The notes under the pieces are model-generated. The model was not told the DNA's origin. It saw only the letters and a program-made list of their open reading frames with translations, and did no database searches. A stretch of DNA of 64,000 nt, taken from an uncultured Verrucomicrobia subdivision 3 bacterium. Its GTDB lineage: Bacteria; Verrucomicrobiota; Verrucomicrobiia; Limisphaerales; UBA11358. Below, piece by piece: positions 1 to 64,000 of this stretch (its first letter is position 1; each line of letters begins with the position of its first letter). The stretch covers positions 3,115 to 67,114 of the forward strand of contig CAIMLG010000162.1 in NCBI GenBank assembly GCA_903842235.1, written 5' to 3'. The position numbers were made by a program, and so were the translations under genes.

Positions 1-780
1 TCTTCCGGTTATAGCAACAACCAATGGCTTGCCGTTGATTTTGGCTCCCCTCAAAAGTTTAACCAAGTTGAACTCTTTTGGCAAACCGCCTATGGCAGTG
101 ATTACAAAATCCAAGGCACGGATAACACCAACACCTGGACTGATATTCTCCATGTCACCAATGGTCTGGGCGGAGATGAAATAAAAACTTTCCCGACCGT
201 GACCAATCGCTATGTGCGCATGTTTGGGATTCAGCGGGGAACGCAATGGGGCTTCTCATTATTTGATTTTGGCGTGTATTACGTTCCCAGCTTGCCAGCC
301 GACCCGAGCGGTTTGAGCGCGAAGCTCCTTTCTGCCAGCCAAATTCAATTGGCCTGGTTGGACAACGCCACGAATGAAGCAGGATTTGAAATTTACCGAA
401 AGCGTGGCACCAACAGCACCTACGCGTTGCTCTCGGCGGTTGGCTCAAATGTGACCAGCTTTGTGGATTCCGGTCTGGCCCCTGGAAGCCTTTACCAATA
501 CGAGGTGCGGGCGACCAATACGGATGGCGGTTCGGGCTTCACGCCTGAGATTGTTGTGACGACGCCGCCATTAATTCAGATGGGCAGTATCGGCGTGCAG
601 CCTGGTGGCTTCGGCTTTTCGGTTCAGGGTGAATCGGCCAGTGTGGTCGAAGTCTGCTCAAATGTTACTGGCGGGATCTGGGTTCCCATGCTTACCAACA
701 CGTCTCTGGCTGCCTATTATTTTAGTGATCCCAGTTGGAGCAACTATACCACCCAATTCTACCGGGTTCGCATTCCTTAG
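1..780 (+). CDS. secreted discoidin (F5/8 type C)-like + fibronectin type III domain protein, 5' end outside window
   Basis: Frame 1 is open from base 1 and continuous with listed ORF 199..780. The translation SSGYSNNQWLAVDFGSPQKFNQVELFWQTAYGSDYKIQGTDNTNTWTDI...RYVRMFGIQRGTQWGFSLFDF is a typical discoidin-domain pattern. It is followed by an FN3-like segment (LSASQIQLAWLDNATNEAGFEIYRK...YQYEVRA) and a beta-rich tail ending FYRVRIP. Confidence 0.7.
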   Translation, partial: SSGYSNNQWLAVDFGSPQKFNQVELFWQTAYGSDYKIQGTDNTNTWTDILHVTNGLGGDEIKTFPTVTNRYVRMFGIQRGTQWGFSLFDFGVYYVPSLPADPSGLSAKLLSASQIQLAWLDNATNEAGFEIYRKRGTNSTYALLSAVGSNVTSFVDSGLAPGSLYQYEVRATNTDGGSGFTPEIVVTTPPLIQMGSIGVQPGGFGFSVQGESASVVEVCSNVTGGIWVPMLTNTSLAAYYFSDPSWSNYTTQFYRVRIP

Positions 781-860
781 CGCCATTTTCTATGACGGCA
801 AGCGCCCAGCACCGAAAGCTAAAATCGTTGAAGGATGGCCACCATGTTCGCTTCGGTTGG

Positions 861-1067
861 ATGTTTTTGCTGGTTATCTTAACCATTGCCAGCCCGCTTT
901 TGGCCGCCCCAAAACCAAATATCATCTATATTTTATGCGATGATTTGGGATATAACGACCTTGGTTGCTATAGCTACCCCGGTCTTCCGCCCCCGGGCAC
1001 GCTGCCGCTGGCACCTTGGCCTCGCGGTGGATGCCATCGGCAATCTTTACATTTGCGAAACCTTTAA
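861..1067 (+). pseudogene. sulfatase N-terminal remnant (signal peptide plus catalytic-site block only)
   Basis: The ATG at 861 gives MFLLVILTIASPLLAAPKPNIIYILCDDLGYNDLGCYSYPG. This is a signal peptide plus the conserved sulfatase N-terminal block. After ~40 residues the frame turns into Pro/Arg-rich sequence and stops at 1067, whereas full sulfatases are several hundred aa long. Confidence 0.5.
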
Positions 1068-1617
1068 CCAGCGCATTCGCAAGGTGGGAGCCGATGGCGT
1101 CATCACCACCATCGTAGGCAATGGGATTGCCGGTTGCTCGGGAGATTATAATTTGGCCAACCAGACTCAGATATCATATCCGCGCGGAATTTCGTTGGAT
1201 GCCGATGGCAACCTTCTCATTGCCGATTGGGGCAATCACCGCATCCGCAAGGTGGCTGATTTGGAATACGCGAATCAGCCGAGTTTCACGGTGACGAATG
1301 TGACGGGTGATATGGTGAATGACCGGTATTCTGTGATTGTCACCAGTTCCTCCGGTAGTGTGACCAGCAGCGTGGCCAATCTGGTGGTGCAGTTGCCGCC
1401 GCTCGCGCCGACTTTCGTGGCCACCAATGGCAGCCTGCGATTCCAATGGGGCACCGTGGCCAGCCGCGTGTATCAATTGCCAAGCGCCACCAACCTAAGC
1501 GCTCCGGATTGGCAGAATGTGGGCAGCCCCGTCACGGCCACGGGCGCCACGCTCACCCTCACCAACTTCCCAGACGCCGCCGCCCAGCGCTTCTATCGCG
1601 TGCAATTGGTGCCGTAG
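886..1617 (+). CDS. NHL-repeat / Ig-like beta-sandwich protein, probably 5'-truncated
   Basis: LGLAVDAIGNLYICETFNQRIRKVGADGVITTIVGNG and ISLDADGNLLIADWGNHRIRKV are NHL repeats. There is no signal peptide. The first ~40 codons overlap the sulfatase remnant in another frame. The C-terminal tail ...RFYRVQLVP resembles that of the preceding gene. Confidence 0.55.
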   Translation: MPARFWPPQNQISSIFYAMIWDITTLVAIATPVFRPRARCRWHLGLAVDAIGNLYICETFNQRIRKVGADGVITTIVGNGIAGCSGDYNLANQTQISYPRGISLDADGNLLIADWGNHRIRKVADLEYANQPSFTVTNVTGDMVNDRYSVIVTSSSGSVTSSVANLVVQLPPLAPTFVATNGSLRFQWGTVASRVYQLPSATNLSAPDWQNVGSPVTATGATLTLTNFPDAAAQRFYRVQLVP

Positions 1618-1644
1618 CGGCGGAAGGGCGACGGGGCGGGCTTT

Positions 1645-1709
1645 CCCGTTGGAGTTCACGCTTCAGCGTGTTCCCCGTTCGGACAAGCTAAAGCTTGAAC
1701 TCCAACGGG
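1645..1709. repeat. perfect 14-bp inverted repeat enclosing 37 nt with nested short palindromes
   Basis: CCCGTTGGAGTTCA (1645-1658) is the exact reverse complement of TGAACTCCAACGGG (1696-1709). The interior contains CACGCTTCAGCGTG and AAGCTAAAGCTT. It lies in the intergenic gap between the stop at 1617 and the likely start at 1782. Confidence 0.6.
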
Positions 1710-1781
1710 GGCGCGCGGCGGGCCATAAATTTGCTGCGATCCCTGAACTCTTCGGGCAAGCTGCTGTCTCATTTTGAAATT

Positions 1782-4700
1782 ATGAGAGCACATCCCGGGT
1801 TCATTTTCCTCGCCACCCTGACGCTGGCCACCTGGGCCGCGCACGGCGGCACCAACGATTACACCGGCAGCCGCTGGGTGCCGGCGGATGTCAAAAGCGT
1901 CCTGGCCGCCGCCGCCGGCATCACCCCGGCCGCGTATCCGGACTGCGATACCGCCACGGTGGAGCAGAAAATGGTGCGCGTCTTCCGCCCGGATGGCACC
2001 GGCGAAAGCCAGGATGAAACCTTTACCAAGCTGCTGACCGAAAAAGGCCGCCGCGCCAATCGCACGCTGGATCTGGGCTACATGCTGCCCTATGCCACGG
2101 TGGAAGTGGTCAAACTGGAGGTGCTGAAACCCGACGGCACCCGCTTGCCGGTGGATGTGGCCGCCAATGCCAAGGATAGCATTGATGACAGCCAGATGGC
2201 CATGAACATCGCCGATCCCAATTGCCACGTGGTGCGCGTCAATCTGCCGCAGGTGGAAATTGGGGATGTGGTGCATGCGCTGGTCCGGCAGACGACGGCG
2301 CGGCCGTATATTCCCGGCCAATTCGCGGAGGAAAATTTGTTTGAAGGCAACGGCTTTATCCGCCATCTGAGCTATGATATCCATGCCCCGGCGGAACGGC
2401 CGCTCCAATGTCTCCGGCTGCGCGAGGCCATTCCGGGCACGGTGACCGCCACCCGCGAAACCAATGCGGATGGCAGCATCACCCACCGCTGGGAGGTGGC
2501 CAACGTGCCGCGCATGTTCGAGGAGCCCGGCATGCCGCCTTACGCCAACACCCTCCAGCGCCTGCTCGTGAGCACGCTGCCGGATTGGGGCGCGGTGTCG
2601 AAGTGGTATTGGGACCTGAGCCGGGCCCACCTCGAAGCCATTACGCCGGAGATGAAAAAGACCGTGGCCAGCCTGACGAACGGAGTTCCAACGGATATGG
2701 ATAAGATCCACGCCATTTTCTACTACGTTTCCAAGAATATCCGTTACATGGGGTTGACCCCGGAGAAAGACCGGCCCGGTTTTGAGCCCCATGATGTGAA
2801 CCTGACGTTTGAGAAAAATTATGGCGTCTGCCGCGACAAGGCTGCCCTGCTCGTGGCCCTGCTGCGCGCGGCCGGCCTGCGCGCCTGGCCGGTGTTGATC
2901 AACGTGGGCACCAAGCGCGACGCCGAGGTGCCGGATTCGTTCTTCAACCACGCTATCGTGGGCGTGGAAACCGCGCCGGGGAGCTATCTGCTGATGGATC
3001 CCACGGACGAAAACACCCGCGATTTGCTGCCGGCGTATGACTGCGACCAAAGTTATCTGGTCTGCAAACCGGCCGGCGAAAACTTGCTGACCAGCGCCGT
3101 CAAGCCGCCGGAGCAAAACCTGATGCGCGTGAGCACCACCGGCACCCTGACCGCCGGCGGCCGGCTGGAAGCCAAATCGGAGTTGTCCTTTGAGGGCTTG
3201 AATGACGACACGTATCGCAATGCCTTTGTCAAAATGAAGCCCGACGACCTGCGGCGCTTCTTTGAGCGCGATCTGAAAGCGACGCTGCCCGGCGCGAAAA
3301 TAAAATCACTCAGAATCTTCCCGGAAAACATGCTGGATATGAGTTCGAACGTCCGCGCGGAATTGGAGTTCTCGGCGGATGGACTGACGGCCAGCGGCCA
3401 TGGCAAGACCATCGTGACGATGCCGTGGATCGGCGATGGGCTGGGGGTCATCAATTTTGTGCTCCGCGATACCGGCCTGGAAAAACGCAAATACCCGCTG
3501 CAAACCGGCGCCGCCTGCGGCTTGGCGGAAACCGTCACGCTCCAGCTCGATCCCGGCTTTACCGGCGCCGTTTCCCTGCCGAACTGCACGCCGGTCAACG
3601 ACGAATGCCTGAGCCGGAGCGAAACCTTTTCCTGCACCAACGGCACGCTGACCGCAGCCCGACAGTTGATGTTGAAAACGGTCGAATTTTCCCCGGCCCA
3701 ATACCTCAAACTCAAGCAGACGCTCAAGGAAATGGAATATGACGGCCGTAAATCGCCCGTGCTGGCGGTGGCGAAAACCGCGCCGGAAGCGCCGGAATCA
3801 GCGGCGGTCACGGCGGCGGCCCCGGTCAATTCGGATGCGCAGATTCTGGAGGTGCGGAAGGACCTCGCCGTGACCGACGCGCACACGGCCGTTTTCCGCG
3901 TGAAATATGCCAAGCGCATCCTGAGCTATCAGGGCAAGAAGCGGGAAGCCGAGGTGAAGATTGATTACAACCCGGCCACCCAAGAGGCGAAGCTCCTGCG
4001 CGGAGGGGTGATTTCCAAGACCGGCGAGCGGCAGGAGATTTCTCCCGGCGAAATCAATGTCATGGACGCCGGCTGGAATGCCGCCGCCAAGCGTTACACT
4101 GGCGGGAAAATCCTGGTGGCCAACCTGCCCAACGTGGAAATCGGCTCCACCATCGAGGTGGAATTTGAAATCACCCAGACCAACCGTCCGTTTTTGGCCG
4201 GCTTCGACTCATTTCAATTGCCGGACGCCCTGACGCGCAAGGTTTTTGAACTCACCGCCCCCAAACCGCTCAAGGTGCAAACCCTGACCACCGGAGTCCG
4301 CGGCGCTGTTCAGGAATCCCGCCAGACGGAAAATGGCCGGCAAACCTTCCGCTGGTCGGCGGAAAACGTCGCCGCGCTGCCGATGGAAAGCCAGTTGCCG
4401 CCGGAATGGACGTATAATGCCGGAATCGGCTATTTCATCGGCGAGGCGAAGGACTATTACCAGACGCTCAACGCGACCCTGCTGGACCGCGCAGCGAAAA
4501 GCGCCCAAGCCGCCAAGGTCGCCCGGCAGTTGACGGCAGCCGCGACCAACCGTTTGGAGGCCCTGCAGGCCATTCGTGATTTCATTACCAAATCCATCCG
4601 CGTCGCCGGGCCGACGTTTGCGGATTTGCCGCTGACCGAGCTTTCCGCCGCCGACACCACCTTGGCCGACGGTTACGGCCATCTGGCGGACCGCGCCATC

Positions 4701-5606
4701 CTGTACCACGCCATGCTGACCGCCGCCGGGTTCAAGCCGGAGTTTGTGCTGGCGTCGGAATTACCGGCGCTCAAGGTCATCGCGACCGTCACCAAGGCCT
4801 TTCCGCTGCCGCAGAATTTCCAAACGCCGCTGGTGCGGGTCACCGTGGACGGGGAAGCCTATTATCTGAATGACACCGATCAGTATTCACAGTTGGGCAC
4901 CACGCCGCACGATGGCAAGCTGGCCATCACCGTGGCCAACCGCGTTTATCAGGAAATCCAAGCGGCGAAGAATTGCGCCAACCGCACGGAAACCCTTGCC
5001 CGGCTGACAATCGCAAATGACGGCCAGGCCCGGATTCACGTCCGCCAAAACTACTACGGCGGCGTCTATAACGGTAAAAAACGTTATTTTGCCGAGCTGC
5101 CGCCGGAGGAACGCCGCCGGTATTTTCAAGAAATCGTCTCGCAAATCTCGCAAGGCGCCCGTCCGGTGGGTGAACTGACTACCCGCTTTGACACCTATCC
5201 CGGCACCGAAGAATTTACGGTTGAGGTGGACCATTACGCCGTGCTGGATGGTAAATTTGCCTATTTTGACCTGCCGTTCGCGCCCTCGCTTTTTGCCGTC
5301 GGCGCCGACCGCCGGGTTCTACCACTGTTCATTACCCAAGGCGGCCAGACGACAGTAAGGACAGATGTTGACCTCCCACCAAATTTCCGCCGGACAGTCA
5401 TTGTGCCGGAAAGCGAAAAACTCCAAGCCCCCGGCGGCACGGCTCAGATCACTTCCAGTCAGGTAGTTAAAGGCCATTTCGTTGTCACTCGCGAACTAAA
5501 AACCCAGCCCGCCATCGTCGCTCCGAAGGATTATCCGGCCATGCTGAAAGCCGAATCAATCCTGCGGCAGAAATCCGCCCGGGTTTTCCTGCTGGAAAAG
5601 GAGTGA
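1782..5606 (+). CDS. large secreted transglutaminase-like (DUF3857/DUF3858-type) protein
   Basis: The ATG at 1782 gives the signal-peptide-like MRAHPGFIFLATLTLATWAAHG. The core KNYGVCRDKAALLVALLRAAGLRAWPVLIN...FFNHAIVGVE...LMDPTD has the Cys-His-Asp arrangement of transglutaminase-like cysteine proteases. The ORF is long and uninterrupted. Confidence 0.8.
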   Translation: MRAHPGFIFLATLTLATWAAHGGTNDYTGSRWVPADVKSVLAAAAGITPAAYPDCDTATVEQKMVRVFRPDGTGESQDETFTKLLTEKGRRANRTLDLGYMLPYATVEVVKLEVLKPDGTRLPVDVAANAKDSIDDSQMAMNIADPNCHVVRVNLPQVEIGDVVHALVRQTTARPYIPGQFAEENLFEGNGFIRHLSYDIHAPAERPLQCLRLREAIPGTVTATRETNADGSITHRWEVANVPRMFEEPGMPPYANTLQRLLVSTLPDWGAVSKWYWDLSRAHLEAITPEMKKTVASLTNGVPTDMDKIHAIFYYVSKNIRYMGLTPEKDRPGFEPHDVNLTFEKNYGVCRDKAALLVALLRAAGLRAWPVLINVGTKRDAEVPDSFFNHAIVGVETAPGSYLLMDPTDENTRDLLPAYDCDQSYLVCKPAGENLLTSAVKPPEQNLMRVSTTGTLTAGGRLEAKSELSFEGLNDDTYRNAFVKMKPDDLRRFFERDLKATLPGAKIKSLRIFPENMLDMSSNVRAELEFSADGLTASGHGKTIVTMPWIGDGLGVINFVLRDTGLEKRKYPLQTGAACGLAETVTLQLDPGFTGAVSLPNCTPVNDECLSRSETFSCTNGTLTAARQLMLKTVEFSPAQYLKLKQTLKEMEYDGRKSPVLAVAKTAPEAPESAAVTAAAPVNSDAQILEVRKDLAVTDAHTAVFRVKYAKRILSYQGKKREAEVKIDYNPATQEAKLLRGGVISKTGERQEISPGEINVMDAGWNAAAKRYTGGKILVANLPNVEIGSTIEVEFEITQTNRPFLAGFDSFQLPDALTRKVFELTAPKPLKVQTLTTGVRGAVQESRQTENGRQTFRWSAENVAALPMESQLPPEWTYNAGIGYFIGEAKDYYQTLNATLLDRAAKSAQAAKVARQLTAAATNRLEALQAIRDFITKSIRVAGPTFADLPLTELSAADTTLADGYGHLADRAILYHAMLTAAGFKPEFVLASELPALKVIATVTKAFPLPQNFQTPLVRVTVDGEAYYLNDTDQYSQLGTTPHDGKLAITVANRVYQEIQAAKNCANRTETLARLTIANDGQARIHVRQNYYGGVYNGKKRYFAELPPEERRRYFQEIVSQISQGARPVGELTTRFDTYPGTEEFTVEVDHYAVLDGKFAYFDLPFAPSLFAVGADRRVLPLFITQGGQTTVRTDVDLPPNFRRTVIVPESEKLQAPGGTAQITSSQVVKGHFVVTRELKTQPAIVAPKDYPAMLKAESILRQKSARVFLLEKE

Positions 5607-5772
5607 AGCCAGCAGCGACCTAAAACCTTCAAACAAATCGCTTTGTATAAACGTATTACAGTCGCTAATTCCATCCTGTCAGGAAGCTGTTTCCTTTGGG
5701 TTTGACGCTGTTGGGTTTTGTGGCTAGCCTCCCTAACCGTCTGACACATGGTGTGCCGGCAGTAAAATAATT

Positions 5773-5958
5773 ATGGCTGAAGGATATTGCGTCAAATGCA
5801 AGGCCAAGAAAGAAATTTCTGATGGCGTTGAAGAAACGATGAAAAATGGCCGGAAAGCCATTAAGGGCAAGTGCCCGACCTGCGGCACGGTGATGTTCAA
5901 GATTCTCGGTAAATCCGCCGTCACCACCCCACCGTCGGCCACCCCGCCGGCGCTCTGA
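5773..5958 (+). CDS. small zinc-ribbon protein (DUF5679-like)
   Basis: MAEGYCVKCKAKKEISDGVEETMKNGRKAIKGKCPTCGTVMFKILGK has two CxxC pairs with the spacing and flanks typical of the DUF5679 family. Confidence 0.65.
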   Translation: MAEGYCVKCKAKKEISDGVEETMKNGRKAIKGKCPTCGTVMFKILGKSAVTTPPSATPPAL

Positions 5959-5985
5959 TTTAGTCTTCTGATCTCCTGATTTATT

Positions 5986-7158
5986 ATGTCCCAACAGCTC
6001 GCCTACGTCATTGTCACCCCATATTCGTTGCACAAATCCCGCACCGGCGGCATTTTGAGCCGCCTGATCACGCGCACCGGACTGGATCTGGTCGGCATGC
6101 GGGTGTTCGCCCCCAGTGCTGAACTGGTGAAAGAATACGCCGAAACTATCGTTTCCGCGAATGATCCGCAGGATCGCAAGGTTCAGGAATTGCTAAAGTC
6201 CTACGTTCAGGAAAACTTGTCGCCGGACCCGAAAACCGGCCTCCGCCGCCGAGTGATGATGCTGCTCTTTCGCGGCGATGAAGCGGTCCGCAAGGTGCGC
6301 TCCGTCGTTGGCAACCTGAGCCCCAACCGGCAGGGCGGCGAAACCATCCGCGATACCTACAGCGACCTGATCGTGGACGACAACGGTAATGTCCGCTATT
6401 TCGAACCCGCCGTCCTGGCGGCACCCACCGTGGCCGAGGCGGAAAACAAATTGAAGATGTGGGCCCGCCATTCTGACCAAGACGGCGGGATTGTGGAAAA
6501 TGTCATCAATTACCCCGCCGCCGAAAAACCCGAGCGCACGCTGGTGCTCATCAAGCCGGACAACTTCCGCTTTCCCACCGGCCGCCCCGGCAACGTCATT
6601 GACTTCTTCTCCCGCGCCGGCCTTTACATTGTGGGCGCCAAGGTGCTCCGCATGAGCACGGCGCAAGCCATGGAATTCTACGGCCCGGTCCGGGAATTTC
6701 TCCGCACCAAACTCAAGGATGGCGTCAGCGCCAAGGCCAAGGAAGTGCTCGAAAAAGAATTCGGCTTCAAGATCAGCGATGCCGACCAGAAAGCGCTGGG
6801 CGAAATCCTCGGGCCGCTGCAAGGCGATTCGCAGTTTGGCAACATTGTCCGCTTCATGGCCGGCCATGCGCCGAACGAAATTCCCGAAGCGGACTGGGCC
6901 AAGCCCGGCACCGAGAAGTGCATCGCCTTGGTTTATGAGGGCGTCAATGCGGTCAGCAAAATCCGCGACGTGCTCGGACCGACCGACCCCTCCAAAGCAC
7001 CCCCCGGCAGCATCCGGCGCGAATTCGGCTCCACCATCATGGTCAACGCCGCCCACGCCAGCGATTCCGCAGACAATGCCCAGCGCGAGTTTGGGATCGT
7101 CAAACCTGGCGAGAATAACTTCAAGCAGGTGGTCGAAGAGTGCCTCGGGAAAATCTAA
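5986..7158 (+). CDS. nucleoside-diphosphate kinase family protein with tandem NDK-like domains
   Basis: The second domain shows ERTLVLIKPDNF...YIVGAKVLRMSTAQAMEFYGP...GSIRREFGSTIMVNAAHASDSADNAQREFGI, with the NDK catalytic His in an N-x-x-H-[GA]-SDS context. The N-terminal ~170 aa (LAYVIVTPYSL...) is a degenerate NDK-like repeat. Confidence 0.75.
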   Translation: MSQQLAYVIVTPYSLHKSRTGGILSRLITRTGLDLVGMRVFAPSAELVKEYAETIVSANDPQDRKVQELLKSYVQENLSPDPKTGLRRRVMMLLFRGDEAVRKVRSVVGNLSPNRQGGETIRDTYSDLIVDDNGNVRYFEPAVLAAPTVAEAENKLKMWARHSDQDGGIVENVINYPAAEKPERTLVLIKPDNFRFPTGRPGNVIDFFSRAGLYIVGAKVLRMSTAQAMEFYGPVREFLRTKLKDGVSAKAKEVLEKEFGFKISDADQKALGEILGPLQGDSQFGNIVRFMAGHAPNEIPEADWAKPGTEKCIALVYEGVNAVSKIRDVLGPTDPSKAPPGSIRREFGSTIMVNAAHASDSADNAQREFGIVKPGENNFKQVVEECLGKI

Positions 7159-7185
7159 TTTTCCAAAACCAACCCGATTTGTTTC

Positions 7186-7212
7186 AAACCCACGCCCGTC
7201 GTGGTTTTTTTT
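7186..7212 (+). terminator. putative intrinsic terminator after the NDK-like gene
   Basis: CCACG (7190-7194) / CGTGG (7200-7204) form a stem with a 5-nt loop, followed directly by a T8 run. It sits between convergent genes (stops at 7158 and 7220). The stem is short, so support is moderate. Confidence 0.45.
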
Positions 7213-7219
7213 CTTTTCC

Positions 7220-10200
7220 TCAAAGTGCCAGCAGCAGGCGCTTAATTTCCTTGAGCCGGCTCTTGGTTTCCTTTTTCGTCAGGCGCGGGAATTTGCCGCC
7301 AAATTGAAGGAAATCTCCGTGGCGGACGAGTTTCAGCTTATCTTCCTCAACTTCGATGGTGGTCACGCCCTTCTCACTCGCCAGCAGCTTGAGTTCCCCG
7401 ACAGCCAGCAGCAGCTCCACCGATGCCGGCAGCGGCCCGAAGCGGTCCCGCAGCTCTTTCTGCAAGGCCTCGATCAGCGATTTTTCGTCCACTTGCGCCA
7501 ACTTCCGATAAATCTCAATCCGATGGTGCGGCTCGGGAACGTAATTTTCCGGCAAATTGGCCGCGTTTCCAAGAAAATCCAGGGCCACGCGCACTTCGAT
7601 TCGCGGTTTGACCTTCTCGCCTTTCAGCGCCCCGACACTTTGCTTGAGCAACTGGCAGTAAAGCTCAAATCCAACGGCGGTAATATGGCCGCTTTGCTCC
7701 GCGCCAAGCAAATTACCCGCGCCGCGAATTTCCAGATCGCGCATGGCGATTTTAAAGCCGCTGCCCAGCGAGGCGTATTGCTTCATCGCGCTGATGCGTT
7801 TGCGCACATCGGTGAGCAAACGTGCGTGGCGGGGCAACAGGAGATACGCATAGGCCTGGTGCTTGTAGCGGCCGACGCGGCCACGCAACTGGTAAAGCTC
7901 GCTAAGGCCAAAGCGGTCGGCACGATCGATGATGATGGTGTTGGCATTGGGAATATCGAGGCCGCTCTCGATGATGGTGGTGGAAAGGAGCACGTCCGCC
8001 TCGCCGTTGACGAATCGCGTCATGACTTCTTCCAAGTCATCCGCATGCATTTGGCCATGGCCGACCACGATGCACGCGTCCGGAACGAGTGATTGCAACT
8101 TCGCCAGCATGGTGTCAATCGTCGTCACCCGGTTGTGCAGGAAGAAAACCTGGCCCCCGCGCTGCAGTTCGCGCTGAATTGCATCACGAATGACGCGCTC
8201 ATCGTAGGCCGTGGCAATCGTCTCCACCGGCAAGCGGTCGTGCGGCGGGGTTTGAATCGTGCTCATGTCCCGCGCCCCGGTGAGCGCCAGATAAAGCGTG
8301 CGCGGAATCGGCGTGGCGCTCAGCGTCAGCACATCCACGATGGTGCGGAGCCGCTTGAACCTTTCCTTGTGCAGCACGCCAAACCGCTGCTCCTCATCAA
8401 TCACCACCAAGCCCAGGTCTTTGAAAGCAATGTCCTCTTGCACGAGGCGATGCGTGCCGATGACAATGTCCACCGCCCCGGCGGCCAAATCCTGAATGAC
8501 TTTCGCCTGCTCCCGCCGCGTGCGAAAGCGCGACAGCAATTCCACCCGGATGGGGTAATCCGCCATGCGCTCGCGGAAATTGTTAAAATGCTGCTGGGCC
8601 AGCACGGTCGTCGGCACAAGGATGGCGACTTGCTTGCCATCCATCACCGCCTTAAACGCCGCGCGAATGGCCACCTCCGTTTTGCCAAAGCCCACGTCAC
8701 CACAAATCAACCGGTCCATCGGCTTGGGTCGTTCCTGGTCCGCCTTCGTCTCAGCGATAGCGGTGACCTGATCCGGAGTTTCCTCGTAAATAAAGGCGCT
8801 TTCAAATTCCCGCTGCCATTGCGTGTCCGGCTGGCACGGATGGCCGGGTTGGGTTTCGCGCACAGCCTGGATGCGGAGCATTTCGGCGGCGATATCGCGC
8901 ACGGCTTCTTCGGTTTGCTCCTTGGCCTTGGCCCAGCGCGTGCCGCCCAACTGGTTGAGCGGCGGATGCGCTTTGCCAGCGCCAACGTATTTGCTGACCA
9001 GATGCGCCTCGCTGACCGGCACGTAAAGCTTGGGCAGCTCTTCGCCGGCATTGGCGGGGGCATATTCGATCACCAGACATTCGGCGGCGGGTGGCGGGCT
9101 GGAAATTGGGGTTTCCGTCCCGCGCCCACCGCGTCCGGCGGGCAAATTCTTTAAGCCAAGATAGCGGCCAATGCCGTGCTGCAGATGCACCACGAGATCG
9201 CCTTCCTCTAAATCTGTGAAATCAATATCGAGGGCCGACCGGGCTGCCAGCGCGTGAACAGACTTCTGACGGCGGGGCCGCTGGATTTTATATCGTCCGA
9301 AGATTTCCGCATCGGTGACCACCACCAGTTTGGCCGCATCGCAGATGAACCCCCGGGCCAGCGAACCGAGGTGGGTCCAAAGTCCAAGGTCCAAAGGCCC
9401 AAGCGGTGTGTGCCCGGCTGACTTTGGATTTTGGACTTTTGGCTTTGGACGTTCGGCCAAACCTAGTTCATCCCAAATTTCGGTAAACCGCTGCCGTTCA
9501 CCGTCATTGTTACAAAATACATGAACGACATAATCCTGCCGCAACCAGCGGTGCAGTTGCTGGAAAAATTCCCGCCGCTGCGCCTCGGCGATTTGTGGCT
9601 CCGGCGCGCGCTCCACCAACGGACGGAAGGCATCCAGCGAGGCAAACACTGGGCCGGTGGAGCGTGCATCCGCGCGCGCCGGCGCTGGCCTGGGTCCAGG
9701 GTTCACTTGCAGCACGTCAGGAGCTTCATCCCGTTGATCCGGAACCAGTTCAACCGGCTCATTCAATTCAAGCGACGTAAAACCGCGCCGGTTTAATTCA
9801 TCCAGAAAGACCAGCCACGAAATGAAAAACGGGTCGCCGGCCGGAATTTGCTGCGCGTAGGTTTCCGCATAAACCGCAAGCGCCGCCGGATCGCCAAACA
9901 GGAAAATAGTTTCGGACGGCAGATGGTCCAGCAAGGTTGCCGGTTGCGTTGCCCCCTTCTGCTTTTGCTTCAAAACCCCCAGCTCGCCGGCGGGCGGCAG
10001 CGTAACTGACGGGATTTCCTCACGCGAAATCTGCGTCTGCGGATCGAAGAACCGCAACGATTCGAGCTCGTCGCCGAAGAACTCCAAGCGCACCGGCCAC
10101 GGGTTGGTGGGCGCAAAGAGATCCACGATCCCGCCTCGCATCGAGAGTTCACCTTTTTGGGTAACCTGCGCCTCGGGCTCGTAGCCTTGGGCTTCGAGGA

Positions 10201-10750
10201 ATTCAATCAGGTCGAGCGGAGCAATTTTTTGGCCACGCTGAAGGTGCCGCGTGCGATCCCAAAGTTCCGTCGGGGAAAAGGTTTTTTGCAGCAGCGCGGC
10301 GACACTGGTCACCACGACTTTGGACTTTGGGCTGGGGGCATTGGACTCACCCGCCAGCGCGACCAACGTTTGCAACCGGTCGCTGATAACGTCGGCATGC
10401 GGCAGTTTGTCTTCGTGGGGCAAAATTTCCCAAGCCGGATAAAACAGCAGGTGGGAGCCAAGCGCTGGCCGATCGGCAGGTTCAGCTAGCGCCTGAACGG
10501 ATAACCACGTTTCCAAATCCTGCTGAATATTTTCCTGGGCCTTCAGGTTCTCGGCCACGACACAGATCGTCCGCTTGGGAAACAAGTAGCGCAGCAGGGC
10601 GGCCAAAAACGGTCGGGCCGGCGCGGCGATGCCGGAAAAAGACAATGCTCCGCCAGCCTCCAGTCGCCGGGCCAGGGATTGCCCGGCGGGCGTCTGCGCG
10701 AGGTCAGCGAACAATTGGCCGGCCGCTGGCGAAGGTTCCGGTTTCGTCAA
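7220..10750 (-). CDS. mfd: transcription-repair coupling factor Mfd
   Basis: 1176 aa. It has an RNAP-interaction region ([16 protein letters not shown]). SF2 translocase motifs are [49 protein letters not shown] and QLRGRVGR. The overall architecture is canonical for Mfd. Confidence 0.95.
9375..9450. repeat. imperfect palindromic cluster of GTCCAAAG/CTTTGGAC units inside mfd
   Basis: GTCCAAAG (9375-9382) pairs perfectly with CTTTGGAC (9443-9450). GTCCAAA (9389-9395) pairs with TTTGGAC (9430-9436). On the coding strand the region reads in frame as [25 protein letters not shown]. Confidence 0.6.
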
Positions 10751-10797
10751 ACGCGGGCAAGTTCGCAGCCGCCGGGACGTTCGTCAAGCAGGGCGGA

Positions 10798-12429
10798 TTA
10801 TTTCGCGCTTGCATCCGGGGGCTCAACCCAGCCAACGGCCTCCTGCACGCGCAGGTTTTCCATCGGATTGACGGGGCCGGCCGGGGAAGCCTCCACCGGA
10901 TTGAAGTGGGCGGTATTCCGGGACAAAAAGTAAACCAGTTGGGAACCCCAAACCTGCGTATAGGGTTCGTCATACCAGCCTTGGGGGCCAGTGGGCGCCG
11001 GCGGCAAATTGGCGGGCGGAGTCGCGTTGCGGCGCGGTGGCGGCAGATCCCCGACGACCAAAACCCGGTGGCCGGAGCGAAGGGTGGCTTTGATGGCTGC
11101 CAACACCGGGCCCACCGGATTGGTCATTTGAATCTGGGTTTTGATTTGATCGTATCGGTGAAAACGGAAATCGGAAATCGGCGGCAGCGTCGTCCACGGC
11201 GTTGTGCCCCGGTAATTCCGCGCAAAGGTGATGCCATAATACCACGGGTGAACAATAATCAAATCCTCCGAGCCCGCCAGACCCGTGACCCGCGCCGCCA
11301 CCTGGTCCCCGTTGGTCTGCTTCATTTGCAATGCGGCCGGATTCATGATGCCAGCCCAAACCGCGATGCCAACGGCGACCGCCAAACTCCAAATTCGCGC
11401 GGCCGGATGCAGGCGGGGCAAAATGGCATCGCAGCACACCGCAGCGAAAACCAGCGCGGGCACATAATACCACGGCTCGGTCGGCAAGCGCGACAGCTTG
11501 ATAAAGCAGCCAAACCCAACCAGCCCCAGCCCCAGGGCCAGACTTGCGAATAAAAGCAAATCGCGGTGCCGGGATGTTTCGGTGGACGACTTTTGCCACC
11601 CGCCGCACCCCAATCCCATTGATCCCGCGAACAGGATCAGCACCACCCAAACGCCGAGCAGCGCCCCCGTCGCTTCGCTGATCAGACGTAAAAAACCGGC
11701 CAGATGGAGCCCGCTTTTGCTCAACATCCACCAGTCTTGGGCGTGGTGCAGCGGCGCGACATAAGGCAGCAACGAAACGGCGGCGACCGCGCCAATCCCC
11801 AAAACGCCCAGCCCGTGACGGGGCTGCCGGCGGCGTAAACAAACTACCGCCCCGGCCAGACCAATGCCCAGCAACAGAAAGGCGTTCTGGTAAAGGGTCT
11901 GCACGCTCAAGACACTAAACCCGCAGGCCAACCACCAGCGCGACGGTTTGGGATCCGCCATGAAACGCCACACCAAAGCCAGGGATAAAACAATCAGCGC
12001 GCTGCCCAAACCATAGGCGCGGAGCGAATCGCCGTAACGAATGACGGTGAAATTCAAGCCGGCGAGCGCCAGTGCCATGAGCGGCAGGCCCCGGTCCATC
12101 ATCCGACTGGCCAGCCAATACGCCGCCAGCAACCCCAGCCCGCAAACCAGCCCCAACATCCGCAGCCCGGCATCGCTGCCCCCGAAGCCAAGCGCCACCC
12201 AGCCGCGCACCAACAACAGAAACAGCAGCGGACAATGATCATGCGGCATGGCATCGCAAACCTGATCCAGCGTCGGCAGCGTGGCGATATCCACCACGCA
12301 AATTTCGTCCCGCCACAGCCCGCCGGCATGCGCCACCGAGAACCACTGCCAAAGCAAGGCGACGACGGTGATCAAAAGGGCCGCCGTCCATTCGGCGGAA
12401 GCCAGGTTTCGTCGAAAAAAAACGCGCAT
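10798..12429 (-). CDS. polytopic membrane protein, GT-C (ArnT/PMT-like) glycosyltransferase-like
   Basis: 543 aa with many hydrophobic helices in the N-terminal two thirds and a soluble C-terminal domain. It is a tandem paralogue-like neighbour of 12433..14046. No catalytic motif was confirmed. Confidence 0.55.
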   Translation of the reverse strand: MRVFFRRNLASAEWTAALLITVVALLWQWFSVAHAGGLWRDEICVVDIATLPTLDQVCDAMPHDHCPLLFLLLVRGWVALGFGGSDAGLRMLGLVCGLGLLAAYWLASRMMDRGLPLMALALAGLNFTVIRYGDSLRAYGLGSALIVLSLALVWRFMADPKPSRWWLACGFSVLSVQTLYQNAFLLLGIGLAGAVVCLRRRQPRHGLGVLGIGAVAAVSLLPYVAPLHHAQDWWMLSKSGLHLAGFLRLISEATGALLGVWVVLILFAGSMGLGCGGWQKSSTETSRHRDLLLFASLALGLGLVGFGCFIKLSRLPTEPWYYVPALVFAAVCCDAILPRLHPAARIWSLAVAVGIAVWAGIMNPAALQMKQTNGDQVAARVTGLAGSEDLIIVHPWYYGITFARNYRGTTPWTTLPPISDFRFHRYDQIKTQIQMTNPVGPVLAAIKATLRSGHRVLVVGDLPPPRRNATPPANLPPAPTGPQGWYDEPYTQVWGSQLVYFLSRNTAHFNPVEASPAGPVNPMENLRVQEAVGWVEPPDASAK

Positions 12430-12432
12430 GGG

Positions 12433-14046
12433 TCAATGATTAGTGGCCGACGGGCCGGCCCCACGGGGCTTTCGTTGATAGACTTGCAGTTCGACATCCC
12501 CGACCTTGCCGCCGGCCTGAGAATTCGCGAACAGCTCCAACCGTTGGTAATTCGCTCGATACGTTCCCCACCACTGAAAGATAGCCTGGCTCGATCCTTT
12601 GTGCTGGCCCCAGGAAGTATCACCTTGGACAAAGATGATGAATTCCGGAGCAACCGACTCGATTTCGCGAATCATTTCCTCCTGCATTTTCCCGGCAAAC
12701 GGCTGATCCTCCAGCAGTGCGTAAGTATAAATATAGCCGGTGGCGGAACGGCGGTGGGCGAGAAAATAGATTTCCGGCTCCGATCCCAAGACGGCGATCC
12801 GGGCCGTGGCCGGCGAATGATCGCGAATATACTCGGCGACTTGCTCGGCTTCCGCAAATAGTGGCAAGCCGTAAATCACCTTTGAGGCTTGAACTGGCGG
12901 GGTCAGAAACCACACCTCCCGGTTCAGCCCAAACATCGCCGCGAGCAGCACGGCATAGACCAGGAGCAGGGATTTTCGGAACGCTGCCTGGCCTTCCTTG
13001 ACTTGAATCACCGCCGCCAGTCCGGAGATGGCAAACCCGGCAAACAGCGCCACCGCCGGCAGCACCACCAGAAAGTAATGCGCCCGGAAATAAAAGCCCG
13101 GCACGGTTGCCAGCGCCGAGGCCAGGCCCAAGCCCAGCCAGAACCAGCGTGAGCCGCGCAAGCGGCCATCGGCCCAGAGCAGCCCGCCGCCAACCGCCGC
13201 CAACAGCCAGAGGATAAAAGTTGATGCCACCACAGCGGGAAAGGCCACTTTGAAACGCGCCCAACCGGTGCTCCAAGTGGTGAGCTGCTCATATTGCCGC
13301 GCGTAATCCACCGTCCAAAACCAGAACTGGGCAAACACGCCCGCGTGCCAGAGCCACAGGCCACACCAACCCAGCGGCAGCGCCATTGCCCCGCCCAAGA
13401 TCGCCACGAAACCCAGCCGCCGGCGCCAGGTTTCCCGCGCCGCCAGCAATTTTTCCACGGCAAACATCAGTCCCGCCCCCGCGGCGATCAGGACGGCGTG
13501 TTGTTTCATCAGCACCGCCAGACCAAACGCCAGGCCACTGACCAGCAGCCAGCGTTGCCCCCCCGTTTGCCGCGCTTGCCAGAGTCCGCACAGACCGGCG
13601 GTCACAAAAAACGCGCAGAAATGCGTCGCGTGACCGGCCAAGCCCAGCATGGATGGGCTCGCCGCCAGCATTGCGTAACTGGTTGCCGCGACAATTCCAG
13701 CGGTTTCATCCAGAATTTTTTTGCCCAGCCAGAACAGCATCAATGCAGTGGTTGTGGTCATCAGCAAAAGACCAAGGTGAATTCCTGCCGGCGTCTCCCC
13801 GAAAACCGCCATAATGGTGGCATAGGCCAGATACGTTCCGGGAAATTTCATGTTGTAGGCCAGCTCGTAGGGCGGAATGCCTTGTAAAATGAGCTGACCG
13901 GCGTAGGCGTATTCGCCCTCGTCACGTTCGAGCGGCAAATCAAGCAGCCGCAGCCGCACAAACGCGATGAGCGCCAGCACCGCAAACATAAACCACCACG
14001 GCCAGTGGCGTTGAAAAGTGCGGGAACGGATTTCCGGCGGCGTCAT
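12433..14046 (-). CDS. GT-C family (family 39/ArnT-like) membrane glycosyltransferase
   Basis: The N-terminus LDLPLERDEGEYAYAGQLILQGIPPYELAYNMKFPG resembles the first periplasmic loop (D/E-x-D/E region) of ArnT/PMT-type enzymes. About 10 or more predicted TM helices are followed by a soluble C-terminal domain. Confidence 0.65.
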   Translation of the reverse strand: MTPPEIRSRTFQRHWPWWFMFAVLALIAFVRLRLLDLPLERDEGEYAYAGQLILQGIPPYELAYNMKFPGTYLAYATIMAVFGETPAGIHLGLLLMTTTTALMLFWLGKKILDETAGIVAATSYAMLAASPSMLGLAGHATHFCAFFVTAGLCGLWQARQTGGQRWLLVSGLAFGLAVLMKQHAVLIAAGAGLMFAVEKLLAARETWRRRLGFVAILGGAMALPLGWCGLWLWHAGVFAQFWFWTVDYARQYEQLTTWSTGWARFKVAFPAVVASTFILWLLAAVGGGLLWADGRLRGSRWFWLGLGLASALATVPGFYFRAHYFLVVLPAVALFAGFAISGLAAVIQVKEGQAAFRKSLLLVYAVLLAAMFGLNREVWFLTPPVQASKVIYGLPLFAEAEQVAEYIRDHSPATARIAVLGSEPEIYFLAHRRSATGYIYTYALLEDQPFAGKMQEEMIREIESVAPEFIIFVQGDTSWGQHKGSSQAIFQWWGTYRANYQRLELFANSQAGGKVGDVELQVYQRKPRGAGPSATNH

Positions 14047-14097
14047 GCGGAGGCATGAGACAAAATTGAGCCGGCAAATTCAAACCAATTTGCCGGA

Positions 14098-15060
14098 TTG
14101 AAACTGCCGCCCTCCCGTTTCAGCGTGGCCATTCCCGTTGCGATTTTAATTTTCTGGCTTACGCTGGAGGCCATGCTTTCGCTCGAACAACTGGCCGGAT
14201 TGCTGGAGAACCACCGCCCCGCAGCGGCGGCGCGCGTGCAGGAATTCTCCCTCGGCGGCCAAAACTTTCCGTTCAATTCCTCCCCCGCCATCATGGGCGT
14301 GATCAACCTCTCCGCCGACTCGTGGTATCGCGAAAGCATCTGCCTCTCGGCGGCGGCGGCGGTGCAGCGCGGCCGGGTGCTCGCGGCGCAGGGCGCACAA
14401 ATCATTGACGTTGGCGCCGAATCCACGCTCGGCCACGCGGCCCGGGTGGATGCCGCCGGGCAAACCGCGCAACTTCTTCCCGTCATCGGCGGCCTGCGGG
14501 AGCAAAACATACTCGTCTCGGTGGAAACCTATTCGCCCGCCGTCACCCGCGCCACGCTCGAAGCCGGGGCGAATCTTCTGAATCTCACGGGCACGGAAGC
14601 GTCTGAAGAGATGTTCAAAATGGTCGCCGACCACGAGGCCGCGGTGATTATCTGCTACGTCGCCGGCAAAAATGTCCGGGCAGTCGGCGATTTCGATTTG
14701 AGCGCCGACCCGATCCCGATGCTGCGGGAGTTTTTCGCCAGGCAGATCGAAACCGCGCAGCGCTGTGGCGTAAAGAAGATTATTTTGGATCCCGGCCTCG
14801 GTTTTTATTACCGCAATCTCCAGGACAGCGCCGGGCGCGTGCGGCACCAGATGAAGATATTTCTGAACACCTTCCGACTGCGGGAGCTGGGGTTTCCCGT
14901 TTGCCACGCCTTGCCGCATGCGTTTGAATTTTTCCAGGAGGAGGTTCGCGGTGCGGAGCCATTCTTCGCGGTGCTCGCCACCTTGGGCAAAACGGATTTG
15001 TTCCGCACCCACGAAGTTCCGCGCATCAAGGCGGTGCTGGATACGCTGCAGGTTTTTTAG
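14098..15060 (+). CDS. dihydropteroate synthase-like pterin-binding protein
   Basis: IMGVINLSADSW, IIDVGAEST, VSVETY, LLNLTG and ILDPGLGF align with the conserved DHPS blocks, with several substitutions. The ATG at 14173 (MLSLEQ...) is an alternative start. Confidence 0.7.
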   Translation: MKLPPSRFSVAIPVAILIFWLTLEAMLSLEQLAGLLENHRPAAAARVQEFSLGGQNFPFNSSPAIMGVINLSADSWYRESICLSAAAAVQRGRVLAAQGAQIIDVGAESTLGHAARVDAAGQTAQLLPVIGGLREQNILVSVETYSPAVTRATLEAGANLLNLTGTEASEEMFKMVADHEAAVIICYVAGKNVRAVGDFDLSADPIPMLREFFARQIETAQRCGVKKIILDPGLGFYYRNLQDSAGRVRHQMKIFLNTFRLRELGFPVCHALPHAFEFFQEEVRGAEPFFAVLATLGKTDLFRTHEVPRIKAVLDTLQVF

Positions 15061-15170
15061 CTCACGGCGTCGTTACCGCAGAGAGGCCAAAGCAAATAAC
15101 TTCCGGCTGCGGAATCAGGCGCATGCCCCGCCGCGCACGCGGCCCGGAAAAGCCCCTTCAAAACGCCCGT

Positions 15171-15199
15171 TTGCCATTTCACAAACTCGTTCATATACT
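15171..15199 (+). promoter_or_regulatory. sigma-70-type promoter for tRNA-Arg
   Basis: TTGCCA (15171-15176), an exact 17-nt spacer, then TATACT (15194-15199), ending 13 nt upstream of the mature tRNA 5' end. Confidence 0.5.
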
Positions 15200-15212
15200 A
15201 ATTTCATGGGTT

Positions 15213-15289
15213 GCACCTGTAGCTCAGTTGGATAGAGCATCTGCCTTCTAAGCAGAATGTCGTGGGTTCGAATCCCGCCAGGCGCACCA
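15213..15289 (+). tRNA. tRNA-Arg (anticodon TCT)
   Basis: Manual cloverleaf. The acceptor GCACCTG/CAGGCGC has one A-C mismatch. The D arm is GCTC-AGTTGGATA-GAGC. The anticodon stem TCTGC/GCAGA carries the loop CTTCTAA. The T arm is GTGGG-TTCGAAT-CCCGC. The discriminator is A and the CCA is encoded. Confidence 0.9.
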
Positions 15290-15360
15290 TTTTCTTAGGC
15301 CGTCACGCCACTGGTCATACCACCAGTGAGGGTTACACGCGCTCAGTTGCATAACGCAAC

Positions 15361-16710
15361 ATGAGCACCAAATACGAACAAGTCGAAACCGGCATCTACC
15401 GATACGTCATCCCGGCAAGGCCTGGGAAGAATGGCAAAAAAACCAAGGCAATCGTCACATACCACGAGCGACCAACGATCAACGGGGAACGCACGTTTCG
15501 GTCTTTGGGTGTCAATTTCACCCGTCAAACCTCGCTCAAAAATGGCAGGGAGGAATATCAGCGGCGCCGCACCGAGATTGCCGCTGGCCGTGATCCATAC
15601 GCTGGACAGGTTGCAAAGACCCCGGAGGTCAAAGTACTCACCGGTGGCGACGTGATTGCTCGCTACGAACTCGACTCCTATCCAGACAAACACAAATGTA
15701 AACGCACGGGCCGTACTCTGGACGACGAAATATCCCACTGCGAAAAGTTAAAGCCGTTTTGGTCTGATGTTCCCGTGGACAAGTCAGGACCTGGCGCCTG
15801 CGATCGTTATCACACGTTCCGATGCGCTCAAGGGTTCCGCATGGGTAGCGGGGCGAGAACCGTGGATCGTGAGCTGAACACTCTCAACAACGCGTTCCGC
15901 TGGGCTGTTAGGTGTGAGTTGCTAAAGAGCAACCCGCTAGCAGAGCGTCCCCACTACCAAAAATCTACCGACGTGAAGCATTGCCGTGAATTCATGCCGC
16001 GAGACGCTGAAGAACTCCACGATGCCGCCCGTGAGTTCTTCAAGCACCCGCACTCAGTAGTTTTGGGCTTCCAGTTGCTGTCAGAGGCATACAGCAGTCT
16101 ACGCACACAGGAGGTTCTAAAGTGGGGTGTTGATATCTTTGGAAGTGCCACCAGCGACGGCAAAAATATCAACGTATGGCGTTGCAAGGGCCAGCACAGC
16201 GTTTCCCCATTCGTGACCGTGAACGAGGGAATGGCGGCCTTGAGGAAAGCTCATGCAGATTGGAAGGCAGTCAATTATCCAGATGCCTCTGAATTCTTTC
16301 CCAGCCACTGCGGAGGCTCTGTGAGCAAGGGAGCCCTTGTTCGAGCACTCGGTCGTTTATTCAAGTCCGGAATGATCAAGCGGAAGCTCACGTCACATGG
16401 GGCCGGCCGGGCATTCTACGTCCTAGTGCGCCGCAGCCACGGGATCTCTGACGCACAAATTGCCAGCGAGTTGGGCCATACCAGCGGCGGGGCCTGCATC
16501 ACCAGCACGTACGGGGGAGTGCCAGACGCGTGGCGCAAAGGGGATGGGCCGCGGCTGAGTTGGTTGCCGGCGGTGCCAGCGTGGGATGCCCTAGAAAAAG
16601 CTGACTGGAAGTTTACATGCCCGGCAGACAAAAAGCATGGTCAAAAAACACCGACGCAAAATGTTAATTCTGGCCCTCTTGCAGGGAGCAAACCAACCGA
16701 TAAACAATGA
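15361..16710 (+). CDS. int: tyrosine-type site-specific integrase
   Basis: Box I-like SSLRTQEVLKW, box II-like LTSHGAGRAFYVLV and ELGHTSGGACITSTYGG (LGH...Y). It lies directly 3' of a tRNA gene. Confidence 0.8.
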   Translation: MSTKYEQVETGIYRYVIPARPGKNGKKTKAIVTYHERPTINGERTFRSLGVNFTRQTSLKNGREEYQRRRTEIAAGRDPYAGQVAKTPEVKVLTGGDVIARYELDSYPDKHKCKRTGRTLDDEISHCEKLKPFWSDVPVDKSGPGACDRYHTFRCAQGFRMGSGARTVDRELNTLNNAFRWAVRCELLKSNPLAERPHYQKSTDVKHCREFMPRDAEELHDAAREFFKHPHSVVLGFQLLSEAYSSLRTQEVLKWGVDIFGSATSDGKNINVWRCKGQHSVSPFVTVNEGMAALRKAHADWKAVNYPDASEFFPSHCGGSVSKGALVRALGRLFKSGMIKRKLTSHGAGRAFYVLVRRSHGISDAQIASELGHTSGGACITSTYGGVPDAWRKGDGPRLSWLPAVPAWDALEKADWKFTCPADKKHGQKTPTQNVNSGPLAGSKPTDKQ

Positions 16711-16833
16711 AGCAGCCATCTTGGAATTCTGCGGAATCACAGAGGAACAGCTCTACGAAGCGATGTTCTCAAAGCTCTCAGAGGAGTCACTTGAAAAGCA
16801 GTGGCGCTTCAGGGGGGAATTGGCGGCGAGGAA

Positions 16834-17046
16834 TCACGCCGAGACAAGCAACGCGTCAAGATCGGGAACGTAATATCTGCGCTCCTGACGGGTGTCCACG
16901 CCCAGTTTCAAATATTTAAACCGAACTTTTCCAGGCACCGGTTCGTCGCTCCAGGGGATGGCGCGGCGCAAGATGGTGTCGGCGCTTACGTCAATGTGGT
17001 CGGCGCCGCCAGATAGGCATTTCCAGTTGTTATTGTTCATACACAT
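16834..17046 (-). CDS. putative excisionase/AlpA-like HTH protein
   Basis: LSGGADHIDVSADTILRRAI...GKVRFKYLKLGVDTRQERRYYVPDLDALL follows the HTH_17/excisionase layout (helix-turn-helix, then K.G....R...(D/E)L(D/E)..L). It is adjacent to int. Confidence 0.4.
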   Translation of the reverse strand: MCMNNNNWKCLSGGADHIDVSADTILRRAIPWSDEPVPGKVRFKYLKLGVDTRQERRYYVPDLDALLVSA

Positions 17047-17244
17047 CTGGGCGCGTGTAACCCCGATAAAACCGGCCGGTTCCTATCCAACCATTCATGG
17101 AGTTTTGCGCTGTTCGGCAGCTCACGCTGACGATTGCTGACCTCCCTTGGCGGCAGCCGAAATTAAGAGGCAGTCCGATAATGCACGCGGAGCAGCATTG
17201 TTTGAAAAATTGGCAAGTGGAGCATGTGTTCATACGCTTGTCCT

Positions 17245-17973
17245 TCATTGGTCAGCCGGGCTGTATTCCCCGTTCAGCACTGCCGCGATCCCGGCTTCCT
17301 TCGTCGCGTACACCTTGCTCATCTCCTCCCAGTTTCGGTTCACTAGGCCAGCCACGTGCCGCTTCGCATCAGCATCAGCCTTCTCTTGATACGACCTGAA
17401 CCCCCGGGCCACCTGGTCCCCATTCGCACTTGAAGCCCGCGCCAGTGTGGGGAACTTCTCCGCGAAATCGTTGGCCAACTCTATCAGCTTGTCCCTGGAA
17501 AGGCCCGCAGCTTGCCCCAGTTGTTCGCGAGTTAGCCCTCTGTTCTCGGTGTAATTTATGAAGATCAACGCCTTCGCTTCGCGGGCACGTTGAGCAGTCA
17601 TCGGGATCCCGGCATCCTCACACACGAACGGCTTCCAGATCCACGCGAGCATCTGACGCATCACCACCGCCGCCATGGACATGACCGCTTCCTCGGCAGT
17701 CTCCACGTCGCAGTCCAACTCGACCGTGGTTCCAACAATTTCTCCGCTCTCAAACGCGACGGCCTGAGCATCGGGAAGCTCTCTACGGACGGAGCGAGGC
17801 CGAGGCTCACGAAGCGCCCGTTCAAGCTTAGTTAACTGCTCGTCTTCCAAGTACCGCGCGGCCTTGGCGACCTGCTGGCGGACTACCTTCAATTCATCAG
17901 GCGGGACGGGCCGCATTGCAAGGTCGCCGAAATGTTGGACGATACAGGCCATTGGGACGAAGTCATTTTTCAT
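17245..17973 (-). CDS. hypothetical protein (element cargo)
   Basis: ORF 17245..18063 is trimmed here to the ATG at 17973 (MKNDFVPMA...), which removes a 77-nt overlap with the sigma factor gene. A possible HTH-like stretch is GLTREQLGQAAGLSRDKLIELA. No further motif was recognised. Confidence 0.45.
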   Translation of the reverse strand: MKNDFVPMACIVQHFGDLAMRPVPPDELKVVRQQVAKAARYLEDEQLTKLERALREPRPRSVRRELPDAQAVAFESGEIVGTTVELDCDVETAEEAVMSMAAVVMRQMLAWIWKPFVCEDAGIPMTAQRAREAKALIFINYTENRGLTREQLGQAAGLSRDKLIELANDFAEKFPTLARASSANGDQVARGFRSYQEKADADAKRHVAGLVNRNWEEMSKVYATKEAGIAAVLNGEYSPADQ

Positions 17974-17986
17974 AGGTGTGATGTGT

Positions 17987-18706
17987 TTAGGCAGCGACAA
18001 AGGGTTGATACCGTTTCCGGAAACGAACGAGCGACGCATCCACGATTTGTCGGACGCGTTCACGACTGAGATTGTACTTCTGGGACAGTTCTTCGAGATT
18101 CATACCCTGCCAAAACCGATCGACGATTAAGGAGCGTTCGCGGCACGACAGGGAGTTGATGAAGGCAGCTAGAATACTGGAGCGGTGTTCAGCATGAATG
18201 GCGTCACTAAATGCATCTGCGGGGTCCGCCAATACCTCAGCCAACGTCATTGGATTTTCCTCAGTGCCTATAGTTGCATCCAGGTGTTCAAACGCATGCT
18301 CCGTTTCATGAGGCTTGAGCGTGATCTCACACTCCACTCCTGCATCAAGGGCCTTCTCAACCAGCCGTCGTTTTTCCAAAACATACGCCGGAATATGGAT
18401 GATGCGATTTGTAGACATGTACCCATTCATCAGCCGCATGACCCACCATCCGGCGTATGATAAGAATTTTATGTTGGGCTGGTTATAGCGCCGCCAGCCT
18501 TCCAACAGTCCCCGCATCCCGGCGGCGTGCAGCTCCTTTAAAGAGCATGTTTTGTTGTAGGTGTGCGACGCGCACAAATTACGGGCCTTCCACCGTACGA
18601 ACGGCTCGTGCAACATCACGTCGTCCCAGCACTGCGGGCAGTCGCGACGTTGCTTTAACGAGCGTGCGGGTGTCGTTTCAATTGTTTCAGCGGTGCCAGT
18701 GTTCAT
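17987..18706 (-). CDS. sigma-70 family RNA polymerase sigma factor
   Basis: Region 2-like MRGLLEGWRRYNQPNIKFLSYAGWWVMRLMNGYMSTNRIIHIP. Region 4-like LSCRERSLIVDRFWQGMNLEELSQKYNLSRERVRQIVDASLVRFRK. Confidence 0.8.
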   Translation of the reverse strand: MNTGTAETIETTPARSLKQRRDCPQCWDDVMLHEPFVRWKARNLCASHTYNKTCSLKELHAAGMRGLLEGWRRYNQPNIKFLSYAGWWVMRLMNGYMSTNRIIHIPAYVLEKRRLVEKALDAGVECEITLKPHETEHAFEHLDATIGTEENPMTLAEVLADPADAFSDAIHAEHRSSILAAFINSLSCRERSLIVDRFWQGMNLEELSQKYNLSRERVRQIVDASLVRFRKRYQPFVAA

Positions 18707-20769
18707 TGTGATCCTTTTGGTTTGGGGACTTCGTAGGTGCCGTAGCTGATTGAGCTGGCCGCGCCAGTTTCAACCAACCGAGTAATGATGTTTGCCGCGT
18801 GGCGCACTTCGACGCCGGTTACGCTGCTGATGAGGTCTTTCAATTTGCGGGACTTGTAGGTTCCGGGTTTGAATGACTGAGATGACGTCACCTTAGTGAC
18901 GAAGTGGTCCATTTTGCTGACCTTCGATGCCTGAGGTGGTGCACCTGCGGAGTTCACCGAGACGTGCATCTTCAACTTGTCATCCCATGCGAACCGAGGG
19001 CCGGTCTTCTCAGGAATTGGCGCCTCGCGATTGCGGTCAGCGAACATGACGGTCACTCCGTTAGCGTCCTTTTTCATCTTGAGGTTCGTTTCCGACTTGC
19101 GCTCCAACTGACTGCCCAAATGTCCGCGGGTTTTATCCTCAAGATTTTTCCCAGGATTCATGTGGATGACGTTCAGGATCGGGGTGTAGAACTCGATCGC
19201 TAAGCCGTGGATCCACGCAATCAACGGGTCGCATTCCTCAGGGTCGTTCACGTTCACCGCCATATCTGCGGTGCCGTCGATGACAACGGAGTGAATACCA
19301 CCGCAAGCTGTTTTGGCCTCTTCCAGGATGGGTCGCAATGCGGCTCGAATCTCAGCCGCGCTGAATCCGGTGAGGCAGAAGCTCCGCAACCAGGTAGGGC
19401 ACTTTTCAGCCCCTGCACGTCTGATAGTTTTTTTGCGAATGCCCACCATGTGCCGATAGGGGCATTGCTCTGTGTCGAGGTGCACAACCGCCCAGCCATC
19501 CGGATTTTTCGAGGTGAACCCCAAACAATCAGCGACATCAGTTGCAAAGGATGAACCAATGGCCGCGTATATCCCGGAGGATTTGCCGGTCTTGGCCTGC
19601 GCACTAATCGTGGTCAGATTTCCCGGTGTGCAGATGGGGACGCCACCAAGATGGTAACGCGGCACCGGCTCTGGCATTACCGTGGCGTCGCTATACATGC
19701 GGCTGTTAACGCGCTCCATGAGTGATCCCGTATTGATCACGGGAGCCTCGGGCGCCGATGGAAGCCCCTTTTGCTTATCCCCCCTCTCCGCGGCCAATCC
19801 CCTTTTGCGCTTTTCCCATTTCTCCTTGTTCTCGGACGCCTTGACTGCAACGAGCGCGGCGAATTCGGTTGCCTCGAACCCGAAGATCTCGCATGCAATC
19901 CCGGAGATCTCAGCCAGCGCCGCGCCTTCCTCGTGAAAACCTGCGGCCAGCTTGACGATGCGCTCCATGGCATCTTCCCGGGTGACAGCAGTGTTAGCTG
20001 AGAGGGCTTTGAGATTGTCCAACTCCGGCCGGAGCATAGTCATGGCGAGCGAGAAAGCGGAGGCCTTGGGGTCCACCGTGATGACTTTGAGTGAGTCGAA
20101 CCATGCGTTGAACTTGTCGCCCAACACGGCCCGGATATCGTCGACGCCTTTGCCAACGGAAAAGACGGGGAGGCGGGGAAGCAACAAGGGCAGCGGGGAG
20201 ATGTGGATCGCCAGCCTAAGCATAGCCTTCGCGAAATCGGGGATCAACGAGGTGTCGGCGTCACCAACGAATGCCAGCGCTTTTGGTTTGCTGGTTTCAA
20301 TTATGTCCTTCAAGCCGCGGACCAATTCTTTACCACCAGCCCGGATGCACGAACTGATTCCGCCTACTCCGACGGCGACGTAGCCGGACTCCACCATGGC
20401 CAGCGTCTTGAACTCACCCTCCTGCACATGTGGAATGCACCCCTTGTGGATGTGTTCCCATACCGAAACACCAGACAGGCAATCGTTGGGGGTGGGAAGT
20501 GCCCGCATGGACTTTGCCCCAAACGTGATCTGGAACGCCGCCTTGGTTTTCTCGTTCACGTAGTCGATCGACCACAGCAAACTAAACGGCCAGCGGGTAC
20601 GTGCAGCATCATCGAGGATGGCAATCTCCTTGGGGGTTGCCCTCAGGGAGTCCGCCTTGAACCACTCACGGTTAACGACGCGTACGATGCCGAGATACGG
20701 ATTGCGTTTGGCGGTGCTCAAGTCGAACTTGACCGTCATCAGATCAATTGGGTCGGTGGAGTTCATCAT
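18703..20769 (-). CDS. bifunctional Toprim (DUF3854-like) primase / RecA-fold AAA (RepA/AAA_25-like) helicase
   Basis: The N-terminal half has VQEGEFKTLAMVESGYVAVGVGGISS and LAFVGDADTS (Toprim E and DxD). The C-terminal half has Walker A AQAKTGKSS and a Walker B-like VVHLDTEQ. This architecture is typical for replication proteins of integrative elements and satellites. Confidence 0.7.
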   Translation of the reverse strand: MMNSTDPIDLMTVKFDLSTAKRNPYLGIVRVVNREWFKADSLRATPKEIAILDDAARTRWPFSLLWSIDYVNEKTKAAFQITFGAKSMRALPTPNDCLSGVSVWEHIHKGCIPHVQEGEFKTLAMVESGYVAVGVGGISSCIRAGGKELVRGLKDIIETSKPKALAFVGDADTSLIPDFAKAMLRLAIHISPLPLLLPRLPVFSVGKGVDDIRAVLGDKFNAWFDSLKVITVDPKASAFSLAMTMLRPELDNLKALSANTAVTREDAMERIVKLAAGFHEEGAALAEISGIACEIFGFEATEFAALVAVKASENKEKWEKRKRGLAAERGDKQKGLPSAPEAPVINTGSLMERVNSRMYSDATVMPEPVPRYHLGGVPICTPGNLTTISAQAKTGKSSGIYAAIGSSFATDVADCLGFTSKNPDGWAVVHLDTEQCPYRHMVGIRKKTIRRAGAEKCPTWLRSFCLTGFSAAEIRAALRPILEEAKTACGGIHSVVIDGTADMAVNVNDPEECDPLIAWIHGLAIEFYTPILNVIHMNPGKNLEDKTRGHLGSQLERKSETNLKMKKDANGVTVMFADRNREAPIPEKTGPRFAWDDKLKMHVSVNSAGAPPQASKVSKMDHFVTKVTSSQSFKPGTYKSRKLKDLISSVTGVEVRHAANIITRLVETGAASSISYGTYEVPKPKGSQ

Positions 20770-21452
20770 ATGGATACCTCAATGTTGTAGTCTTCGTCAT
20801 CACTGACGATGGCTGGTTTGGAAACTTTGGCACGCTTGGGGGTCTTAGAAACTGCGGCCGCAACGGGAGCGGGGGAGAGGGGGACACCGCGAGTGGGGGG
20901 TGTGGGGGTGGAGACCGGAGAAAGGTCAATGCTGACCTCTTCCGCATCCATGCTCTGTCCTTCTTCGGCGACTGACGGCTTTGGGCGGGACAGGTAGTAC
21001 TCCTTGCGCAGTTTCCAGTCCGAGGCGAGGGATTTGCGCAGTTGCTCCATTGGGGGACTATAGTTGTTGTAGGTTTGGAGATACTCGGGACTAATTGGCC
21101 AGACCCAGATTCGCTCATTACCCAGCACGACCGAGAGTTTCGCCTGCGTGCAGTACCTCCGTTGCGGGAATACCTCAATCCAGCCAGTCTTGTCAGCAGT
21201 AAAGAACCTACCGAGGTATTGCCAAGTCGCACCGGCCTTGAATGGCTCCATCGGCAACTTGAAGCAGGCCACCCAACTATCCAGCATGTCGGCAGTCTGT
21301 GGACGCACACGCACCTGCTTTAAGGGGAGAACGCGGTCCAGTTTGGAGAGTACCGATTCAACCAGTTTGTCGATGCGTGGTGTCATCATACAGTATTTTA
21401 CTCGGTTGAGGGTGTCGAGGTTCTGAAGAATCGTTGCTGGTGGTGCCGACAC
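20766..21452 (-). CDS. hypothetical protein (element cargo)
   Basis: 228-aa ORF whose stop overlaps the primase-helicase start by 4 nt. It has a Pro/Ala/Ser-rich acidic C-terminus. No motif was recognised. Confidence 0.5.
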   Translation of the reverse strand: MSAPPATILQNLDTLNRVKYCMMTPRIDKLVESVLSKLDRVLPLKQVRVRPQTADMLDSWVACFKLPMEPFKAGATWQYLGRFFTADKTGWIEVFPQRRYCTQAKLSVVLGNERIWVWPISPEYLQTYNNYSPPMEQLRKSLASDWKLRKEYYLSRPKPSVAEEGQSMDAEEVSIDLSPVSTPTPPTRGVPLSPAPVAAAVSKTPKRAKVSKPAIVSDDEDYNIEVSI

Positions 21453-21687
21453 ACTCTCGCGACTAAGTTCTGGCTGCCTCTTATGCCGCGCGATTCGGCT
21501 TGAGGGAGCGTGAGTGACGGTGGTGTAGCCGTTAGAGGAAGCCCTGGTTTTATTTAAGGAAGCTCACCGATTGCTAGCAGATAAGGCAGACAGGCTTATC
21601 ATGTATCGAGATGAGTTCGAAAGGATAATGGGACCGGACCCTACGAGCGAGGTGCGTGGTATCTGCGAACATGCAGTTGAAGATGGT

Positions 21688-22131
21688 CTAGGGCTTAATG
21701 GTAAGCATCCAACCGTTTCCATCCGCGTTGAGTTCAAAACGCTCGTCCAGCCCCCAGCGTTTTAGCTGTCTCCGGATGGTGGTTTTGCGACCCTCAACGT
21801 ATGTGGTGGAGCCGGGGATCAATAACTGCCGCTTTTTGGAGAGCAGGTGGTCATCACTTGTGCGATGGGACCGGTTGTAAGTTCGCGTGGTTTCCTTGGC
21901 AGTCGCGTTGTCGTCGCATCCAATGAACGTGACGATGCGATGACCAGCCGTTCCAGTTATTGAAACGATAACGCCTACTGCGGCGAACCTGTGTTTGGCC
22001 TTGGTGTTCTTCGTTTTGAGCAGACCCGTGAACTCAGCTACAGCCCCTAATTCTTGAGTTTTAAAATACGTAGCCAGCTCGATGGGGGTTTTGAACGTTT
22101 CCACGGGCTTACTTCTTCCCAGCCTCCCCAA
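21688..22131 (-). CDS. hypothetical protein (element cargo)
   Basis: 147-aa ORF co-directional with the element's gene block. No motif was recognised. Confidence 0.4.
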   Translation of the reverse strand: MGRLGRSKPVETFKTPIELATYFKTQELGAVAEFTGLLKTKNTKAKHRFAAVGVIVSITGTAGHRIVTFIGCDDNATAKETTRTYNRSHRTSDDHLLSKKRQLLIPGSTTYVEGRKTTIRRQLKRWGLDERFELNADGNGWMLTIKP

Positions 22132-22573
22132 ACCACCGCCGCTCGTTCTCCATGACCCACTCGCCGATGATGAACGCGAACATATCCTCTGGGGCTATCG
22201 CACCCCGTTCAATGTCGTCAGGAGTAGGCTTTCGCATGATGTAATTATCGGGGTTTGGAAGCGCGTCTAGGCGCTTCTTATACCTATTCAGCCGGTCATA
22301 CGTTGCAATCACCCGGAACCCCGGGAGCGGAGCATGGCCAGCTAGCCGAACATTGTATTGGTTGCCGCCGTATTTGCCTGTCCACGTCATGCTGGCCCCG
22401 GGACGTGCCAGACAGCGCTTGATGGCGTCGTGAAATCTGGAGATGCTTTTCATCCGCCAGATGGTGCCAGAACCCTCGCAAACTGCACGCACCAAGTAGT
22501 GTGCGGGAGCCACGCTACTACAAGCATTAGCTTCACTAAGTCCAGTCAGTCCATAATCCGGACTGGACTCCAA
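22109..22573 (-). CDS. hypothetical protein (element cargo)
   Basis: 154-aa ORF, first gene of the minus-strand block. It overlaps the next ORF by 23 nt. No motif was recognised. Confidence 0.4.
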   Translation of the reverse strand: MESSPDYGLTGLSEANACSSVAPAHYLVRAVCEGSGTIWRMKSISRFHDAIKRCLARPGASMTWTGKYGGNQYNVRLAGHAPLPGFRVIATYDRLNRYKKRLDALPNPDNYIMRKPTPDDIERGAIAPEDMFAFIIGEWVMENERRWFGEAGKK

Positions 22574-22700
22574 AAGTCAAAATATTCATACATCGGGGCC
22601 TGCAGCATTTGGTTGGCAATTCGCGTTATCTACATACTCCCGTTTCCTTTGGCCCCCTGTCCATAGATGTCATACCCCCTCGGTTAAACTGATTCCAACG

Positions 22701-23246
22701 ATGAAAAAGCCTATGAAAAAAGACCGCGACCAAATCGAGTTCACGGAAGAAACCGCCCTGGCATTCTTTGCCCGCCATCTGGACGGACTGAAATGGAAAT
22801 ACAACCGCTTCGCAGACCGTCCGGTCCTGTTCTGCGGTTTCAACGGCGGCGATGTCCTTTGGGATTTCAACATGGTCACCCGCCAGAAAAGCGACGGCGA
22901 TTTCCTGCTGTCCGTCAGCTCCTTCATTCCCAACAAAGCTCGCCCCGAACGCCGCGCCGCCGTGGCCGAGCTTCTCACCCGCATCAATTGGGATCTGTCC
23001 TTGGGCTGTTTCGAGATGAATTACGCCGACGGCGAAATCCGCTTCCGCACCAGCATGATTCTGCCCGGTGCCGACATCACCGACGCCATCGTCGAGCACC
23101 TTGTTCGGTCAAATCTTTGCATCGTGGACGAGCGCATGCCCCAGATCATGGCCGTGCTGTATTCGGATGTCACCTCCGAGGACGCCCTGAAACCCAAGGT
23201 GGAAAAACCAGCGGCAGCGACGGAACCCCGCTTTGACTTTAATTGA
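22701..23246 (+). CDS. YbjN-like (type III secretion chaperone-like fold) protein
   Basis: The pattern FARHLDGLKWKYNRF...VLFCGFNGGD...AELLTRINWDLSLGCFEMNYADGEIRFRTS...IVEHLVRSN matches the YbjN/DUF1821 family layout. Confidence 0.6.
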   Translation: MKKPMKKDRDQIEFTEETALAFFARHLDGLKWKYNRFADRPVLFCGFNGGDVLWDFNMVTRQKSDGDFLLSVSSFIPNKARPERRAAVAELLTRINWDLSLGCFEMNYADGEIRFRTSMILPGADITDAIVEHLVRSNLCIVDERMPQIMAVLYSDVTSEDALKPKVEKPAAATEPRFDFN

Positions 23247-23584
23247 ATCGTCATCCGGCAATCATAAAACGCAAATGAAGCAGCTCACCACAATCCTCGT
23301 TGGCCTGGTGGTGTTGCTCGTTTTTCAAATATTAAAACGCCACACCCGCCAATAAAGAAATGCGCGGGACATGAAAACAGCCATTCCCATTGAAATTCAA
23401 CCTTGCCCCCACAAGTGGGCGACCTAACCTTTCTCTAACATTTTCCAATTCATGGGAATCGGTTCACATTCTTCTAGGCTGACACTTGCGGCTGGCAGGT
23501 GTCGCGCGGCAAACGGGGGCAGACAATGCCTCGCCGATTCTACCCCGATTATACTAGCAAACGTAAATGGCCCGCGTCTGACCT

Positions 23585-24811
23585 GTGAAAGTTAATCCCC
23601 AGACATTTTTCAACTTTTGCAGCCGGCACGTTTCATTGCTGCGGGGTCTGGCGGAACTATCCGGCGAATGTTCTGAGCTGGAGGTAATGCGCCTCATCAA
23701 GATTCATTCCGCGGATCAGGAAGAACTTCCCCAAACGGTTTGGCGCAATCTCCGCGAATTACAGATCCTTGTCCCCTCCGAACCTGGCGGCGACGACTAT
23801 TTGATGGCAGAACCGGTGGCCGGTTTGCTGGCCTACCTGCAAAACGAGGCGAATCCCGCCACGCCGGAATTGATTCGCGGCTATATCCAGTCCCTCGAAT
23901 CATTGGGGCAACGGCTATCCGCCGCTTTGACCGTGGAGGATGTTACGGTGGTTAGGCTGGCTTTCGACGAAATAACCGTGACACTTCGCCGCATCTACGC
24001 TGACTTGGAGCAAACCCATCACGCCGTATTGACGGAAGTTGCCGCCTACAAAACTCAGCGTTTTAACATCAGCGTCCGTGATAAATTTCGGCGCATAGTA
24101 TATTGGATGGACCGCTACGTTGAACCGATGATTGCGCTGGTTCGGGCCGACGGACCGATGCGGGCGGCGTTCGACGAGATCGAAAGGTTGCTACATCAAG
24201 CCCGGACGCAGGCATTGTTCAATGACCTTCCGGCGTTGGATCGTAATCTTCGCCATCTTCGCTTGGTTGGCACCCATGCGCTTCGCGTATTCATCCAATG
24301 CCGCAAGGAAATCCAGCCCCTCTATGAAACCCTCCGGCGGTCGAGCCTCATCGCCGAGGGCGCGGCCTTGGCCCTGCAAAAATTGCAGAACGAAGGCATC
24401 TCCGGTTGGGGCACGGTCCCATTGATTAACGTCTGTTCACTTCGGATCCAAAATGTCCCCGGCGACGGGGCCATTGGTCTCGCCCTGCGCCGGATTGTGG
24501 AGCATCCGCCCGAACCCCCGCCGATCTTGGACCTTTCCAAGGAAGATGTTGCCCCGGTCGCCCTGGATCGTCGCCGCTGGCTCGACGACTTGCCCGAACT
24601 CGTGCGGCCAGAACTGCCCGTGGACGATTTGCTTGGCTGGCTAGTCCGCCGTCATCCCGAAAAAGGACTGCCTGATGTCCTCGCCGGCCTGACGGAGATT
24701 GTTTTCCACCCGGATTTCGAGGCGCGCTTTCTGGATTCCAGTTCGCGCCTATACCAAACTGCCACCGGTCAGCTTTCCGCCTGCCCGGTTCATATAACCT
24801 CTCATGATTGA
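23585..24811 (+). CDS. jetA: Wadjet JetA / MksF-like kleisin-type subunit
   Basis: 408 aa, GTG start in the track, mostly helical. It is first in a 4-gene set with MksF-MksE-MksB-MksG order and sizes. The assignment is mainly by synteny with jetC and jetD. Confidence 0.55.
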   Translation: MKVNPQTFFNFCSRHVSLLRGLAELSGECSELEVMRLIKIHSADQEELPQTVWRNLRELQILVPSEPGGDDYLMAEPVAGLLAYLQNEANPATPELIRGYIQSLESLGQRLSAALTVEDVTVVRLAFDEITVTLRRIYADLEQTHHAVLTEVAAYKTQRFNISVRDKFRRIVYWMDRYVEPMIALVRADGPMRAAFDEIERLLHQARTQALFNDLPALDRNLRHLRLVGTHALRVFIQCRKEIQPLYETLRRSSLIAEGAALALQKLQNEGISGWGTVPLINVCSLRIQNVPGDGAIGLALRRIVEHPPEPPPILDLSKEDVAPVALDRRRWLDDLPELVRPELPVDDLLGWLVRRHPEKGLPDVLAGLTEIVFHPDFEARFLDSSSRLYQTATGQLSACPVHITSHD

Positions 24812-25361
24812 CCTCCCACAACTTGGCGATATTTTCGACCGGCTCAAACGGGGTGCCCACCTTGGCCCCGAAGACGAACCGTTTTATTCCAATCTTGTCG
24901 CGCGCTACGACGACTACGCCGCTTATTTTGCGCCGCTCGGTTTGCGCCTGATCCGCCATCCGCGCGAGTTTTTCTATTTCGATCCGGAAAACTCTGAAAG
25001 CGTCCCGGACACCCTGCCGCGCATCGCCATCTTTTCCTACATCATGGTGGACTTCGCGGCCAACCAGGGGCAGCCACTTGAGGAATACATTTTCAGTAAA
25101 AACTTCCTCATTAGTTCCCTGCCGCATTTTTCATTCGACCGCTACGCCGCGCTGTTGCGCCAGGTTGACATTCACGATGCGAAGGGACTCGAAAGCATCT
25201 TGCAACAGATGAAGCGAATTGGTTGGGTGCATATCCTCGGTCCGGACGAGTTTCGCTTTTTGCGTCCCTTCCATCGCGTATTCGCGCGGTGCATTGAGCT
25301 CGCCCAACCGCACGCGCCCAACGCCACTGCCGCCGGTGACAGTCCTAACCCCGCCCCCTGA
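24804..25361 (+). CDS. jetB: Wadjet JetB / MksE-like subunit
   Basis: 185 aa. Its start overlaps the jetA stop by 8 nt. Position and size match MksE/JetB. The assignment is by synteny. Confidence 0.55.
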   Translation: MIDLPQLGDIFDRLKRGAHLGPEDEPFYSNLVARYDDYAAYFAPLGLRLIRHPREFFYFDPENSESVPDTLPRIAIFSYIMVDFAANQGQPLEEYIFSKNFLISSLPHFSFDRYAALLRQVDIHDAKGLESILQQMKRIGWVHILGPDEFRFLRPFHRVFARCIELAQPHAPNATAAGDSPNPAP

Positions 25362-25364
25362 ACT

Positions 25365-28085
25365 ATGCCCACCGGACCACGAAAAATCATCCTCATCCAC
25401 TCCGGGCGTTACGAATATGCTGAGGTGGAAATTGCCGGCACGTTGCAAATCGTCGGGCCAAACAACACTGGCAAAACCACGCTCATCAACACGCTCCAGT
25501 TCCTCTATTTGAATGACATCCGGACAATGGATTTCGGTGGCTACAAATGGGAGCAGACCCGCGCCTTTTACTTCCCCAGTGAACACAGCTACATGCTGTT
25601 CGAGTGTTCCGGCGCCCAGGGGGATTGTGTCATCGGCTGGCGCGGACAAAGCAAGGCCAGTGGTGGTGAACCGGAACGGTTTTTCTTTTCCGGCCCCTAT
25701 TTGTCTGATGATTTTTACGATGCCAAGCATCAGGTTCGCCCCCCGCGCGAGGTCAGCGCCCGGCTGGCCTTGAAGAACTTCCGGGCCATAAAAAGCGCCG
25801 AGGAACATCGCACCTTGCTCCTGCCTCCGGATGGCGCTGGCTCCACTGGCCAGGGTATCGTCGCCTTGCGAGATGATGATAAATATCATCAGTTCCGTGA
25901 GACTCTGAAAAACTTGCTCACTCTCAGCGCGATTTCCCAGGAACAAATGCGCGACCGTGTGTTGATGCTCGCCAATATTCCCCCGGATAAGCTGGCTTTG
26001 GATGCGCGGACGCTTTTTGGCGAAGATTATGACCTGATTCGCGCCCGCCGTGAAAAATTGCTCCGCTTCAAGGAGCATCGGCCTCTGGTCGGCGGTCTGG
26101 TGGATAAATTTGCCAGCCGCGAACAGGCTCGCGGTGAACTGATCTATCGCTGGACTGACCTCCGGGCCAAGCGGCAGGCGTTTGATACTGAGCACCAAAA
26201 GGGTTTGGATCGGCTGAAATCAGAAAAAAAGAAACAGGGCGATTTGGCCCAATCGTTGTTGGTGGAAATTGATCGTCTGGGGAAAGAGTCACAAGACTAC
26301 GCCATTGAATTGGGGCGGGTGGATGAAAAGCTTAAGCAATTGGCCGCCGGCGACCGTGAATTTGCCCAGTTCACTCCGGAGTTGGAGCGGGCCGCCATTC
26401 AGGCACTCGAACAAAAAGCCCGCAACCTGGACGACCAGTTGCGCTCTGCGGAAAATGAATCGCGCGCTAAAGCCCTCGGTAAATGCGAATTTTTCACCGG
26501 TCAGGTTCGGGACAAGCAGCAAACGATTGACCGCTTTGACAAGGTCGTCATCACCGCCCTGCGCAAACATTTCAGCGACGACGAATTGAATCCGCTGTTT
26601 CGGCTGCTCAATCCCGAGCTGTTGGAATATCCCGTCGTCCAGGGTGCCATCGAGATACACCGTCAGGCCGAACTGGTGTCCACCCTGCGCGAGTTGGTCT
26701 CCCGGCTTAAAAACAATACGTATCAGGATGAAAACCTCACGATTGCTTTTCGTGGGGAAAAAGCCCCCGTGGCCGGCGTGGCCAATATTGAAGCCATTCG
26801 CGATCGGCTGGCGGAAGATCAGCAAAGCCTGGAGCGCTGGCAGAAAATTCTGTCGGCTATCGAACAGCGGGAAGCTCTGGAAAAGCAGCGAAAAGAAATT
26901 ACCGAGGAATTGGAAGGCTCGCCGGCTCGCGAGGGAAAAATCCGCCGGCTGTTTCGCTACGAGCAACATCTGTCCGCCAAGCAACACGAGAATCGCTTGC
27001 AGGCGGAGTTTAGAACCATTGACGAAACCATCAAGACGGCCAAGGCTCGCATCGGTAAATTAGATGGCGACCAGCGCAAAGCTGCCAATGCGGAACGCGA
27101 GGCCCAATCCGCCATTCTCAAAAAAGAGAATGAATATGGTGTGAGCATATCCGAATTTAACCGGTGCGTTTTCCCGGAATTTGCCGCCAGAAGCCGGACG
27201 CCGGATGAGGCCATCCCCGATGATTTTGGAGGTGCCGTCGCCTTGGTCCTTCGTCAGCAGGACGAAGAAGCCCAGTTGTCCAACGACATACGCAATGACA
27301 TGTCAGAAATTGAACGTTGGTTCAGTGATGATTTTCAAGGGGTGGATGAGAAAGAAACGGTCCGGTTGCTCCGCGAAGAATTGGAAGCCTTGACCGAAAA
27401 AGAAGCCGCTTTGGAACGCGATTGGAATGCCCATATTCATACTCTTCGCGCGACCTTCGACCAGATTTTAAAAAAATTGGGGGATGTCCTCAGCGCCCGG
27501 GATGGGTTGAATCGCCACTTTGCCAAAGTCCAGGTCTCTGACCTGAAAGCCGTCAAAATGGAGGTGCTGGAAGACAGCCAGACGGTGAACTGGATTCGTC
27601 GCCTCGCCGCGTATGAGCCGGGCGGCTTGTTTGAGAATGACAAGCAGCGGGAATCCGCCCTCGTTAATTTCCGGACCAAACTCCAGGGCAACCCCCAGGT
27701 GCGCTATGCCGACCTCTTCACGCTTGGCTTCACCGTCGTCGGTGCGGATGACCGTGCGCATACCTACCACGATTTTCGCCAGATTGAATCCCACGGCACA
27801 ACCGTGACCATCAAGGTCCTGTTCAATTTGCTGCTCCTGAAAAGCCAGTTGAAACGTGATGATTGTCAGGTGCCGTTCTTCCTCGACGAAATTCAGATTC
27901 TCGACCCGGCTAATCGCCACGCCATTCTCGACACCGCGCGCAAACTCGGTTTCATTGCCATCACCGCCGCGCCCGAGGCCGTCAGCGAAGTGGACGCGCT
28001 CTACTTCTTGCAGCCACGCAAGGGTTCGATCGTCCTGCGGCAGAAACACCGCGTCGGCGTCCAGCGCCAGCCCATCCCCGCATGA
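25365..28085 (+). CDS. jetC: Wadjet JetC / MksB-like SMC-family ATPase
   Basis: N-terminal Walker A GPNNTGKTTLINTLQFLY. A long central coiled-coil-like region rich in E/K/R/L/Q. C-terminal Walker B/D-loop VPFFLDEIQILD. Confidence 0.75.
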   Translation: MPTGPRKIILIHSGRYEYAEVEIAGTLQIVGPNNTGKTTLINTLQFLYLNDIRTMDFGGYKWEQTRAFYFPSEHSYMLFECSGAQGDCVIGWRGQSKASGGEPERFFFSGPYLSDDFYDAKHQVRPPREVSARLALKNFRAIKSAEEHRTLLLPPDGAGSTGQGIVALRDDDKYHQFRETLKNLLTLSAISQEQMRDRVLMLANIPPDKLALDARTLFGEDYDLIRARREKLLRFKEHRPLVGGLVDKFASREQARGELIYRWTDLRAKRQAFDTEHQKGLDRLKSEKKKQGDLAQSLLVEIDRLGKESQDYAIELGRVDEKLKQLAAGDREFAQFTPELERAAIQALEQKARNLDDQLRSAENESRAKALGKCEFFTGQVRDKQQTIDRFDKVVITALRKHFSDDELNPLFRLLNPELLEYPVVQGAIEIHRQAELVSTLRELVSRLKNNTYQDENLTIAFRGEKAPVAGVANIEAIRDRLAEDQQSLERWQKILSAIEQREALEKQRKEITEELEGSPAREGKIRRLFRYEQHLSAKQHENRLQAEFRTIDETIKTAKARIGKLDGDQRKAANAEREAQSAILKKENEYGVSISEFNRCVFPEFAARSRTPDEAIPDDFGGAVALVLRQQDEEAQLSNDIRNDMSEIERWFSDDFQGVDEKETVRLLREELEALTEKEAALERDWNAHIHTLRATFDQILKKLGDVLSARDGLNRHFAKVQVSDLKAVKMEVLEDSQTVNWIRRLAAYEPGGLFENDKQRESALVNFRTKLQGNPQVRYADLFTLGFTVVGADDRAHTYHDFRQIESHGTTVTIKVLFNLLLLKSQLKRDDCQVPFFLDEIQILDPANRHAILDTARKLGFIAITAAPEAVSEVDALYFLQPRKGSIVLRQKHRVGVQRQPIPA

Positions 28086-28951
28086 AGGATCCGGAAAACA
28101 AATTCATTCTGCTGACGCGCCTGTTGGAAATTGGCACGGTGGCGCGCTCTGCTTGTAGCCGCGAATTTATCGCCGCGCTCGCGCCGCTGTTGGATTCCGG
28201 CGTCGTCACGGAAGACAAGTCCGGGGCTGGCCGCCGTCTGGTGGTTCGGAATCCCACGGCGTTGCAGGCTTTTATCCGGCATCACTTCCCGGATGTTCTT
28301 GTGCCGGCGGGCACTTCCAGCCGCGTCGCGGGCGTCTCCCGCTTTCGGGATACCAAATCGGTTGCGAGCGACCTGCCGGAAATCGTCACCGTCCGCACGT
28401 GGCGGGAAGAAGCGTTGCGTTCCGATGGTAATTCCATCGGTGCGGCCACGGCCACCGCCGCGCATGGCGTTTTTTCCTTTTTGCTCGCCGATCCCGCACG
28501 CTTTACCTTGCACGGCCCTTGTGCCCTCGTGGAAAACCCGGCGGTTTTCACGCAGCTTGAACAGTTGCAGTTGCCGCCGAGTCTCGCTCTCTATGGCCAC
28601 GGACGATCCTCCAATCGGCTGCTCGATTGGCTTGCGACCCAGACTGCGCCGGATTTCCAGTTGCTCCATCTTCCGGATTATGACCCGGTGGGATTGGACG
28701 AGTTCAGCCGGCTGCGGGCGCGGCTTGGCCCGCGCGTGCAGCTCTATTTGCCGGAAAATCTGGCCGCATTATTTGCCCGCCACGGTAACGGCGACTTGCT
28801 GCAAAAATCCAGCACTCGGTCGCTCCTGGCAAAAATGCGCCAGAGCCAGATCGCCGAGGTTCGCACCGTGCTCGCCTTGATCGAAAGACACAATGCAGGT
28901 TTGGAACAGGAGGCGTTGCTCATCAACCAGACGCTAAAGGATTCGCAATGA
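28082..28951 (+). CDS. jetD: Wadjet JetD / MksG-like Toprim nuclease (short form)
   Basis: CALVENPAVFTQL (Toprim Glu, ENxxxF), LHLPDYDPVGLDEF (DxD) and the terminal GLEQEAL match the DUF2220-type JetD C-terminal domain. At 289 aa it lacks most of the usual N-terminal domain. Confidence 0.7.
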   Translation: MKDPENKFILLTRLLEIGTVARSACSREFIAALAPLLDSGVVTEDKSGAGRRLVVRNPTALQAFIRHHFPDVLVPAGTSSRVAGVSRFRDTKSVASDLPEIVTVRTWREEALRSDGNSIGAATATAAHGVFSFLLADPARFTLHGPCALVENPAVFTQLEQLQLPPSLALYGHGRSSNRLLDWLATQTAPDFQLLHLPDYDPVGLDEFSRLRARLGPRVQLYLPENLAALFARHGNGDLLQKSSTRSLLAKMRQSQIAEVRTVLALIERHNAGLEQEALLINQTLKDSQ

Positions 28952-30270
28952 TGGAAACGTTCTTAACCGCCTTTGATCCCTCCGATTTGCCCGGAACCAG
29001 TATTGATCCACTTGGTTTTGAAAGAGGCTACTTGTTTCTGGCGGATAAGATTCTTCCCGGTTTGACCAATGTTGCTTCCCGGCCGCGTTACTTCGCGCTT
29101 CTGTGCGCCGGCATCCAGTTGAGCGGCGATCAGGATTCTCGTTCGGAGCGCGAGCAGGTTGCCCATCGGCAGGAAACCATTCTGCGTTTGGAACGATTCT
29201 GGGCGCTCGCCAATGTGCTTGCGCGACCGGATAAAAGTGGCGGCGTGCGCGGCGTTACCTATGCGCAGGATTATGTTAAGGAATTGCTGCGGCGCGGGGA
29301 TAAACGCACCACTGCCGGCTACCGGTTGCTCTCTCGGCAGTCCCAGTATGGTGGCATCGGCATGTATGCCAATGTCGCCGATGGTATGCACTTTTTTAAC
29401 CGGGAAGATTTCATTCTCACCCCGGCTCTGGGCGAAGTCGCTGCGGAAGCGTTTTTGGCAGAAACCGGATTGCCCGGCTCAATTCGCCGGGCAGTCATTG
29501 ACGATACGGATGTCCCGTTGGCAACTCTGGCGGATTGGGGGGAACGCGCTCACGTCGAAGCCGAGGTGAAACCGCGCGAGGCGGCTTGTCTGGATGAAGC
29601 CTTGCACTACAACGATGTCCGGTCGCGCATGACCGGATTGCTCCGCGATCATCCGGCCAGGAGCGCCGAGGAAACAGAATTGGAACGGCTCGCCCGGACC
29701 TTGCGCACGCTGAAGCGCAACGGCCAGCATCAGGATCTGCAGGAAGGGATTGAATGCATCCTTGCGTTCGAATCCTGTTATCAGCATGTGCTGCTTTCGC
29801 TCGAACGGATTCTCTGGCTCTGCCGCCATCACGCGGCCGCCTCTATCACGCTTGCGGAGTTGGCCAACGATCCCGTGATGTTATTGGTGAAAACCAATCT
29901 GCCCACTCGCGTTCAACGCCTGCTCGATGTCCTCGATCACGGCACCATGCCCGGTTTTCGCGAACATCTTGACCGCCTTTCCGACGTTCGCCGGTTCCTG
30001 GAAACCGCCAGTGGTTCCGTGCAGGACAATTCCGCGTTCGTCGATGCCGTCATATCCCGTCATGCCGACGTCCAGCACGGGAAATTTGACCGGGGCCGCC
30101 GCAAGATGCCGTGGCTGGAGCGTATCAATTCACGACTGCAACTCACCATGACCCGGTCGGGTGGCATGAATCGGGAAGCCACCGACCCGTCACATATCAA
30201 TCCCCATCCGTATCGGCTTGGGGCCGCGGATGCTTTCATTTCGGCGTCTAAGAAGGGCATGGCATCATGA
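28948..30270 (+). CDS. hypothetical 440-aa protein, no recognisable domain
   Basis: Uninterrupted ORF with ATGA overlaps at both ends (with the jetD stop and the PLD start). Composition is like its neighbours. The N-terminus is FDPSDLPGTSIDPLGFERGYLFLADKILPGLTNVASRPRYFALLCAGI. No catalytic motif was identified by eye. Confidence 0.7.
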   Translation: MMETFLTAFDPSDLPGTSIDPLGFERGYLFLADKILPGLTNVASRPRYFALLCAGIQLSGDQDSRSEREQVAHRQETILRLERFWALANVLARPDKSGGVRGVTYAQDYVKELLRRGDKRTTAGYRLLSRQSQYGGIGMYANVADGMHFFNREDFILTPALGEVAAEAFLAETGLPGSIRRAVIDDTDVPLATLADWGERAHVEAEVKPREAACLDEALHYNDVRSRMTGLLRDHPARSAEETELERLARTLRTLKRNGQHQDLQEGIECILAFESCYQHVLLSLERILWLCRHHAAASITLAELANDPVMLLVKTNLPTRVQRLLDVLDHGTMPGFREHLDRLSDVRRFLETASGSVQDNSAFVDAVISRHADVQHGKFDRGRRKMPWLERINSRLQLTMTRSGGMNREATDPSHINPHPYRLGAADAFISASKKGMAS

Positions 30271-32381
30271 AGGATAATCAGGACATCAGCTCACGCAAGT
30301 TGATCGACCGCTTGGTTCCTGATCCGCATTGGGGTGCCATGCAAGGCTTGCTCGCCACCACCTTTGACCTCCGTCCGGAATTTCTGGAGACGGATTTTTT
30401 GCCCTCCGTTTTCGGTCTTGGCGCGTGGGATGACCAGAGTTGGGCCACCCGTATAGCGCTGGAGAAACGTCTTTTTGAACTCGACGCGGCGGTCATTCTC
30501 GCCGAAGCCCGACGCTACCGGGGGCGCCCGCGCTCGCTCCGCTTGGACGTGCGCCCCGCAGTCAGCCCGCGTGGTTCCGTGCTCCATGCCAAGGTCACTC
30601 TCCTTTTATTTGAGCGCGCCGTGCGTTTGATTGTGGGTAGCGCCAACCTCACGAAGCAGGGTTATCGCGAAAATCGTGAAGTCATCGCCGTCCTCACGGC
30701 CACTCAAAAATCCAAAAAAGAGGCCGCGCTCATCACTCAGGGATTGACGGGCATGGAGTCGGCTTTGTCCTCCTGGCTCACGCCGGAGGCTCGCCAGCTG
30801 ATTCGCCGTTCCATCGCGACTGTGCAGCCCTGGCTTACCGGCAATCCTGACCCCGATACAGCCTTTGTCTGGTCCAACGGACAAACCCGTTTGTGGCGTG
30901 AGTTTGTCGGGCGCTGGCCCGTCGGCGAGCCGGTCAAACGCATCTCCATCATCTCGCCTTTTTGGTCTCAGGACGCCAGCCTGACGCTGGCAACGTTTTT
31001 GACCGAGCTCAAAAAGGTCGGGCCGCTTGCCTCCGAAGCCGAAGTCCGTCTGCTGACTGATGCCTTCAAAAATCCCAATGGCGAACTCATCCCGGTTCTG
31101 CCGGCGGCTTACGCCACCCAAGATTGGCAGGCCCTTGGCGTCAAGGCCACCGCCCAGCCGGTGAACCCCGAGGTTCACCCGGAGGAATTGGGTGGCATGG
31201 AAGGTTTCACTGCCACGCGCGCACTCCATGCCAAAGTGGTGTTGGTCGAGGGCACTCGCACTGGTTTGGCCTACCTCGGTTCGGGTAACTTTACTGGACA
31301 TGGCTGGGGTTTTATTCCCGGCGCAGACAACGCGAACACGGAGGCCGGGGTGATACTGCGCCGATCCCTTCAAAGTTCTGACTTTGATCACGTGCTGCCT
31401 GATTTGGTCGGCCAGCCCATTTTGCTGTCGCACGCCAACATTCACAGTCTGCAAGCGCCGGAAATGGGGCCGGCCGATGAGCCTTGGCCTGAGTTTATCC
31501 GGCAGGTTCTCCTCGCGCCCGTTACGGCCGATGAAAACAAATTGGAACTTCGCATCGAAACGGCCGCTGATGGGGCCGGATTTCTTTGGTCTGCCTGCCT
31601 TCTGTCTAATGACGGCGTTCCGGGTGAAACCCTCGTTCCTCTCGAACAAACCCAGGACGCAACCAAGACCAGTTTCACCGTTTCGCTATCGGACTTGGTT
31701 CTCACCCGCTTGCTTACCGAGCAGGAAATTCAGATTTGCTGGCCGGATTGTCCGGCGGGTCGGCCGTTTCCTCTGAATGTGGAAGCCTCCGCTCGCGCCA
31801 GTCTTCCGATCTCGCCCGGCAAACAGACCATTGAGGAAATTCATCTGATTTCCTACTACCAAGGCCGGATTGCCTGGGAGCAACTCTTTCCTGACCCGGA
31901 GGCTGGCGGACCATCGGGCGACCAGACTGCCATCACCCCCGCGCCTGCCTCCGGCGTGGATAAGTCGCGTATCCAGTCCTATCAAATCCGTGAATTTGTC
32001 GAGGCGCTGGCCGGTTTGAATCAGGACCTGCGGTCAGCAACCCAATCCGAACCCGCCATGCGCTTGGCTTTGCTCGGCCCGGTCAGTCCCTTCGCGCTGG
32101 CTCAAACGATTATCGACGCCGTCGAAGCGGGACGCCGCACCCCCACCGCCGCTGGTTTCCAGTTGGTCGAAATTCTCGCCTGCCTCCAATCGGCGCGATC
32201 ACATTCGGTTCCCGAACGGTTGGCCGATGTCTGGCGGCAGCACCTTCAGCAGGTGCAGGGTAAAATTTCTCGCCTGTTGGAAAAACTGATCGCGGATCAT
32301 TCCGCTTTGTTCACGTCCAACCGTTCATTCGGGCGCTACCGGAAGGCCGTCTTCAACGGTGAAACGACCCTCCCATCATGA
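30267..32381 (+). CDS. phospholipase D-family (two HKD motifs) nuclease-like protein with ~300-aa C-terminal extension
   Basis: VLHAKVTLLLFERAVRLIVGSANLTKQG and ALHAKVVLVEGTRTGLAYLGSGNFTGHG are two HxK...GSxN motifs. Confidence 0.8.
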   Translation: MKDNQDISSRKLIDRLVPDPHWGAMQGLLATTFDLRPEFLETDFLPSVFGLGAWDDQSWATRIALEKRLFELDAAVILAEARRYRGRPRSLRLDVRPAVSPRGSVLHAKVTLLLFERAVRLIVGSANLTKQGYRENREVIAVLTATQKSKKEAALITQGLTGMESALSSWLTPEARQLIRRSIATVQPWLTGNPDPDTAFVWSNGQTRLWREFVGRWPVGEPVKRISIISPFWSQDASLTLATFLTELKKVGPLASEAEVRLLTDAFKNPNGELIPVLPAAYATQDWQALGVKATAQPVNPEVHPEELGGMEGFTATRALHAKVVLVEGTRTGLAYLGSGNFTGHGWGFIPGADNANTEAGVILRRSLQSSDFDHVLPDLVGQPILLSHANIHSLQAPEMGPADEPWPEFIRQVLLAPVTADENKLELRIETAADGAGFLWSACLLSNDGVPGETLVPLEQTQDATKTSFTVSLSDLVLTRLLTEQEIQICWPDCPAGRPFPLNVEASARASLPISPGKQTIEEIHLISYYQGRIAWEQLFPDPEAGGPSGDQTAITPAPASGVDKSRIQSYQIREFVEALAGLNQDLRSATQSEPAMRLALLGPVSPFALAQTIIDAVEAGRRTPTAAGFQLVEILACLQSARSHSVPERLADVWRQHLQQVQGKISRLLEKLIADHSALFTSNRSFGRYRKAVFNGETTLPS

Positions 32382-35300
32382 TTACTCCCTCGGCAGATTT
32401 TGATCTGGGTCGCGACAACCGCATGAAGGAACGTCCCGAAGACGCCCGCCGCCAGTGGCGCACGGTCGAGGTGATCTTGGAGCGGTTTTTCCATCCCCGG
32501 TCCGGCCAGCGGTTCGAAATTCAAATCCTGGCAGATGAAGTCGGCATGGGTAAAACCTTTGTCGCCCTGGGGTTGGCCTATTCCATCTTGGCCCACCTGA
32601 AACAATCTCGCACCGAGCCGGATCTGGATGGCTGCTATCAGCGAGTGTTGGTTCTTACCCCAAACAATCACGCCCTCTATCGCAAATGGGTTCGCGAGGT
32701 CTCCGAATTCAAGCGCCGCTGCGTTCCTCCTGAAAGTCAATCCGCGGATATTTACTTTGCCCCGCTGGCGGTGGATCGCTTGGATGATTTGGCGGTCGCC
32801 CTCCGTAAACCCGGCCGGCAACCCCAGGTCATCGTCGCGCGCATGGGGTTGTTCGGCGGTGATAAATTGCTCGATTATGAACTCAAGCGCCGCTTCACCC
32901 TCGGTGTCCTGTTCCGGTATTGGAGCAATCGGTTCAATAATGAAAACCGCCACCGTCTGCTCAAGGGCGCTCCAGAGGGCTGGCCGTCCCGTCCAGAAGG
33001 ACTCACGGATTTGACGGAGGACGAAGCCGGACGGCTGCCTTTCACCGAGGATGAATTCTTGGCCATCCTCAACCGGCTCACGGGCAAGGACACCCCCGAC
33101 CTGGAATCTCTTTTGGAGACTTGCCGCGAAGTCGCCGTTCCGTTTTTTCGTAACCGGGAGGATGCTTTCCGTAAAATTGGATACAAGCTCATCAATATTT
33201 ATCGCCTCGCCACGCTTCGCAGTATCCAGCGTGATTTCCCGTTGCTCATTGTGGACGAGGCTCACAACTGGAAAAACGGCCCGCAGTTGGGAGCCAACGG
33301 ATTTTTCGAGTTCAGGGATTTTATCGCCCCGCACGTTCGCCGCGCCCTGTTGCTCACGGCCACGCCGTTCCAACTGCGTCCGGAGGAAATGCTGGAAATC
33401 CTGAAGGTATCCGATGCCATGCAGCCATGTCCCACCCAGGCTGAATCTTCGGTCCGGGTCGGGCGTCTGGAAAAATTCCGCGAACAAATCATCCGGCCCG
33501 TGCTCGCCAACGCGGAAAGTCACAGCCGCCATTTTAGCCGCGCTTGGGTTCGGATTCCCCGCCGTGTCGCGGCCCCGGCCCTCGACGAGGGGTGGAACTC
33601 GCCCGGTTTGACCATCGCGCGGGAAAAGATTGTCACGCTCGCAAATCTCGATGGTGTCATCACCGATCATGGCGCGGATTTGGCTAAAATAATTTCCGGC
33701 GCGGTCGCGGGCATCGACCCGGACATTCGCCAGTTTCTCCGGGAAGCCCTTTACCTCTTCGCCTATAACGCCGACCTGTCCCGGGAGCTTGGTAAACTGG
33801 TGATCCGCCATCGTCGCCAGACGGACCACCGTCTTTTCCTCATCGGGGCTGAATATGGCCCGCCCTTGCCGGGCACGCTGGCTCGTCCGGATGGACACAT
33901 ACTTCATGCCGCCCCCGGCTTGGACATTCGCGGTGAGGCGGAACTTCCTCAATACCTGCTCATGCGTTGCGTGTCCGAGATGAAAGGCGGCAAAGGCCGG
34001 TCATCACTTGGCAGCGACCTCACGGGCTGCTACTCGACCCTGCACGAAAGCGCCGAGGGTCGTCGCGTTCAGCAATCTTTGGGTGACGCTCATGATGCCC
34101 GGCGTTACCTCGAAATCCTGTTTGATCTGGTGAATGAACGCCACGACCCGCGCCACCCGAAACTTTCCGCCGTGGTGGATGAATGTCTGCGCCATTGGCA
34201 GGCCGGTGAAAAAGTCCTGATTTTTTGTTTCCGCACCAACACTGCAGAGCGGCTCCATGAAATTCTCAGTGACCGCATTCGCGACGAATTGGCGGCGGGC
34301 AAAAAAAAGTGTCTCGGCGGCGAGGGCCAGCTCAAAACCTTGCGTGCCCGTCTCACCAGTCGCGACCGCGATCTGGTCGGCCTCGGTCTGGACCGCTTGC
34401 TTTGGTCGGTGCTGTGGACTCGCGACCAGAGTTGCCCATTCACCCCGGATCAATTCTTTTTAGCGGACGACGAACTCGCGGAACTCGCCCGGCTCTCCCT
34501 TAAATTTGGTATCGAGGTAAGCGGGGAACGGGTGGATCGCGTGTTCCTGTATCGCGCCACGGAACACATTCTCGCCCGCCGTTTTCTAAAGGTGGGCGTG
34601 CCGCATAAATCGCTGGAACAGTTGCTCACCAGTATGGCTGCCCTTGATTGGATTGCCAATGCCTACGGCCTGACGCATGAAGGCGAGGAAGACGAGGAAA
34701 GCGACGAAAGCATCTCCCTGCGGGGTTGCCATACCAATTATCCTCCCGGCGACATCGATCCGTCTGCCGCCAAAATCACGACGTTGGCAGACGAACTGCG
34801 GGCCACTCGGCTGCGGGCGCGCGGGCAAAAACAAATTCCAATTCTCGACTCCTACGCCTTGTCCCCCAGTCTTTGGCTCGGAGCTGACCCGCAACGTGTT
34901 TGGTTGGCGATGGGCACCGATGGCAACGCCGCCACGTTGCGCGGGATCCACCAGTTTCTCTGGCAATTGACGGTGCCGGATACGCACGCGTCAGACGACG
35001 CCAACGCAACCGAAGTGGACGGCGTGGATTTTTTCACCCGCGCGCTGGTGCTGCAGGCGCTCCGGCGGGCTGTGCTCCGGGATTCCGTTCTGCTCCGTCT
35101 TTTACCGCAAAACGGCGATCTCCACGAATCCGGCTGGGGCGAATTGCTCGCGGCCCGTTTCTTTGATCATCTCCCGAACCAGCACGAAAGCATGGCCCAG
35201 CGCATTGTCGTGTTTTTGGAAGATATGAAAGCTTCCAGCGGACACATCGCCAATCCCGATTCGGCCCGGGGCGCGCTCCATCAGGCCACTCTTCTGCGGG

Positions 35301-35833
35301 ACCAGCAGTTTGTCGCGCTGGTGAACGGCAGCACCAAGGCGGCCACCCGTGACCGCATCTTCAGCGGTTTCAATACCCCGCTGCTCCCGGAAGTGCTGGT
35401 TTGCACGTCGGTCGGTCAGGAGGGCATAGACCTGCACCGCCATTGCCGCCAGGTGGTGCATTACGATCTGGCGTGGAATCCGGCCGTGCTCGAACAGCGC
35501 ACCGGCCGCGCCGACCGGATTGGCAGCAAAACGTTTCGCGAACGCGATGCCGCCGCCGGCACCGCCAAAGTTTGCCTCGAAATTGGCGTGCCATTTCTCG
35601 CCGGCACCTACGATGAGCGCATGTATGAGGAACTTCGTTTGCGTGCCCAGACGTTTGAAGTGCTCACCGGCGGCGAATTTGCCGCCGACCACGCCGATGG
35701 CCAGGAAGAACCCATTTCGGCGTCGGGCGAAAAGCTTGGCAGTGCCGTTTTACCGCTCCCGCCGCCGATGATTGAGCATTTGCGCGTAAAACTTCAGGTG
35801 TGGGATGCACCGCTCGCGCCAGTTCCCAAATGA
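32378..35833 (+). CDS. SNF2-family helicase/translocase
   Basis: ILADEVGMGKTFVALGLA (motif I), LLIVDEAHNWKN (DEAH box), LLLTATPFQLRPEEMLEIL (motif III), TSVGQEGIDLHRHCRQVVHYDLAWNPAVLEQRTGRADRIGS (motifs V-VI). Confidence 0.85.
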   Translation: MITPSADFDLGRDNRMKERPEDARRQWRTVEVILERFFHPRSGQRFEIQILADEVGMGKTFVALGLAYSILAHLKQSRTEPDLDGCYQRVLVLTPNNHALYRKWVREVSEFKRRCVPPESQSADIYFAPLAVDRLDDLAVALRKPGRQPQVIVARMGLFGGDKLLDYELKRRFTLGVLFRYWSNRFNNENRHRLLKGAPEGWPSRPEGLTDLTEDEAGRLPFTEDEFLAILNRLTGKDTPDLESLLETCREVAVPFFRNREDAFRKIGYKLINIYRLATLRSIQRDFPLLIVDEAHNWKNGPQLGANGFFEFRDFIAPHVRRALLLTATPFQLRPEEMLEILKVSDAMQPCPTQAESSVRVGRLEKFREQIIRPVLANAESHSRHFSRAWVRIPRRVAAPALDEGWNSPGLTIAREKIVTLANLDGVITDHGADLAKIISGAVAGIDPDIRQFLREALYLFAYNADLSRELGKLVIRHRRQTDHRLFLIGAEYGPPLPGTLARPDGHILHAAPGLDIRGEAELPQYLLMRCVSEMKGGKGRSSLGSDLTGCYSTLHESAEGRRVQQSLGDAHDARRYLEILFDLVNERHDPRHPKLSAVVDECLRHWQAGEKVLIFCFRTNTAERLHEILSDRIRDELAAGKKKCLGGEGQLKTLRARLTSRDRDLVGLGLDRLLWSVLWTRDQSCPFTPDQFFLADDELAELARLSLKFGIEVSGERVDRVFLYRATEHILARRFLKVGVPHKSLEQLLTSMAALDWIANAYGLTHEGEEDEESDESISLRGCHTNYPPGDIDPSAAKITTLADELRATRLRARGQKQIPILDSYALSPSLWLGADPQRVWLAMGTDGNAATLRGIHQFLWQLTVPDTHASDDANATEVDGVDFFTRALVLQALRRAVLRDSVLLRLLPQNGDLHESGWGELLAARFFDHLPNQHESMAQRIVVFLEDMKASSGHIANPDSARGALHQATLLRDQQFVALVNGSTKAATRDRIFSGFNTPLLPEVLVCTSVGQEGIDLHRHCRQVVHYDLAWNPAVLEQRTGRADRIGSKTFRERDAAAGTAKVCLEIGVPFLAGTYDERMYEELRLRAQTFEVLTGGEFAADHADGQEEPISASGEKLGSAVLPLPPPMIEHLRVKLQVWDAPLAPVPK

Positions 35834-36014
35834 ATCGCCTGCCATCGCGTAAATACCGCCATCCTCCAAACCATTGAACAATCCACGCCCAGTGTCCGGA
35901 AGCATCCGAATATCTGGACCAGCACATGGTTTTCGACCCTGTAAAAGAAACCGTGTGCTTCACCGGCGACGACCGTCTCACAACGAGCCTCCAGACGCCA
36001 CCACGTTTGCCGCC

Positions 36015-38069
36015 TTACACCAACCCCATCGCCATCATGGCCGCACGTGTCGGGCTGTCATAAAACTGCCATTGAATGGCGGTAAGGATCGCATCCGGCA
36101 CTTCCGCGAGGTCGCGTTTGTTCTCGCTGGGAATCAAAATGCGTTTGGCTCCAGCCTCCACGGCCAACTGCATCCGTTCCGGCAACGACGTCACCCGCAG
36201 CAGCAACCCTTGAACGCTCATTTCCCCCAACACCACGGTTCGTTCCAGAACCGGCTTTTCCAGAATGGAGGACACTAGCGAGATGAAAAAGGCGACCGCC
36301 GTCTCCGCGCCTTCTTTGGCTTGGTTCAGGTTGATGGCCTGCAAATTGAAATCGTAGCTATCCATATCCTTGGTGATGCCTAGCGTCTTGAGATTGGCCC
36401 GCAGATAGGCATCAGCTGTTTTGATCGCTTCTTTCATCCCCTTCGAAAGATTTCCCAGCGGAATGATTCGACCTGAACCCGGATTGGCTTGCGCCTGGAG
36501 CCGGAATAGCGCGAGGCGATTGTCGCTCGCATCCGTGCCAATGGTGTAAATGCTGCCTGGCGCCAGTGCGCCTTCGGAAATGAGACTGCCGCCGCCGAGC
36601 TCGGGCACCCGGACGAAGGTCTCCTGGCCATTCTCCAAATCGAAGTAGGAAAAACTCGTGTTCCAATATTCCAATCCGCCCATCTTCTTGAGCTGTTCCT
36701 TTACACGGCGGCGCATTTCCATCGCGTATTCCACATATTCCCGGAGCTCTTCCTTCGTCACTTCGCCGTCGGGATGCAGCAGCTTGATCAGGCCGGAGAT
36801 GATTTTTCGCACGGCCTTTTGATCGCGGCCCCCGAGGTGCGAACCAAACTTGAAATACCGTTCCGCATAATCCACGTAACTCGACTTGCGCAGTTCGCGA
36901 AACACTTCCGCCAGATAATCCGTCACCAAGCCAAAATGATTCGTGTAGGCGTCATCGTGTGTTTTCTGAAATTCCCAGCCGGGGATGTAGGCATGAATCC
37001 GGTCGTAGAACGCCGTGTCCATTTCCTTGGGCATCGGGTAGAACAGATGCGACGTGCGCAGGATGGTCGAAATCTCGCCGTCAATATTCCCCACGAATAC
37101 CACCGAACCTTCGGCCTGGATGATGTCGCGCCCACGGCTGAACGCGCCGTCTTCCATGTAGCCCTTCATGATGTTGATTCCGCTCTTGTCGGAAAAATCA
37201 ATGCCGGCCGCTTCGTCAAAGGCCACCACATCCCAGAGGCAGACTAGTCCGCGCTGGCCCGAGGCCAGATTTACAAACATCTGCGCCGTGGTCGTCTGGC
37301 CGCCGGACACCAGATGGCAATACGGGCTCATTTGCTGATACACAAAGCTCTTGCCCGTGCCGCGCGGCCCCAATTCCACCGAGTTGAAATTTTTTTCCAC
37401 GAACGGCACCAGGCGCAGCAGGCAATGCAGCTTCCGGCGCTTGGTGTAATACGGATGATTTGGCTCGTAACCCATCGTGCGCATCAGGAAGTCCATCCAC
37501 TGGTCCCGCGTGAATCGCTTCCGGGCGGCCTTGTATCCATCCATGTTCCGGTTGGAGAGTTGGATGGGCCGGATCTTATCAATGAAAAATGGCCGGTTTT
37601 GTCCTTTGAAAATGAACGAGTCATCGTAACGCAGCGACACCTCGGCCCAGACGCCACCCATCAATAGCCGGTCATGCTCATGCACGGCCTTGTCGTCAAT
37701 GTTGATGTAGTCCAGGTTCAAATTCGACAGGCTGGCCCAATACTTGTCGTGCGTTTCCACCAGCTTCGCGGACACCTTGTCGATGACTTCGTAGGTCGTA
37801 TGCTGCTTGATGGCTGATTTCACCGATTCCCGCTCGTCCGGTTTTACGTATTTTGCCGACAACGTCTCGCGCACAAACTCCAGCCCCTCGTTGATGGCCG
37901 TCTCGTCGGTGGAGGCGCAATATTTTCCCAGCAAAAATTCAATCACAAAGGCCGGCACGCCAAACGACGACCGCATTCGCCGCAGCAGGTCTTTACGCAC
38001 CACCAGACCCGGGAAAGCTTCGATCGCCAGCCGGTCCAGTTCATCCAGTTCAATCGTGTTCTTTTGCAT
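36015..38069 (-). CDS. brxL: BREX Lon-like protease/ATPase BrxL
   Basis: N-terminus LDRLAIEAFPGLVVRKDLLRRMRSSFGVPAFVIEFLLGKYC, Walker A GPRGTGKSF, Lon-protease-like C-terminus VVLGEMSVQGLLLRV...AGAKRILIPSENKRDL. It is the last gene of the BREX operon. Confidence 0.9.
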   Translation of the reverse strand: MQKNTIELDELDRLAIEAFPGLVVRKDLLRRMRSSFGVPAFVIEFLLGKYCASTDETAINEGLEFVRETLSAKYVKPDERESVKSAIKQHTTYEVIDKVSAKLVETHDKYWASLSNLNLDYINIDDKAVHEHDRLLMGGVWAEVSLRYDDSFIFKGQNRPFFIDKIRPIQLSNRNMDGYKAARKRFTRDQWMDFLMRTMGYEPNHPYYTKRRKLHCLLRLVPFVEKNFNSVELGPRGTGKSFVYQQMSPYCHLVSGGQTTTAQMFVNLASGQRGLVCLWDVVAFDEAAGIDFSDKSGINIMKGYMEDGAFSRGRDIIQAEGSVVFVGNIDGEISTILRTSHLFYPMPKEMDTAFYDRIHAYIPGWEFQKTHDDAYTNHFGLVTDYLAEVFRELRKSSYVDYAERYFKFGSHLGGRDQKAVRKIISGLIKLLHPDGEVTKEELREYVEYAMEMRRRVKEQLKKMGGLEYWNTSFSYFDLENGQETFVRVPELGGGSLISEGALAPGSIYTIGTDASDNRLALFRLQAQANPGSGRIIPLGNLSKGMKEAIKTADAYLRANLKTLGITKDMDSYDFNLQAINLNQAKEGAETAVAFFISLVSSILEKPVLERTVVLGEMSVQGLLLRVTSLPERMQLAVEAGAKRILIPSENKRDLAEVPDAILTAIQWQFYDSPTRAAMMAMGLV

Positions 38070-38079
38070 AGGAAATAAA

Positions 38080-40650
38080 TTATAGGTCGCGGGCTATCCG
38101 CAGGTGAATTCCACCGGGCGGAAACTGTTCCTCGGTCTCCGGATCGCGAATCTGGAGCTGCAACAAGTCGCCCGTTTTGAAAACGTGCTTGGAATCAAAA
38201 AATAGAGTCAGGGCCACCTCGACCCCGCCCGGCTCCAGTTTCACGGTCTTCCGTTTGCCACTGAGCACGGAACTCCCGTCGCCGGCTCGCAACACTTCCA
38301 GTTGCAATTCGCGCGGCTGGTCGGCAAACAGCGCCAGTTCGCCCGCCGGCGCGGCCCCTCCCGTTTTGGGGCGCAACACCAACTTGACCGCCGCTTGCGT
38401 CAGTTCGTAGCTCGGCAATAACACCTCCACGCCAATCTTGCGCACCTGGATCCGTCCGCGCGATACCAGTCGGGGAATAATCATTTCCTGCAGCGTCCCG
38501 CCGCCGTGGCTAAAGGCTTTTTCGGTCTTGAAAAAGGCCGTGCCGGGTGGGATCGCCACCCGCACCGAGGCATCCCATAAAAACGGTTTGGTCTTGAGCG
38601 GCACGTCTGCTGCCGCCGGCACCAGGGCAAAGCGCTCTTTGAACGCCGCGCACCACTCTTTTTTGATCGGCACTTCCGGCGGCAATTGCGCGGCATCCAC
38701 CAGCACAAACCCATGGTCGGTCACGACATTCACTTCGGCATAGCCCCACTGATGCAGTCGCTTTACCACGCGGACAATCCGGTCCAGTTCCTTGTCCAGA
38801 TGGCGGACCAATGCCTCGGCATTCGCATGCCCCAGCTTGTCCACTTCCTCATGCCCGAACACCACCAGCAGGTTGGGAATTTTATCCGGGGCCGCCGCCG
38901 CTGCTTCCACTTCGTCAATGTCCAGGCACGTCGCGCCAAAATCCTTCAATAAATCCAGCCGGTTCTGCCGGACACTCGTATCCACGCCATTCACCTGCGG
39001 ATGCAAAACATTTTTCTCGATGATCAGGCTCGTCGGGGTGAGGGCTTTGGGCAGGAGTGCGCTCATGCCGATCGGGGTGACCGTCGGCAGCATGGCTCGC
39101 ATCGGTTCCACCCGCACCTCTTGACCGGGCAGTCGGTCTACGAGAGCCAGGGCGCAATCATACCGCAGTGCATCCACGATAATCACGGCTCGCCGTCCGC
39201 CCGCCGACCACACCTTCGCCTCCAGTTGATCCGTCACCAGCGGAAAACCCGCGAGCTCCAGATTGTCGTTGGCGGTGTAGGCGTCAAAAAAACGCTGGTT
39301 CAAATCATTGGCGTAATCGCCATAGCCGCGATCCACTACGGTCACCACCTCGGGCACGTCATGTTCTTCCGCCGTGGCCTTGAGTTGGGCGTGGGCTCGG
39401 TCAATCGTTCCCGCAAACTCGCAATACACCTTCGCCAGCTCGCTCGCCGACGGCGCGTTTTCCACCGCTTTCCGGCCTTGCTCGCACGTGTCCACAAAAC
39501 CCGCCACTCCCAGCAACATTTCCCAATGGCCGGTCGGTGCCTGGCTGGCCCGTCCGAAATCCACTTCCTCGCGCAGCGCCGACTCTTCGATTTTTACCAA
39601 CTTCCGGAGGTCCGACCACTTTTCCGCCGCCGCGGCAAAGCGCTCGCGGAAACGGCTCCAGCGCAGCCGGGCCAGATGCGGAAACCCGAACGACAGCCCC
39701 GTCCGTCCGCGCGCCCAATCGGTCAGGTTGAGATGTTGCTCCACCGATTTTATCCAGCGATCCCACGCGGGCCGGCTGTTGGCGTCCCGCAGCCAGCGGC
39801 GCAGCAGTTGCACCTGGCCTTCGCGGAAGCGCGGCGGCGGCAGCCGGTTCAAAAATGGAAAATCCGCCGGCTCGCCATAGCCGTTATATGTTTCCGTCAG
39901 CGCCAGCACCTCGACCAGCGCGGTGACCCATAACTCCGGGCTGTCGGTTTCGCTGGCAAAATCGTAGCGATCTTTGACGGCGGCCAAAAATTCTTCCCGC
40001 ACGCCGCGTTCGCCGAGCGCCTTCCACGTCGCCTCCGGCTGCACCGCCAGATCCAAAATCATCTGGTCCACGTCGCCCACCAGCCGCGATTGCGCCAGCT
40101 CCGGCGTCAGTCGCTGCTCCCAAAACACCGGCGGCTTGTCGTGAAACTTACCCGCATATTTGGCCAGCAAACTATCGCTACCACCGTCCACGAGCTGCCG
40201 TTGGTCGCCCGGCGTTTCTGGCAGGCACACCCCGGCCGTCTTCAAAAAGTTGAACAGCGTCGCCAGCTTGCCGCCCACCAGCCAGCGCACGCCGGCAATT
40301 TTATATTCCGTCAGCAGTTCCAGATAATGGCGGCCTGCGTCATCGGGCGAATCCAGCCGTTCCACGGCCAACGGCAGGTAGATCAAAAAGCGAACCTCCT
40401 TCGCTTTCTCCGCCGGTAATCCTTTCAAGGCCTGGCGCACTTGTCGGCGCAACCAGAGTTGACCACGCTTCAGCTTCGGCTCATAAGCCAGCAATTGAAA
40501 CGGCGGCTTCTTCATCTGTTCCAGATGCTTCGCCAGCGCCGGGCGCAACCGTTCAAACTCACCCTTTGGATCAAACCACAGGCAAACCTTCGCCCGCTTC
40601 TCGTGCGAGAATCGTTGCTGGATTTGCTGGATGAGCGCCGGCAGTATCAT
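38080..40650 (-). CDS. pglZ: BREX alkaline-phosphatase-fold protein PglZ
   Basis: The start is set at ATG 40650 (MILPALIQQIQQRFSHEKRAKVCLWFDPKGEFERL, a typical PglZ N-terminus). That ATG overlaps the upstream gene's stop as ATGA. PglZ domain blocks are AVIIVDALRYDCALAL, VVFGHEEVDKLGH and VVTDHGFVL. Confidence 0.9.
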   Translation of the reverse strand: MILPALIQQIQQRFSHEKRAKVCLWFDPKGEFERLRPALAKHLEQMKKPPFQLLAYEPKLKRGQLWLRRQVRQALKGLPAEKAKEVRFLIYLPLAVERLDSPDDAGRHYLELLTEYKIAGVRWLVGGKLATLFNFLKTAGVCLPETPGDQRQLVDGGSDSLLAKYAGKFHDKPPVFWEQRLTPELAQSRLVGDVDQMILDLAVQPEATWKALGERGVREEFLAAVKDRYDFASETDSPELWVTALVEVLALTETYNGYGEPADFPFLNRLPPPRFREGQVQLLRRWLRDANSRPAWDRWIKSVEQHLNLTDWARGRTGLSFGFPHLARLRWSRFRERFAAAAEKWSDLRKLVKIEESALREEVDFGRASQAPTGHWEMLLGVAGFVDTCEQGRKAVENAPSASELAKVYCEFAGTIDRAHAQLKATAEEHDVPEVVTVVDRGYGDYANDLNQRFFDAYTANDNLELAGFPLVTDQLEAKVWSAGGRRAVIIVDALRYDCALALVDRLPGQEVRVEPMRAMLPTVTPIGMSALLPKALTPTSLIIEKNVLHPQVNGVDTSVRQNRLDLLKDFGATCLDIDEVEAAAAAPDKIPNLLVVFGHEEVDKLGHANAEALVRHLDKELDRIVRVVKRLHQWGYAEVNVVTDHGFVLVDAAQLPPEVPIKKEWCAAFKERFALVPAAADVPLKTKPFLWDASVRVAIPPGTAFFKTEKAFSHGGGTLQEMIIPRLVSRGRIQVRKIGVEVLLPSYELTQAAVKLVLRPKTGGAAPAGELALFADQPRELQLEVLRAGDGSSVLSGKRKTVKLEPGGVEVALTLFFDSKHVFKTGDLLQLQIRDPETEEQFPPGGIHLRIARDL

Positions 40651-41093
40651 GGCGTGTTTTTCGGTTCGCTGGTCCCGGACGTTGGCAGCGGGGCCAAAGA
40701 CCCGCTGATGCCTCGCCACACGATCTCGCTCCGCAGGCTGTTGATCAATTGGGCGCGCAAGCTGGGGACCTTTGATTTCTTCTGCATCGGTATTCCTAGC
40801 ACTTTTCCAATCTCCAAAATGACTTGGCTGCCGAGGAAACCCACTTCCTTTTCCAGCGCGCTTTCGTTCGTCGCCAACGACTTGAGCCGTTCCAGATAGG
40901 CGCCATCCACGGCAATCACCGGTTTGGGAATTTTCGGCACTTTCGGCCAGGGACTCGTAAGGCTGACCCGCACGCGCGCGCCGCGTTGCGTCATCCGTTC
41001 CAACTCGGCGGGTGAATAAAGTTTCTCCAACCAACTGCGAACACTCTCGGGTGCCGGTTCTCCGGCTTTCAAAATAAATTCTTTAGTTGCCAT
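40647..41093 (-). CDS. hypothetical 148-aa protein coupled to the ParA-like ATPase and pglZ
   Basis: Its ATG lies inside the last codons of the ParA-like gene (11-nt overlap). Its stop overlaps the pglZ ATG (ATGA). No motif was recognised. Confidence 0.55.
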   Translation of the reverse strand: MATKEFILKAGEPAPESVRSWLEKLYSPAELERMTQRGARVRVSLTSPWPKVPKIPKPVIAVDGAYLERLKSLATNESALEKEVGFLGSQVILEIGKVLGIPMQKKSKVPSLRAQLINSLRSEIVWRGISGSLAPLPTSGTSEPKNTP

Positions 41094-42072
41094 TGTAGCG
41101 GGTGATTCGGTCGATAACGACGTTGCGGATGGCGGTCATGCACGCATCCACGGTGGGTTGACCGGATTTTTTAACATTGAACTCAGTGATGGCGCTCTTG
41201 TCTTCGCCCAGAAACCGCGCGATGACATCCAGCCGGGGGATTTCGCCCACGAGCGCCTTGTCCCCGAGCACGGCTCGTTCGTCGGCTTGCAGGGTGCTCA
41301 TCACCCCCTTGATGAGATCAAAATGAGCGCGTTGTTGGCTCCCCACCATTCCTCCGCCGGCGCGGTTGAGTGCATTGAGCACATAGCCCAGCAGCTTGGG
41401 CCGGTCCGACGGCGGATCAATCTGGCAGACCCAGCGGATCAGTCGCGGCATTCCATAAATCGAAATCTGGTCGGGAATTGTCACCGGCAGATAGAACGAG
41501 CACGCCCGCAGCATTGCCTGTGTGAGAAACATCTTGTTCGGCGGGCAGTCCACCAGCACATATTCATATTCTTCCTCAAACGACAGGAGGAGCTGTTTGA
41601 TGTAGAGAAACAATTCCGTCAGATACCGTTTCTCATCTTTCAACAGCGTCTTGGCGATTAGGTAATCCAGTTCGTCGGTGTTGAACGAGCCGGGAATGAT
41701 TTCCAGATTCTTGGGCAGGTGGATGGACTTGAGCGCCTGCGTGTAGTTCTCCAGTTTCTTCTGCTTCAACTTCGTCCAAGCCTTGGGCTCCACCAGGTTG
41801 TAAACAGTCAGTTCCGTGTTGCTGACCTTTTCCGGGTCAAAGCCCATCGCCAGCGAAAGACTGCATTGCGCGTCAATGTCGAACAGCAGCACCTTCTTCT
41901 TCGACAGCTTCGCCAGATAAATGCCCAGGAGCGCGGTCGTGGTCGTTTTGCCCACGCCGCCCTTGTAGTTGATGATGCAGATCGAGCGCGGATGCTTTGG
42001 ATGCACAATCTCCGTCGCACCCGACCGATCCAGTTTATCCGCCAATGTGTTCAATGCTGGTATTGCACTCAT
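41083..42072 (-). CDS. ParA/Soj/MinD-family P-loop ATPase
   Basis: Deviant Walker A INYKGGVGKTTTTA, Walker A'-like LLFDIDAQCS, Walker B YVLVDCPP. Confidence 0.8.
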   Translation of the reverse strand: MSAIPALNTLADKLDRSGATEIVHPKHPRSICIINYKGGVGKTTTTALLGIYLAKLSKKKVLLFDIDAQCSLSLAMGFDPEKVSNTELTVYNLVEPKAWTKLKQKKLENYTQALKSIHLPKNLEIIPGSFNTDELDYLIAKTLLKDEKRYLTELFLYIKQLLLSFEEEYEYVLVDCPPNKMFLTQAMLRACSFYLPVTIPDQISIYGMPRLIRWVCQIDPPSDRPKLLGYVLNALNRAGGGMVGSQQRAHFDLIKGVMSTLQADERAVLGDKALVGEIPRLDVIARFLGEDKSAITEFNVKKSGQPTVDACMTAIRNVVIDRITRYNGN

Positions 42073-42094
42073 ATTTTTAGCCCAATCGTCGTTT

Positions 42095-42919
42095 CTAAAG
42101 AATTAGATTGTTAAGCCAGTCAGCCACCGTTTTCACCTTTCCCGCAGCTAAATTACCTGGCTCGATCCACCGGTTATCATTTACCGACATTTGTGAAGTC
42201 CTGCCCGGTTTTAGGATTGCGGCTGCAGAGGCGATCGTTGCTTTCTTCTTTCCGGACACGGATTTAAATTCATCATGATCTTCATTTGTCCAAGTGGCGG
42301 TCGGGGGTATTAGGTTTTTTGCAGCCGCATCAACATGTGCTATCGCCAGCCCCAAAAGTTTCGGGTAAGAAGTGTGGCCGCACTCCAGCAATAGGTCTTC
42401 CAAAGTCCCTTGGCTCGCATTATCTGGAAAAACAAAAACTCCGCGTCGATTTTTGGCCGGCCCAACAGGTTGCACGACTACACCCGGCGCGTTCGGGAAT
42501 GCCCCCAATAAGTGTGGTGCGTCTTTGGCTAATGTCGCCGCTAAGTCCGTGGCGCGTTTGGCTGGCGTCTCGTTGGAATCAGAGTCAAGAATGAGCCCAA
42601 TGGCATCGGGTTCTCCAACGCCCGGCATCGCCAGCGTCTCTTCCAGGCGGGCAACGATTTTTGAGATACCGCCGGCGCTTTGGACCGCAACAGTGTGTGT
42701 GTCGTTCTGGTAGAAGATCGGCATCGAGATGCGCCCCAGAAAATCATTGGGGGGCTTGCCAACTGGATAGCTATTTGGAATTAAGGGGTGCCAAAACGAA
42801 TCCACTTTGCTTTTCGCATTCTGGTAGTGAAAAGCATGTGGCCCCTGGCGCAGGATTCGCCCGATAAACTCCACGTCATGCGGCCCTTCAACGACAATAT
42901 AGGTGGTGCGGCGTGCCAT
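42095..42919 (-). CDS. Toprim-like (OLD/DUF4435/DUF3226-class) protein, AriB-like partner of the adjacent ATPase
   Basis: N-terminal YIVVEGPHDVEFIGRIL (VEGxxD) and AIGLILDSDS (DxD). It lies 3 nt downstream of an ABC-type ATPase gene. Confidence 0.55.
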   Translation of the reverse strand: MARRTTYIVVEGPHDVEFIGRILRQGPHAFHYQNAKSKVDSFWHPLIPNSYPVGKPPNDFLGRISMPIFYQNDTHTVAVQSAGGISKIVARLEETLAMPGVGEPDAIGLILDSDSNETPAKRATDLAATLAKDAPHLLGAFPNAPGVVVQPVGPAKNRRGVFVFPDNASQGTLEDLLLECGHTSYPKLLGLAIAHVDAAAKNLIPPTATWTNEDHDEFKSVSGKKKATIASAAAILKPGRTSQMSVNDNRWIEPGNLAAGKVKTVADWLNNLIL

Positions 42920-42922
42920 AGA

Positions 42923-44041
42923 TTAGCGGATGTCGAGACCTCGTTCGAAGCGAAGCCGTTCCCAGAGGTCGCCACTGTAGCGCTGCACTTTTCGGGTGCC
43001 CTTATTCACGGATAAATGGTAGCCAACAAAATCGTTATTATGCTCAGGCATTGCTTTGAGCACCGCATCTACCGTATCCAGGCTGTGCGTCGTCGCCACG
43101 ATTTGCACGTTCAGATCCGTGCATAGATGCATCAGGGCACGAAAGAAGTCTTCTTGGGCTTTTACATGCAGCGCGGTTTCCGCCTCATCTATGATCAGCA
43201 CACCACCCTCCGCTCGCAGCGCATGTTCGATGACAAAAAAAGCTTTTCTGACGCCATCACCGTAGCTATGCAGCGGCATCGACCCTAGCACGCGGTGCAC
43301 GACGACAATGATGGAGCCACTTCGTCCTTCGGCGATTTCCACCCCGGTGATATCCGGATCGAAATTTTGCAGCACTTCGATTAGTAGCTTCTTGCGCTTC
43401 TGTAAGACGGCGTCCGTCAGAGAACCAAGCGAATAAGCGCTTAGCCGGTGCGCGTGAGGTTTTACAAATTCAACCGGATAATTACGAATGTGTTGAATGT
43501 CGTCGTTCATCACTGGCGGTTCAAAACTGTCGCTGAAGTCTGGGAACAGCATTGTTCCAGACTTATTTCCTTCAGCCTGAGAAGTCCATTCGGCTAGCAG
43601 CACCACGTTTTTTCGTCCCTTAAAATCCACATGCGCGTCGGCACCCTCTTCTTCCTCCAACTGGGTCATACGCGGCTCCGGTATGGTCATCGCCGCTTCA
43701 CGGAGGTAATGGAGGCGCAGAACTTCATTGGTTCCGCTTGTGACGCCCTCTAGAATGACATCTTGGCGGAGACTTGGAGTTATCCGTCCCACCACTGGAA
43801 ATAACCAGCTTACCGCCTCACCGAGTTTGCTATCCGCCCTATCAATGTCTCGGACATTTAAAACTTTAAGCCATTGCTCCACGTCGCCGGGGCGAAGGAA
43901 CAACATGATCGCCTCCAGAACCGAGGTCTTGCCCGAGTTGTTTTCACCCACGAGCAGGTTAAATCGCCCCATGTTTTCCAAGTTGGCATCTTTTAATCCG
44001 CGAAAACTTCGGATGTGTAAGGATTCAATCAGTGGTTTCAT
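42923..44041 (-). CDS. ABC-type AAA_15/AAA_21-like ATPase (AriA/OLD-ATPase-like)
   Basis: IESLHIRSFRGLKDANLENMGRFNLLVGENNSGKTSVLEAI (Walker A), VLIIDEAETALH (Walker B), IVATTHSLD (H-loop). Confidence 0.8.
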   Translation of the reverse strand: MKPLIESLHIRSFRGLKDANLENMGRFNLLVGENNSGKTSVLEAIMLFLRPGDVEQWLKVLNVRDIDRADSKLGEAVSWLFPVVGRITPSLRQDVILEGVTSGTNEVLRLHYLREAAMTIPEPRMTQLEEEEGADAHVDFKGRKNVVLLAEWTSQAEGNKSGTMLFPDFSDSFEPPVMNDDIQHIRNYPVEFVKPHAHRLSAYSLGSLTDAVLQKRKKLLIEVLQNFDPDITGVEIAEGRSGSIIVVVHRVLGSMPLHSYGDGVRKAFFVIEHALRAEGGVLIIDEAETALHVKAQEDFFRALMHLCTDLNVQIVATTHSLDTVDAVLKAMPEHNNDFVGYHLSVNKGTRKVQRYSGDLWERLRFERGLDIR

Positions 44042-45972
44042 TCATCCTCCAGATCTTTGGCGCCAAATTTGTTTTTAATCCGCAGCAGCCCCGTCCGCGT
44101 CAGCGGCGCAATGTTTACCTTCACGCCGTCATCAATGTCCGGCTGCCAACCCTTCGGCCGGTCCTGCGGTTTTTTCCACGGCGTCAGGATGCGGTAATCG
44201 GCATCGCCACTCTCTGGGCCGGTGTGATGTCCCTCCTGTAGCTTGGCTAACTTTTTATCGAAAGCTTCCACCTCTTCCAATGCGGCCAGTAATTGCAAGC
44301 GGTCATCCTCGCGGTTGTCCTTGCCGGCTTGCGCGGCCTCGCGGCGTAGCGTCGTCATCCGGTCCCGCACATGCACGCTGCGCAATTTTGCCAGCAGATC
44401 ATGATCAAACCGATGGTATTGCACGATGACCGAGAACGCGGGGTCGGCGGAATCCTGGCTGCTCGCGAGATGCCAGAGGATCGGTCGCTGCTGATACAGG
44501 TCACAGTGAAAGTCAAAGAATCGATCCGTCAGCCATTCCTGCAGGGACTCCGCTCGGGCATAACCCTTCACGCGCTTTTTGAGTTCGTTGACGATTTCGA
44601 TCTCCAGCGTGTGCGGGTCTTGCTCGGGAAAAAAGCTGGCCAGCTTCGCACGCACTCGTTCGAGCAAGGGCAACTCCTGCGCTACGGATTGGAGCGAAAC
44701 TAAGCCGTCGTTATCTTCCTCCACCACACATTTGACCGCGTAAGAGAGTAGCCGGCACACATGTTCCAGTCGCTTCTGCTCTGCGCTTTGGCCTTCCATC
44801 TGCGGCCAAACACATTCAAGCGGCCAACCCCTCAAATGCGTCAAGATTGACTCGCGCTGAGATTGCGATAATCCAAATAGCCCGGCTACCGCTAAATCGA
44901 TCTGTTCAAATAGAACCTTTAGCTGAAGTGTAAATCGGTCCTCGCACTCGATTAAGCGCCCAAGCCTTATTTGAAGGGGACCAGCATCAGTATAACGAGC
45001 GGCTAGCAACCACGGCTTTTGAAAATTAGTCGATACTTCATTTCCGGAATTCCAACCACTTTTGATTTCGTATGCTTGCTTGGCAAAGTCTGAGATGGCG
45101 TTGCGAGCCTTCGCCACAGCTGGCGGAATAGGAAATTGTCCAACGTAGTTCGACCCGTAATTCCGGCCACTTAGCGCACGCGCTGTGTATGCTATAGCAG
45201 AGGAGTTTAGAACCCCTAGCAGGAAGAAGCGGTCATTTTCATGAACTGGAAAGGCAGCTGGTCCAGCAACATTGAAAATTGCACCTTCTTCCAAGATTCG
45301 AACGCTAAATCCCAAACTGCTTTTTTCAGTCCAAGTTAGACCAGGACGGAAGTAAAATTCTGGTGATTTGATGAAACGGCTCTCGCTTCCATACCTTTCC
45401 TTAACGAGGGCTTTGAGCTCAGCGCCATCAGCCGTCCAATCAAGCACAAGTTCAAGATCGGAGTAAAAGCGGCTGAAGTCTCCGCCTTTGCAATATTTAA
45501 CCCACCTACGTCTAGTTGAAATCGATGGCTCCCAAAAACACCTTACAAACCTAGACGACTCAGTCGAATTCATCCCACCTCTTACATGTGCGTAGTTAGG
45601 ATCGATCGACACGCCGACCTTAAACAGCGTGCCCAATATTTGCATTTCAGCGTAAGCTAGTGTAGACGCATCAAGGAGGCTGAAGTCTCGGATGGTTACA
45701 TCAAAACGTGTTCGGCTCGATTCACCTTTCAATATTTCAACAAAGACATGATGTCTATTATCTCCCGTATCAGTATGTCCGAACCGTTCCAAATCAAGAA
45801 ATGCCGCACGCTCACCTTCTGTAACCACATAGTAAGAATTCTCGGCCTGTGCTTCGGAGACTTCAATATCCTCCCGCGCCTGTGTAACGCGGGTGCTCTC
45901 GACAATTAGCCGTCGCCGGAGATCCGGCTTCGATAATAGCTTCTTGATATCGTAACGTTTGAGAGTGGCCAT
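44038..45972 (-). CDS. pglX: C-terminal (specificity/C-domain) portion of BREX methyltransferase PglX as a separate ORF
   Basis: RWVKYCKGGDFSRFYSDLELVLDWTADGAELK, FYFRPGLTWTEKSSLGFSVRIL, LLGVLNSS and GQFPIPP correspond to the region that follows the MTase domain in single-chain PglX. The 5' ~1 kb of the ORF is visibly AT-richer. Confidence 0.7.
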   Translation of the reverse strand: MATLKRYDIKKLLSKPDLRRRLIVESTRVTQAREDIEVSEAQAENSYYVVTEGERAAFLDLERFGHTDTGDNRHHVFVEILKGESSRTRFDVTIRDFSLLDASTLAYAEMQILGTLFKVGVSIDPNYAHVRGGMNSTESSRFVRCFWEPSISTRRRWVKYCKGGDFSRFYSDLELVLDWTADGAELKALVKERYGSESRFIKSPEFYFRPGLTWTEKSSLGFSVRILEEGAIFNVAGPAAFPVHENDRFFLLGVLNSSAIAYTARALSGRNYGSNYVGQFPIPPAVAKARNAISDFAKQAYEIKSGWNSGNEVSTNFQKPWLLAARYTDAGPLQIRLGRLIECEDRFTLQLKVLFEQIDLAVAGLFGLSQSQRESILTHLRGWPLECVWPQMEGQSAEQKRLEHVCRLLSYAVKCVVEEDNDGLVSLQSVAQELPLLERVRAKLASFFPEQDPHTLEIEIVNELKKRVKGYARAESLQEWLTDRFFDFHCDLYQQRPILWHLASSQDSADPAFSVIVQYHRFDHDLLAKLRSVHVRDRMTTLRREAAQAGKDNREDDRLQLLAALEEVEAFDKKLAKLQEGHHTGPESGDADYRILTPWKKPQDRPKGWQPDIDDGVKVNIAPLTRTGLLRIKNKFGAKDLEDE

Positions 45973-45975
45973 GGT

Positions 45976-46857
45976 TTACTTCTCCTCCGCCAACCGCGCT
46001 TCAAAGTTTTTCTGCGCCTCGCCTTCCCATTCAATAACCAAGTCGCCTAATGGCTGATGATTCCCCATCTCGCGAGCTTGTTCACAGGCGGCATAATAGC
46101 GGTCGCGGTCGCGCGTGCGGTTATAGGTGTCCAGCGGCACTAATCCGTTCTGCAATAAAATGAGATCGCTCAGCACAAACGCGCTCCGTCCATTGCCTTC
46201 GCGGAAAGGATGGATCGCCAGATATTCGCCCATGAACTTGGCGGCGAACCGGCAGACCGCCTCCGCATCGTCATTGATGAAGGGGGTTAGGGACAACACA
46301 TCTCGCTCGAACTCTTTAAAAACTGGTTCCCAGCCATAAACCGGCATAGGCCATTTCGTCGGCCCATCGCCCTTGTGCAAGTTCACGGTTCGCCATTCCC
46401 CCGCCCACGGGTAGATTTCCGCAAACATCTCGCGGTGAACTTGGCGGATGAGGTCCAAGGTGATGGGCACGGGTTCTTCCCGCGTGGCCAGGTCCGCTAT
46501 AAACTCCTTCGCACGATTCACCCCATTGGTTTCGCGGGACTTGATTTCCTCCGGGCTTAAGCACCCGGCCCAATTCAAACACAATTCGTGGTTCATGGCG
46601 GTGATGACCTGGAAATCCTTATCGGCGTAATTATTCCATGGGTTGACCACCACTGTCGGTGCCGTGGGCGCTTTGGCCTGTTTGGCCAGTTCTTCCAGTT
46701 GTGCCTTCGTCAACTTCCGTTGTGACGCCGGCACATGATAAAACTCTCCCGCTAGGATGGCCTGGTAGTAGTCCGCCGCTTGCTTGCCTTTGCCTTGCTG
46801 GAAACGGAATCCAAAATCCCGTTCGGCCCAGCGCCAGGCGATGCGTTTGGTGTTCAT
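45976..46857 (-). CDS. Fic/DOC family protein
   Basis: Fic core motif IHPFREGNGRSAFVL. The ORF is intact at 293 aa and embedded between the two pglX ORFs. Confidence 0.85.
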   Translation of the reverse strand: MNTKRIAWRWAERDFGFRFQQGKGKQAADYYQAILAGEFYHVPASQRKLTKAQLEELAKQAKAPTAPTVVVNPWNNYADKDFQVITAMNHELCLNWAGCLSPEEIKSRETNGVNRAKEFIADLATREEPVPITLDLIRQVHREMFAEIYPWAGEWRTVNLHKGDGPTKWPMPVYGWEPVFKEFERDVLSLTPFINDDAEAVCRFAAKFMGEYLAIHPFREGNGRSAFVLSDLILLQNGLVPLDTYNRTRDRDRYYAACEQAREMGNHQPLGDLVIEWEGEAQKNFEARLAEEK

Positions 46858-48956
46858 GGCGCGTTCCCCCTTAACACGATGGCCGCCGCTTCGACGGTGG
46901 CTCCGTCCAGAATGCCAAATCCCAGATCCAACATGATCACCAGCGGATTGCGTTTCAGTAATATCTCCGTTCGCAGTTTTTCATGCGAGACATTCGTCTT
47001 AAACGTGGAACTCACCAGCGCCCCCACATAGCCTTCCGGTTCGATCAGTTGCGTGGCGCGTTCGATGAATGCTGCGTAGATGTCGGACTTGGTCATCGGA
47101 TACGTCTCATCAATGAACTCTTTTACTTCCGGCACAAACGCCCCGTAGGGCGGATTCATCACCACCACGTCGAAAGCCAGGCTCAACACTTCCAGCAATT
47201 TCAGGCCGCGCACCGTGTCTTCGGCAAATAATCGTTGGCGCGGATCGGTCTGGAGTCGCCCGGCCAGTTGGTCCAATCCCAGCAAAAGTTCCGCCCGGAT
47301 GCGGCTCGCTTCGCTTTCCAAAAGCTCCCGCTCCAGCTCCATCTGCTGCACCCGTTCCTTACGCGCCGCGACGTCAATGACGCCTAGATCCATCTGCGGC
47401 GAGGTTTTTGTTTTGATCAGCTTGGTCAGATCTTTCGCCTTGGCTTGCGCTTCTACCCATTCGTCTAACACCCGCGCCACGCCTTCGCCAACTTGCACCA
47501 AGCTGCCCAGTTCACCCACATTTTTTAGATTCAACCACAGGGTCTGGAACAGTTTTTCCCGCAAATCGGCCGCGCCGGATTTATCGCCCACCTGCTGGAT
47601 GAGTTCGCGCAATTGGCCTTCATCCAGCTTGACCGCATTGGCAATCACTAGATTGGACCGTCGGATGCGCACTTCCGTGGGTGGGAAGCCCGCGCGTAGC
47701 GCCGCTTCTTTTGCCGTCAGCATCAGCGAGAGCGAGGCGATTTGGATGGCGCGCGGGTCAATATCAATGCCGTAAAGATTGTTTTCGATGATGGCCGCCG
47801 GAATCTCCTGTGGATTCTTCACCGAGGGTTCCGCCGGCCAGCCCGGTTTCCCCGCGTTCGCGATTTCGTCCAGATACATCTGGTAGAACAAGCCAAAGGC
47901 GTATTGCCCAAAGTGCAGCGTTCCGCACGCCGGATCGAGCAGCTTGATGTCCCGCGCCAGCTTGAACGGCTGGGGATTCCCATACTCGTCAATCCGCCGG
48001 TAACGGATTTTCTCCCCCGTCCGTGGCACCAGGTAATCGGCCACCGGCGGTAAATCCGCCGGGCGCTCTTGCGGCAACGGCGGTGGCCCTTTGCTGGCCA
48101 GCGAGGAATCCGGGTGCATCTGTAGCCACAGCCGCCCCAGCGTATTATCCACCAACACCTTCACCACCCACAGCGGCGTGTAAAACTGGTTGATGACGGA
48201 AAGTTCGTAGGAACTGCGCGGCGTGCCCTTGTTCTCCGCCCGCACCCGGTCCTTCTCATACACGTTGAAAAATTGATAGACCCAACCCAGAAAATCCGCC
48301 GCACGAAATGCCGCAATCGGCAAATCGCTGTTGATGCTCTGGATGGCGCCCTGCAATGCGGCGAAACTCGGCCACAGGCACGCGTAGTCATTGTCGGGAT
48401 CAAACAGCGTGCGGATTTCTTCATTCACCTCGCGGAACGCCGCCATCAGTCCGTCGCGTAGCAGAGACTGTTCGGCGCCAGCGTCGTATTTGTAACGCGA
48501 GCCGCCGGCGGCCCGAAAATCGCGAAGAAAGCGCGAATAAGCCTGGCCCTCCACCGGGGTCAGCACTTCCGTGGCTTCCGGCGCGGCCTCTGGATTTCCC
48601 GGCGGGCGCAGATACAGCAGCCCGCGCGCTTCCATCGCCTTGAGTCCCACCAGTCGGTTGAGCAGCGTATAAGTATGCTCGCGCTTTACCGCGTCAAAAC
48701 CGCGTTGCGGTGTGCCTTCCCCCGCCGTGTCGCGCTCCATCAGCGCCGCCAGCTTTCGGTGGATCAGCAGGTCAGCCGCCGGCAGTGCCAATTTCGCTTC
48801 TTCGGTATGCCGGCCATCCCGCCGGAATCCCAACCGCTTGAGCTGGTCTTCAAAGTCATCTTCTATCAGCCCGCGCAGGCGTGGCACCCATGCTTTGACC
48901 GCCTCCTTATGGGGATCAGATAACACCGCATTCGTCATGGGGGCAAGGTCGTTCAT
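46854..48956 (-). CDS. pglX: N-terminal N6-adenine methyltransferase portion of BREX PglX as a separate ORF
   Basis: LLDPACGTLHFGQYAF (SAM-binding motif I) and VVMNPPYG (motif IV). It stops ~90 aa after NPPY. It lies directly downstream of brxC with a 4-nt overlap. Confidence 0.85.
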   Translation of the reverse strand: MNDLAPMTNAVLSDPHKEAVKAWVPRLRGLIEDDFEDQLKRLGFRRDGRHTEEAKLALPAADLLIHRKLAALMERDTAGEGTPQRGFDAVKREHTYTLLNRLVGLKAMEARGLLYLRPPGNPEAAPEATEVLTPVEGQAYSRFLRDFRAAGGSRYKYDAGAEQSLLRDGLMAAFREVNEEIRTLFDPDNDYACLWPSFAALQGAIQSINSDLPIAAFRAADFLGWVYQFFNVYEKDRVRAENKGTPRSSYELSVINQFYTPLWVVKVLVDNTLGRLWLQMHPDSSLASKGPPPLPQERPADLPPVADYLVPRTGEKIRYRRIDEYGNPQPFKLARDIKLLDPACGTLHFGQYAFGLFYQMYLDEIANAGKPGWPAEPSVKNPQEIPAAIIENNLYGIDIDPRAIQIASLSLMLTAKEAALRAGFPPTEVRIRRSNLVIANAVKLDEGQLRELIQQVGDKSGAADLREKLFQTLWLNLKNVGELGSLVQVGEGVARVLDEWVEAQAKAKDLTKLIKTKTSPQMDLGVIDVAARKERVQQMELERELLESEASRIRAELLLGLDQLAGRLQTDPRQRLFAEDTVRGLKLLEVLSLAFDVVVMNPPYGAFVPEVKEFIDETYPMTKSDIYAAFIERATQLIEPEGYVGALVSSTFKTNVSHEKLRTEILLKRNPLVIMLDLGFGILDGATVEAAAIVLRGNAP

Positions 48957-51900
48957 TTGACTTGGATGGTGAACCCTTCCTTGATGCGCGCCTTTAGTTC
49001 TTTCGCAATTTCTTCCAGCGCGGCGTCCACTTCGGCATCACTGGCAAAGTGCAGTCCCGCCAGCGCGGCGGCGGCGTTCCAGGTATAAACCTTTTGGTCG
49101 GATTTGCGCGGCGGCGTTTTCAGTCCCCGCAATGCTCCTTCCACTTCCGCGCGGTAGGCGGGCAAGGCTTTCAACGACTGCCCCAGCGACGGCAGACTGG
49201 TTTTAGTGGCGGCAGTGATTAGCGCCGAGGTGCTGGTCAGTGTGATGTCCGGATAATGACAGGGTCCGCTCGTGCCAAACGTGGCGTTTACCACCGCGTC
49301 CCGTTGTTCCGCCGGAGCCGCAGCGTAAGCATTGCCGGCCCGGATGGCGGTCACCGTCTCCGTCACCGCCTTCTGCAAAGCCTGATAACTGCCGCGATAC
49401 GCGTCCCGATAGACCTCGTTGATTTTGTCCACGGCGGCGCGATAGTCATTCCAGCGGCCCACCACCGTCTTGTTCGCGATGATGGCTCCGAGGTCCGCCA
49501 GCGATTGATCCAACGCCGCTTTGTCCGGTGTGTCATTGGCCAGCGGATGGTTCTGAACCAGGGTCACCAGTTGCCGCGAGGTTTCAAAATCTTTGTGCCG
49601 GTTGGCCTCCAGAAAAGTCCGCAGCCCATCGAGTCCCGCTTTCAGCGCACGCCATTGGGCGGCCACCTTGAGAAAAGCCAGTGCGGATTTCGTCGGGTCT
49701 TTCAGCGTGGTCGGATTCTTCAGCGCTTCGTCGCACTTCAGGATTTCATCGCCCAGCGGCAGCCCGGCTTCCGCCCGCAGTTGGGCGTCGCGCGCACCTT
49801 CCTGCAATTTGGTGCCCAGTTGCCGGATCGCCCCGGCCAGCGCGTTGCCAGATTCCGGCGTGCCCGTCACGCCCATCGCAATGAGTTCCTTGCTCGCCTG
49901 TTTGATCTGCTCCAAAGTCAGATTGGATTCGGCCAGTCGGAACGTCGTTTTCTCAAACGTCTTGATCTTGACGAAATCATCCAGCGCCTCCTTGTAGTCA
50001 TAAAGCGGGGTCGGCCCGGCAGTGGTCTGCCGCTCCAGGTAAATCGCTCCTGCCCGGAAACACCCGGCCAGCACCAGCCGGACAATTTCTGACGGCCAAC
50101 CGAACGGCGCGCGGGCAAAACCCTTGAATCCTTTGCTGTCCCCTGAATCCAGCAACGCTTCGCCGGTGGGGTTCGTGCCTTCGTCTTCCAAATCTTTGAT
50201 GACTTCCAACGTCGTGGCCACCAGCGCCGATTCCTTGTTCAGGCTGCCTTGCGTGTCGAATAGATAAAGCTCAGGGGCCACTGTATGCAGGGCCGTTTGC
50301 GCCGGATTGAGCACGGCCTTGATTTGCTTCGCAAAATCCACCGGCTTGTCGGCCAGGGCAAAGCGCGGATAGATGTTGGGGATTTGCTGGCTCAGCGCCG
50401 ACTGGATTTCGCCCGCCATGTCTTTCGCGGTTTCCAGATCCACCACCTTGCCACCGTAATAAAGTGTCCCTTGGAGAAACGCCGATTTCAGGTCGCCGGC
50501 CAGCGTGCGCGCCAAATCGTCGCGTTCCTTGCGTTTTTCCGAAAGTGCATCCGCCGTGTCCTTCGAGGGATCATCCGTGAACCGTTTATCACTCGTGATG
50601 TTCAACAGCGATTGATAACGCTTGAGGCGCAACTCCAGCTTTTCTGGGACGCTCGCCACCCACCACGCTTTCCGCCCGTTCGGCCCGGCGGATTGATTCT
50701 GGCTCTTGATTTCCTCCACGGTTGTCTTGCGCCCCGGCGCCAGCGGCCCCACAAACGCCACTTCTAACTCCGGCCCGGTGTCCACGGCTTCGCCGTCCAG
50801 ATAAACCCCATAGCTGAAGGGTGTCTTAGTCGCCCCGTGGGTCACGGCATAATTATTCAGATTTTTCCGCGCGATGACGCTGGCTTTGGTGATCTCCAAG
50901 GATTGCTGCCGGATCGTGGTCTGCGTGATGGAGCGGGAGGTCCCCGGCCGGATCATTTCCTGGATGGCCTGCTCGATGGTGCGTTCGCGCTCATTCAAGT
51001 ATTTCCATTCACCGCTGGTCTCGTCACACGCCACATAACCCGCCTCCTGCAAAGCGATCAGGGTTTCGTCCACTTGCTGCCGGAGGGTCGGCAGATTTTC
51101 ATCCAGCCGGCTGACGAGCAGCTTCGCCAGGTTCTCCGCCGTGCGCGGCACAAAAGTCACGCGCTGGATCAGGTAAAGAACTTTCAAAACCCGGTCGGCG
51201 GGCATAGGCGTCGGTTTGGTCAGGCGTTTGGTGGATTCGTAAATCGCGCGCACCCCGGAGGCGCCCAGATATTCTTGTGACAACAGGTCATTTTCCAGGG
51301 CGTCAAACACTTGGTCAAAGCTCGCAATCGTCCCCACTTCCTGGGCTCCGAGCTTCTGCAATGCCTCCATCACCACCGAGATCATGGACCGCACGCCACC
51401 TGAGATACGGAAACCCGACAGTGCTTCGCCAATGTCCTGCGCCAGTTGAATCTCGTGCGGCAGGAACGGGTAAGCTTCAATAAAGCCTTTCTCCGACAGC
51501 AATCCCAGGCTGCGGCTGGCTTTCAAATCCGAGAGCTGCGCCAAAAACCCTTCATCTTCCAGATAGACTTTCTTCAGCTCTCCCTCGCACGCCGGATGTT
51601 TTTTCAGAATGCGCTCACAGACAACTTTATTGATGCCGTCCGAAATCAAGTGCGGCTTCAATTCAAACCGGGCGTTGAGCCGACCCACCAGCGCCGGTTG
51701 AAAGTTGGTCCGGTCCACCACTTTTTCCAGATCCTGTTGGCTGGTCGCGATGAGCCAGACTTTGCCTTTGCCTTTGTTGCCGATCATTTCGGCCAGGCTG
51801 TTCAGCTCGCCAATTTTGTCGTTCGAATCCCCGATGAAGGTTCCCATCTCGTCAATGACGAAGACCAGATGCTGGACGCGGCCGCCGGTCGGCTTCTGGT

Positions 51901-52693
51901 CGTTGACCCAGGCCACCAGTTCATCGGCGATTCCTTCCGCCGTGATCTTGGTATGGGCGAAGGCGTCATCCATGCCCGTCAGCGCTTCGTCTTCCGTCGG
52001 AAAACTTTTCGGGTCAACCTCGGGCAGCACTTTGGCCAGACGACGGCGCACGGTGGCCAGATCGTCCCGGCCTGGCTCGCTTGCCCATGGCACCCCAAAT
52101 CGTTTTTCAAACGCTTGCGCCAGCTTCTCCAGCAGGCCGCGGCGGGCCAGTCGGCGCTCGAGTTGGGCGATGATGAAATTCTCCGAATAGCCGATGCTGC
52201 GGTAAAACTCGCCCAGCAGAATTTCCCCGACCGAGTTCGGGTTGTTGAGGCTCTGCCGGCTCCGGATTTCAAACGCCACCATCTTGGTGGTCGTCAGCTT
52301 CTTCACCTCGCCGAGCCGCAACCGGATGTCCCGGCCTTTGGGCGAATCAGACAGGTGTTTCTCAAAAACATCAATGCACGAATCGCTGGAACCGTCCTGC
52401 AGCATTTCATTCTGCAACAGGTAGCCCAGGACTTTGGCAAAATGTGATTTGCCCGAACCAAAAAACCCGGATACCCAGATGCCCATCACATCGCGCGCCT
52501 TGCCGCCATGGCGCAACGTCTCGCTCACTTGGGTGAACGTATCAAGGATGCGTTTCAGTTCCTCCTCGATCTTGTCCGTTACGACGTATTCGCGAATTTC
52601 TGCAGCCAGTGCCGAGCGGTCATAAACTTTCACGACCCCTTCGACTTTCACCGCAATGTCCCTTTGGATCAGGTCTTTGATTTTAGTAGCCAT
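48953..52693 (-). CDS. brxC: BREX P-loop ATPase BrxC/PglY
   Basis: 1246 aa with WVSGFFGSGKSHFAKVLGYLL (Walker A) and LVFVIDEMG (Walker B). Its position follows brxB. Confidence 0.9.
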   Translation of the reverse strand: MATKIKDLIQRDIAVKVEGVVKVYDRSALAAEIREYVVTDKIEEELKRILDTFTQVSETLRHGGKARDVMGIWVSGFFGSGKSHFAKVLGYLLQNEMLQDGSSDSCIDVFEKHLSDSPKGRDIRLRLGEVKKLTTTKMVAFEIRSRQSLNNPNSVGEILLGEFYRSIGYSENFIIAQLERRLARRGLLEKLAQAFEKRFGVPWASEPGRDDLATVRRRLAKVLPEVDPKSFPTEDEALTGMDDAFAHTKITAEGIADELVAWVNDQKPTGGRVQHLVFVIDEMGTFIGDSNDKIGELNSLAEMIGNKGKGKVWLIATSQQDLEKVVDRTNFQPALVGRLNARFELKPHLISDGINKVVCERILKKHPACEGELKKVYLEDEGFLAQLSDLKASRSLGLLSEKGFIEAYPFLPHEIQLAQDIGEALSGFRISGGVRSMISVVMEALQKLGAQEVGTIASFDQVFDALENDLLSQEYLGASGVRAIYESTKRLTKPTPMPADRVLKVLYLIQRVTFVPRTAENLAKLLVSRLDENLPTLRQQVDETLIALQEAGYVACDETSGEWKYLNERERTIEQAIQEMIRPGTSRSITQTTIRQQSLEITKASVIARKNLNNYAVTHGATKTPFSYGVYLDGEAVDTGPELEVAFVGPLAPGRKTTVEEIKSQNQSAGPNGRKAWWVASVPEKLELRLKRYQSLLNITSDKRFTDDPSKDTADALSEKRKERDDLARTLAGDLKSAFLQGTLYYGGKVVDLETAKDMAGEIQSALSQQIPNIYPRFALADKPVDFAKQIKAVLNPAQTALHTVAPELYLFDTQGSLNKESALVATTLEVIKDLEDEGTNPTGEALLDSGDSKGFKGFARAPFGWPSEIVRLVLAGCFRAGAIYLERQTTAGPTPLYDYKEALDDFVKIKTFEKTTFRLAESNLTLEQIKQASKELIAMGVTGTPESGNALAGAIRQLGTKLQEGARDAQLRAEAGLPLGDEILKCDEALKNPTTLKDPTKSALAFLKVAAQWRALKAGLDGLRTFLEANRHKDFETSRQLVTLVQNHPLANDTPDKAALDQSLADLGAIIANKTVVGRWNDYRAAVDKINEVYRDAYRGSYQALQKAVTETVTAIRAGNAYAAAPAEQRDAVVNATFGTSGPCHYPDITLTSTSALITAATKTSLPSLGQSLKALPAYRAEVEGALRGLKTPPRKSDQKVYTWNAAAALAGLHFASDAEVDAALEEIAKELKARIKEGFTIQVK

Positions 52694-52700
52694 GAGAAAT

Positions 52701-53240
52701 TTAGTTCTTGATCGAGATTTTTACCGCCAGGTAGTTGCCTCCGTCTGGCTCGTTCATAAAATGCAGTTTGCCTCCGCGCTCTTCGCCGGGAAAGGCAATA
52801 AACATCCGGCACTTTAATTCGCGCAATTGCCGCAACACTTCGCCGAACCGCACCAGCGGAAACAGCGCCACGGTCGCCATCACGAACAGGTTGGTGCCGG
52901 GCGCTTTCTGGGAAACCTCTTGCAGCGACTTGCCCAATGCGGTCTCGGCGCGCTTGGACAGGCTCTGCATCATCAGCCGGTAATTGCGAAACTCATCCTG
53001 CTCCAGGTCGTCGAGCACTTCCTCACTGAAGCAGTCAAATAAAAACTGGCTCAGGTCGAGCACCTCATACGGCACGTCGGCGCTTTTCAAACCCGGCAGG
53101 CAGCGGTCGTAAATCATCTCCCGAAAGTCTAGTTCCTGCTCGGGCGGATAAATCAGGAGCAGCGAATTATCAATGACCACTGCGGCCTTGTCGAAAGGTT
53201 GGCTCGCGGCTGCCGTGATGGTTTTGAGGGCCTCATCCAT
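52701..53240 (-). CDS. brxB: BREX protein BrxB (DUF1788-like)
   Basis: 179 aa with the C-terminal block MFIAFPGEERGGKLHFMNE...NYLAVKI. It holds the canonical position between brxA and brxC. Confidence 0.7.
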   Translation of the reverse strand: MDEALKTITAAASQPFDKAAVVIDNSLLLIYPPEQELDFREMIYDRCLPGLKSADVPYEVLDLSQFLFDCFSEEVLDDLEQDEFRNYRLMMQSLSKRAETALGKSLQEVSQKAPGTNLFVMATVALFPLVRFGEVLRQLRELKCRMFIAFPGEERGGKLHFMNEPDGGNYLAVKISIKN

Positions 53241-53246
53241 AGTTGG

Positions 53247-54023
53247 TTAAATGCCAATTTCCACCACGTCCGCCTGCATTCGGAAGCGCAGTTCCTCTTC
53301 CCGGTTCAATTGCGACAACGCGTCAACGACTTCTTCCGGGGCAATGCCGAGGAGCTTGAATGACTCATGTCGCACCACCGCCAAAGGCGTCACTCGCCGC
53401 AGCCGCAGCGCCGCCAGCAGCAGCCGCACCGGACTGCCGTAAAGCGCCGGGCGCACCGCCAGCTTTTTGGTCGTCCCCGTGGCCAGGCCAAAATCCCGTA
53501 TGCTCGCCAGGTAATGTTGGGCGACCCGCGTCAAGGTGATGGGCGTCCACTCCACAATTTCAGGATGTTCGTTTTTCCCTTGTTGGCGCAGAAAACTTTC
53601 CAGGTCGCCCGTCCGCAACTCACACGGAGCGCGGCGCAACTGCGGGAACAACCATTCCTGGCTGGTGACCATGACCGTCCTGTCATTCAAAGCCAACATG
53701 ACATAAACCGTTAGCGCCCGCTCATGCTCGGAACGGCAGCGCCGCCACTGATCGTGAAAAGCCGAATAGAGGGGATTTTCGGAATTCAGCAGGTAACGGC
53801 CTTTGAGCTCTTGGTAGATTTTTTTTCGGGCCGCGACGGAACCGCGCGCCAGCGCATTGTCGTCCACCACGGCCTGGCGATATTCCGCCAACGACAACCG
53901 GCCCGGCTTGGCCTCCAACAGCACCTGTAAATCAGTGTAGAGCGCCGAGCGCGATGAAAGCCGCGCCAGGCAGGACGAAGCTTCGTCCAAACCCGTAATT
54001 GAATTGGGTAAAACGATATTCAT
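53247..54023 (-). CDS. brxA: BREX protein BrxA (DUF1819-like)
   Basis: 258 aa, helical, first gene of the canonical brxA-brxB-brxC order. The assignment is mainly by position and size. Confidence 0.6.
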   Translation of the reverse strand: MNIVLPNSITGLDEASSCLARLSSRSALYTDLQVLLEAKPGRLSLAEYRQAVVDDNALARGSVAARKKIYQELKGRYLLNSENPLYSAFHDQWRRCRSEHERALTVYVMLALNDRTVMVTSQEWLFPQLRRAPCELRTGDLESFLRQQGKNEHPEIVEWTPITLTRVAQHYLASIRDFGLATGTTKKLAVRPALYGSPVRLLLAALRLRRVTPLAVVRHESFKLLGIAPEEVVDALSQLNREEELRFRMQADVVEIGI

Positions 54024-54025
54024 CC

Positions 54026-54232
54026 CTACGCGTCGCCCTCGCTCTTATTGAGATTGGTTTGTGATGACCCACCCGATCGCACCCAGGCATCCACCTCGGC
54101 CGTTTGAAATTTCCACAGGCGCCCGACTTTATGCGCGGGCATGTTGCGCCGCTCAATCCACTTGTAAACCGTGTCGGGTTTAATGCCCAAGTGGGCGGCA
54201 ATTTCTTCAACGGATAGCCAGCGGGGTTCCAT
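54026..54232 (-). CDS. excisionase-family/MerR-like HTH DNA-binding protein
   Basis: From ATG 54232: MEPRWLSVEEIAAHLGIKPDTVYKWIERRNMPAHKVGRLWKFQTAEVDAWVRSGG, a textbook HTH_17 pattern. It ends 2 nt before brxA. Confidence 0.7.
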   Translation of the reverse strand: MEPRWLSVEEIAAHLGIKPDTVYKWIERRNMPAHKVGRLWKFQTAEVDAWVRSGGSSQTNLNKSEGDA

Positions 54233-54332
54233 TGCCCTCAGTTTAACCACCGGTCCAAAAGGTGTCCAGTTCATCCCAATAAAAACTGGAAAACTGCCCC
54301 TCAAATCGCCTCAACCAGGATCGTCTCATTTT

Positions 54333-54668
54333 TTATTTCGGCAAATGCCCCGCCCATTTCACCGCCTCCCGAACGTGCGGCAATTCCGTTCGCACGTCGT
54401 TGAGAATGGTTTTCTCCAGTTTCAGACATTCATCCAGCACGCGCAATGCATGTTCGCCCATCGCCTTGCTTTCAAATAATTCTGGCAGCCGGTCGCTGAA
54501 ATCCAGGCCGGTCTGGACTTCGCGCGCATCCAGCGGAATGCCCAGGTCGAAGTTGCTCAACAACAGCCCCGTAAACGCGCACGTGAATTTATAGCGCGAC
54601 ACAACTTGCACGGCAAACCGAGCGTTCCGGCCTTTCTTCCGCGTCGCTTCCTCCGCCTCTTCATTCAA
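54333..54668 (-). CDS. small protein with degenerate HNH-like N-terminal block
   Basis: RNARFAVQVVSRYKFTCAFTGLLLSNFDLGIPLDAREV parallels the R-x-x-F-R-x-x-V-x-x-x-Y-x-x-x-C-A-x-x-G...L-E-A-A-H-I block of one HNH family. The catalytic His position reads R-E-V, and the downstream HNH half is absent. Confidence 0.35.
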   Translation of the reverse strand: MNEEAEEATRKKGRNARFAVQVVSRYKFTCAFTGLLLSNFDLGIPLDAREVQTGLDFSDRLPELFESKAMGEHALRVLDECLKLEKTILNDVRTELPHVREAVKWAGHLPK

Positions 54669-54693
54669 TTTCGCGCTCAGGGTTCACAATTTT

Positions 54694-57600
54694 TCAAAGG
54701 GCACGATGGACGATGATGCTGCATTCAAACTTCGGGTCGAAATAGCGATCCACCCCGCCGGTCAAGAGAACCACCGCCCGCTTGCGCGGATTATTGTTAT
54801 CAACTTGGAAAACTAGGCGACGGTCGTGGAAGTCGGTGCGGCGCGGGCCGCTGGTGGTTACCCGCCGCACCTCCAAAACGGTGCCGTGCGTTTTTAGCGC
54901 TTTTTCAAATTCTCCTATCATGCGCTTTTGATCTGGCGTGCCGGTATCGCGGGTCTTGAGTTCCAGCTTGGCTGGCCACTTCTGCCAGAGCTTCGCCACT
55001 TCACCAAGGAAGTTGCGTAAGGCGTTGTATTGCCAGTCGTCTGCCAGCGCGTAGGGGTCTTCAATGCGGATGAGGGAGAAGGCTTGACCACGGCAAAAAC
55101 CGAAATCACTCGCCAGATTGCGCGATTCGCCGGTCCGATATTCCCGCAGTGTCAGGTCGGCGGGCTTGGCCGGCGCGGTAATCTTGAGTTCTTCCCAACC
55201 TTCGCGGAAGGCGGGAAGCGCCTCGGCCGTGAATCCCGGCCCCTTCCACAAGGGCGGCGGCAATGGTTGATCCAGAAAAGCGGATCCGATGCCAGCCGGT
55301 GTAAACCAAGCCACCCCGCCGTTGCGCCCCGGATTGGTTAAGACGCGCGGCCAGGCACTGGCGTCAAACCCTCGTGGGAGTTTCCAGATCTTCAGGCTGC
55401 CATCTGCCAGTCGCGGTTGAAGTTCGTGCCAGAGCGCCAGGCTGCCGGAAAATTCCGGACTGAATACGGGGGCCTGTGCCAGTGCCAGCTCGAGCCGCCG
55501 CCCCTCAGCCGCTGCCATCCACGCAATCAGCTTTCGCACGAATGCCAGAGTTCCCGGTGGTAGAAAACTGTCGTGGTTGTCGCCCGCCGGTTGAAGGTTA
55601 AATAGGGTCGGCGCAACAGCGATAAGATGATTGGTCTGGCCCAACTCCGCGAGCAACAAGGGAGTGCCTTCACTGATTTCCATTGGTGCGGCTTTGAAAC
55701 GGGCATAAGGGTTCTCGGGTTGTTCCGCGCCCAGGATCAGGTTGAGCCAGCGCAAGACCGGCTGGCGGTCGAGTTTCTCCCAGACCCGCTGGTTGTCGTA
55801 GTCCTGCAAGCACACGCGACAAGCGTGCGTGCATCCGGCCCGGCAATTGAGTGCGTCCCGCGCGCCCAGGAGCAGGTCGCGCATCGAATACCTGTCCACC
55901 AGCATTCGGCAGTAGCCCGCGCCGCCAGCCACGGTGTCGTAAAGAATCACTTCTGGATAACCGAATAGTCGGTTACGAACCGTGGCAGCAAGCTCGCGCG
56001 GTTCAATGCCCAGCAAGTCGGTTCCGCCGCGCCGGACCGCTTCCGCAAGTGTGCGCGTGAAACGTTCCATCCAGTCATCGATTTCGTTAAGCGGGAGGTC
56101 TTTTGGCACCGGTGGGGTGTGATCGAGGCGCACTTGAAGCACGTCAGTGCGGAATTCGTGCGCCAGGTCTTCGTGCGGATGCCAGTAGGGACGCTCGCAG
56201 TTGAGATTGAACGGTGTCTGGTGGGCTCGGGTTTTTTCCTGTCGCTCATCATGAGCGCTCTTGAGCAGCTTGGTGTAGCCGCAACCACAGCGGAGAAATC
56301 CCGCGCCACGCCCTTTGTTGACCACGAACATCCGGCCCAGTTTTGCATCCTGCCAGGCCCAGCTGGTGCGGGCTACATTGGCGGGTTTCAGGAAAAAAGT
56401 TGCCTCATCGGCCGCGCTCAGTAACCGTGCTTCTTGTGCCGGGGCGGGCCGCAGCCGCGTAAGCCCCGGATCTTGACCATTGGGTTTGTCGCTGCAGGTG
56501 ACAAAACTTTTCGGCTCGATGAACGCTCGCGCGGAAGTGACCGGTATCACCCGGGAGCATTTGGGACAGGCTCCGTCAAAGTCAGCCCTTTCCTCGGCGG
56601 TTTCCACGTGACGGCATTCCGGGCATTCGCGGTAATAACGGGTGGGCATGAAGTGCTTGGGATACTGTCCGATGCCGTAGCTTTCCCAGACGCGACCGGC
56701 AGCAATGACCTGTGCTCCCGGCGCGTATTCGCTGATGCCGAGTCGGGCATCACGCACCAATAAAATGTCCTCTTCCCAGGGTCGGCGGAATTGATTGGGC
56801 TTGTTCCCTGATAATACTTCTAATTGCACACTGTTGACCGGAAAACTGTAGGTGGGCAGGAAACCGAGCCGGGGGAAATGCTGGATGATCAATTGTTGTT
56901 GCCACTTCTGCGCTTGGTTCGCCCAAAAGTGATTTTCCCCGGCACGTTGTATATCTCCGGACGTCTCCTGGAAGCGTCCGTGATAATAGCGCCACCGCTC
57001 CCCATACCACGCCGCGCATTCGCGTAATTGTGCTATAAATTCTTGGGTCAGGATTGCATCCTCCACGCGCAGCGATACCGCGAGATCGTTCCCCATCTCT
57101 TGGGCCTCGCGCAAACGGGCACGGCCTTCCTCCGTCGTGAAATATTTTTCACAATCGGCGATAAAGAGGGTTTCCCGTTCCTCGGAGAAATCCCCGCCGA
57201 GAAACTCCTCAAGTGATGGCGAGCCACTGTCTTGACCGACCCCGCGATACTGGAGTAATCCGCCCAATAGCACCGAAAACTGGTGTCGCCGGAAAAGTCG
57301 CTCATTTGCGAGGTGCACAAACGGTGTGCGTGGCTCCAGCCGCAAATAACTTTCGGATTCGAGGAACACCGACTGGTCATAGTTGCGATCTTGCGCGACG
57401 GTCACACTCACGGGGGCGGCTTGCGCCCGGCGACCGGCGCGACCAGTGCGCTGCTGATAGTTTTGGATTCCCGGCGGCACATTGCGGCAGACCACCGCCT
57501 CCAGCTCGCCAATATCCACACCGAGTTCCATTGTGGTCGTGCAACTCAAGAGGCTGACTTTGCCTTCCTTAAAATCGCGTTCAAGCTGTTCCCGCAGGCG

Positions 57601-60582
57601 ATTATTGATGGCGGCAGTGTGCTCTTTCACGATCATTCCCGCGTATCGGGGGCGCAGGTAGAGCCCAAAGTAATGTCCCTCATTTTGTTCCCGGCTGCGT
57701 TCCGTCTCGCTCAAGGTTTCCAGTTCGCCGTCGCACCGGAAGGTGGTGCATTTGCCGAGGACGCTGGTGAATTGCCGCAAGCCGCACTTGCGGCAACGAT
57801 GCAGGGGCGTGGACCGCCCGTCGTTGAAGACCAGCTGATTGGCATCGAGCAGAAAGGCCCCGGGTTGCTGCGTGTCCTGCACCAACAATCCCGCTTGGCG
57901 GAGCGCCTGAAACGCCTCGTTCAATACGGTTTGCCAATTGTCCAGCTTGAGTTGTTCCTTCAGAAAATGGCTTCGTCGGTTGGCATAAACGCGGCCCGCT
58001 TCATTGATCGTCGGCATCCAGCTGAAACGAACTTGTGCCGTGGCCCCGGTCAGGGAAACGCGCAAATTCCGGTTCGCATGATTTTCTCCCCAAATGAAGG
58101 AGTCTTCCAACGACACGTTGCTGGGCTTGTTGATGCAGCGGGCGCGCCGGACCGTTTCCACGAGCGCCTCCAAAAGCGCCCCGGCGTGCGGTTGCAAAGT
58201 TGCCGGTAGCGAGGCGCCAAAGATCTGTGCGGCCTTGGTGAGCTTTTCTTTGTCTAACGTAACGCGCACTAGGCCGAGTGCTTCCAACGACGTGCGCCGA
58301 CCAGTCGGCAGACAAAATTCCGCTGCGAGTTTTCCGCGAAGGAAATCCTGAAAATCATCTTCGTTGTCAAAAACTTCGCCGTCACGATCCACAAAACTCC
58401 GCGTGGCCGAGAGTAAGTCGTGAACATTTGAAGTGAGCCGGTTGAGACGTTGTCCGCCGGGGTTGTCATCGAAAGCGCGCATGATCGCCCAGCGCAGCAG
58501 GATGTCTTGGTTTGTGCGTTGAAGGTAGGGTGCAAAAAAAGCGGCATCTTGCCGGTTGTCTGAAAAGGCCAGCAGGCGGCGGCCTTGTCCCGGCGTCATC
58601 CAGGGGGTTATTTTTTCCGGCAGCCGTTGATAAAGCGCATCGGTGACGATGGCCGACAGGGCAAAATTACCCGGATGAAACCCGGTCACCACCTCGGCGT
58701 CGGTCCCGGCAGTGCCGCCGCAGGCCGGACATTTGCGAAGGTAACGCCCACCCCCACCACTTCCGTCATCATCCACGGCCAGTGTCACCAATCGTAGCGC
58801 AACGGTCGGCCCGGTGGCGGGATTAATCTCACCGGTTTGCGGGTTAATTTGCCAGATGTCATCCGGCGTTGCCGACGCTTCGCCGGTATCATCATCCTCA
58901 TCGTCAAAACTGCTGGATGGTTCACCCAGCCAAAAAATGCGCCGCTCAGCGTGTGGTGCTTTTCGCCGGCTGGGCAGAAGTTCTATGCCGTCTTGAAAGC
59001 CCTCCACATAAGGCTGGCCACATTTCCGGCAGACCAGCAGCCGGTATAGGTTGTTCCCATCCTGCTCAAACTTGGCACCCAGCCTCGCCTCAGCAAAGCC
59101 CTCGGCGCCCGTCGCCAGCCTCACGGTCACATTATCCACGCCGTTGGCAAAAAAATGATACCGCGCGGGCAGTAATGAAAATTCTTCGGGACGCAAGCGG
59201 GCACGAATGCCAACACTGATCAATCCCGACAACCCGGCCTCTGCTTCCGCTCCTTCGACTCCGAAAATTCGTTTCGCCAGGGCTGCAAAAGGCATGGCGC
59301 CCGCACCGGCTAAGGCTTCCGAAGCGCCGCGCATTTCCTTCGTGAGGGCGGAGATCCGGGCCAAACCCTGTTCAAGCGGTTCGGCATTGGCGATCTTGAT
59401 CGTGCTTTTATGCCCTTCTGAAAGCTCCGAACTGTCCACTGCAGCGTTCCAGGCGTCCACCGTTTGTTCATCGGCCCGATCCGGAACGGCAAGGGTAGTT
59501 CCGAGCGTTGCCCACACTCGAGGTGGTAGCGAAAGCAGGCCGCTCGGCTTATTGAGTAGCAAAGAGTGCGCCTGCCGTTCACCGCGAATGACCCGGCTGA
59601 AGGGCGCACCGAAAAGATCCGAAGCAAACCGGATGATGTCTTTCTCCACCGCTGCCCCCTTTGCCAGACTGGCGCTGGTGCCGATGCAGCGAACCTGCTT
59701 TGGTGCAATTCCCAGCCGGCACCGCAGTTTTCGCAACAGCAAGGCGACCTCGCTTGCCTGTGCTCCGGCATAGGTGTGAACTTCATCAAGCACTAGAAAC
59801 TTGAGCACGGGATGACGGAACAGTGCGGCATTTTTGGGGAACAACAGTAGGTGTTCCAACATCGCATAGTTCGTGATCAGAATGTGCGGCGGATGCGCGA
59901 GCATTTCCTGCCGTGTGAGTTGCCAATTGACAGGAATGCTGCTGCCGAAAAGAGTCCGCAGCGACGGGTCGGATGCCATCACGTCTTGAACCGCGTTTTC
60001 ACGGCTGACATCATTGCGTGTTAGACCGGTGAAGCGTCCAACCTTGATACCCTCAGACGCGAATCGTCCGACGAACATTGGAACGATGCGCTTGTAAAGC
60101 TGATCATTGGCCAGTGCATTTAGCGGATAGACTAATAATGCCCGCACCCCTGGCTTTTTCCGTTGCTCCGGCGTTTCTTTTAGCAGGGCGTCGAGGATCG
60201 GATAAAGAAAGCATTCCGTCTTGCCGCTGCCCGTGCCGGTCGCCACCACCACGTTATGTTGATCACCCACGATGGCTTTCAGGGCCTCCCCTTGATGCAG
60301 GTGAAGCGGACGGGTGTATTCAATTTCAACCAGCTTGGAAAAACCTTGATGCAGTAAGGGTGCTTTGCCCGTGGCCAGCGACTGGAGGGATTCACCCTTC
60401 CGAAAATCCGGGAGTGCCTCCACATACGGTCCTTTGAGTAAAAGCCCAGATTGGTTGAGCAAATTCTCAATTTCCCCTGCCAATTTGGGGTAGGTGCGAC
60501 TGATCGGGAGGGCCGACCTAAGGTAGCGGCGGACGCTGGCCTCCAGGCCGCGACCCATTGTGATGGGATTGGTTTCATTCAT
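54694..60582 (-). CDS. druE: DruE-like giant DEAD/DEAH helicase with DUF1998-type zinc module and extra C-terminal domains
   Basis: VVATGTGSGKTE (Walker A), LVLDEVHTYAG (DEVH), TTTMELGVDIGELEAVVCRNVPPGIQNYQQRTGRAGRR (motifs V-VI). Cys clusters are CPECRHV...CPKCS and CRAGCTHACRVCLQDYDNQ. It is 1962 aa and preceded by a large unknown gene. Confidence 0.75.
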   Translation of the reverse strand: MNETNPITMGRGLEASVRRYLRSALPISRTYPKLAGEIENLLNQSGLLLKGPYVEALPDFRKGESLQSLATGKAPLLHQGFSKLVEIEYTRPLHLHQGEALKAIVGDQHNVVVATGTGSGKTECFLYPILDALLKETPEQRKKPGVRALLVYPLNALANDQLYKRIVPMFVGRFASEGIKVGRFTGLTRNDVSRENAVQDVMASDPSLRTLFGSSIPVNWQLTRQEMLAHPPHILITNYAMLEHLLLFPKNAALFRHPVLKFLVLDEVHTYAGAQASEVALLLRKLRCRLGIAPKQVRCIGTSASLAKGAAVEKDIIRFASDLFGAPFSRVIRGERQAHSLLLNKPSGLLSLPPRVWATLGTTLAVPDRADEQTVDAWNAAVDSSELSEGHKSTIKIANAEPLEQGLARISALTKEMRGASEALAGAGAMPFAALAKRIFGVEGAEAEAGLSGLISVGIRARLRPEEFSLLPARYHFFANGVDNVTVRLATGAEGFAEARLGAKFEQDGNNLYRLLVCRKCGQPYVEGFQDGIELLPSRRKAPHAERRIFWLGEPSSSFDDEDDDTGEASATPDDIWQINPQTGEINPATGPTVALRLVTLAVDDDGSGGGGRYLRKCPACGGTAGTDAEVVTGFHPGNFALSAIVTDALYQRLPEKITPWMTPGQGRRLLAFSDNRQDAAFFAPYLQRTNQDILLRWAIMRAFDDNPGGQRLNRLTSNVHDLLSATRSFVDRDGEVFDNEDDFQDFLRGKLAAEFCLPTGRRTSLEALGLVRVTLDKEKLTKAAQIFGASLPATLQPHAGALLEALVETVRRARCINKPSNVSLEDSFIWGENHANRNLRVSLTGATAQVRFSWMPTINEAGRVYANRRSHFLKEQLKLDNWQTVLNEAFQALRQAGLLVQDTQQPGAFLLDANQLVFNDGRSTPLHRCRKCGLRQFTSVLGKCTTFRCDGELETLSETERSREQNEGHYFGLYLRPRYAGMIVKEHTAAINNRLREQLERDFKEGKVSLLSCTTTMELGVDIGELEAVVCRNVPPGIQNYQQRTGRAGRRAQAAPVSVTVAQDRNYDQSVFLESESYLRLEPRTPFVHLANERLFRRHQFSVLLGGLLQYRGVGQDSGSPSLEEFLGGDFSEERETLFIADCEKYFTTEEGRARLREAQEMGNDLAVSLRVEDAILTQEFIAQLRECAAWYGERWRYYHGRFQETSGDIQRAGENHFWANQAQKWQQQLIIQHFPRLGFLPTYSFPVNSVQLEVLSGNKPNQFRRPWEEDILLVRDARLGISEYAPGAQVIAAGRVWESYGIGQYPKHFMPTRYYRECPECRHVETAEERADFDGACPKCSRVIPVTSARAFIEPKSFVTCSDKPNGQDPGLTRLRPAPAQEARLLSAADEATFFLKPANVARTSWAWQDAKLGRMFVVNKGRGAGFLRCGCGYTKLLKSAHDERQEKTRAHQTPFNLNCERPYWHPHEDLAHEFRTDVLQVRLDHTPPVPKDLPLNEIDDWMERFTRTLAEAVRRGGTDLLGIEPRELAATVRNRLFGYPEVILYDTVAGGAGYCRMLVDRYSMRDLLLGARDALNCRAGCTHACRVCLQDYDNQRVWEKLDRQPVLRWLNLILGAEQPENPYARFKAAPMEISEGTPLLLAELGQTNHLIAVAPTLFNLQPAGDNHDSFLPPGTLAFVRKLIAWMAAAEGRRLELALAQAPVFSPEFSGSLALWHELQPRLADGSLKIWKLPRGFDASAWPRVLTNPGRNGGVAWFTPAGIGSAFLDQPLPPPLWKGPGFTAEALPAFREGWEELKITAPAKPADLTLREYRTGESRNLASDFGFCRGQAFSLIRIEDPYALADDWQYNALRNFLGEVAKLWQKWPAKLELKTRDTGTPDQKRMIGEFEKALKTHGTVLEVRRVTTSGPRRTDFHDRRLVFQVDNNNPRKRAVVLLTGGVDRYFDPKFECSIIVHRAL

Positions 60583-60588
60583 AGGGCG

Positions 60589-63500
60589 TTAATGCGGTCG
60601 GGTGCGGATGATAAATTCCCAGAATTGGAGTTGATGGCCGAAAAGCTCCGGTGCGAGGCCGACCAGAACCGCAATTCCTTGCTCAGCCATCCACCGTTTT
60701 TCAACCTGATTTTCAAGCCAGTTTAAGGTCTCGTCAAATTCAAGCAGATTGACGGTAGCCGCGCGTGCGGCTAGTGCAAACAAGGAGGTGAAGCGCGGCA
60801 CCGCTTCCAGAAAATCCTCTGGAGCGCTGAAATTGGGCCAGGGAGCATTCCATGCAGCTGGGGCCATCACAGATTTATTGCCGAGTCGCTCTTGCAGCCA
60901 AGTGCGAAATTCCGTCGCCGTATGGAGCAGTGCGTTGGCAGCCGCAAGTTGCAGTTCATGGTTTGGTTGGTCGTAACGCCGGACGAGTTCTGCCAAAGCC
61001 CATACATAGTGGGCCTGTCCTAATGTTCCATCACCCGCCCAGTCCGGTGCCAGCTGGTTGCGTTGATGTGTTCCCAAAACACTTTGCCAGTAACGCCCGT
61101 GGGCAAATCCCCCGAACTCGAGCGCAGATGATTCTCCCTGTGGAATGGCGGCGACCTGCGCGAAGTTCGCAAAGCAGGTCACGACATTGAGGTTAATAAA
61201 TGCAAAATCTTGCCGCACCAAATCGGCAATGGAGTCCGCGACCGCTAACCGGCCGCATCGTCGGAGCGCATCATTTAATGGATCGCCTGCGGGTAGCTCC
61301 CGATATTGCGCTCCGGGTAGCGACAGCAGACTGGGGAGGTAAACAAACCCGGCGTGATTTGCATCTTGGCAGGCAAGGTTGAGTAACTTGGTTTGGAGCC
61401 CATCGTTTTGGGCTTGTCGGGCGGCCCGTCCGGCGCGTTGGCTGAGTGAGCGCACGGTGTCTTTAAGCCAGCCAAAGTCTCGCCGGGCAGCGTCCGCTAT
61501 GCCTTGGTGCCGGAGGACAATGATGTCCGTCAGGAGTTCCAGCAGTTCGGAACACCCGGCTTCGTCTAATATGATCTCATCGTTGGATTGCGCCCCCAAG
61601 CCGGATGCGGACCACAACAAATGAGCACGAGTTGAATGTGTGGCTTGCCCGTTTCGGGCACAGATAAAGATGGGCGCATGTTCACGCCCATGTAGCGAGA
61701 CCGGCTCCCATTCGGCATGGTCATCCCGCCGGACCTCGAGTTCGACAAGCCATAGTCCTTCGGGCCAGCCCTTCAGCGGAACAAGGAGCGTGACGGGATG
61801 GACCGGAGCTGCCCCCGGCAAAGTATCGTCCAGCAAGTTGGAACATTTGATTTGTGGAAGGTCTTCAGATGCAAAAACGCATTGCCCGGCAGGGTCAAAT
61901 TGCTGACCGTCCAAAACCCGCCGCTGGTCCGATGCGAGTTCCCGTAAGACCGGTCGCATCCATACGACCTTCTCTGCAAAGTGAAAACGATAACCTCGGT
62001 GTAGTTCATCTCCCACGGCATCCAGTTCGACCGGCTGCAATGGACTGGTAAAACGGGCAATCAGTCTTTCCTTCCCTCCCAATCGCACCCGGATGTCGCC
62101 GCCTTGGGGGAATGCTGTCGCTAGGCTCGCCAGGCTTAACTCCACAAACTCACGTTGATCCCCGCCTATGTCGTGCTGCCACACTTGATTGGCGACGATG
62201 ATCTCCCAGCCTGCTTGTTCGGCCAGCCAAATTCTAAGCCACCGATCCGAATTGAGGCTTGCGGAAAAGGCTTCACCTAAATGGTGGCAATTCGTCGCCG
62301 ATGGTTGGCCGGCGCGCCGCTCCTGCGATTCGAGAAATACGCCCGGCTGAGACCAATGGAACGCCATGCCTTCGCCGTTCACATCAAATGTCAGCGTATG
62401 CCGGCGATGCTGGTCACTGCGGTGGCGGATGAATGTGTCTCCGATGGTAAAACCTTGGCACTCCGAAATGAGCAAATTGTTCGGTGGTGCCGCGATCTTA
62501 AATCCATTGGCGTCTCGCCCAATGAGTCCCTGCCAGAACCAATATTGTGCCTGTGCTTCCACACGACTGCGCTCGCTTCGGCGAAGCGTCATTTCAAACC
62601 GATGGAGCCCCGCCGAGAGCGAGACAAGGTAGTCGCCAGCCTCGACGCGGTATTTCACCATGCCGCCGGCTTCAACTGTGGTGCTGGTCAGTGGCCAAGT
62701 GTGCTCGACTTCTCCATCACGCAGATTAAGGCGCCACGGTGAAATGCATTCTTCTTCGTTTGCCTCAGCGGGCAACCAGATGAAAGGCAACTCCGCCCAG
62801 CCAAAGTAGATCGGCTCGCCGGCTTCGTGCGCGAGCCGCTCGCCCACGGCATCAAAGAAAGGTAATAGTGCGGCGGCAAACGGCCAGGGACCGCCCGCTC
62901 CGCTCTCGAGTTTGACTTCGGCCCCAGGTCGGATTTGAAACAATGAAAGCGCCCGCTCGCCATCAGGCCATTCATATCGTTGTTCCGCTCCTACCAGCGT
63001 GTCGGTTGCGCGATGCAACAGCCAATAGCGCCCGGCAGGTATCGGCCCACCCACGCGGCGCTGTCGCCGGGTGCGTTCGTCAAAAAACAGGAAGGGTTCG
63101 GCGAGATCATCAAGCCGAAGCACAAATGTGCGCGGCGGCAATGCCCCAAGGATCAGACCGGACAATTCGACTACCACGCGCGGTCGGTCGGTGACCTTCA
63201 ACACAAATTCCTCGGTTCGTGGTGTGGGAAATCGACGACCATCCGCCAACCAAGTCAGCCCGCCCGCGGTAACCATACCGGTATCCTGTCTTGGGCCGAC
63301 GATTTCCAAGGAGCCAAAGTCCTCACCGAGCCGAAGAAAGGGTTGGTGCGCCGACCGGCGCAGAGTGCCGCGTCCGGCGTTTTCAAATACACGTTCCAGT
63401 TCCTGACCAAGTCGGGGATTGATGCCGGTGAAGTCACCCGTGAGCACCACGCTGAGCGCAACCTCACAGATGCGCGGCCCGGCTGGGCCGCGTAGCGCAC

Positions 63501-64000
63501 GCTTTAGCGTTGGGACATTGATGGGTTGGAGGCTGTCCAGCACCGCATCGCGTAACTGCTCCCCGGCGTCGGGTGCCTCCGCGTCGGGCAGGCCATAACT
63601 CCGCTCGACTTTGCGGACATGCTGCGCAAAACCGCCACAACGGTCGAGGGGCAAGCCTGCTTGATGCAGAAATTCGGCAACAATGTTATGTCCCCCCAGA
63701 TCCTCGGCCGCAAGCCACGACGCCATTGACCGACGGCACGCGTTGCGAAACCGCATTGCAAACTGATCCCGTTGGTTGGTTGGGATCGCGACTCCAATGA
63801 GATCTTCGAATTTTTCCCAAAAGGCCCCCGCTTCGTATGCTTCACCGGCCTTGCGCGCAAGCCAAACAGCAAGACAGGCTGGATAATCACGCAATAAAAA
63901 AAAGAGCGTTTGCCATCGTGGCCGCGCTCTCTGGTCTGCCTCATCCACAACGAGCTGTCGTATAATGGCCGATTCTTCCTCCGAAAGCGACGCAAGCCCA
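60589..64000 (-). CDS. large unknown protein upstream of the DruE-like helicase (DruH-like); 5' end may lie outside window
   Basis: ORF of at least 1119 aa ending 6 nt before the helicase start. The listed start at 63948 is GTG, and the frame stays open upstream to the window edge. No motif was recognised. The DruH assignment rests on size and synteny only. Confidence 0.5.
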   Translation of the reverse strand, partial: GLASLSEEESAIIRQLVVDEADQRARPRWQTLFFLLRDYPACLAVWLARKAGEAYEAGAFWEKFEDLIGVAIPTNQRDQFAMRFRNACRRSMASWLAAEDLGGHNIVAEFLHQAGLPLDRCGGFAQHVRKVERSYGLPDAEAPDAGEQLRDAVLDSLQPINVPTLKRALRGPAGPRICEVALSVVLTGDFTGINPRLGQELERVFENAGRGTLRRSAHQPFLRLGEDFGSLEIVGPRQDTGMVTAGGLTWLADGRRFPTPRTEEFVLKVTDRPRVVVELSGLILGALPPRTFVLRLDDLAEPFLFFDERTRRQRRVGGPIPAGRYWLLHRATDTLVGAEQRYEWPDGERALSLFQIRPGAEVKLESGAGGPWPFAAALLPFFDAVGERLAHEAGEPIYFGWAELPFIWLPAEANEEECISPWRLNLRDGEVEHTWPLTSTTVEAGGMVKYRVEAGDYLVSLSAGLHRFEMTLRRSERSRVEAQAQYWFWQGLIGRDANGFKIAAPPNNLLISECQGFTIGDTFIRHRSDQHRRHTLTFDVNGEGMAFHWSQPGVFLESQERRAGQPSATNCHHLGEAFSASLNSDRWLRIWLAEQAGWEIIVANQVWQHDIGGDQREFVELSLASLATAFPQGGDIRVRLGGKERLIARFTSPLQPVELDAVGDELHRGYRFHFAEKVVWMRPVLRELASDQRRVLDGQQFDPAGQCVFASEDLPQIKCSNLLDDTLPGAAPVHPVTLLVPLKGWPEGLWLVELEVRRDDHAEWEPVSLHGREHAPIFICARNGQATHSTRAHLLWSASGLGAQSNDEIILDEAGCSELLELLTDIIVLRHQGIADAARRDFGWLKDTVRSLSQRAGRAARQAQNDGLQTKLLNLACQDANHAGFVYLPSLLSLPGAQYRELPAGDPLNDALRRCGRLAVADSIADLVRQDFAFINLNVVTCFANFAQVAAIPQGESSALEFGGFAHGRYWQSVLGTHQRNQLAPDWAGDGTLGQAHYVWALAELVRRYDQPNHELQLAAANALLHTATEFRTWLQERLGNKSVMAPAAWNAPWPNFSAPEDFLEAVPRFTSLFALAARAATVNLLEFDETLNWLENQVEKRWMAEQGIAVLVGLAPELFGHQLQFWEFIIRTRPH

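Follow-up and report, generated by a model that had tools for sequence, protein, structure and literature searches.

The locus consists of seven genes read in the same direction (g1 to g7, Table 1), which span positions 23585-35833 of the window, the 64,000-nucleotide stretch of DNA that was analysed. The ORF calls matched exactly the coordinates of the sequence-only reading, and its description of a seven-gene co-directional train was borne out, junctions included. The spacing from g1 to g7 is -8, +3, -4, -4, -4 and -4 nt: g1 and g2 overlap by 8 nt, g2 and g3 are separated by 3 nt, and ATGA overlaps link g3 to g4 (28082-28085), g4 to g5 (28948-28951), g5 to g6 (30267-30270) and g6 to g7 (32378-32381). 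The start of g1 is backed by conservation, GTG/ATG-AAA-GT(T/A)-AAC-CC being found at the same position in relatives. Scanning of positions 22900-36300 gave 6 sigma-70 promoter sites (4.3 in shuffled sequence) and 18 intrinsic terminators (18.0 in shuffled sequence); neither number was above chance, a result that is neither proof nor exclusion of internal signals.

Table 1. Position and predicted nature of the features of the seven-gene locus
Feature	Position	Strand	Product	Predicted nature	Basis
Cassette 5' edge	23487-23584	+		presumed promoter/leader	four-way DNA alignment; promoter role inferred
g1	23585-24811	+	408 aa, GTG start	kleisin subunit (JetA / Mks kleisin-like)	NCBIfam Mks condensin 412-aa subunit model
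g2	24804-25361	+	185 aa	KITE subunit (MksE/JetB-like), N-terminal IFDR motif	Pfam MksE PF21980
g3	25365-28085	+	906 aa	compact SMC-like ABC ATPase (JetC-like)	NCBIfam Mks 926-aa subunit model
g4	28082-28951	+	289 aa	short Toprim nuclease (DUF7281; MksG/JetD-like), winged-helix N-domain + Toprim	Pfam, AF2, Foldseek
g5	28948-30270	+	440 aa	ZacA-like all-alpha protein	family links to ZacA/PDC-M27A
g6	30267-32381	+	704 aa	PLD-family nuclease (ZacB-like), two HxK...GSxN motifs	PLDc_2, ZacB
g7	32378-35833	+	1151 aa	SNF2-type SF2 helicase/translocase (ZacC-like)	Helicase_C, PDC-M27C, ZacC
Recombination breakpoint, window vs L045	28500-28700 (approximate)			breakpoint	sliding-window identity shift

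The first four genes had been read as jetABCD, and domain, fold and motif matches uphold this as a four-gene set of Wadjet/Mks type in which the Toprim protein is intact. G1, the first gene throughout this conserved four-gene operon, matched the NCBIfam Mks condensin 412-aa subunit model over residues 48-405 (1.7e-21, with a score far under the model cutoff), and close homologues bear the precomputed Pfam family PF28010; a g1 profile matched no solved structure in the PDB. The assignment of g2 passes the Pfam MksE PF21980 threshold (2.9e-27; 96.5 against a cutoff of 27). Its N-terminus, MIDLPQLGDIFDRLK, carries IFDR at residues 10-13, a motif whose F, D and R are conserved in 39, 35 and 36 of 39 homologues, respectively, and which in JetB is reported to contact JetD (review, PMC10586767). 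G3 matched the NCBIfam Mks 926-aa subunit model (5.3e-41, under the cutoff) and DUF3584 (2.6e-7), and its homologues bear PF28007. In 44-46 of 46 g3 homologues the Walker A (GPNNTGKT) and Walker B (FFLDE) motifs are retained; the ABC signature motif could not be located with confidence.

G4 matched Pfam DUF7281 (1.8e-8) and JetD_C (1.2e-6) over residues 149-283, and the PADLOC JetD model matched its C-terminal domain only. In the AF2 model (pLDDT 84), the N-terminal part contains only a small winged helix (residues 1-70). Foldseek placed this model closest to the Corynebacterium glutamicum MksG nuclease (8b7f, 3.5e-5), then to JetD (7til, 1.9e-4) and then to topoisomerase VI-A. The acidic residues E151, D199 and D201 (E...DxD) are unchanged in 57/57 homologues. 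The profiles of g3 and g4 gave no meaningful match in the PDB, and retrieved no solved JetABCD or MukBEF chain.

The sequence-only reading had described g4 as a short JetD in which Toprim is retained and little of the usual N-terminal domain is left. The Toprim domain is indeed intact, but the shortness is not a local reduction. The Toprim core begins at about residue 149 in g4 and at about position 272 of the 409-position PADLOC JetD1 profile, which leaves ~148 residues ahead of the core compared with ~270, i.e. an N-terminal region ~120 residues shorter; g4 does not share the architecture of JetD, whose ~370-430 aa include an elongated CAP domain at the N-terminus. The g4 family, Pfam DUF7281, counts 640 homologues, mostly 281-296 aa long among the matches listed. 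A truncated JetD was therefore rejected, since the short length is the family norm, and as homologues are equally short at loci that lack g5-g7, the short form is not an adaptation to these genes.

The gene order kleisin, KITE, SMC ATPase, Toprim nuclease is that of Wadjet, MksBEFG and EptABCD (JetABCD), with which the module also shares the MksE domain and IFDR at the KITE N-terminus, the SMC Walker motifs, the Toprim triad and the best fold matches of g4. The differences are in divergence and size. All four proteins are very divergent, and the thresholds of the curated PADLOC and NCBIfam models were not reached: scores with the NCBIfam Mks models were 76, 77 and 140 bits (cutoffs 750, 400 and 1900, respectively), and among PADLOC models neither JetA nor JetB matched anything in g1-g4, JetC1 being marginal (0.0037). 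Newer Pfam MksB/MksF families are nevertheless recorded on close homologues. The g3 SMC has 906 aa compared with 1097 positions in the JetC1 profile, g4 has 289 aa compared with 368-430 and a reduced N-terminal region, and in the window the module is fused to a second system. We conclude that, as judged from sequence and predicted fold, g1-g4 is a very divergent, compact Wadjet/MksBEFG-type module.

The three genes that follow form a separate unit, as the sequence-only reading had proposed for what it called a PLD/SNF2 trio, but this unit is not anonymous, as model matches place it in the Azaca/PDC-M27 group. G6 matched PLDc_2 (8.7e-11), ZacB (2.8e-21, over part of the protein only) and PDC-M27B (7.5e-13), and H107/K109 and H321/K323 are unchanged in 37/37 homologues. 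G7 matched Pfam Helicase_C (7.2e-18) and SNF2-rel_dom (1.9e-6); its best PADLOC match was PDC-M27C (1.2e-39), followed by ZacC (8.7e-32), and the motifs GMGKT (residues 56-60) and DEAH (293-296) are unchanged in 31/31 homologues. G5, the first gene throughout the conserved trio, had no direct Pfam or PADLOC match. PDC-M27A was matched weakly (0.0033) by 2 of 13 members of its family, and the 10 distant full-length members retrieved with the g5 profile (1e-29 to 1e-57) all matched PADLOC ZacA (2e-8 to 2e-3), mainly within the N-terminal 70 model positions. The link of g5 to ZacA is therefore transitive, via distant family members. Pfam DUF6361 was matched neither by g5 nor by 22 relatives, and the AF2 model of g5 (pLDDT 78) had no fold match in the PDB with Foldseek.

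PDC-M27 is, to our knowledge, only a computational candidate, a three-gene system of PADLOC; the matches to it are partial and exclude g5 itself. Azaca (ZacABC) was characterised from Bacillus massilioanorexius, and cleavage of T4 DNA needs ZacA, ZacB and ZacC together (bioRxiv 10.1101/2025.07.10.664194). G5-g7 have the Azaca order of accessory protein, PLD nuclease and SF2 helicase, with intact HxK and helicase Walker A/B motifs. They differ in that g5 itself matches neither ZacA nor DUF6361, and in their hosts, which belong to the PVC, Acidobacteriota and Myxococcota whereas Azaca is from Firmicutes. The possibility that g6 and g7 are remnants of DISARM (a DrmC PLD protein and a DrmD SNF2 protein) was considered, as g6 matched DrmC (up to 1.6e-8) and g7 matched DrmD (9e-23; 1.9e-30 with the NCBIfam model). 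These matches are weaker than those to ZacB, ZacC and PDC-M27C and lie far under the NCBIfam cutoffs. DrmA (the DUF1998 helicase), DrmB and the methylase, which belong to the DISARM core set, are absent from 23585-35833 and from the annotated trio neighbourhoods in other genomes, the family of g5 points to ZacA, and the trio with g5 is a fixed unit, found in the order g5-g6-g7 in ~40 loci of Planctomycetota, Verrucomicrobiota, Acidobacteriota, Myxococcota, Desulfobacterota and others. A DISARM origin is thus extremely unlikely, and g5-g7 is, on the model matches, an Azaca (ZacABC)/PDC-M27-like trio.

BREX, a PDC-M38-like pair and DruE are likewise encoded in the window, a dense defence island, the PDC-M38-like pair and a Fic gene being embedded in the BREX operon; the 3' end of the tRNA-Arg gene is not repeated within the window as an att repeat would be, and the putative island integrase (a 449-aa ORF after the tRNA) had no Pfam, PDB or PADLOC match. 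In such a setting the adjacency of the two modules could be accidental and devoid of biological meaning, and the overlap a trivial by-product. Overlaps of 4 nt are also found in the neighbouring BREX operon (44038/44041, 46854/46857 and 48953/48956, ORF coordinates), and the same overlaps are native to the trio where it stands alone; as they are the usual operon style of this genome and native to the lone trio, only the g4/g5 junction is special. The ATGA at the start of g5 is itself native to g5, being present also where g5 occurs without g4. In other loci the genes downstream of g4 vary widely (Fic, SNF2, uncharacterised ORFs), and some overlap the g4 stop.

An accident is nevertheless very unlikely, in view of the recurrence of the whole block. 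The seven genes were also found in L045, L125-128 and L129, which makes four sequence-distinct cassettes with the window, with differing flanks; the g4/g5 overlap is retained in all three others. In a four-way DNA alignment, similarity starts ~100 nt before g1, ends at the g7 stop, and is absent outside the block. The sequence-only reading would have abandoned coupling had the trio never accompanied Wadjet elsewhere (together with independent expression); the block recurs in at least three other distinct cassettes. The same arrangement in at least four distinct cassettes with unrelated flanks indicates an inherited, transferred unit rather than a one-off. The nearest relatives of the cassette are in Planctomycetota and Limisphaerales MAGs.

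The two halves of the cassette have discordant histories. In neighbour-joining trees (without support values), both of the trio and of g4, all fused copies fall within a single clade, in which unfused loci are interspersed; among these close relatives, L046, L048 and L050-L052 have no trio, and L002, L133 and L135 have no Mks. In a sliding-window comparison, the window and L045 are ~73% identical at the nucleotide level in g1-g3; identity rises within g4 and reaches 89-96% from ~28.6 kb to the g7 stop. As identity in g1-g3 and in g5-g7 is discordant between these two cassettes, the modules recombine. Linkage of the modules persists across ~25-30% nucleotide divergence; the fusion has been maintained over this divergence and through several transfers, perhaps because joint function is selected and not simply because the genes are linked.

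The occurrence of each module without the other was analysed in 44 species-representative genomes plus the 80 best of 236 metagenome matches, a biased sampling that makes the co-occurrence frequencies rough. Module 1 is a stable unit: all 42 g4-family loci with at least 5.4 kb of upstream sequence have all of g1-g3 in order, and g3 adjoins g4 in 67 of 70 loci. Upstream sequence of at least 900 nt was available at 41 trio loci (at least 5.4 kb at 35 of these), and at none of them did tblastn, or profile HMM searches at E<=1 in which the positive control worked, find an Mks gene beside the trio. Conversely, of the 55 Mks loci whose downstream sequence extends to 1.2 kb or more, a single one has the trio. 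Close relatives of the trio, at 88%, 83% and 75% identity, occur without Mks, and the unfused close relatives have neither trio remnants downstream of g4 nor any common downstream DNA. The modules are thus autonomous in nearly all sampled loci, and a single obligate seven-component system was rejected on this ground.

A rival reading is a fusion selected for synergy, in which the two modules would be functionally coupled in a two-stage system. In one version, circular DNA of an invader would be cut by the Mks motor with its short Toprim nuclease, and the PLD/SNF2 complex would then degrade the linear product; in the other, the SMC module would recruit or license the trio. The translational coupling of g4 and g5 in four distinct cassettes, the movement of the block as a unit and the persistence of linkage across divergence all favour this scheme. 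It is also consistent with the SNF2-type helicases found near other Mks-DUF7281 modules (directly downstream in L056, a second SNF2 in L125, convergent in L071), and the N-terminal region of g4, shorter than that of JetD, could leave room for an added partner. However, helicases are common in defence islands anyway, g4 is just as short without the trio, the halves recombine independently, close relatives within the fused clade lack one module or the other, and both modules stand alone in nearly all loci. We consider such coupling unlikely. The more specific view that, in this lineage, the compact Mks motor and minimal Toprim nuclease cooperate physically or sequentially with the ZacABC-like PLD/SNF2 complex is more doubtful. 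An SMC-sensed, Toprim-cut invader would then be passed to a translocating PLD nuclease, with g4/g5 translational coupling setting subunit stoichiometry; if true, this SMC-guided degradosome would have a target range broader than that of either system alone.

The reading that we favour, with a probability of about 0.7, is that two self-sufficient defence systems have been combined in the train and are transcribed together as a single operon. The putative defence roles of both modules are assigned from remote homology only. Module 1, a kleisin-KITE-SMC motor with a short Toprim nuclease, would be loaded onto DNA, extrude it in loops and cleave plasmids or other small circular molecules, by analogy with JetABCD/MksBEFG (the JetABCD mechanism is reviewed in PMC10586767). 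In module 2, the ZacA-like protein, PLD nuclease and SNF2 ATPase would assemble, as Bacillus ZacABC suggests, into an ATP-dependent complex for the degradation of phage DNA. The fusion itself most probably happened once, in one lineage, with loss of the spacer, after which the g4 stop would overlap the g5 start in an ATGAT(T/G)GA context native to g5. The seven genes would then move as one cassette among genomes and defence islands, still swapping halves by recombination, with one module sometimes missing in close relatives. Co-expressed from a presumed promoter upstream of g1, the seven genes would protect the host against both plasmids and phages as a single transferable unit, in which neither module would require the other.

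The sequence-only reading had left a choice between functional coupling and tight stacking of two systems. Stacking is favoured by the near-complete separation of the modules elsewhere and by their discordant histories; for the same reasons, obligate functional coupling is not supported. Stacked or embedded defence systems are known from defence islands, for example the accessory systems inside BREX operons. The present locus resembles these cases in that independent systems lie in one locus, probably on one transcript; it differs in that the stacked pair itself makes up a seven-gene cassette that is conserved and transferable, with start and stop codons overlapping where the two systems meet. 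Nothing on such an arrangement was found in the literature on PDC-M27, on DUF7281/PF23947 or on Wadjet co-occurrence or synergy. In conclusion, two systems that are nearly always separate elsewhere are joined here, in a fairly ordinary instance of defence-system stacking.

These results point to a large uncharacterised Wadjet-like subtype, missed by the PADLOC Jet models, in which compact MksBEF-type genes are combined with a ~285-aa DUF7281 Toprim protein, and DUF7281 probably acts as the nuclease in an SMC-based defence system. They also add to the Azaca/PDC-M27 group a trio that is widespread and strongly conserved in PVC, Acidobacteriota and Myxococcota. If the modules are merely additive, which is the most likely outcome, the cassette is an ordinary defence-island phenomenon. 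It is also a clean natural case in which two defence systems have become one transferable operon and, since unfused close relatives of both halves can serve as controls, a convenient one for testing whether stacking is additive or synergistic.

The seven open reading frames g1 to g7 form a train on the forward strand (see Table). The ORF list and the junctions read directly matched exactly the sequence-only reading of this region: g1 and g2 overlap by 8 nt, 3 nt separate g2 from g3, and each of the four later junctions is an ATGA overlap. Relatives share a conserved (G/A)TG-AAA-GT-AAC-CC start, which supports the GTG start of g1. A scan for promoter and terminator consensus sites gave counts no higher than in shuffled sequence. 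Four-nucleotide overlaps are usual in the adjoining BREX operon as well (ORF coordinates), and those at g5/g6 and g6/g7 are native to stand-alone g5-g6-g7 trios; therefore, g4/g5 is the only unusual junction. A slight GC step separates positions 23000-28000 from 28000-36000 (0.55-0.57 in g1-g3, 0.58-0.60 in g4-g7), in keeping with a separate history for each part. On the same strand, 338 nt 5' of g1, is a YbjN-family gene; it is outside the stretch common to the four g1-g7 cassettes described below.

Table. Positions of the seven-gene train (g1 to g7, from the ORF list) and of its neighbours in the window
Feature	Position	Strand	Remark
NDK-domain protein	5986-7158		housekeeping
Mfd/TRCF	7220-10750		housekeeping
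tRNA-Arg(TCT)	15213-15289	+	large island of the train starts after it
449-aa ORF	15361-16710		behind tRNA-Arg, without matches
YbjN-family gene	22701-23246	+	5' of g1
g1	23585-24811	+	408 aa, GTG start
g2	24804-25361	+	185 aa
g3	25365-28085	+	906 aa
g4	28082-28951	+	289 aa
g5	28948-30270	+	440 aa
g6	30267-32381	+	704 aa
g7	32378-35833	+	1151 aa
BREX operon, type-1-like	36015-54023	-	same island as train
ParA/AAA_31-like ATPase	41083-42072	-	after PDC-M38-like pair
DUF3226 protein	42095-42919	-	member of PDC-M38-like pair
AAA_15/AbiLi-like ATPase	42923-44041	-	member of PDC-M38-like pair
PglX, C-terminal part	44038-45972	-	BREX
Fic/DOC-family gene	45976-46857	-	between the two PglX parts
PglX, N-terminal part	46854-48956	-	BREX
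DruE-like giant helicase, 1962 aa	within 54694-63948	-	Druantia DruE, 8.7e-184; beyond BREX

The g1-g4 module is of Mks type. g2 is an MksE/KITE protein (Pfam PF21980, 2.9e-27) whose N-terminus, MIDLPQLGDIFDRLK, carries an IFDR motif conserved in homologues; this motif has been reported to link JetB to JetD (PMC10586767). g1 and g3 matched the NCBIfam Mks condensin models of kleisin size (1.7e-21) and SMC size (5.3e-41), with scores far under the curated cutoffs, and the newer Pfam families MksB (PF28010) and MksF (PF28007) are present on their close homologues. The g3 P-loop GPNNTGKT and Walker B FFLDE are kept in 44-46 of 46 homologues. g4 had been described as a short 289-aa JetD that keeps its Toprim domain, and this was borne out: residues 149-283 match DUF7281 (1.8e-8) and JetD_C (1.2e-6), E151 and D199xD201 do not vary among 57 homologues, and in the AlphaFold model (pLDDT 84) a disordered linker joins a small winged helix (1-70) to a Toprim domain. 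Its top PDB fold matches are the Corynebacterium glutamicum MksG nuclease (8b7f, 3.5e-5) and Pseudomonas aeruginosa JetD (7til, 1.9e-4), followed by topoisomerase VI-A. Compared with characterised Wadjet, however, the module is very distant: PADLOC JetC1 matched just at 0.0037, the JetA and JetB models did not match, and profiles of g1, g3 and g4 found no JetABCD or MukBEF chain by sequence among solved structures.

Short length is characteristic of the g4 family (640 homologues, mostly 281-296 aa among the matches listed), and g4 itself is without most of the JetD CAP region. In a neighbourhood survey of 80 metagenome loci, the best 80 of 236 matches, g1-g2-g3 lay 5' of g4 in all 42 loci whose upstream sequence reached 5.4 kb or more, and g3 adjoined g4 in 67 of 70. 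Therefore, to judge from these sequences, g1-g4 is a distinct, compact Wadjet-like subtype. That g4 is a decayed JetD copy was ruled out, its homologues being equally short and the g1-g2-g3 order fixed. In two loci (L067 3742-4491 and L115 1598-2440), g4 homologues had no detectable g3 upstream, with 1.6-3.7 kb available; these Toprim genes are perhaps orphans or rearranged.

g6 belongs to the PLD family and carries two invariant HxK...GSxN motifs, and g7 is a SNF2-type helicase in which GMGKT and DEAH are invariant. Their best PADLOC matches were ZacB (2.8e-21) and PDC-M27B for g6, and PDC-M27C (1.2e-39) and ZacC (8.7e-32) for g7. The DISARM models DrmC and DrmD also matched g6 and g7, but less strongly than the Zac and PDC-M27 models, so that a DISARM remnant is a most improbable identity for the trio. 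g5 had no direct domain or PADLOC match, and its model no fold match. g5 has at least 439 homologues, and a g5-family profile search found 619 clusters; ZacA was matched by all 10 distant full-length members tested (2e-8 to 2e-3) and PDC-M27A, weakly, by 2 of 13 closer ones. Azaca consists of ZacA (DUF6361), ZacB (PLD) and ZacC (SF2 helicase), all three of which are required for T4 DNA cleavage in vitro (bioRxiv 10.1101/2025.07.10.664194). These profile matches make g5-g7 a divergent system of the Azaca/PDC-M27 type, with a g5-ZacA link that is only transitive, via distant members.

Both modules were found alone elsewhere. Species-representative genomes scanned with the g5 alignment gave 44 trio loci in several phyla, with the same g5-g6-g7 order wherever the sequence allowed and g1-g4 beside none. 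Seven further loci were obtained via close relatives (88%, 83% and 75% identity). In the combined set, 41 loci had at least 900 nt upstream (35 at least 5.4 kb), and profile HMMs of g1-g4 at E<=1 detected nothing in any of the 41, while the positive control worked. Conversely, 55 loci offered 1.2 kb or more of sequence 3' of g4, and a single one of them (L045) had the trio there. Thus, each module is self-contained. As to whether short-JetD modules are enriched for the trio, the linkage recurs in L045, L125-128 and L129, but among the 55 loci only in L045; inside the fused clade, it was seen in roughly 50%. Real functional cooperation of the two modules, which such recurrence might favour and their autonomy elsewhere does not, appears unlikely to us.

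Elsewhere, the gene 3' of g4 encodes a Fic protein, a SNF2 helicase or an unknown ORF, some overlapping the g4 stop. Additional genes seem to attach often at the 3' end of g4. A SNF2 helicase (L056, about 6076-9114) or a Fic protein (Pfam; L092 10993-12237) directly follows the Mks-DUF7281 module; L094 11188-12423 is a close homologue of the latter. Unknown ORFs whose start overlaps the g4 stop occur at L090 8212-9321 (369 aa) and L100 8406-9047 (213 aa).

The sequence-only reading would have been weakened by a lack of trio-Wadjet co-occurrence in other genomes; instead, three further cassettes with the g1-g7 order and the g4/g5 start/stop overlap were found in different flanks: L045 (330-kb contig); L125-128, flanked upstream by Formyl_trans_N and downstream by a second SNF2 and DUF2130; and L129, flanked upstream by TraG/TrbC genes and downstream by IS66. 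In L125 (16082-19103), the genes for the second SNF2 helicase (957 aa) and the DUF2130 protein come after g7 and share its strand. DNA alignment of the four cassettes showed similarity from about 100 nt before g1 to the g7 stop; being confined to this block, it indicates that the seven genes travel together. An adjacency devoid of biological meaning is accordingly very unlikely.

By neighbour-joining, all fused copies group into a single clade per tree: a shallow one in the trio tree, interleaved with unfused L002, L133 and L135, and one in the g4 tree, interleaved with unfused L046, L048 and L050-L052. The simplest reading is one fusion, then separations or exchanges. Nucleotide identity between the window and L045 is about 73% over g1-g3 and 89-96% from about 28.6 kb onward, a jump that shows recombination near the g4/g5 seam. 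Homology of the window with stand-alone trios ends exactly at the g5 ATG, and the ATGAT(T/G)GA context of this start is native to g5.

The tRNA-Arg divides housekeeping from accessory genes and thus seems to mark where a genomic island has its left end; a search of the window for a repeat of the tRNA 3' end found none. Behind it (15361-16710, 17245-21452) are also HTH and sigma-70-like genes and a DUF3854/AAA_25 protein. In the BREX operon, PglX appears split; the intervening Fic gene overlaps the N-terminal part by 4 nt and lies 3 nt from the C-terminal part (coordinates). The PDC-M38-like pair, between PglX and PglZ, looks like another embedded system. The DruE-like helicase and a 1119-aa ORF upstream of it, without Pfam or PADLOC match, may be a Druantia-type system running off the window.

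What this analysis observed is the gene content, the intact motifs, the autonomy of each module, and a fused block that recurs and is mobile. We favour the reading that two autonomous systems have been stacked to form a single mobile operon (probability about 0.7). By analogy with the named families, g1-g3 would be an SMC motor sensing small circular DNA, with g4 as cutter, and g5-g7 an ATP-dependent PLD nuclease complex against phage DNA, all seven genes presumably being transcribed from upstream of g1. Our literature search found no paper on DUF7281, PDC-M27 or an Mks-trio fusion. Defence-system stacking is well known, and both modules belong to known kinds; what is new is the subtype to which each is assigned, and that their fusion is conserved and transferable.

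Follow-up and report, generated by a model that had tools for sequence, protein, structure and literature searches.

A mobile three-gene nuclease-helicase cassette in a verrucomicrobial defence island: a probable deep-branching relative of Azaca and PDC-M27

The three genes described here lie in a window of 64,000 nucleotides, i.e., the whole stretch of DNA that was analysed, and they probably constitute a deep branch within the Azaca/PDC-M27 superfamily, whose members are anti-phage systems of three components with a nuclease and a helicase, and are carried as a promoter-less mobile cassette of three ORFs. The trio is a deep-branching and very distant Azaca-like clade, which current models do not fully detect, and not a new kind of system, because genes 2 and 3 and the gene 1 family match the Azaca/PDC-M27 models with the same gene order and protein sizes. 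An earlier note, made from the sequence alone, had ranked the trio first among the possible undescribed systems in the window, provided that it did not match Azaca. This is not supported, since the best model for gene 2 is ZacB, the best models for gene 3 are PDC-M27C and ZacC, and the gene 1 family is linked to ZacA and PDC-M27A only. The outcome that the note had named as speaking against novelty, placement of all three genes in a described system of the same architecture, was largely found, directly for genes 2 and 3 and through its family only for gene 1.

PDC-M27 is a “phage defence candidate” of PADLOC-DB v2 with the three genes A, B and C, for which no published description or validation was found in our literature search. 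Azaca was reportedly first reported by Millman et al. in 2022. It consists of ZacA (DUF6361), the PLD protein ZacB and the SF2 protein ZacC, which confirms the tentative suggestion in the earlier note that Azaca combines a helicase with a PLD protein (bioRxiv 10.1101/2025.07.10.664194). Protection against T4 is more than 10^6-fold, and the cleavage of T4 DNA by BmAzaca requires all three proteins, the Walker A motif of ZacC and the nuclease active site (bioRxiv 10.1101/2025.07.10.664194).

Organisation and boundaries of the cassette

All three ORFs start with ATG and are located on the plus strand (Table 1). The stop and start codons overlap in “catcATGAagg” at 30267-30270 between genes 1 and 2 and in “catcATGAtta” at 32378-32381 between genes 2 and 3, so that the ORF listing and the direct reading of the sequence agree with the overlaps noted earlier. 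A further ATGA overlap, “gcaATGAtgg” at 28948-28951, is absent from the earlier note and connects the JetD_C-like ORF (28082-28951), the last of a compact upstream operon, with gene 1, the stop codon of the former overlapping the ATG of the latter.

In blastn comparisons with four close relatives (L063, L066, L069 and L001), the homology starts at window positions 28938-28949 and ends at 35805-35834, and compared with L072 it starts at 28944. The shared DNA thus begins at most 10 nt 5' of the gene 1 ATG and ends with the stop codon of gene 3, while the sequences flanking the cassette are unrelated across the relatives compared and contain no repeats and no common motif. Because only the region from the gene 1 start to the gene 3 stop is shared, we regard the trio as a promoter-less mobile cassette. 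Judged by these sequence boundaries, it is an autonomous and mobile unit across its relatives, a point that the earlier note had missed.

Table 1. Coordinates, strand and supporting evidence of the features of the cassette and its upstream context.
Feature	Position in window	Strand	Evidence
Mks/Wadjet-like operon (context, outside the conserved module)	23585..28951	+	ORFs, overlaps, Pfam, PADLOC
Mobile cassette extent	28938..35834	+	DNA homology to relatives, 80-92% nucleotide identity
Gene 1, ZacA-like subunit, 440 aa	28948..30270	+	Family-level ZacA/PDC-M27A matches
Conserved N-terminal block, gene 1 residues 15-64	28990..29139	+	PGxSIDPLGF..GY.FLAD..LPGLTN....PRY
Gene 2, ZacB-like PLD-superfamily nuclease (predicted), 704 aa	30267..32381	+	PADLOC, Pfam, AF2/Foldseek
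Gene 2 catalytic motif 1, H107-A-K109...G124-S125-A-N127	30585..30647	+	H, K, S, N 100% conserved, 39 orthologues
Gene 2 catalytic motif 2, H321-A-K323...G338-S339-G-N341	31227..31289	+	H, K, G338, S, N 100% conserved, 39 orthologues
Gene 3, ZacC/PDC-M27C-like SNF2-family ATPase (predicted), 1151 aa	32378..35833	+	PADLOC, Pfam
Gene 3 Walker A/motif I, GMGKT, residues 56-60	32543..32557	+	G, G, K, T 100% conserved, 32 orthologues
Gene 3 motif II, DEAH, residues 293-296	33254..33265	+	D, E, H 100% conserved, 32 orthologues
Gene 3 motif VI, QRTGRADR, residues 1040-1047	35495..35518	+	Q, R, G, R, D, R 100% conserved, 32 orthologues

Conservation and genomic context

Strict synteny of the trio is present in about 40 of the 54 genome loci, with gene 1 identities down to 32%, and is also kept in a bridging sub-branch. 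Since the identical gene set occurs in the identical order in about 40 independent loci, the association is far beyond chance, and the neighbourhood survey proposed in the earlier note shows PLD and SNF2 genes accompanying gene 1 throughout these loci. The hosts belong to at least eight phyla and include Planctomycetota, Verrucomicrobiota, Acidobacteriota, Myxococcota, Desulfobacterota, Nitrospinota, Omnitrophota, Spirochaetales, Alphaproteobacteria and others. No recurrent fourth gene was found beside the trio in the surveyed flanks of the relatives. Distant, plasmid-borne versions of the trio match ZacA, ZacB and ZacC/PDC-M27C together, and degraded copies are present in five loci (L026, L027, L045, L047 and L048).

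The surroundings of the trio are defence islands or mobile elements, with BREX and the Mks/JetD-like operon in the window and Mokosh, PD-T4-6, type IIG and type III restriction-modification, CBASS-like genes and TrwC/TraG elsewhere. MkoA was matched only by some neighbour genes at these other loci. The cassette often follows unrelated genes at their tail and in the same orientation, e.g., 19 nt 3' of a SMODS/S_4TM pair. Synteny and context together support the earlier proposal of a conserved three-gene defence-type module of nuclease, SNF2 motor and adaptor in a defence island.

The same proposal placed the trio between Wadjet and BREX. The BREX part is well founded, with BrxL (3.5e-280), PglZ, PglX, BrxC, BrxB and BrxA downstream, whereas the Wadjet part holds only partly. 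The upstream operon encodes proteins of 408 aa, 185 aa (MksE), 906 aa (SMC-like) and 289 aa (JetD_C-like), of which MksE is recognised by PF21980 (2.9e-27) and the last by a weak JetD_C/DUF7281 match. PADLOC returned JetD only (7.4e-7), and JetA, JetB and JetC were not matched in this operon.

Gene 1

Gene 1 itself has no match in Pfam, NCBIfam or PADLOC, even at E=10 and including ZacA, DUF6361 and PDC-M27A, in line with the earlier statement that it contains no recognisable domain. Its family comprises at least 439 clusters at the 90% identity level and 655 representatives at the 50% level, and 73 members were compared with 5027 models. ZacA of PADLOC was matched by 23 of them (best 1.6e-8) and PDC-M27A by 12 (best 4e-5), and nothing else was matched. 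These modest scores were always obtained via the N-terminal block, over approximately 50-90 residues, which is the sole part of the family matching the ZacA/DUF6361 models. In the family member P0349, for example, residues 20-70 align with positions 27-77 of the 396 positions of the ZacA profile (4.4e-7) and correspond to the part with the highest conservation within the family, listed for gene 1 in Table 1; this one member also weakly touches DUF6361 (PF19888) at positions 39-63 (E=0.04).

The protein is soluble, with a pI of 6.6 and no transmembrane segment, and its AF2 model (pLDDT 86, pTM 0.85) is mostly alpha-helical. The Foldseek search suggested in the earlier note was carried out with this model and revealed no structural relative in the PDB or BFVD (best E 0.33 and 0.35). 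Residues 1-18 have a low pLDDT though they are conserved, which is consistent with a partner-docking element.

Genes 2 and 3

The best PADLOC model for gene 2 is ZacB (2.8e-21, 74 bits, partial profile coverage), followed by PDC-M27B (7.5e-13), with DrmC no better than 1.6e-8. The PLDc_2 match in Pfam (8.7e-11), the alignment of 39 orthologues and the AF2 model (pLDDT 83, pTM 0.84) bear out the earlier description of a PLD protein with two intact HxK...GSxN motifs and a long C-terminal extension. In the single chain, a beta domain (approximately 411-502) and then a C-terminal helical bundle (approximately 570-696) come after two catalytic lobes, and the C-terminal half is folded and contains many invariant residues. 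In motif 1, H and N are spaced by 20 and an Asp at +7 is missing, and we take the motif to be of the “HKN” type as in Tdp1. Foldseek identified human Tdp1 (3.2e-11, probability 1.0, target TM of about 0.5 over about 440 columns) and SauUSI (3.4e-4). The modelled fold is accordingly that of a DNA-acting, Tdp1-like PLD enzyme, which could also point to the processing of 3' ends or adducts and not to endonuclease activity.

Gene 3 is matched best overall by PDC-M27C (1.2e-39), followed by ZacC (8.7e-32, 109 bits) and DrmD (9e-23). The scores of genes 2 and 3 to the Zac models are low and stem partly from the generic PLD and helicase cores. Pfam places SNF2-rel_dom/ResIII at residues 26-115 and Helicase_C (7.2e-18) at residues 970-1049, and the approximately 600 aa between the two RecA lobes bring the second lobe to the extreme C-terminus. 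This layout is common to ZacC and PDC-M27C, where the Helicase_C lobe corresponds to positions 792-910 of 1019 and 737-829 of 892, respectively, as opposed to 539-626 of 1040 in DrmD. As described earlier, gene 3 encodes an SNF2 protein, with motifs I, II, III (TATP, residues 327-330) and VI intact and approximately 100% conserved in 32 orthologues. Its only sequence relatives in the PDB are RapA proteins, via the RecA2 lobe.

Alternative interpretations

Mks/Jet genes adjoin the trio in none of the about 40 other loci, so that the question raised earlier of whether Wadjet always accompanies it is answered in the negative, and they are likewise absent from relatives at 83-89% identity. In addition, no Jet model occurs among the recurrent flank families, and the shared DNA ends at the cassette's own start codon. 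These observations make it unlikely that the trio belongs as an integral effector arm to a Wadjet-type system of seven genes, in which the SMC-like Mks complex would sense foreign (plasmid) DNA by loop extrusion and JetD and the PLD/SNF2 proteins would destroy it, although the JetD-like gene of the window is joined to gene 1 by an ATGA overlap. A further argument for such a system is that the three closest cassettes (window, L072 and L076; at least 91% gene 1 identity) are all located 0-7 nt 3' of a JetD gene, and that these JetD genes belong to two Wadjet-type operons without detectable mutual similarity. Promoter hitch-hiking within defence islands can, however, account for this position, because the cassette often sits co-directionally at the tails of unrelated genes. 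As Mks/Jet neighbours are confined to the window and a single further lineage (L072/L076), the trio is not a regular Wadjet component. The closest relatives (91-95% identity) also lie directly after JetD, but after the JetD of an unrelated Wadjet operon. It is conceivable, if doubtful, that the cassette of this sub-clade was recruited at least twice by unrelated Wadjet-type operons to the post-JetD site, where it would functionally extend an SMC-based surveillance of DNA. The loop-extruding Mks/Jet complex would then detect foreign DNA and either pass it on to the SNF2-PLD nuclease or license this nuclease. If true, this would be a composite seven-gene system and not two neighbours.

A housekeeping role in DNA repair, in which a Tdp1-like phosphodiesterase and an SNF2 remodeller clear protein-DNA adducts or blocked 3' ends, would agree with Tdp1 as the top structural match of gene 2, with the weak Pfam matches to Tyr-DNA_phospho and with RapA proteins as the nearest solved relatives of gene 3. 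The rank of Tdp1 may, however, reflect its being the main solved single-chain two-lobe DNA-acting PLD enzyme, and the patchy phyletic distribution, the occurrence of close relatives in entirely different contexts including conjugative elements, the defence-island neighbours, the degraded copies and the homology of all three genes to an experimentally validated anti-phage system render this role quite improbable. The idea of a degenerate or minimal remnant related to DISARM, Dpd or Zorya, with a DrmC-like PLD and a DrmD/DpdE/ZorD-like SNF2 protein, is effectively refuted. Apart from the DrmC and DrmD matches given above, there are weak matches to DpdE (2.4e-18) and ZorD (4.4e-8), and in Sphingobium a related A+B pair adjoins a true DrmD, yet the bit scores are far below the curated NCBIfam cut-offs (DrmD 105.9 vs 610, DpdE 96.5 vs 500, ZorD 14.7 vs 1500, DrmC 28 vs 133) and the scores to ZacB and ZacC/PDC-M27C are better. 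Neither in the window nor in the relatives do DrmA, DrmB, DrmMI, Dpd or ZorA/B genes adjoin the trio; in the window, DrmA or DrmB is the best model for no neighbour and no Dpd gene was detected in the flanks. The RecA2 lobe is placed as in ZacC/M27C and unlike DrmD, and the trio is complete and conserved, hence no remnant. The profile searches proposed in the earlier note matched Azaca models for genes 2 and 3, and DISARM, Dpd, Zorya and Mokosh were rejected, the latter with no Mko model among the gene 2 matches or the top 25 of gene 3. The note's own exclusion of DISARM, based on the lack of an adjacent DrmA/DrmB or same-strand methyltransferase, also proved right, as the sole methyltransferase is PglX of BREX on the other strand.

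Proposed mechanism

By analogy with BmAzaca, the three proteins of the Azaca-like cassette would assemble into one complex. The SNF2 ATPase encoded by gene 3 would bind and translocate on double-stranded DNA in an ATP-dependent step, and the Tdp1-like single-chain PLD protein of gene 2 would cut the invading DNA via a phospho-histidine intermediate. Gene 1 would provide the obligatory structural or adaptor subunit, a helical ZacA-like protein that docks by its conserved N-terminal block. This subunit may also help to discriminate targets such as modified phage DNA. In the present genome, the upstream Mks/JetD-like operon would drive the expression of the cassette, with translational coupling between the two.

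Comparison with known systems

DISARM resembles the trio in having a PLD-type protein (DrmC) and an SNF2 ATPase (DrmD) in a defence locus, with the weak HMM matches mentioned, whereas the trio differs in the lack of DrmA, DrmB and a methyltransferase, in its helicase layout and in scores far below the NCBIfam cut-offs. SauUSI, an ATP-dependent, modification-dependent restriction enzyme, likewise relies on an SF2 motor to drive a PLD nuclease, and its PLD domain is structurally matched by gene 2. However, it unites nuclease, helicase and a target-recognition domain in a single polypeptide, while the trio consists of three separate proteins in which no modified-base reader was recognised. Human Tdp1 shares with gene 2 the single-chain pseudo-dimeric PLD fold and two HxK...N motifs without the canonical Asp, but the identity is only 12-14%, gene 2 has the extra beta domain and C-terminal helical bundle, and Tdp1 acts in repair, whereas gene 2 would act in a helicase complex in immunity.

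PDC-M27 is closer, as PDC-M27C is the top match of gene 3, PDC-M27B is matched by gene 2 and PDC-M27A by 12 of the 73 gene 1 relatives; gene 1 itself, however, has no PDC-M27A match and gene 2 is closer to ZacB. With Azaca, compared here through PADLOC and Pfam profiles, the trio shares the A-B-C order, in which a protein of about 400-440 aa that lacks an enzymatic domain is followed by a PLD nuclease and then by a large SF2/SNF2 ATPase with RecA2 near the C-terminus. The zacA-zacB-zacC operon order is that of the co-directional, overlapping genes of the trio and is conserved in about 40 loci, the ZacA N-terminal block is common to 23 of the 73 gene 1 family members, the active site expected of ZacB is intact in gene 2 with both HxK...GSxN motifs invariant, and the predicted Walker A/B motifs expected of ZacC are invariant in gene 3 as GMGKT and DEAH. 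The differences are that gene 1 itself is not matched by the ZacA/DUF6361 models, that the proteins have 440, 704 and 1151 aa as opposed to model lengths of 396, 586 and 1019, that the cassette in the window is fused to a Wadjet-like operon, and that the trio is hosted by environmental Planctomycetota, Verrucomicrobiota, Acidobacteriota and Myxococcota, in contrast to Bacillus for Azaca. By its profile scores, the trio family is about equally far from the Azaca and PDC-M27 model sets and seems to be a third branch within a single superfamily.

Arrangement of the gene array and its surroundings

The three co-directional ORFs described in the earlier note were recovered at exactly the coordinates it gave, all on the + strand, and both ATGA stop/start overlaps, between genes 1 and 2 and between genes 2 and 3, can be read in the sequence, so that the three genes are translationally coupled. 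A third overlap had not been noted before: the upstream ORF at 28082-28951 terminates in gcaATGAtgg, with its stop overlapping the ATG of gene 1. The trio thus closes an array of seven co-directional genes (23585-35833) and is physically fused to the Wadjet-like operon upstream. The GC content is even over the region (0.57-0.60). Promoter-like and terminator-like sites occurred at chance frequency between 22900 and 36200, and the scan is therefore silent on transcription units.

Positions of the trio, its neighbours in the window and related plasmid loci
Feature	Position	Strand	Description
Genes upstream of the defence island	17987-21452	-	Sigma-70-like/Mor-like regulator (239 aa), DUF3854/AAA_25 protein (688 aa), unannotated ORF (228 aa)
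Upstream gene set	23585-28951	+	Four genes, compact Mks/Wadjet-like
Gene 1	28948-30270	+	440 aa
Gene 2	30267-32381	+	704 aa, PLD
Gene 3	32378-35833	+	1151 aa, SNF2
Type I BREX locus	downstream of trio	opposite	BrxL (3.5e-280), PglZ, PglX in two pieces, BrxC, BrxB, BrxA
ParA-like ATPase	41083-42072	-	Between PglX C-terminal half and PglZ
AbiL-like PDC-M38A/B pair	42095-44041	-	Between PglX C-terminal half and PglZ
PglX, C-terminal half	44038-45972	-	
Fic/PDC-S04 gene	45976-46857	-	Between the two PglX halves
PglX, N-terminal half	46854-48956	-	
Giant ORF pair	54694-63948	-	1962 aa and 1119 aa, co-directional
A+B pair (L062)	7929-15275		Myroides pFM-G13, NZ_CP037428; within a type I R-M operon, flanked by hsdS and hsdR
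A+B pair (L056)	2943-11931		Sphingobium pSF1; after a bona fide DrmD (1e-216)
A+B pair (L055)	4184-8247		Roseovarius plasmid; beside DNA methyltransferases
Distant trio (L057/L058)	123881-127424 and 1-~2900		Methylocystis sp. MJC1 plasmid, NZ_CP107561

The upstream operon encodes a 408-aa protein without family match, MksE (185 aa; PF21980, 2.9e-27), an SMC-like ATPase of just 906 aa with only sub-threshold P-loop/DUF3584 matches, and a protein of only 289 aa with a weak JetD_C/DUF7281 match. The PADLOC models of JetA, JetB and JetC found no match in the operon, a PDB sequence search gave no relatives of the SMC-like or the JetD-like protein, and no close relative of the former was found in the GTDB reference genomes. 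An exact-sequence look-up of the JetD-like protein and of gene 1 returned no record. The earlier placement of the trio between Wadjet and BREX holds for BREX and roughly for Wadjet, the latter being represented by an atypical, divergent operon.

Other parts of the window were also annotated. The PglX of the BREX locus is seemingly split, and the genes at 41083-48956 raise the question of whether accessory defence genes are embedded here or the BREX locus is disrupted. The 1962-aa ORF matches PDB 9tu7_Y (1.1e-72), a 2108-aa protein titled “DEAD/DEAH box helicase”, and the 1119-aa ORF upstream of it had no PDB match; in sizes and order we take this pair to resemble DruH/DruE of Druantia type III. 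The genes at 17987-21452 may be of mobile-element or primase-helicase type and mark the island boundary.

Gene 1 and its conserved N-terminal block

As the earlier note had it, the first gene carries no recognisable domain: its single sequence matched nothing in Pfam, NCBIfam or PADLOC at E-values up to 10. Its structural model is confident and mostly helical (pLDDT 86, pTM 0.85), and the Foldseek search which that note had suggested found no relative in the PDB or BFVD (best E 0.33 and 0.35, TM ~0.1); the family profile likewise gave only noise against PDB sequences (E ~0.2). Transporters among the Foldseek matches were dismissed as all-alpha noise, as gene 1 is soluble and has no transmembrane segment.

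The family as a whole is more informative. Among 73 diverse, full-length members, 23 match ZacA (best 1.6e-8) and 12 match PDC-M27A, and none matches any other of the 5027 models. P0349, which represents a sub-branch bridging towards ZacA, matches the gene 1 family profile at 2.4e-43 and ZacA at 4.4e-7 and touches DUF6361 (E=0.04), and its sub-branch keeps the three-gene architecture. A homologue search with P0349 returned family members only, none with precomputed PF19888, and tblastn of the bridging proteins against plasmids found no gene labelled “DUF6361”. The ZacA-like component of the window, at least, goes undetected by present-day models of PADLOC, Pfam and NCBIfam.

The stretch matching ZacA maps to residues 15-64 of gene 1, where conservation within the family is highest; part of this block is disordered in the model. 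A block that is conserved and yet partly disordered suggests a docking element. Since this invariant N-terminal block is the sole feature common to ZacA, PDC-M27A and the gene 1 family, it offers a concrete target for mutagenesis and interface mapping.

Predicted nuclease and SNF2 ATPase

Both HxK...GSxN motifs reported for gene 2 are intact (H107/K109/S125/N127 and H321/K323/S339/N341), and their catalytic residues are invariant in 39 orthologues. In the model, which is confident (pLDDT 83), the two PLD lobes are accompanied by a beta domain and by a helical bundle that is C-terminal and conserved. Among solved structures it is matched best by human Tdp1 (3.2e-11, probability 1.0, ~440 aligned columns) and next by the PLD domain of SauUSI, an ATP-dependent restriction enzyme; as in Tdp1, the canonical Asp is absent from the motifs. 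The modelled fold is that of a DNA-acting PLD protein, and the predicted nuclease is a Tdp1-like single-chain PLD. For gene 3, where the complete motifs I-VI had been read, motifs I, II, III and VI were verified as invariant; ~600 residues separate the RecA lobes, so that Helicase_C comes to lie at residues 970-1049.

Conservation, mobility and plasmid relatives

The gene 1 family is large: it comprises at least 439 clusters at 90% identity, without a Pfam domain, and exhaustive searching with its profile yielded 655 representatives at 50% identity; all named clusters are “hypothetical protein” except one “predicted DNA-binding protein”. In the 54 reference-genome loci surveyed, PLD and SNF2 genes accompany gene 1 in the same order and orientation wherever the locus is sufficiently long, and this strict co-inheritance still holds where gene 1 identity has fallen to 32%. 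Among the hosts are Planctomycetota, Verrucomicrobiota, Acidobacteriota, Myxococcota, Desulfobacterota, Nitrospinota, Omnitrophota, Spirochaetales and Alphaproteobacteria; one of the Myxococcota, Myxococcus sp. Y35, is cultured and carries the trio at about 6,957,351-6,964,239 of NZ_CP143624.1. No flanking family recurs among 118 flanking ORFs, and a conserved fourth gene was ruled out, the largest flank cluster holding 3 of the 118.

The cassette lies in defence islands and beside mobile elements. Its flanks abound in defence genes, MkoA, PD-T4-6 kinases, mad6 and DrmD among them, and matched 232 PADLOC models at 1e-10. Relatives of 83-89% identity occupy mutually unrelated contexts: their neighbours are glycoside hydrolases on either side, TrwB/TrwC conjugation genes, R-M systems of types III and IIG, or a CBASS-like SMODS/S_4TM pair lying 19 nt ahead of the cassette. 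DNA shared with relatives extends from at most 10 nt before the gene 1 ATG to the gene 3 stop, and no shared junction motif, repeat or att site was found in the flanks at the cassette ends. The mobile unit is the three ORFs alone, without a shared upstream (promoter) region, which fits its frequent position behind a co-directional gene. The trio is conserved and moves as an autonomous unit. Five loci (L026, L027, L045, L047, L048) hold truncated or internally deleted copies, L048 joining gene 1 residues 2-59 to gene 3 residues 32-1142; these copies indicate decay of the cassette in some lineages.

On plasmids, pairs of a ZacA-like gene (~530 aa) and a PLD gene (~825 aa) exist without an SNF2 gene of their own. 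As these A+B pairs adjoin other motors or methyltransferases, they suggest a portable nuclease module able to partner different translocases; a module plugging into different DNA motors (HsdR, DrmD) would matter if confirmed. A still more distant trio on the Methylocystis plasmid (446, 707 and 998 aa) matches ZacA, ZacB and PDC-M27C/ZacC, respectively. Its SNF2 gene is absent from the PLSDB gene table because it spans the record origin, and origin-crossing genes are omitted there. A QueC-like 7-cyano-7-deazaguanine synthase and an XRE regulator lie directly upstream.

Position of the cassette behind JetD

The nearest relatives of the cassette, loci L072 and L076 (91-92% identity in gene 1 and, for L072, 95% in gene 2), lie 7 nt downstream of a JetD gene, in an operon of JetA, JetB, a 1135-aa JetC and a 364-aa JetD. 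When L072 511-10591 and L076 11-6374 were compared with window 23585-35833, no similarity between these Wadjet genes and the Mks-like genes of the window was detectable; two unrelated operons therefore bear one cassette at one position. This repeated place would matter if confirmed. As the cassette trails other unrelated genes too, hitch-hiking on promoters within defence islands may explain it. Chance or an insertion preference may also lie behind it. A functional link to Wadjet-type operons we consider improbable; the window Mks genes stand beside the trio in none of the 54 reference-genome loci.

Proposed mechanism and relation to known systems

Azaca has been validated as a defence system, yet to our knowledge little is understood of how it works, and ZacA has no established role. 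By analogy with BmAzaca, the three trio proteins would form one complex, in which the SNF2 ATPase would engage DNA or translocate along it in an ATP-dependent manner, the PLD subunit would cut invading DNA and the ZacA-like subunit would serve as an obligatory adaptor.

The tentative suggestion in the earlier note that Azaca combines a helicase with a PLD protein was right: its components are ZacA, a DUF6361 protein, ZacB, a PLD nuclease, and ZacC, an SF2 helicase. Azaca protects more than 10^6-fold against T4, and cleavage of T4 DNA requires each of the three proteins as well as the Walker A motif of ZacC and the nuclease site (bioRxiv 10.1101/2025.07.10.664194). BmAzaca prefers glucosyl-hmC T4 DNA. 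The PADLOC search suggested at the time places gene 2 nearest ZacB (2.8e-21), with PDC-M27B next and DrmC far weaker, and gene 3 nearest PDC-M27C (1.2e-39) and ZacC (8.7e-32), with DrmD, DpdE and ZorD behind. In the ZacC and PDC-M27C profiles the RecA2 lobe of gene 3 falls close to the C-terminus, whereas in the DrmD profile its match is central. In NCBIfam, the scores for DrmD, DrmC, DpdE and ZorD fall 4- to 100-fold under the curated cut-offs. Membership of DISARM, Dpd, Zorya or Mokosh was ruled out on model scores and on absent partner genes.

From these profile matches we conclude that the three genes are probably homologous to the Azaca/PDC-M27 components, in the same order, and that the trio represents a deep-branching Azaca-like clade. 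Because window gene 1 itself fails to match ZacA/DUF6361 and the likeness rests on profile models, the trio is best described as a probable variant of the Azaca kind, short of a proven member. What had been put forward, should it not match Azaca, as the best candidate for an undescribed system is instead probably a divergent, unannotated branch of Azaca-type PLD-SNF2 systems; the finding is real and biologically meaningful, though an incremental extension of a known system that adds no new principle. Its value lies in extending the Azaca-type superfamily into environmental phyla, where its genes are all annotated as “hypothetical”.

Follow-up and report, generated by a model that had tools for sequence, protein, structure and literature searches.

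A type 1 BREX locus with PglX encoded in two genes and a Fic gene between them

Introduction

BREX is widespread. Its type 1 is characterised by N6-adenine methylation within a non-palindromic 6-bp motif and by exclusion of phage DNA that is unmethylated. Canonical type 1 BREX systems, represented by those of Escherichia coli HS (BrxX, 8zek and 9ewz) and Salmonella D23580 (PglX, 8c45), usually encode PglX as one polypeptide, in which an N-terminal domain (NTD), a gamma-class methyltransferase domain with an NPPY motif, a TRD, spacer helices and a C-terminal domain follow one another. In PglX, the C-terminal domain is similar to Type I specificity subunits (PMC11341690). An unsolved question in BREX is how the block on phage replication follows once PglX has recognised unmethylated DNA. 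A pglX made up of two coding sequences has been described in the BREX-1 system of Brevibacterium casei, where it is phase-variable and undergoes programmed inversions with a recombinase, the cut falling after the variable region so that the N-terminus and middle are separated from the C-terminus (PMC9881135). The presence of a Fic/DOC gene between type I restriction-modification (R-M) core genes is also on record (PMC9881135).

A genome sequence from an uncultured Verrucomicrobia subdivision 3 bacterium was found to carry a type 1 BREX locus with the same core genes, in the same order, as the canonical systems. The same series of PglX domains is present, here distributed over two proteins, with a head of ~55 residues added to the C-terminal half and with the gene for an enzyme of the Fic family in between. 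No description of this pglX-N/fic/pglX-C layout was found in the literature searched. The locus lies in a stretch of 64,000 nucleotides (the window; CAIMLG010000162.1:3115-67114 in GCA_903842235.1), and positions are counted from its first letter.

Results

Gene content of the BREX locus

The operon is complete and lies on the minus strand of the window, in the order HTH gene, brxA, brxB, brxC, pglX-N, fic, pglX-C, four cargo genes, pglZ and brxL. The six core genes of type 1 BREX (brxA, brxB, brxC, pglX, pglZ and brxL), identified with Pfam, NCBIfam and PADLOC, are full length and co-oriented between positions 36015 and 54023. The small HTH_17 (excisionase-type) protein encoded just 5' of brxA (54026..54304; Pfam HTH_17, E 2e-15), homologues of which precede brxA in many of the related loci, is a probable regulator of the locus. 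The next genes are brxA (53247..54023; Pfam BrxA, E 1.5e-11), brxB (52701..53240; Pfam BrxB, E 3.8e-6, 27.4 bits with a cut-off of 26.8) and brxC (48953..52693), encoding a P-loop ATPase of 1246 aa that matches NCBIfam BREX_BrxC over its full length with 603.9 bits (cut-off 400). At the other end of the operon are pglZ (38080..40653; Pfam PglZ, E 6e-15) and brxL (36015..38069), which encodes a Lon-like protease/ATPase matching Pfam BrxL_ATPase (E 8.5e-136), BrxL_N and Lon_C. The pglZ ORF as called mechanically, which begins at a TTG at 41034, is too long, homologues aligning from its residue ~125-129; MILPALIQQ begins at codon 128 of this ORF, and the Met at 40653 gives a product of 857 aa.

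Between pglX-C and pglZ there are, also on the minus strand, three facultative cargo genes, for an AbiLi-like AAA_15/AAA_21 ATPase (42923..44041; PADLOC PDC-M38A), a DUF3226 protein (42095..42919; Pfam DUF3226, E 4e-19; PADLOC PDC-M38B) and a ParA/MinD-like ATPase (41083..42072; Pfam AAA_31, E 6e-27), and an ORF of 148 aa without a family match (40647..41093), which overlaps the stop of the ParA-like gene by 11 nt and the start of pglZ by 7 nt. This gap is empty in 41 of 57 loci and holds varied genes in the other 16. An AAA_15 homologue follows pglX-C in eight related loci, and the AAA_15 and DUF3226 genes occur as a pair in 7 of the 16 loci with cargo before pglZ.

The initial annotation had placed two ORFs at 46854-48956 and 44038-45972, with a Fic gene between them, and had regarded their junctions as operonic and not as disruption scars; both the coordinates and the junctions were confirmed, all three ORFs being on the minus strand and the Fic gene at 45976-46857. 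At the first junction the 4 nt ATGA belong both to the pglX-N stop and to the fic start; the fic TAA is separated from the pglX-C ATG by a 3-nt spacer (ACC); and the pglX-C stop overlaps the following ORF (42923-44041) by 4 nt. As had been stated, neither IS elements nor a recombinase gene was seen at the locus, which also lacks scars and inverted repeats and has only short direct repeats at chance level. Promoter-like and terminator-like sites were no more frequent than in shuffled sequence.

The two PglX proteins

PglX-N (46854..48956, minus strand, 700 aa) consists of an N-terminal helical domain and a predicted gamma-class N6-adenine DNA methyltransferase domain (Eco57I/MmeI-like; Pfam Eco57I, E 2e-20) with motif I, DPACGTL, and motif IV, NPPY, the latter at residues 601-604. 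The segments LLDPACGTLHFGQYAF and VVMNPPYG, attributed to this product at the outset, are both located in it. Motif I reads DPACGSG in BrxX, and the replacement of its second Gly extends across the whole clade, fused relatives included. PglX-N aligns to residues 6-612 of the solved BrxX/PglX proteins (8zek, 9ewz and 8c45; E 3e-36 to 3e-38), covers positions 2-613 of the 1210 of NCBIfam BREX_1_MTaseX and spans the entire 640-position PglX model of PADLOC.

PglX-C (44038..45972, minus strand, 644 aa) is composed of a family-specific head (residues 1 to ~55), a linker, a hypervariable TRD (~100-360), spacer helices and a conserved C-terminal domain, and it contains all four of the segments assigned to it earlier, RWVKYCKGGDFSRFY, FYFRPGLTWTEKSS, LLGVLNSS and GQFPIPP. 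Alignment with the C-terminal part of PglX, proposed with the initial annotation as a check, was obtained with BrxX 711-1118 (E 4e-22), and the match to BREX_1_MTaseX runs from positions 631-985 onward. The predicted structure (AF2, pLDDT 80.5) resembles the lower half of BrxX/PglX, comprising TRD and C-terminal domain, with a Foldseek E of 1e-21 and TM of 0.63-0.65. When PglX-C is modelled alone, residues 52-105 have pLDDT below 50, a feature of the model that may be a sign of partner-dependent folding.

The BREX_1_MTaseX family is defined for a single chain of ~1200 aa with a cut-off of 500 bits, and the two halves score 345.8 bits (PglX-N) and 215.3 bits (PglX-C). This creates a problem for annotation: the halves fall below the family cut-off, and many public homologues are named just 'hypothetical protein'.

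The break point is situated ~25-40 residues before the flexible hinge between MTD and TRD (taken as 638-675 in BrxX and 654-659 in the Salmonella protein), and no more than 5 residues separate the end of PglX-N from the point at which fused relatives run on. In the fused protein of the sister lineage L054, the positions matching the end of PglX-N and residue ~60 of PglX-C are only ~10 residues apart, so that no part of the fused chain has been lost. PglX is divided into a catalytic and a C-terminal ORF, as had been proposed, and the two together cover nearly the whole length of PglX. PglX-N corresponds to the NTD and methyltransferase domain, the 'upper jaw' of BrxX, and PglX-C to the last linker elements, TRD and C-terminal domain, the 'lower jaw', with the conserved head of ~55 residues as a gain. 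A split intein or trans-splicing was also considered and rejected, there being no N-intein of ~100 aa on PglX-N and no HN-C/S/T in the PglX-C head.

Comparison of close locus pairs revealed that the head and tail of pglX-C are 82-100% identical in most windows, the TRD region being mostly 20-50% identical. The gene is a mosaic, its TRD part having been swapped between close relatives.

Distribution and evolution of the three-gene layout

Stand-alone homologues of PglX-C (~640 aa, 43-96% identity) form at least 200 clusters. The suggested database search for other split pglX loci disclosed the same layout in about 50 independent assemblies of ~12 phyla, the hosts belonging to Verrucomicrobiota, Acidobacteriota, Myxococcota, Gamma-, Beta- and Alphaproteobacteria, Gemmatimonadota, Actinomycetota, Spirochaetota, Desulfobacterota, Binatota and Schekmanbacteria. 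Of 51 related loci, 50 have a Fic orthologue in the gap directly upstream of pglX-C. In 34 of 43 loci there is a 4-nt overlap between the stop of pglX-N and the start of fic, and an overlap of 4-23 nt joins the fic stop to the pglX-C start in 35 of 43. Almost all of these loci come from metagenome-assembled genomes, and consequently no cultured model organism is to hand.

A pglX that was disrupted or is decaying, or an assembly or frameshift artefact, with an inactive system as the outcome, would be in keeping with the usual single-chain form of PglX, with the scores of the halves below the cut-off and with the frameshifts present in a few related loci (L004, L019 and L057). This reading is contradicted by the comparative data and can be considered effectively refuted. 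The split is seen with intact ORFs in roughly 50 independent assemblies, all three genes have dN/dS well below 1 (0.04-0.27 for PglX-N, 0.05-0.23 for Fic), no insertion element, repeat or scar marks the locus, and the remaining BREX genes are intact. A layout common to ~50 genomes of a dozen phyla represents a variant of BREX not described before, rather than damage or assembly error, in agreement with the original view of the split.

In a neighbour-joining tree of PglX-N the clade with Fic is monophyletic, the fused PglX of L054 is its sister, and the fused proteins of L058 and L067 form the next branches; the layout had a single origin, followed by spread across phyla. The distances for Fic correlate with those of PglX-N (0.85), PglX-C (0.84) and BrxC (0.79), and pairs of core genes correlate equally. 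The sole locus without Fic, L047, retains a remnant of Fic, HKGDGPTKWP...AEWQE, and both pglZ and brxL are missing downstream. Fic is under purifying selection and is kept in place while other inserts come and go.

The Fic protein

The middle ORF (45976..46857, minus strand), put forward as a complete Fic gene of 293 aa, proved to be one, its product matching Pfam PF02661 with E 2e-13 and 51.3 bits (cut-off 24). The protein has a beta-rich N-terminal region (~18-87) and a Fic core (102-292), with the active-site motif HPFREGNGRSAF at 216-227 and a conserved beta-hairpin 'flap' region at 160-172. Residues 83-274 align to positions 12-198 of the 205 of PADLOC PDC-S04 (PDLC04839; E 2.3e-34), the first ~80 residues falling outside this model; PDC-S04 is the closest catalogued Fic family and displayed no defence activity in the one test found. 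A profile search against the PDB gave E 6e-14. In the AF2 model (pLDDT 79) the core is confident and Fic-like, and Foldseek retrieved FICD, Bep and VbhT at E ~1e-8, FICD being the best structural match (E 2e-8).

The motif HPFREGNGR(T/S)AF occurs in 46 of 47 Fic orthologues. It keeps the catalytic His, the acidic residue, Asn-Gly and the first Arg, and differs from the complete HxFx(D/E)GNGRxxR of the AMPylating subgroup in that the final Arg is Phe; distant relatives have R or K at this position. Fic members without the last Arg (Doc and AnkX) perform chemistry other than AMPylation. The change from GNGRxxR to GNGRxxF suggests, at the level of sequence, that nucleotide binding or regulation differs from that of a classical AMPylating Fic, and the loss of the second Arg of the motif could also reflect reduced or altered activity and not a toxin.

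No inhibitory helix motif, (S/T)xxxE(G/N), was recognisable in Fic or in the PglX-C head. RREDEG of Fic (107-112) aligns, at sequence level, to the FICD helix lying after the inhibitory helix; the C-terminal EWE(x) of Fic is not conserved as E-G/N, and QAE(R/N) in the PglX-C head lacks a conserved S/T. These data bear on an addiction (post-segregational killing) role, in which Fic would stabilise the BREX island with a PglX half as antidote. The class I Fic toxins VbhT and FicT, which are toxins of toxin-antitoxin pairs, are among the closest solved relatives of Fic, and, as there is no separate antitoxin ORF, a neighbouring protein would need to neutralise it. We judge such a role very improbable: no inhibitory motif was recognised in the PglX-C head or elsewhere, and the fic-less locus has also lost pglZ and brxL with no obvious compensation. 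Sequence alone otherwise hardly separates addiction from the guard model discussed below.

The BREX-linked Fic proteins fall into a single tight cluster at 50%, beyond which identity falls off sharply, other relatives being at 40% or less. Relatives at ~30% identity share the N-terminal region, and the two that were examined sit on short contigs on which BREX genes are not visible. The existence of such relatives would fit an autonomous embedded defence gene or toxin, comparable to PDC-S04 or SoFic, that was inserted once into pglX and kept by tight linkage, in which case the split PglX would function in the absence of Fic, and Fic in the absence of BREX. In its favour, the genes on which the PDC-S04 family is based are embedded in BREX, DISARM and type I R-M loci, independent systems embedded in BREX, such as BrxU and PARIS, are well documented, and further cargo inserts occur at the same junctions in related loci. 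However, Fic is maintained in all but one locus even at 41% PglX-C identity, whereas other cargo is in the minority and varied; its overlaps with both halves are conserved and its distances follow the core genes; its family is one cluster with a derived active-site change; and its only loss is in a decayed locus. Autonomy of Fic appears unlikely.

Discussion

On balance, the locus is probably a type 1 BREX system that is complete and belongs to a distinct, conserved subtype, with a two-subunit PglX and Fic encoded between the subunits and translationally coupled to both. We read pglX-N, fic and pglX-C as a fixed three-gene module, and not as the product of decay or of a hitch-hiking gene. PglX-N and PglX-C would reassemble non-covalently into a PglX-like enzyme, the pair resembling HsdM and HsdS and the role of exchangeable specificity gene falling to pglX-C, and Fic would be a stoichiometric partner of the assembly. 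Co-inheritance and coupling are also expected for a gene that is tightly linked and functionally independent.

The likeliest role for Fic, put forward tentatively from this analysis, would be that of a latent second-line effector that guards PglX; the guard or effector function suggested in the initial annotation is a reasonable hypothesis. The PglX-N/PglX-C complex would hold Fic in check until a phage inhibitor, for example a DNA mimic of the Ocr type, disturbed PglX and released it; the freed Fic might go on to modify an essential protein of host or phage, and the infection would be aborted, as by PrrC within EcoprrI. It is possible, if somewhat doubtful, that Fic serves this BREX subtype as an obligate enzymatic subunit whose activity is gated by how PglX-N/PglX-C is assembled or bound to DNA, and that it carries out a nucleotide-dependent modification of a phage or host protein via its altered GNGRxxF site.

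Fic might instead be a regulatory subunit whose post-translational modification of a BREX component (PglX-C, BrxC or PglZ) or of a host factor switches the complex between methylation of host DNA and phage exclusion. Methylation and defence both require the multi-subunit BrxBCXZ complex (PMC11842806). Fic and the reader of the methylation state are translated together, the catalytic residues of Fic are conserved, and its top structural match, FICD, is a regulatory enzyme capable of both the addition and the removal of AMP. Against this, BREX systems with a fused PglX, the sister lineage L054 included, work without Fic, so a Fic switch is not generally required, and a candidate modification site was not found. 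A regulatory function seems improbable to us, slightly more so than autonomy of Fic.

The locus offers a natural two-subunit PglX, cut at an inter-domain boundary and with an enzyme gene fixed in the cut, as a system for the study of assembly and specificity exchange, and it binds a candidate catalytic activity directly to the sensor protein. If Fic is an obligate subunit, it would provide BREX with a defined catalytic effector or switch and a tractable entry to the replication block. An embedded gene can, it appears, pass from facultative cargo to core component.

The analogy with type I R-M loci drawn in the initial annotation holds structurally, in the likeness of the C-terminal domain, the swapping of the TRD and the recorded embedding of Fic/DOC genes. 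Methyltransferase and specificity genes are separate in both, and the TRD-bearing gene is a mosaic here. The likeness is one of organisation only, as neither HsdR or HsdS family matches nor a restriction nuclease occur in the locus, and PglX-C has one TRD and a large BREX-specific C-terminal domain, whereas HsdS is recognised by two TRDs. EcoprrI-PrrC likewise holds, inside the operon, a co-oriented gene for a potentially toxic enzyme, but the enzyme here is a Fic protein and not an ABC-ATPase anticodon nuclease, and it is fixed across the clade. In contrast to the pglX of B. casei, the cut precedes the TRD, inverted repeats and a recombinase are absent, and the gap contains the Fic gene. With FICD/HYPE, VbhT/FicT, NmFic, Doc and AnkX the protein has in common the Fic fold and most of the motif residues; it differs from Fic/Fido enzymes in the Phe that replaces the last Arg and in the extra beta-rich N-terminal region of ~100 residues. 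BrxU (pEFER), PARIS (Salmonella D23580) and the 'guilt-by-embedding' PDC genes, PDC-S04 among them, are similarly co-oriented in a BREX operon, and a PDC-M38-like pair is present in the window itself as ordinary cargo. These known embedded systems are facultative and lie between core genes, whereas Fic lies inside a core gene and is coupled to both of its halves.

Results

The BREX gene cluster

The minus strand of the window carries, from 54304 to 36015, a single series of co-oriented, closely packed genes which were named by family scans (Pfam, NCBIfam, PADLOC), and the locus is a type 1 BREX as judged by its gene content. In order of transcription it includes genes for a small HTH_17 protein (54026-54304), BrxA (53247-54023), BrxB (52701-53240), BrxC (48953-52693; NCBIfam 604 bits, cut-off 400), a 700-aa PglX-like protein, here designated PglX-N (46854-48956), a 293-aa Fic protein (45976-46857), a 644-aa PglX-like protein, here designated PglX-C (44038-45972), an AAA_15/AAA_21 ATPase (42923-44041; PADLOC PDC-M38A, AbiLi-like), a DUF3226 protein (42095-42919; PADLOC PDC-M38B), a ParA/MinD-like ATPase of 329 aa (41083-42072), a 148-aa ORF matching no known family (40647-41093), PglZ, and BrxL (36015-38069). 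The pglZ ORF as mechanically called (38080-41034) encodes 984 aa from a TTG start at 41034. Since PglZ homologues align only from residue ~125-129 and codon 128 is a Met, reading MILPALIQQ, the real start is most likely at 40653, giving an 857-aa protein. The window PglZ scored under the NCBIfam cut-offs for BREX-1 type A and type B (type B: 191.7 bits versus 400). The HTH_17 gene precedes brxA in many related loci from other genomes as well (L005, L010, L011, L018 and others, at ~1600-1900), and its product is probably a dedicated regulator of this BREX clade.

The plus strand carries a Wadjet/Mks-like operon (23585-28951) made up of a 408-aa ORF, MksE (JetB-like), a DUF3584 SMC-like protein of 906 aa and a JetD_C/DUF7281 protein. 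With this second system the window qualifies as a defence island. Next on the plus strand (28948-35833) come genes for a 440-aa ORF without family match, a PLD-domain protein of 704 aa and a SNF2/ResIII helicase of 1151 aa. These three overlap in an operon-like manner and are a possible further defence system, similar to a PLD and helicase module. Directly 5' of BREX, the segment 54694-63948 (minus strand) holds genes for a 1962-aa DEAD/Helicase_C/MZB (DUF1998-type Zn-binding) protein and a 1119-aa ORF without Pfam match, a domain set similar to that of DrmA/DrmB of DISARM.

PglX is encoded in two parts

The initial annotation described a BREX PglX split into two ORFs with a Fic gene between them. 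Both products were aligned to full-length PglX proteins, as it had proposed, and were found to match complementary parts. PglX-N, in which the quoted methyltransferase motifs are present, aligns to residues 6-612 of BrxX, the PglX of E. coli (8zek, 9ewz), as well as to Salmonella PglX (8c45), at E values of 3e-36 to 3e-38. In the NCBIfam BREX-1 PglX model, which has 1210 positions, its match runs from 2 to 613. PglX-C contains the downstream blocks and aligns to BrxX 711-1118; in the NCBIfam model it covers positions 631-985 and extends further. Its AlphaFold2 structure (pLDDT 80.5) matches the lower half of BrxX/PglX (Foldseek E 1e-21, TM 0.63-0.65, ~600 columns).

E. coli BrxX comprises an NTD (1-210), an MTD (211-650), a target recognition part or TRD (651-837) and a CTD (838-1205), with hinge loops at 638-675 (PMC11842806), and the hinge of Salmonella PglX is at 654-659 (PMC11341690). 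The cut lies ~25-40 residues N-terminal of the hinge, so that the first gene encodes the 'upper jaw' and the second the last linker elements and the 'lower jaw'. On the closest fused, single-chain relative, the 1219-aa PglX of the Myxococcota locus L054, PglX-N ends at residue 625 and residue ~60 of PglX-C corresponds to ~635; by this mapping, no part of the fused PglX is missing from the two halves. PglX-C has gained a head (residues 1 to ~55) that is highly conserved across the family. Residues 52-105 have pLDDT <50 in the model of this half alone, which would be compatible with folding upon contact with a partner. It seems likely that the halves reassemble into a PglX-like enzyme in a BrxBCXZ-type complex.

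Several other properties of the break were considered and rejected. BLAST and MAFFT gave a hint that the PglX-C head (1-55) might be a copy of the PglX-N tail, but profile-profile alignment detected no relationship (probability 0.25%), and a column-permutation test gave z = -0.36. The window's QAEN was considered as an antitoxin-like motif of the head, but most orthologues read QAER. A split intein was dismissed as the PglX break has no intein-sized extensions and no intein motifs, and phase variation as inverted repeats and a recombinase are absent.

The operonic junctions reported in the initial annotation were borne out. The pglX-N stop and the fic start have the four nucleotides ATGA in common, the fic TAA is followed by ACC and then by the pglX-C ATG, and the pglX-C stop overlaps the start of the AAA_15 ATPase gene by 4 nt. 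The locus has no inverted repeats, and its direct repeats are short and at chance level only. Counts of promoter-like and terminator-like sites in the locus were at chance level versus shuffled sequence.

Distribution and origin of the split layout

Stand-alone homologues of PglX-C form at least 200 clusters (615-677 aa, 43-96% identity). A one-genome-per-species scan found 286 relatives, and 80 of these loci, almost all in metagenome-assembled genomes, were fetched and examined. The order brxA-brxB-brxC-pglX-N-fic-pglX-C-(cargo)-pglZ-brxL, where cargo denotes facultative genes inside the operon, recurs in nearly all examined loci with PglX-C at least 41% identical (tblastn with the window BREX proteins). 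The layout occurs in Verrucomicrobiota, Acidobacteriota, Myxococcota, Gamma-, Beta- and Alphaproteobacteria, Gemmatimonadota, Actinomycetota, Spirochaetota, Desulfobacterota, Binatota and Schekmanbacteria. A Fic orthologue fills the gap upstream of pglX-C in 50 of the 51 split-clade loci with at least 400 nt of sequence 5' of pglX-C. Where all three genes are complete (43 loci), pglX-N stop and fic start overlap by 4 nt in 34, and fic stop and pglX-C start by 4-23 nt in 35. The split layout is a conserved family and no accident.

All three genes are under selection, with Nei-Gojobori dN/dS values over ten pairs of 0.05-0.23 in fic, 0.04-0.27 in pglX-N and 0.10-0.37 in pglX-C. Frameshifts occur in a few related loci (L004, L019, L057); that the window locus itself is a product of decay or an artefact is effectively excluded.

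In a neighbour-joining tree of PglX-N, calculated without support values and with canonical PglX proteins as the outgroup, all Fic-bearing loci fall in one clade, whose sister is the fused L054 and next branch the fused Armatimonadota loci L058 and L067. By this topology the split layout with Fic has a single origin, bracketed by these closest fused relatives, all without Fic (L054 28-3687; L058 8000-11680; L067 7907-12460). In pairwise distances, the core genes correlate with one another at r 0.68-0.92, PglZ being set apart because its ORF starts are mis-called at several loci; for Fic, r is 0.85 with PglX-N, 0.84 with PglX-C, 0.79 with BrxC and 0.72 with BrxL.

The sole clade locus without Fic among the 51, L047, is nested inside the clade. 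Its pglX halves share a frame with one stop codon between them, the spacer encodes Fic fragments (HKGDGPTKWP...AEWQE), and DsbA-like and beta-lactamase-family genes are in place of pglZ and brxL (L047 9840-9960 and 11914-16930); L047 is a decayed locus. An addiction function for Fic is considered very improbable.

The Fic protein

In the AlphaFold2 model of Fic (pLDDT 79), confidence is good for the core (102-292) and moderate for the N-terminal region, which is rich in beta structure. Its top structural matches were FICD/HYPE, Bartonella Bep proteins, VbhT and Enterococcus Fic, and the top sequence-profile matches were a 205-aa Fic (8wt0), VbhT and FICD. Of 47 orthologues, 46 have the active-site motif HPFREGNGR(T/S)AF. 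It preserves the catalytic His, the acidic residue, Asn-Gly and the first Arg, and the catalytic core is intact by these residues. The final Arg of HxFx(D/E)GNGRxxR is replaced by Phe, a change derived in the BREX-linked clade since remoter relatives (27-40% identity) carry R or K at this position. The second Arg of the Fic motif contacts the ATP gamma-phosphate and pairs with the inhibitory Glu, and members without it (Doc, AnkX) carry out other chemistry; its loss here is a lead as to the chemistry of the BREX-linked Fic. The flap region HKGDGPTKWP is conserved among orthologues, which would fit a protein substrate. A role of Fic as a regulatory modifier of the BREX complex is considered unlikely.

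Two candidate motifs were set aside as evidence of a cis inhibitory helix in Fic. RREDEG (107-112), resembling the (S/T)xxxE(G/N) of a cis inhibitory helix, aligns to the FICD helix after the inhibitory one and has no S/T, and the C-terminal EWEG is not conserved among orthologues.

Among 1.84 billion library representatives, the BREX-linked Fic forms one full-length 50% cluster plus fragments, after which there is a steep fall in score for full-length relatives, from 481 bits to at most 114. The N-terminal region (WRWxExDFGFRF, NPWxxY) is common to some remote Fic proteins and is therefore older than the capture by BREX. The nearest non-BREX relatives (P0258, P0263) are on contigs of 1.5-2.8 kb only, with small, unannotated neighbours.

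Exchangeable specificity region and cargo

In the close locus pairs L005/L026, L009/L032 and L007/L053, the PglX-C head (1-40) and tail (~360-640) are 82-100% identical in most windows of the alignment, and residues ~60-360, the TRD, are mostly 20-50% identical. As the TRD is divergent between conserved flanks and dS of pglX-C exceeds that of the neighbour genes in these pairs, the data point to replacement of a TRD cassette by recombination.

pglZ directly follows pglX-C in 41 of 57 loci, and the other 16 have inserts of varied content, seven of them an AAA_15 and DUF3226 pair as in the window. The window pair (42095-44041) is thus facultative cargo, a similar pair being found in seven of the related loci that reach pglZ. 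The 148-aa ORF overlaps the stop of the ParA-like gene (11 nt) and the likely start of pglZ (7 nt), and together with the ParA-like gene it may be a second two-gene cargo module (40647-42072). Inserts between pglX-N and fic encode a Schlafen/HATPase_c_4/Fic-like_C protein (L001 7587-9119), AAA_15-DUF3696 and RNA ligase (L002 6441-9086) or a PD-(D/E)XK_3 protein (L053 8416-8841); those between fic and pglX-C encode a 900-aa ParA-like protein (L008 7102-9804) or a PD-(D/E)XK_3 protein (L055 9380-9799). Both junctions are therefore hotspots for variable cargo, and their constant occupant is Fic.

The Fic core was assigned by PADLOC to PDC-S04 (E 2e-34), a candidate family from a 'guilt-by-embedding' screen that was inactive in the one native-host test found in the literature. 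It is conceivable, if rather doubtful, that Fic is an autonomous defence gene embedded in the operon and held there by linkage.

Comparison with known systems

Full-text literature searches, which took in the main text and supplements of a 2026 NAR BREX survey, turned up no account of a BREX pglX that is split by a Fic gene. PADLOC has models for half-length PglX proteins and includes the PDC-S04 family of Fic, and pipelines can therefore label parts of the module; the split-PglX/Fic module itself is undescribed in the literature searched and is a variant of known BREX. A different pglX split, located after the variable region and tied to inversions, is known in Brevibacterium casei (PMC9881135). 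Fic would be made in step with the PglX halves and bind them. The favoured, still tentative role, by analogy with PrrC and EcoprrI, is that of a latent effector guarding PglX. The C-terminal domain of Salmonella PglX is similar to Type I specificity subunits (PMC11341690). Like hsdS, pglX-C would be an exchangeable specificity gene, and a possible gain from the split is a specificity that can be swapped as a gene segment between conserved flanks.
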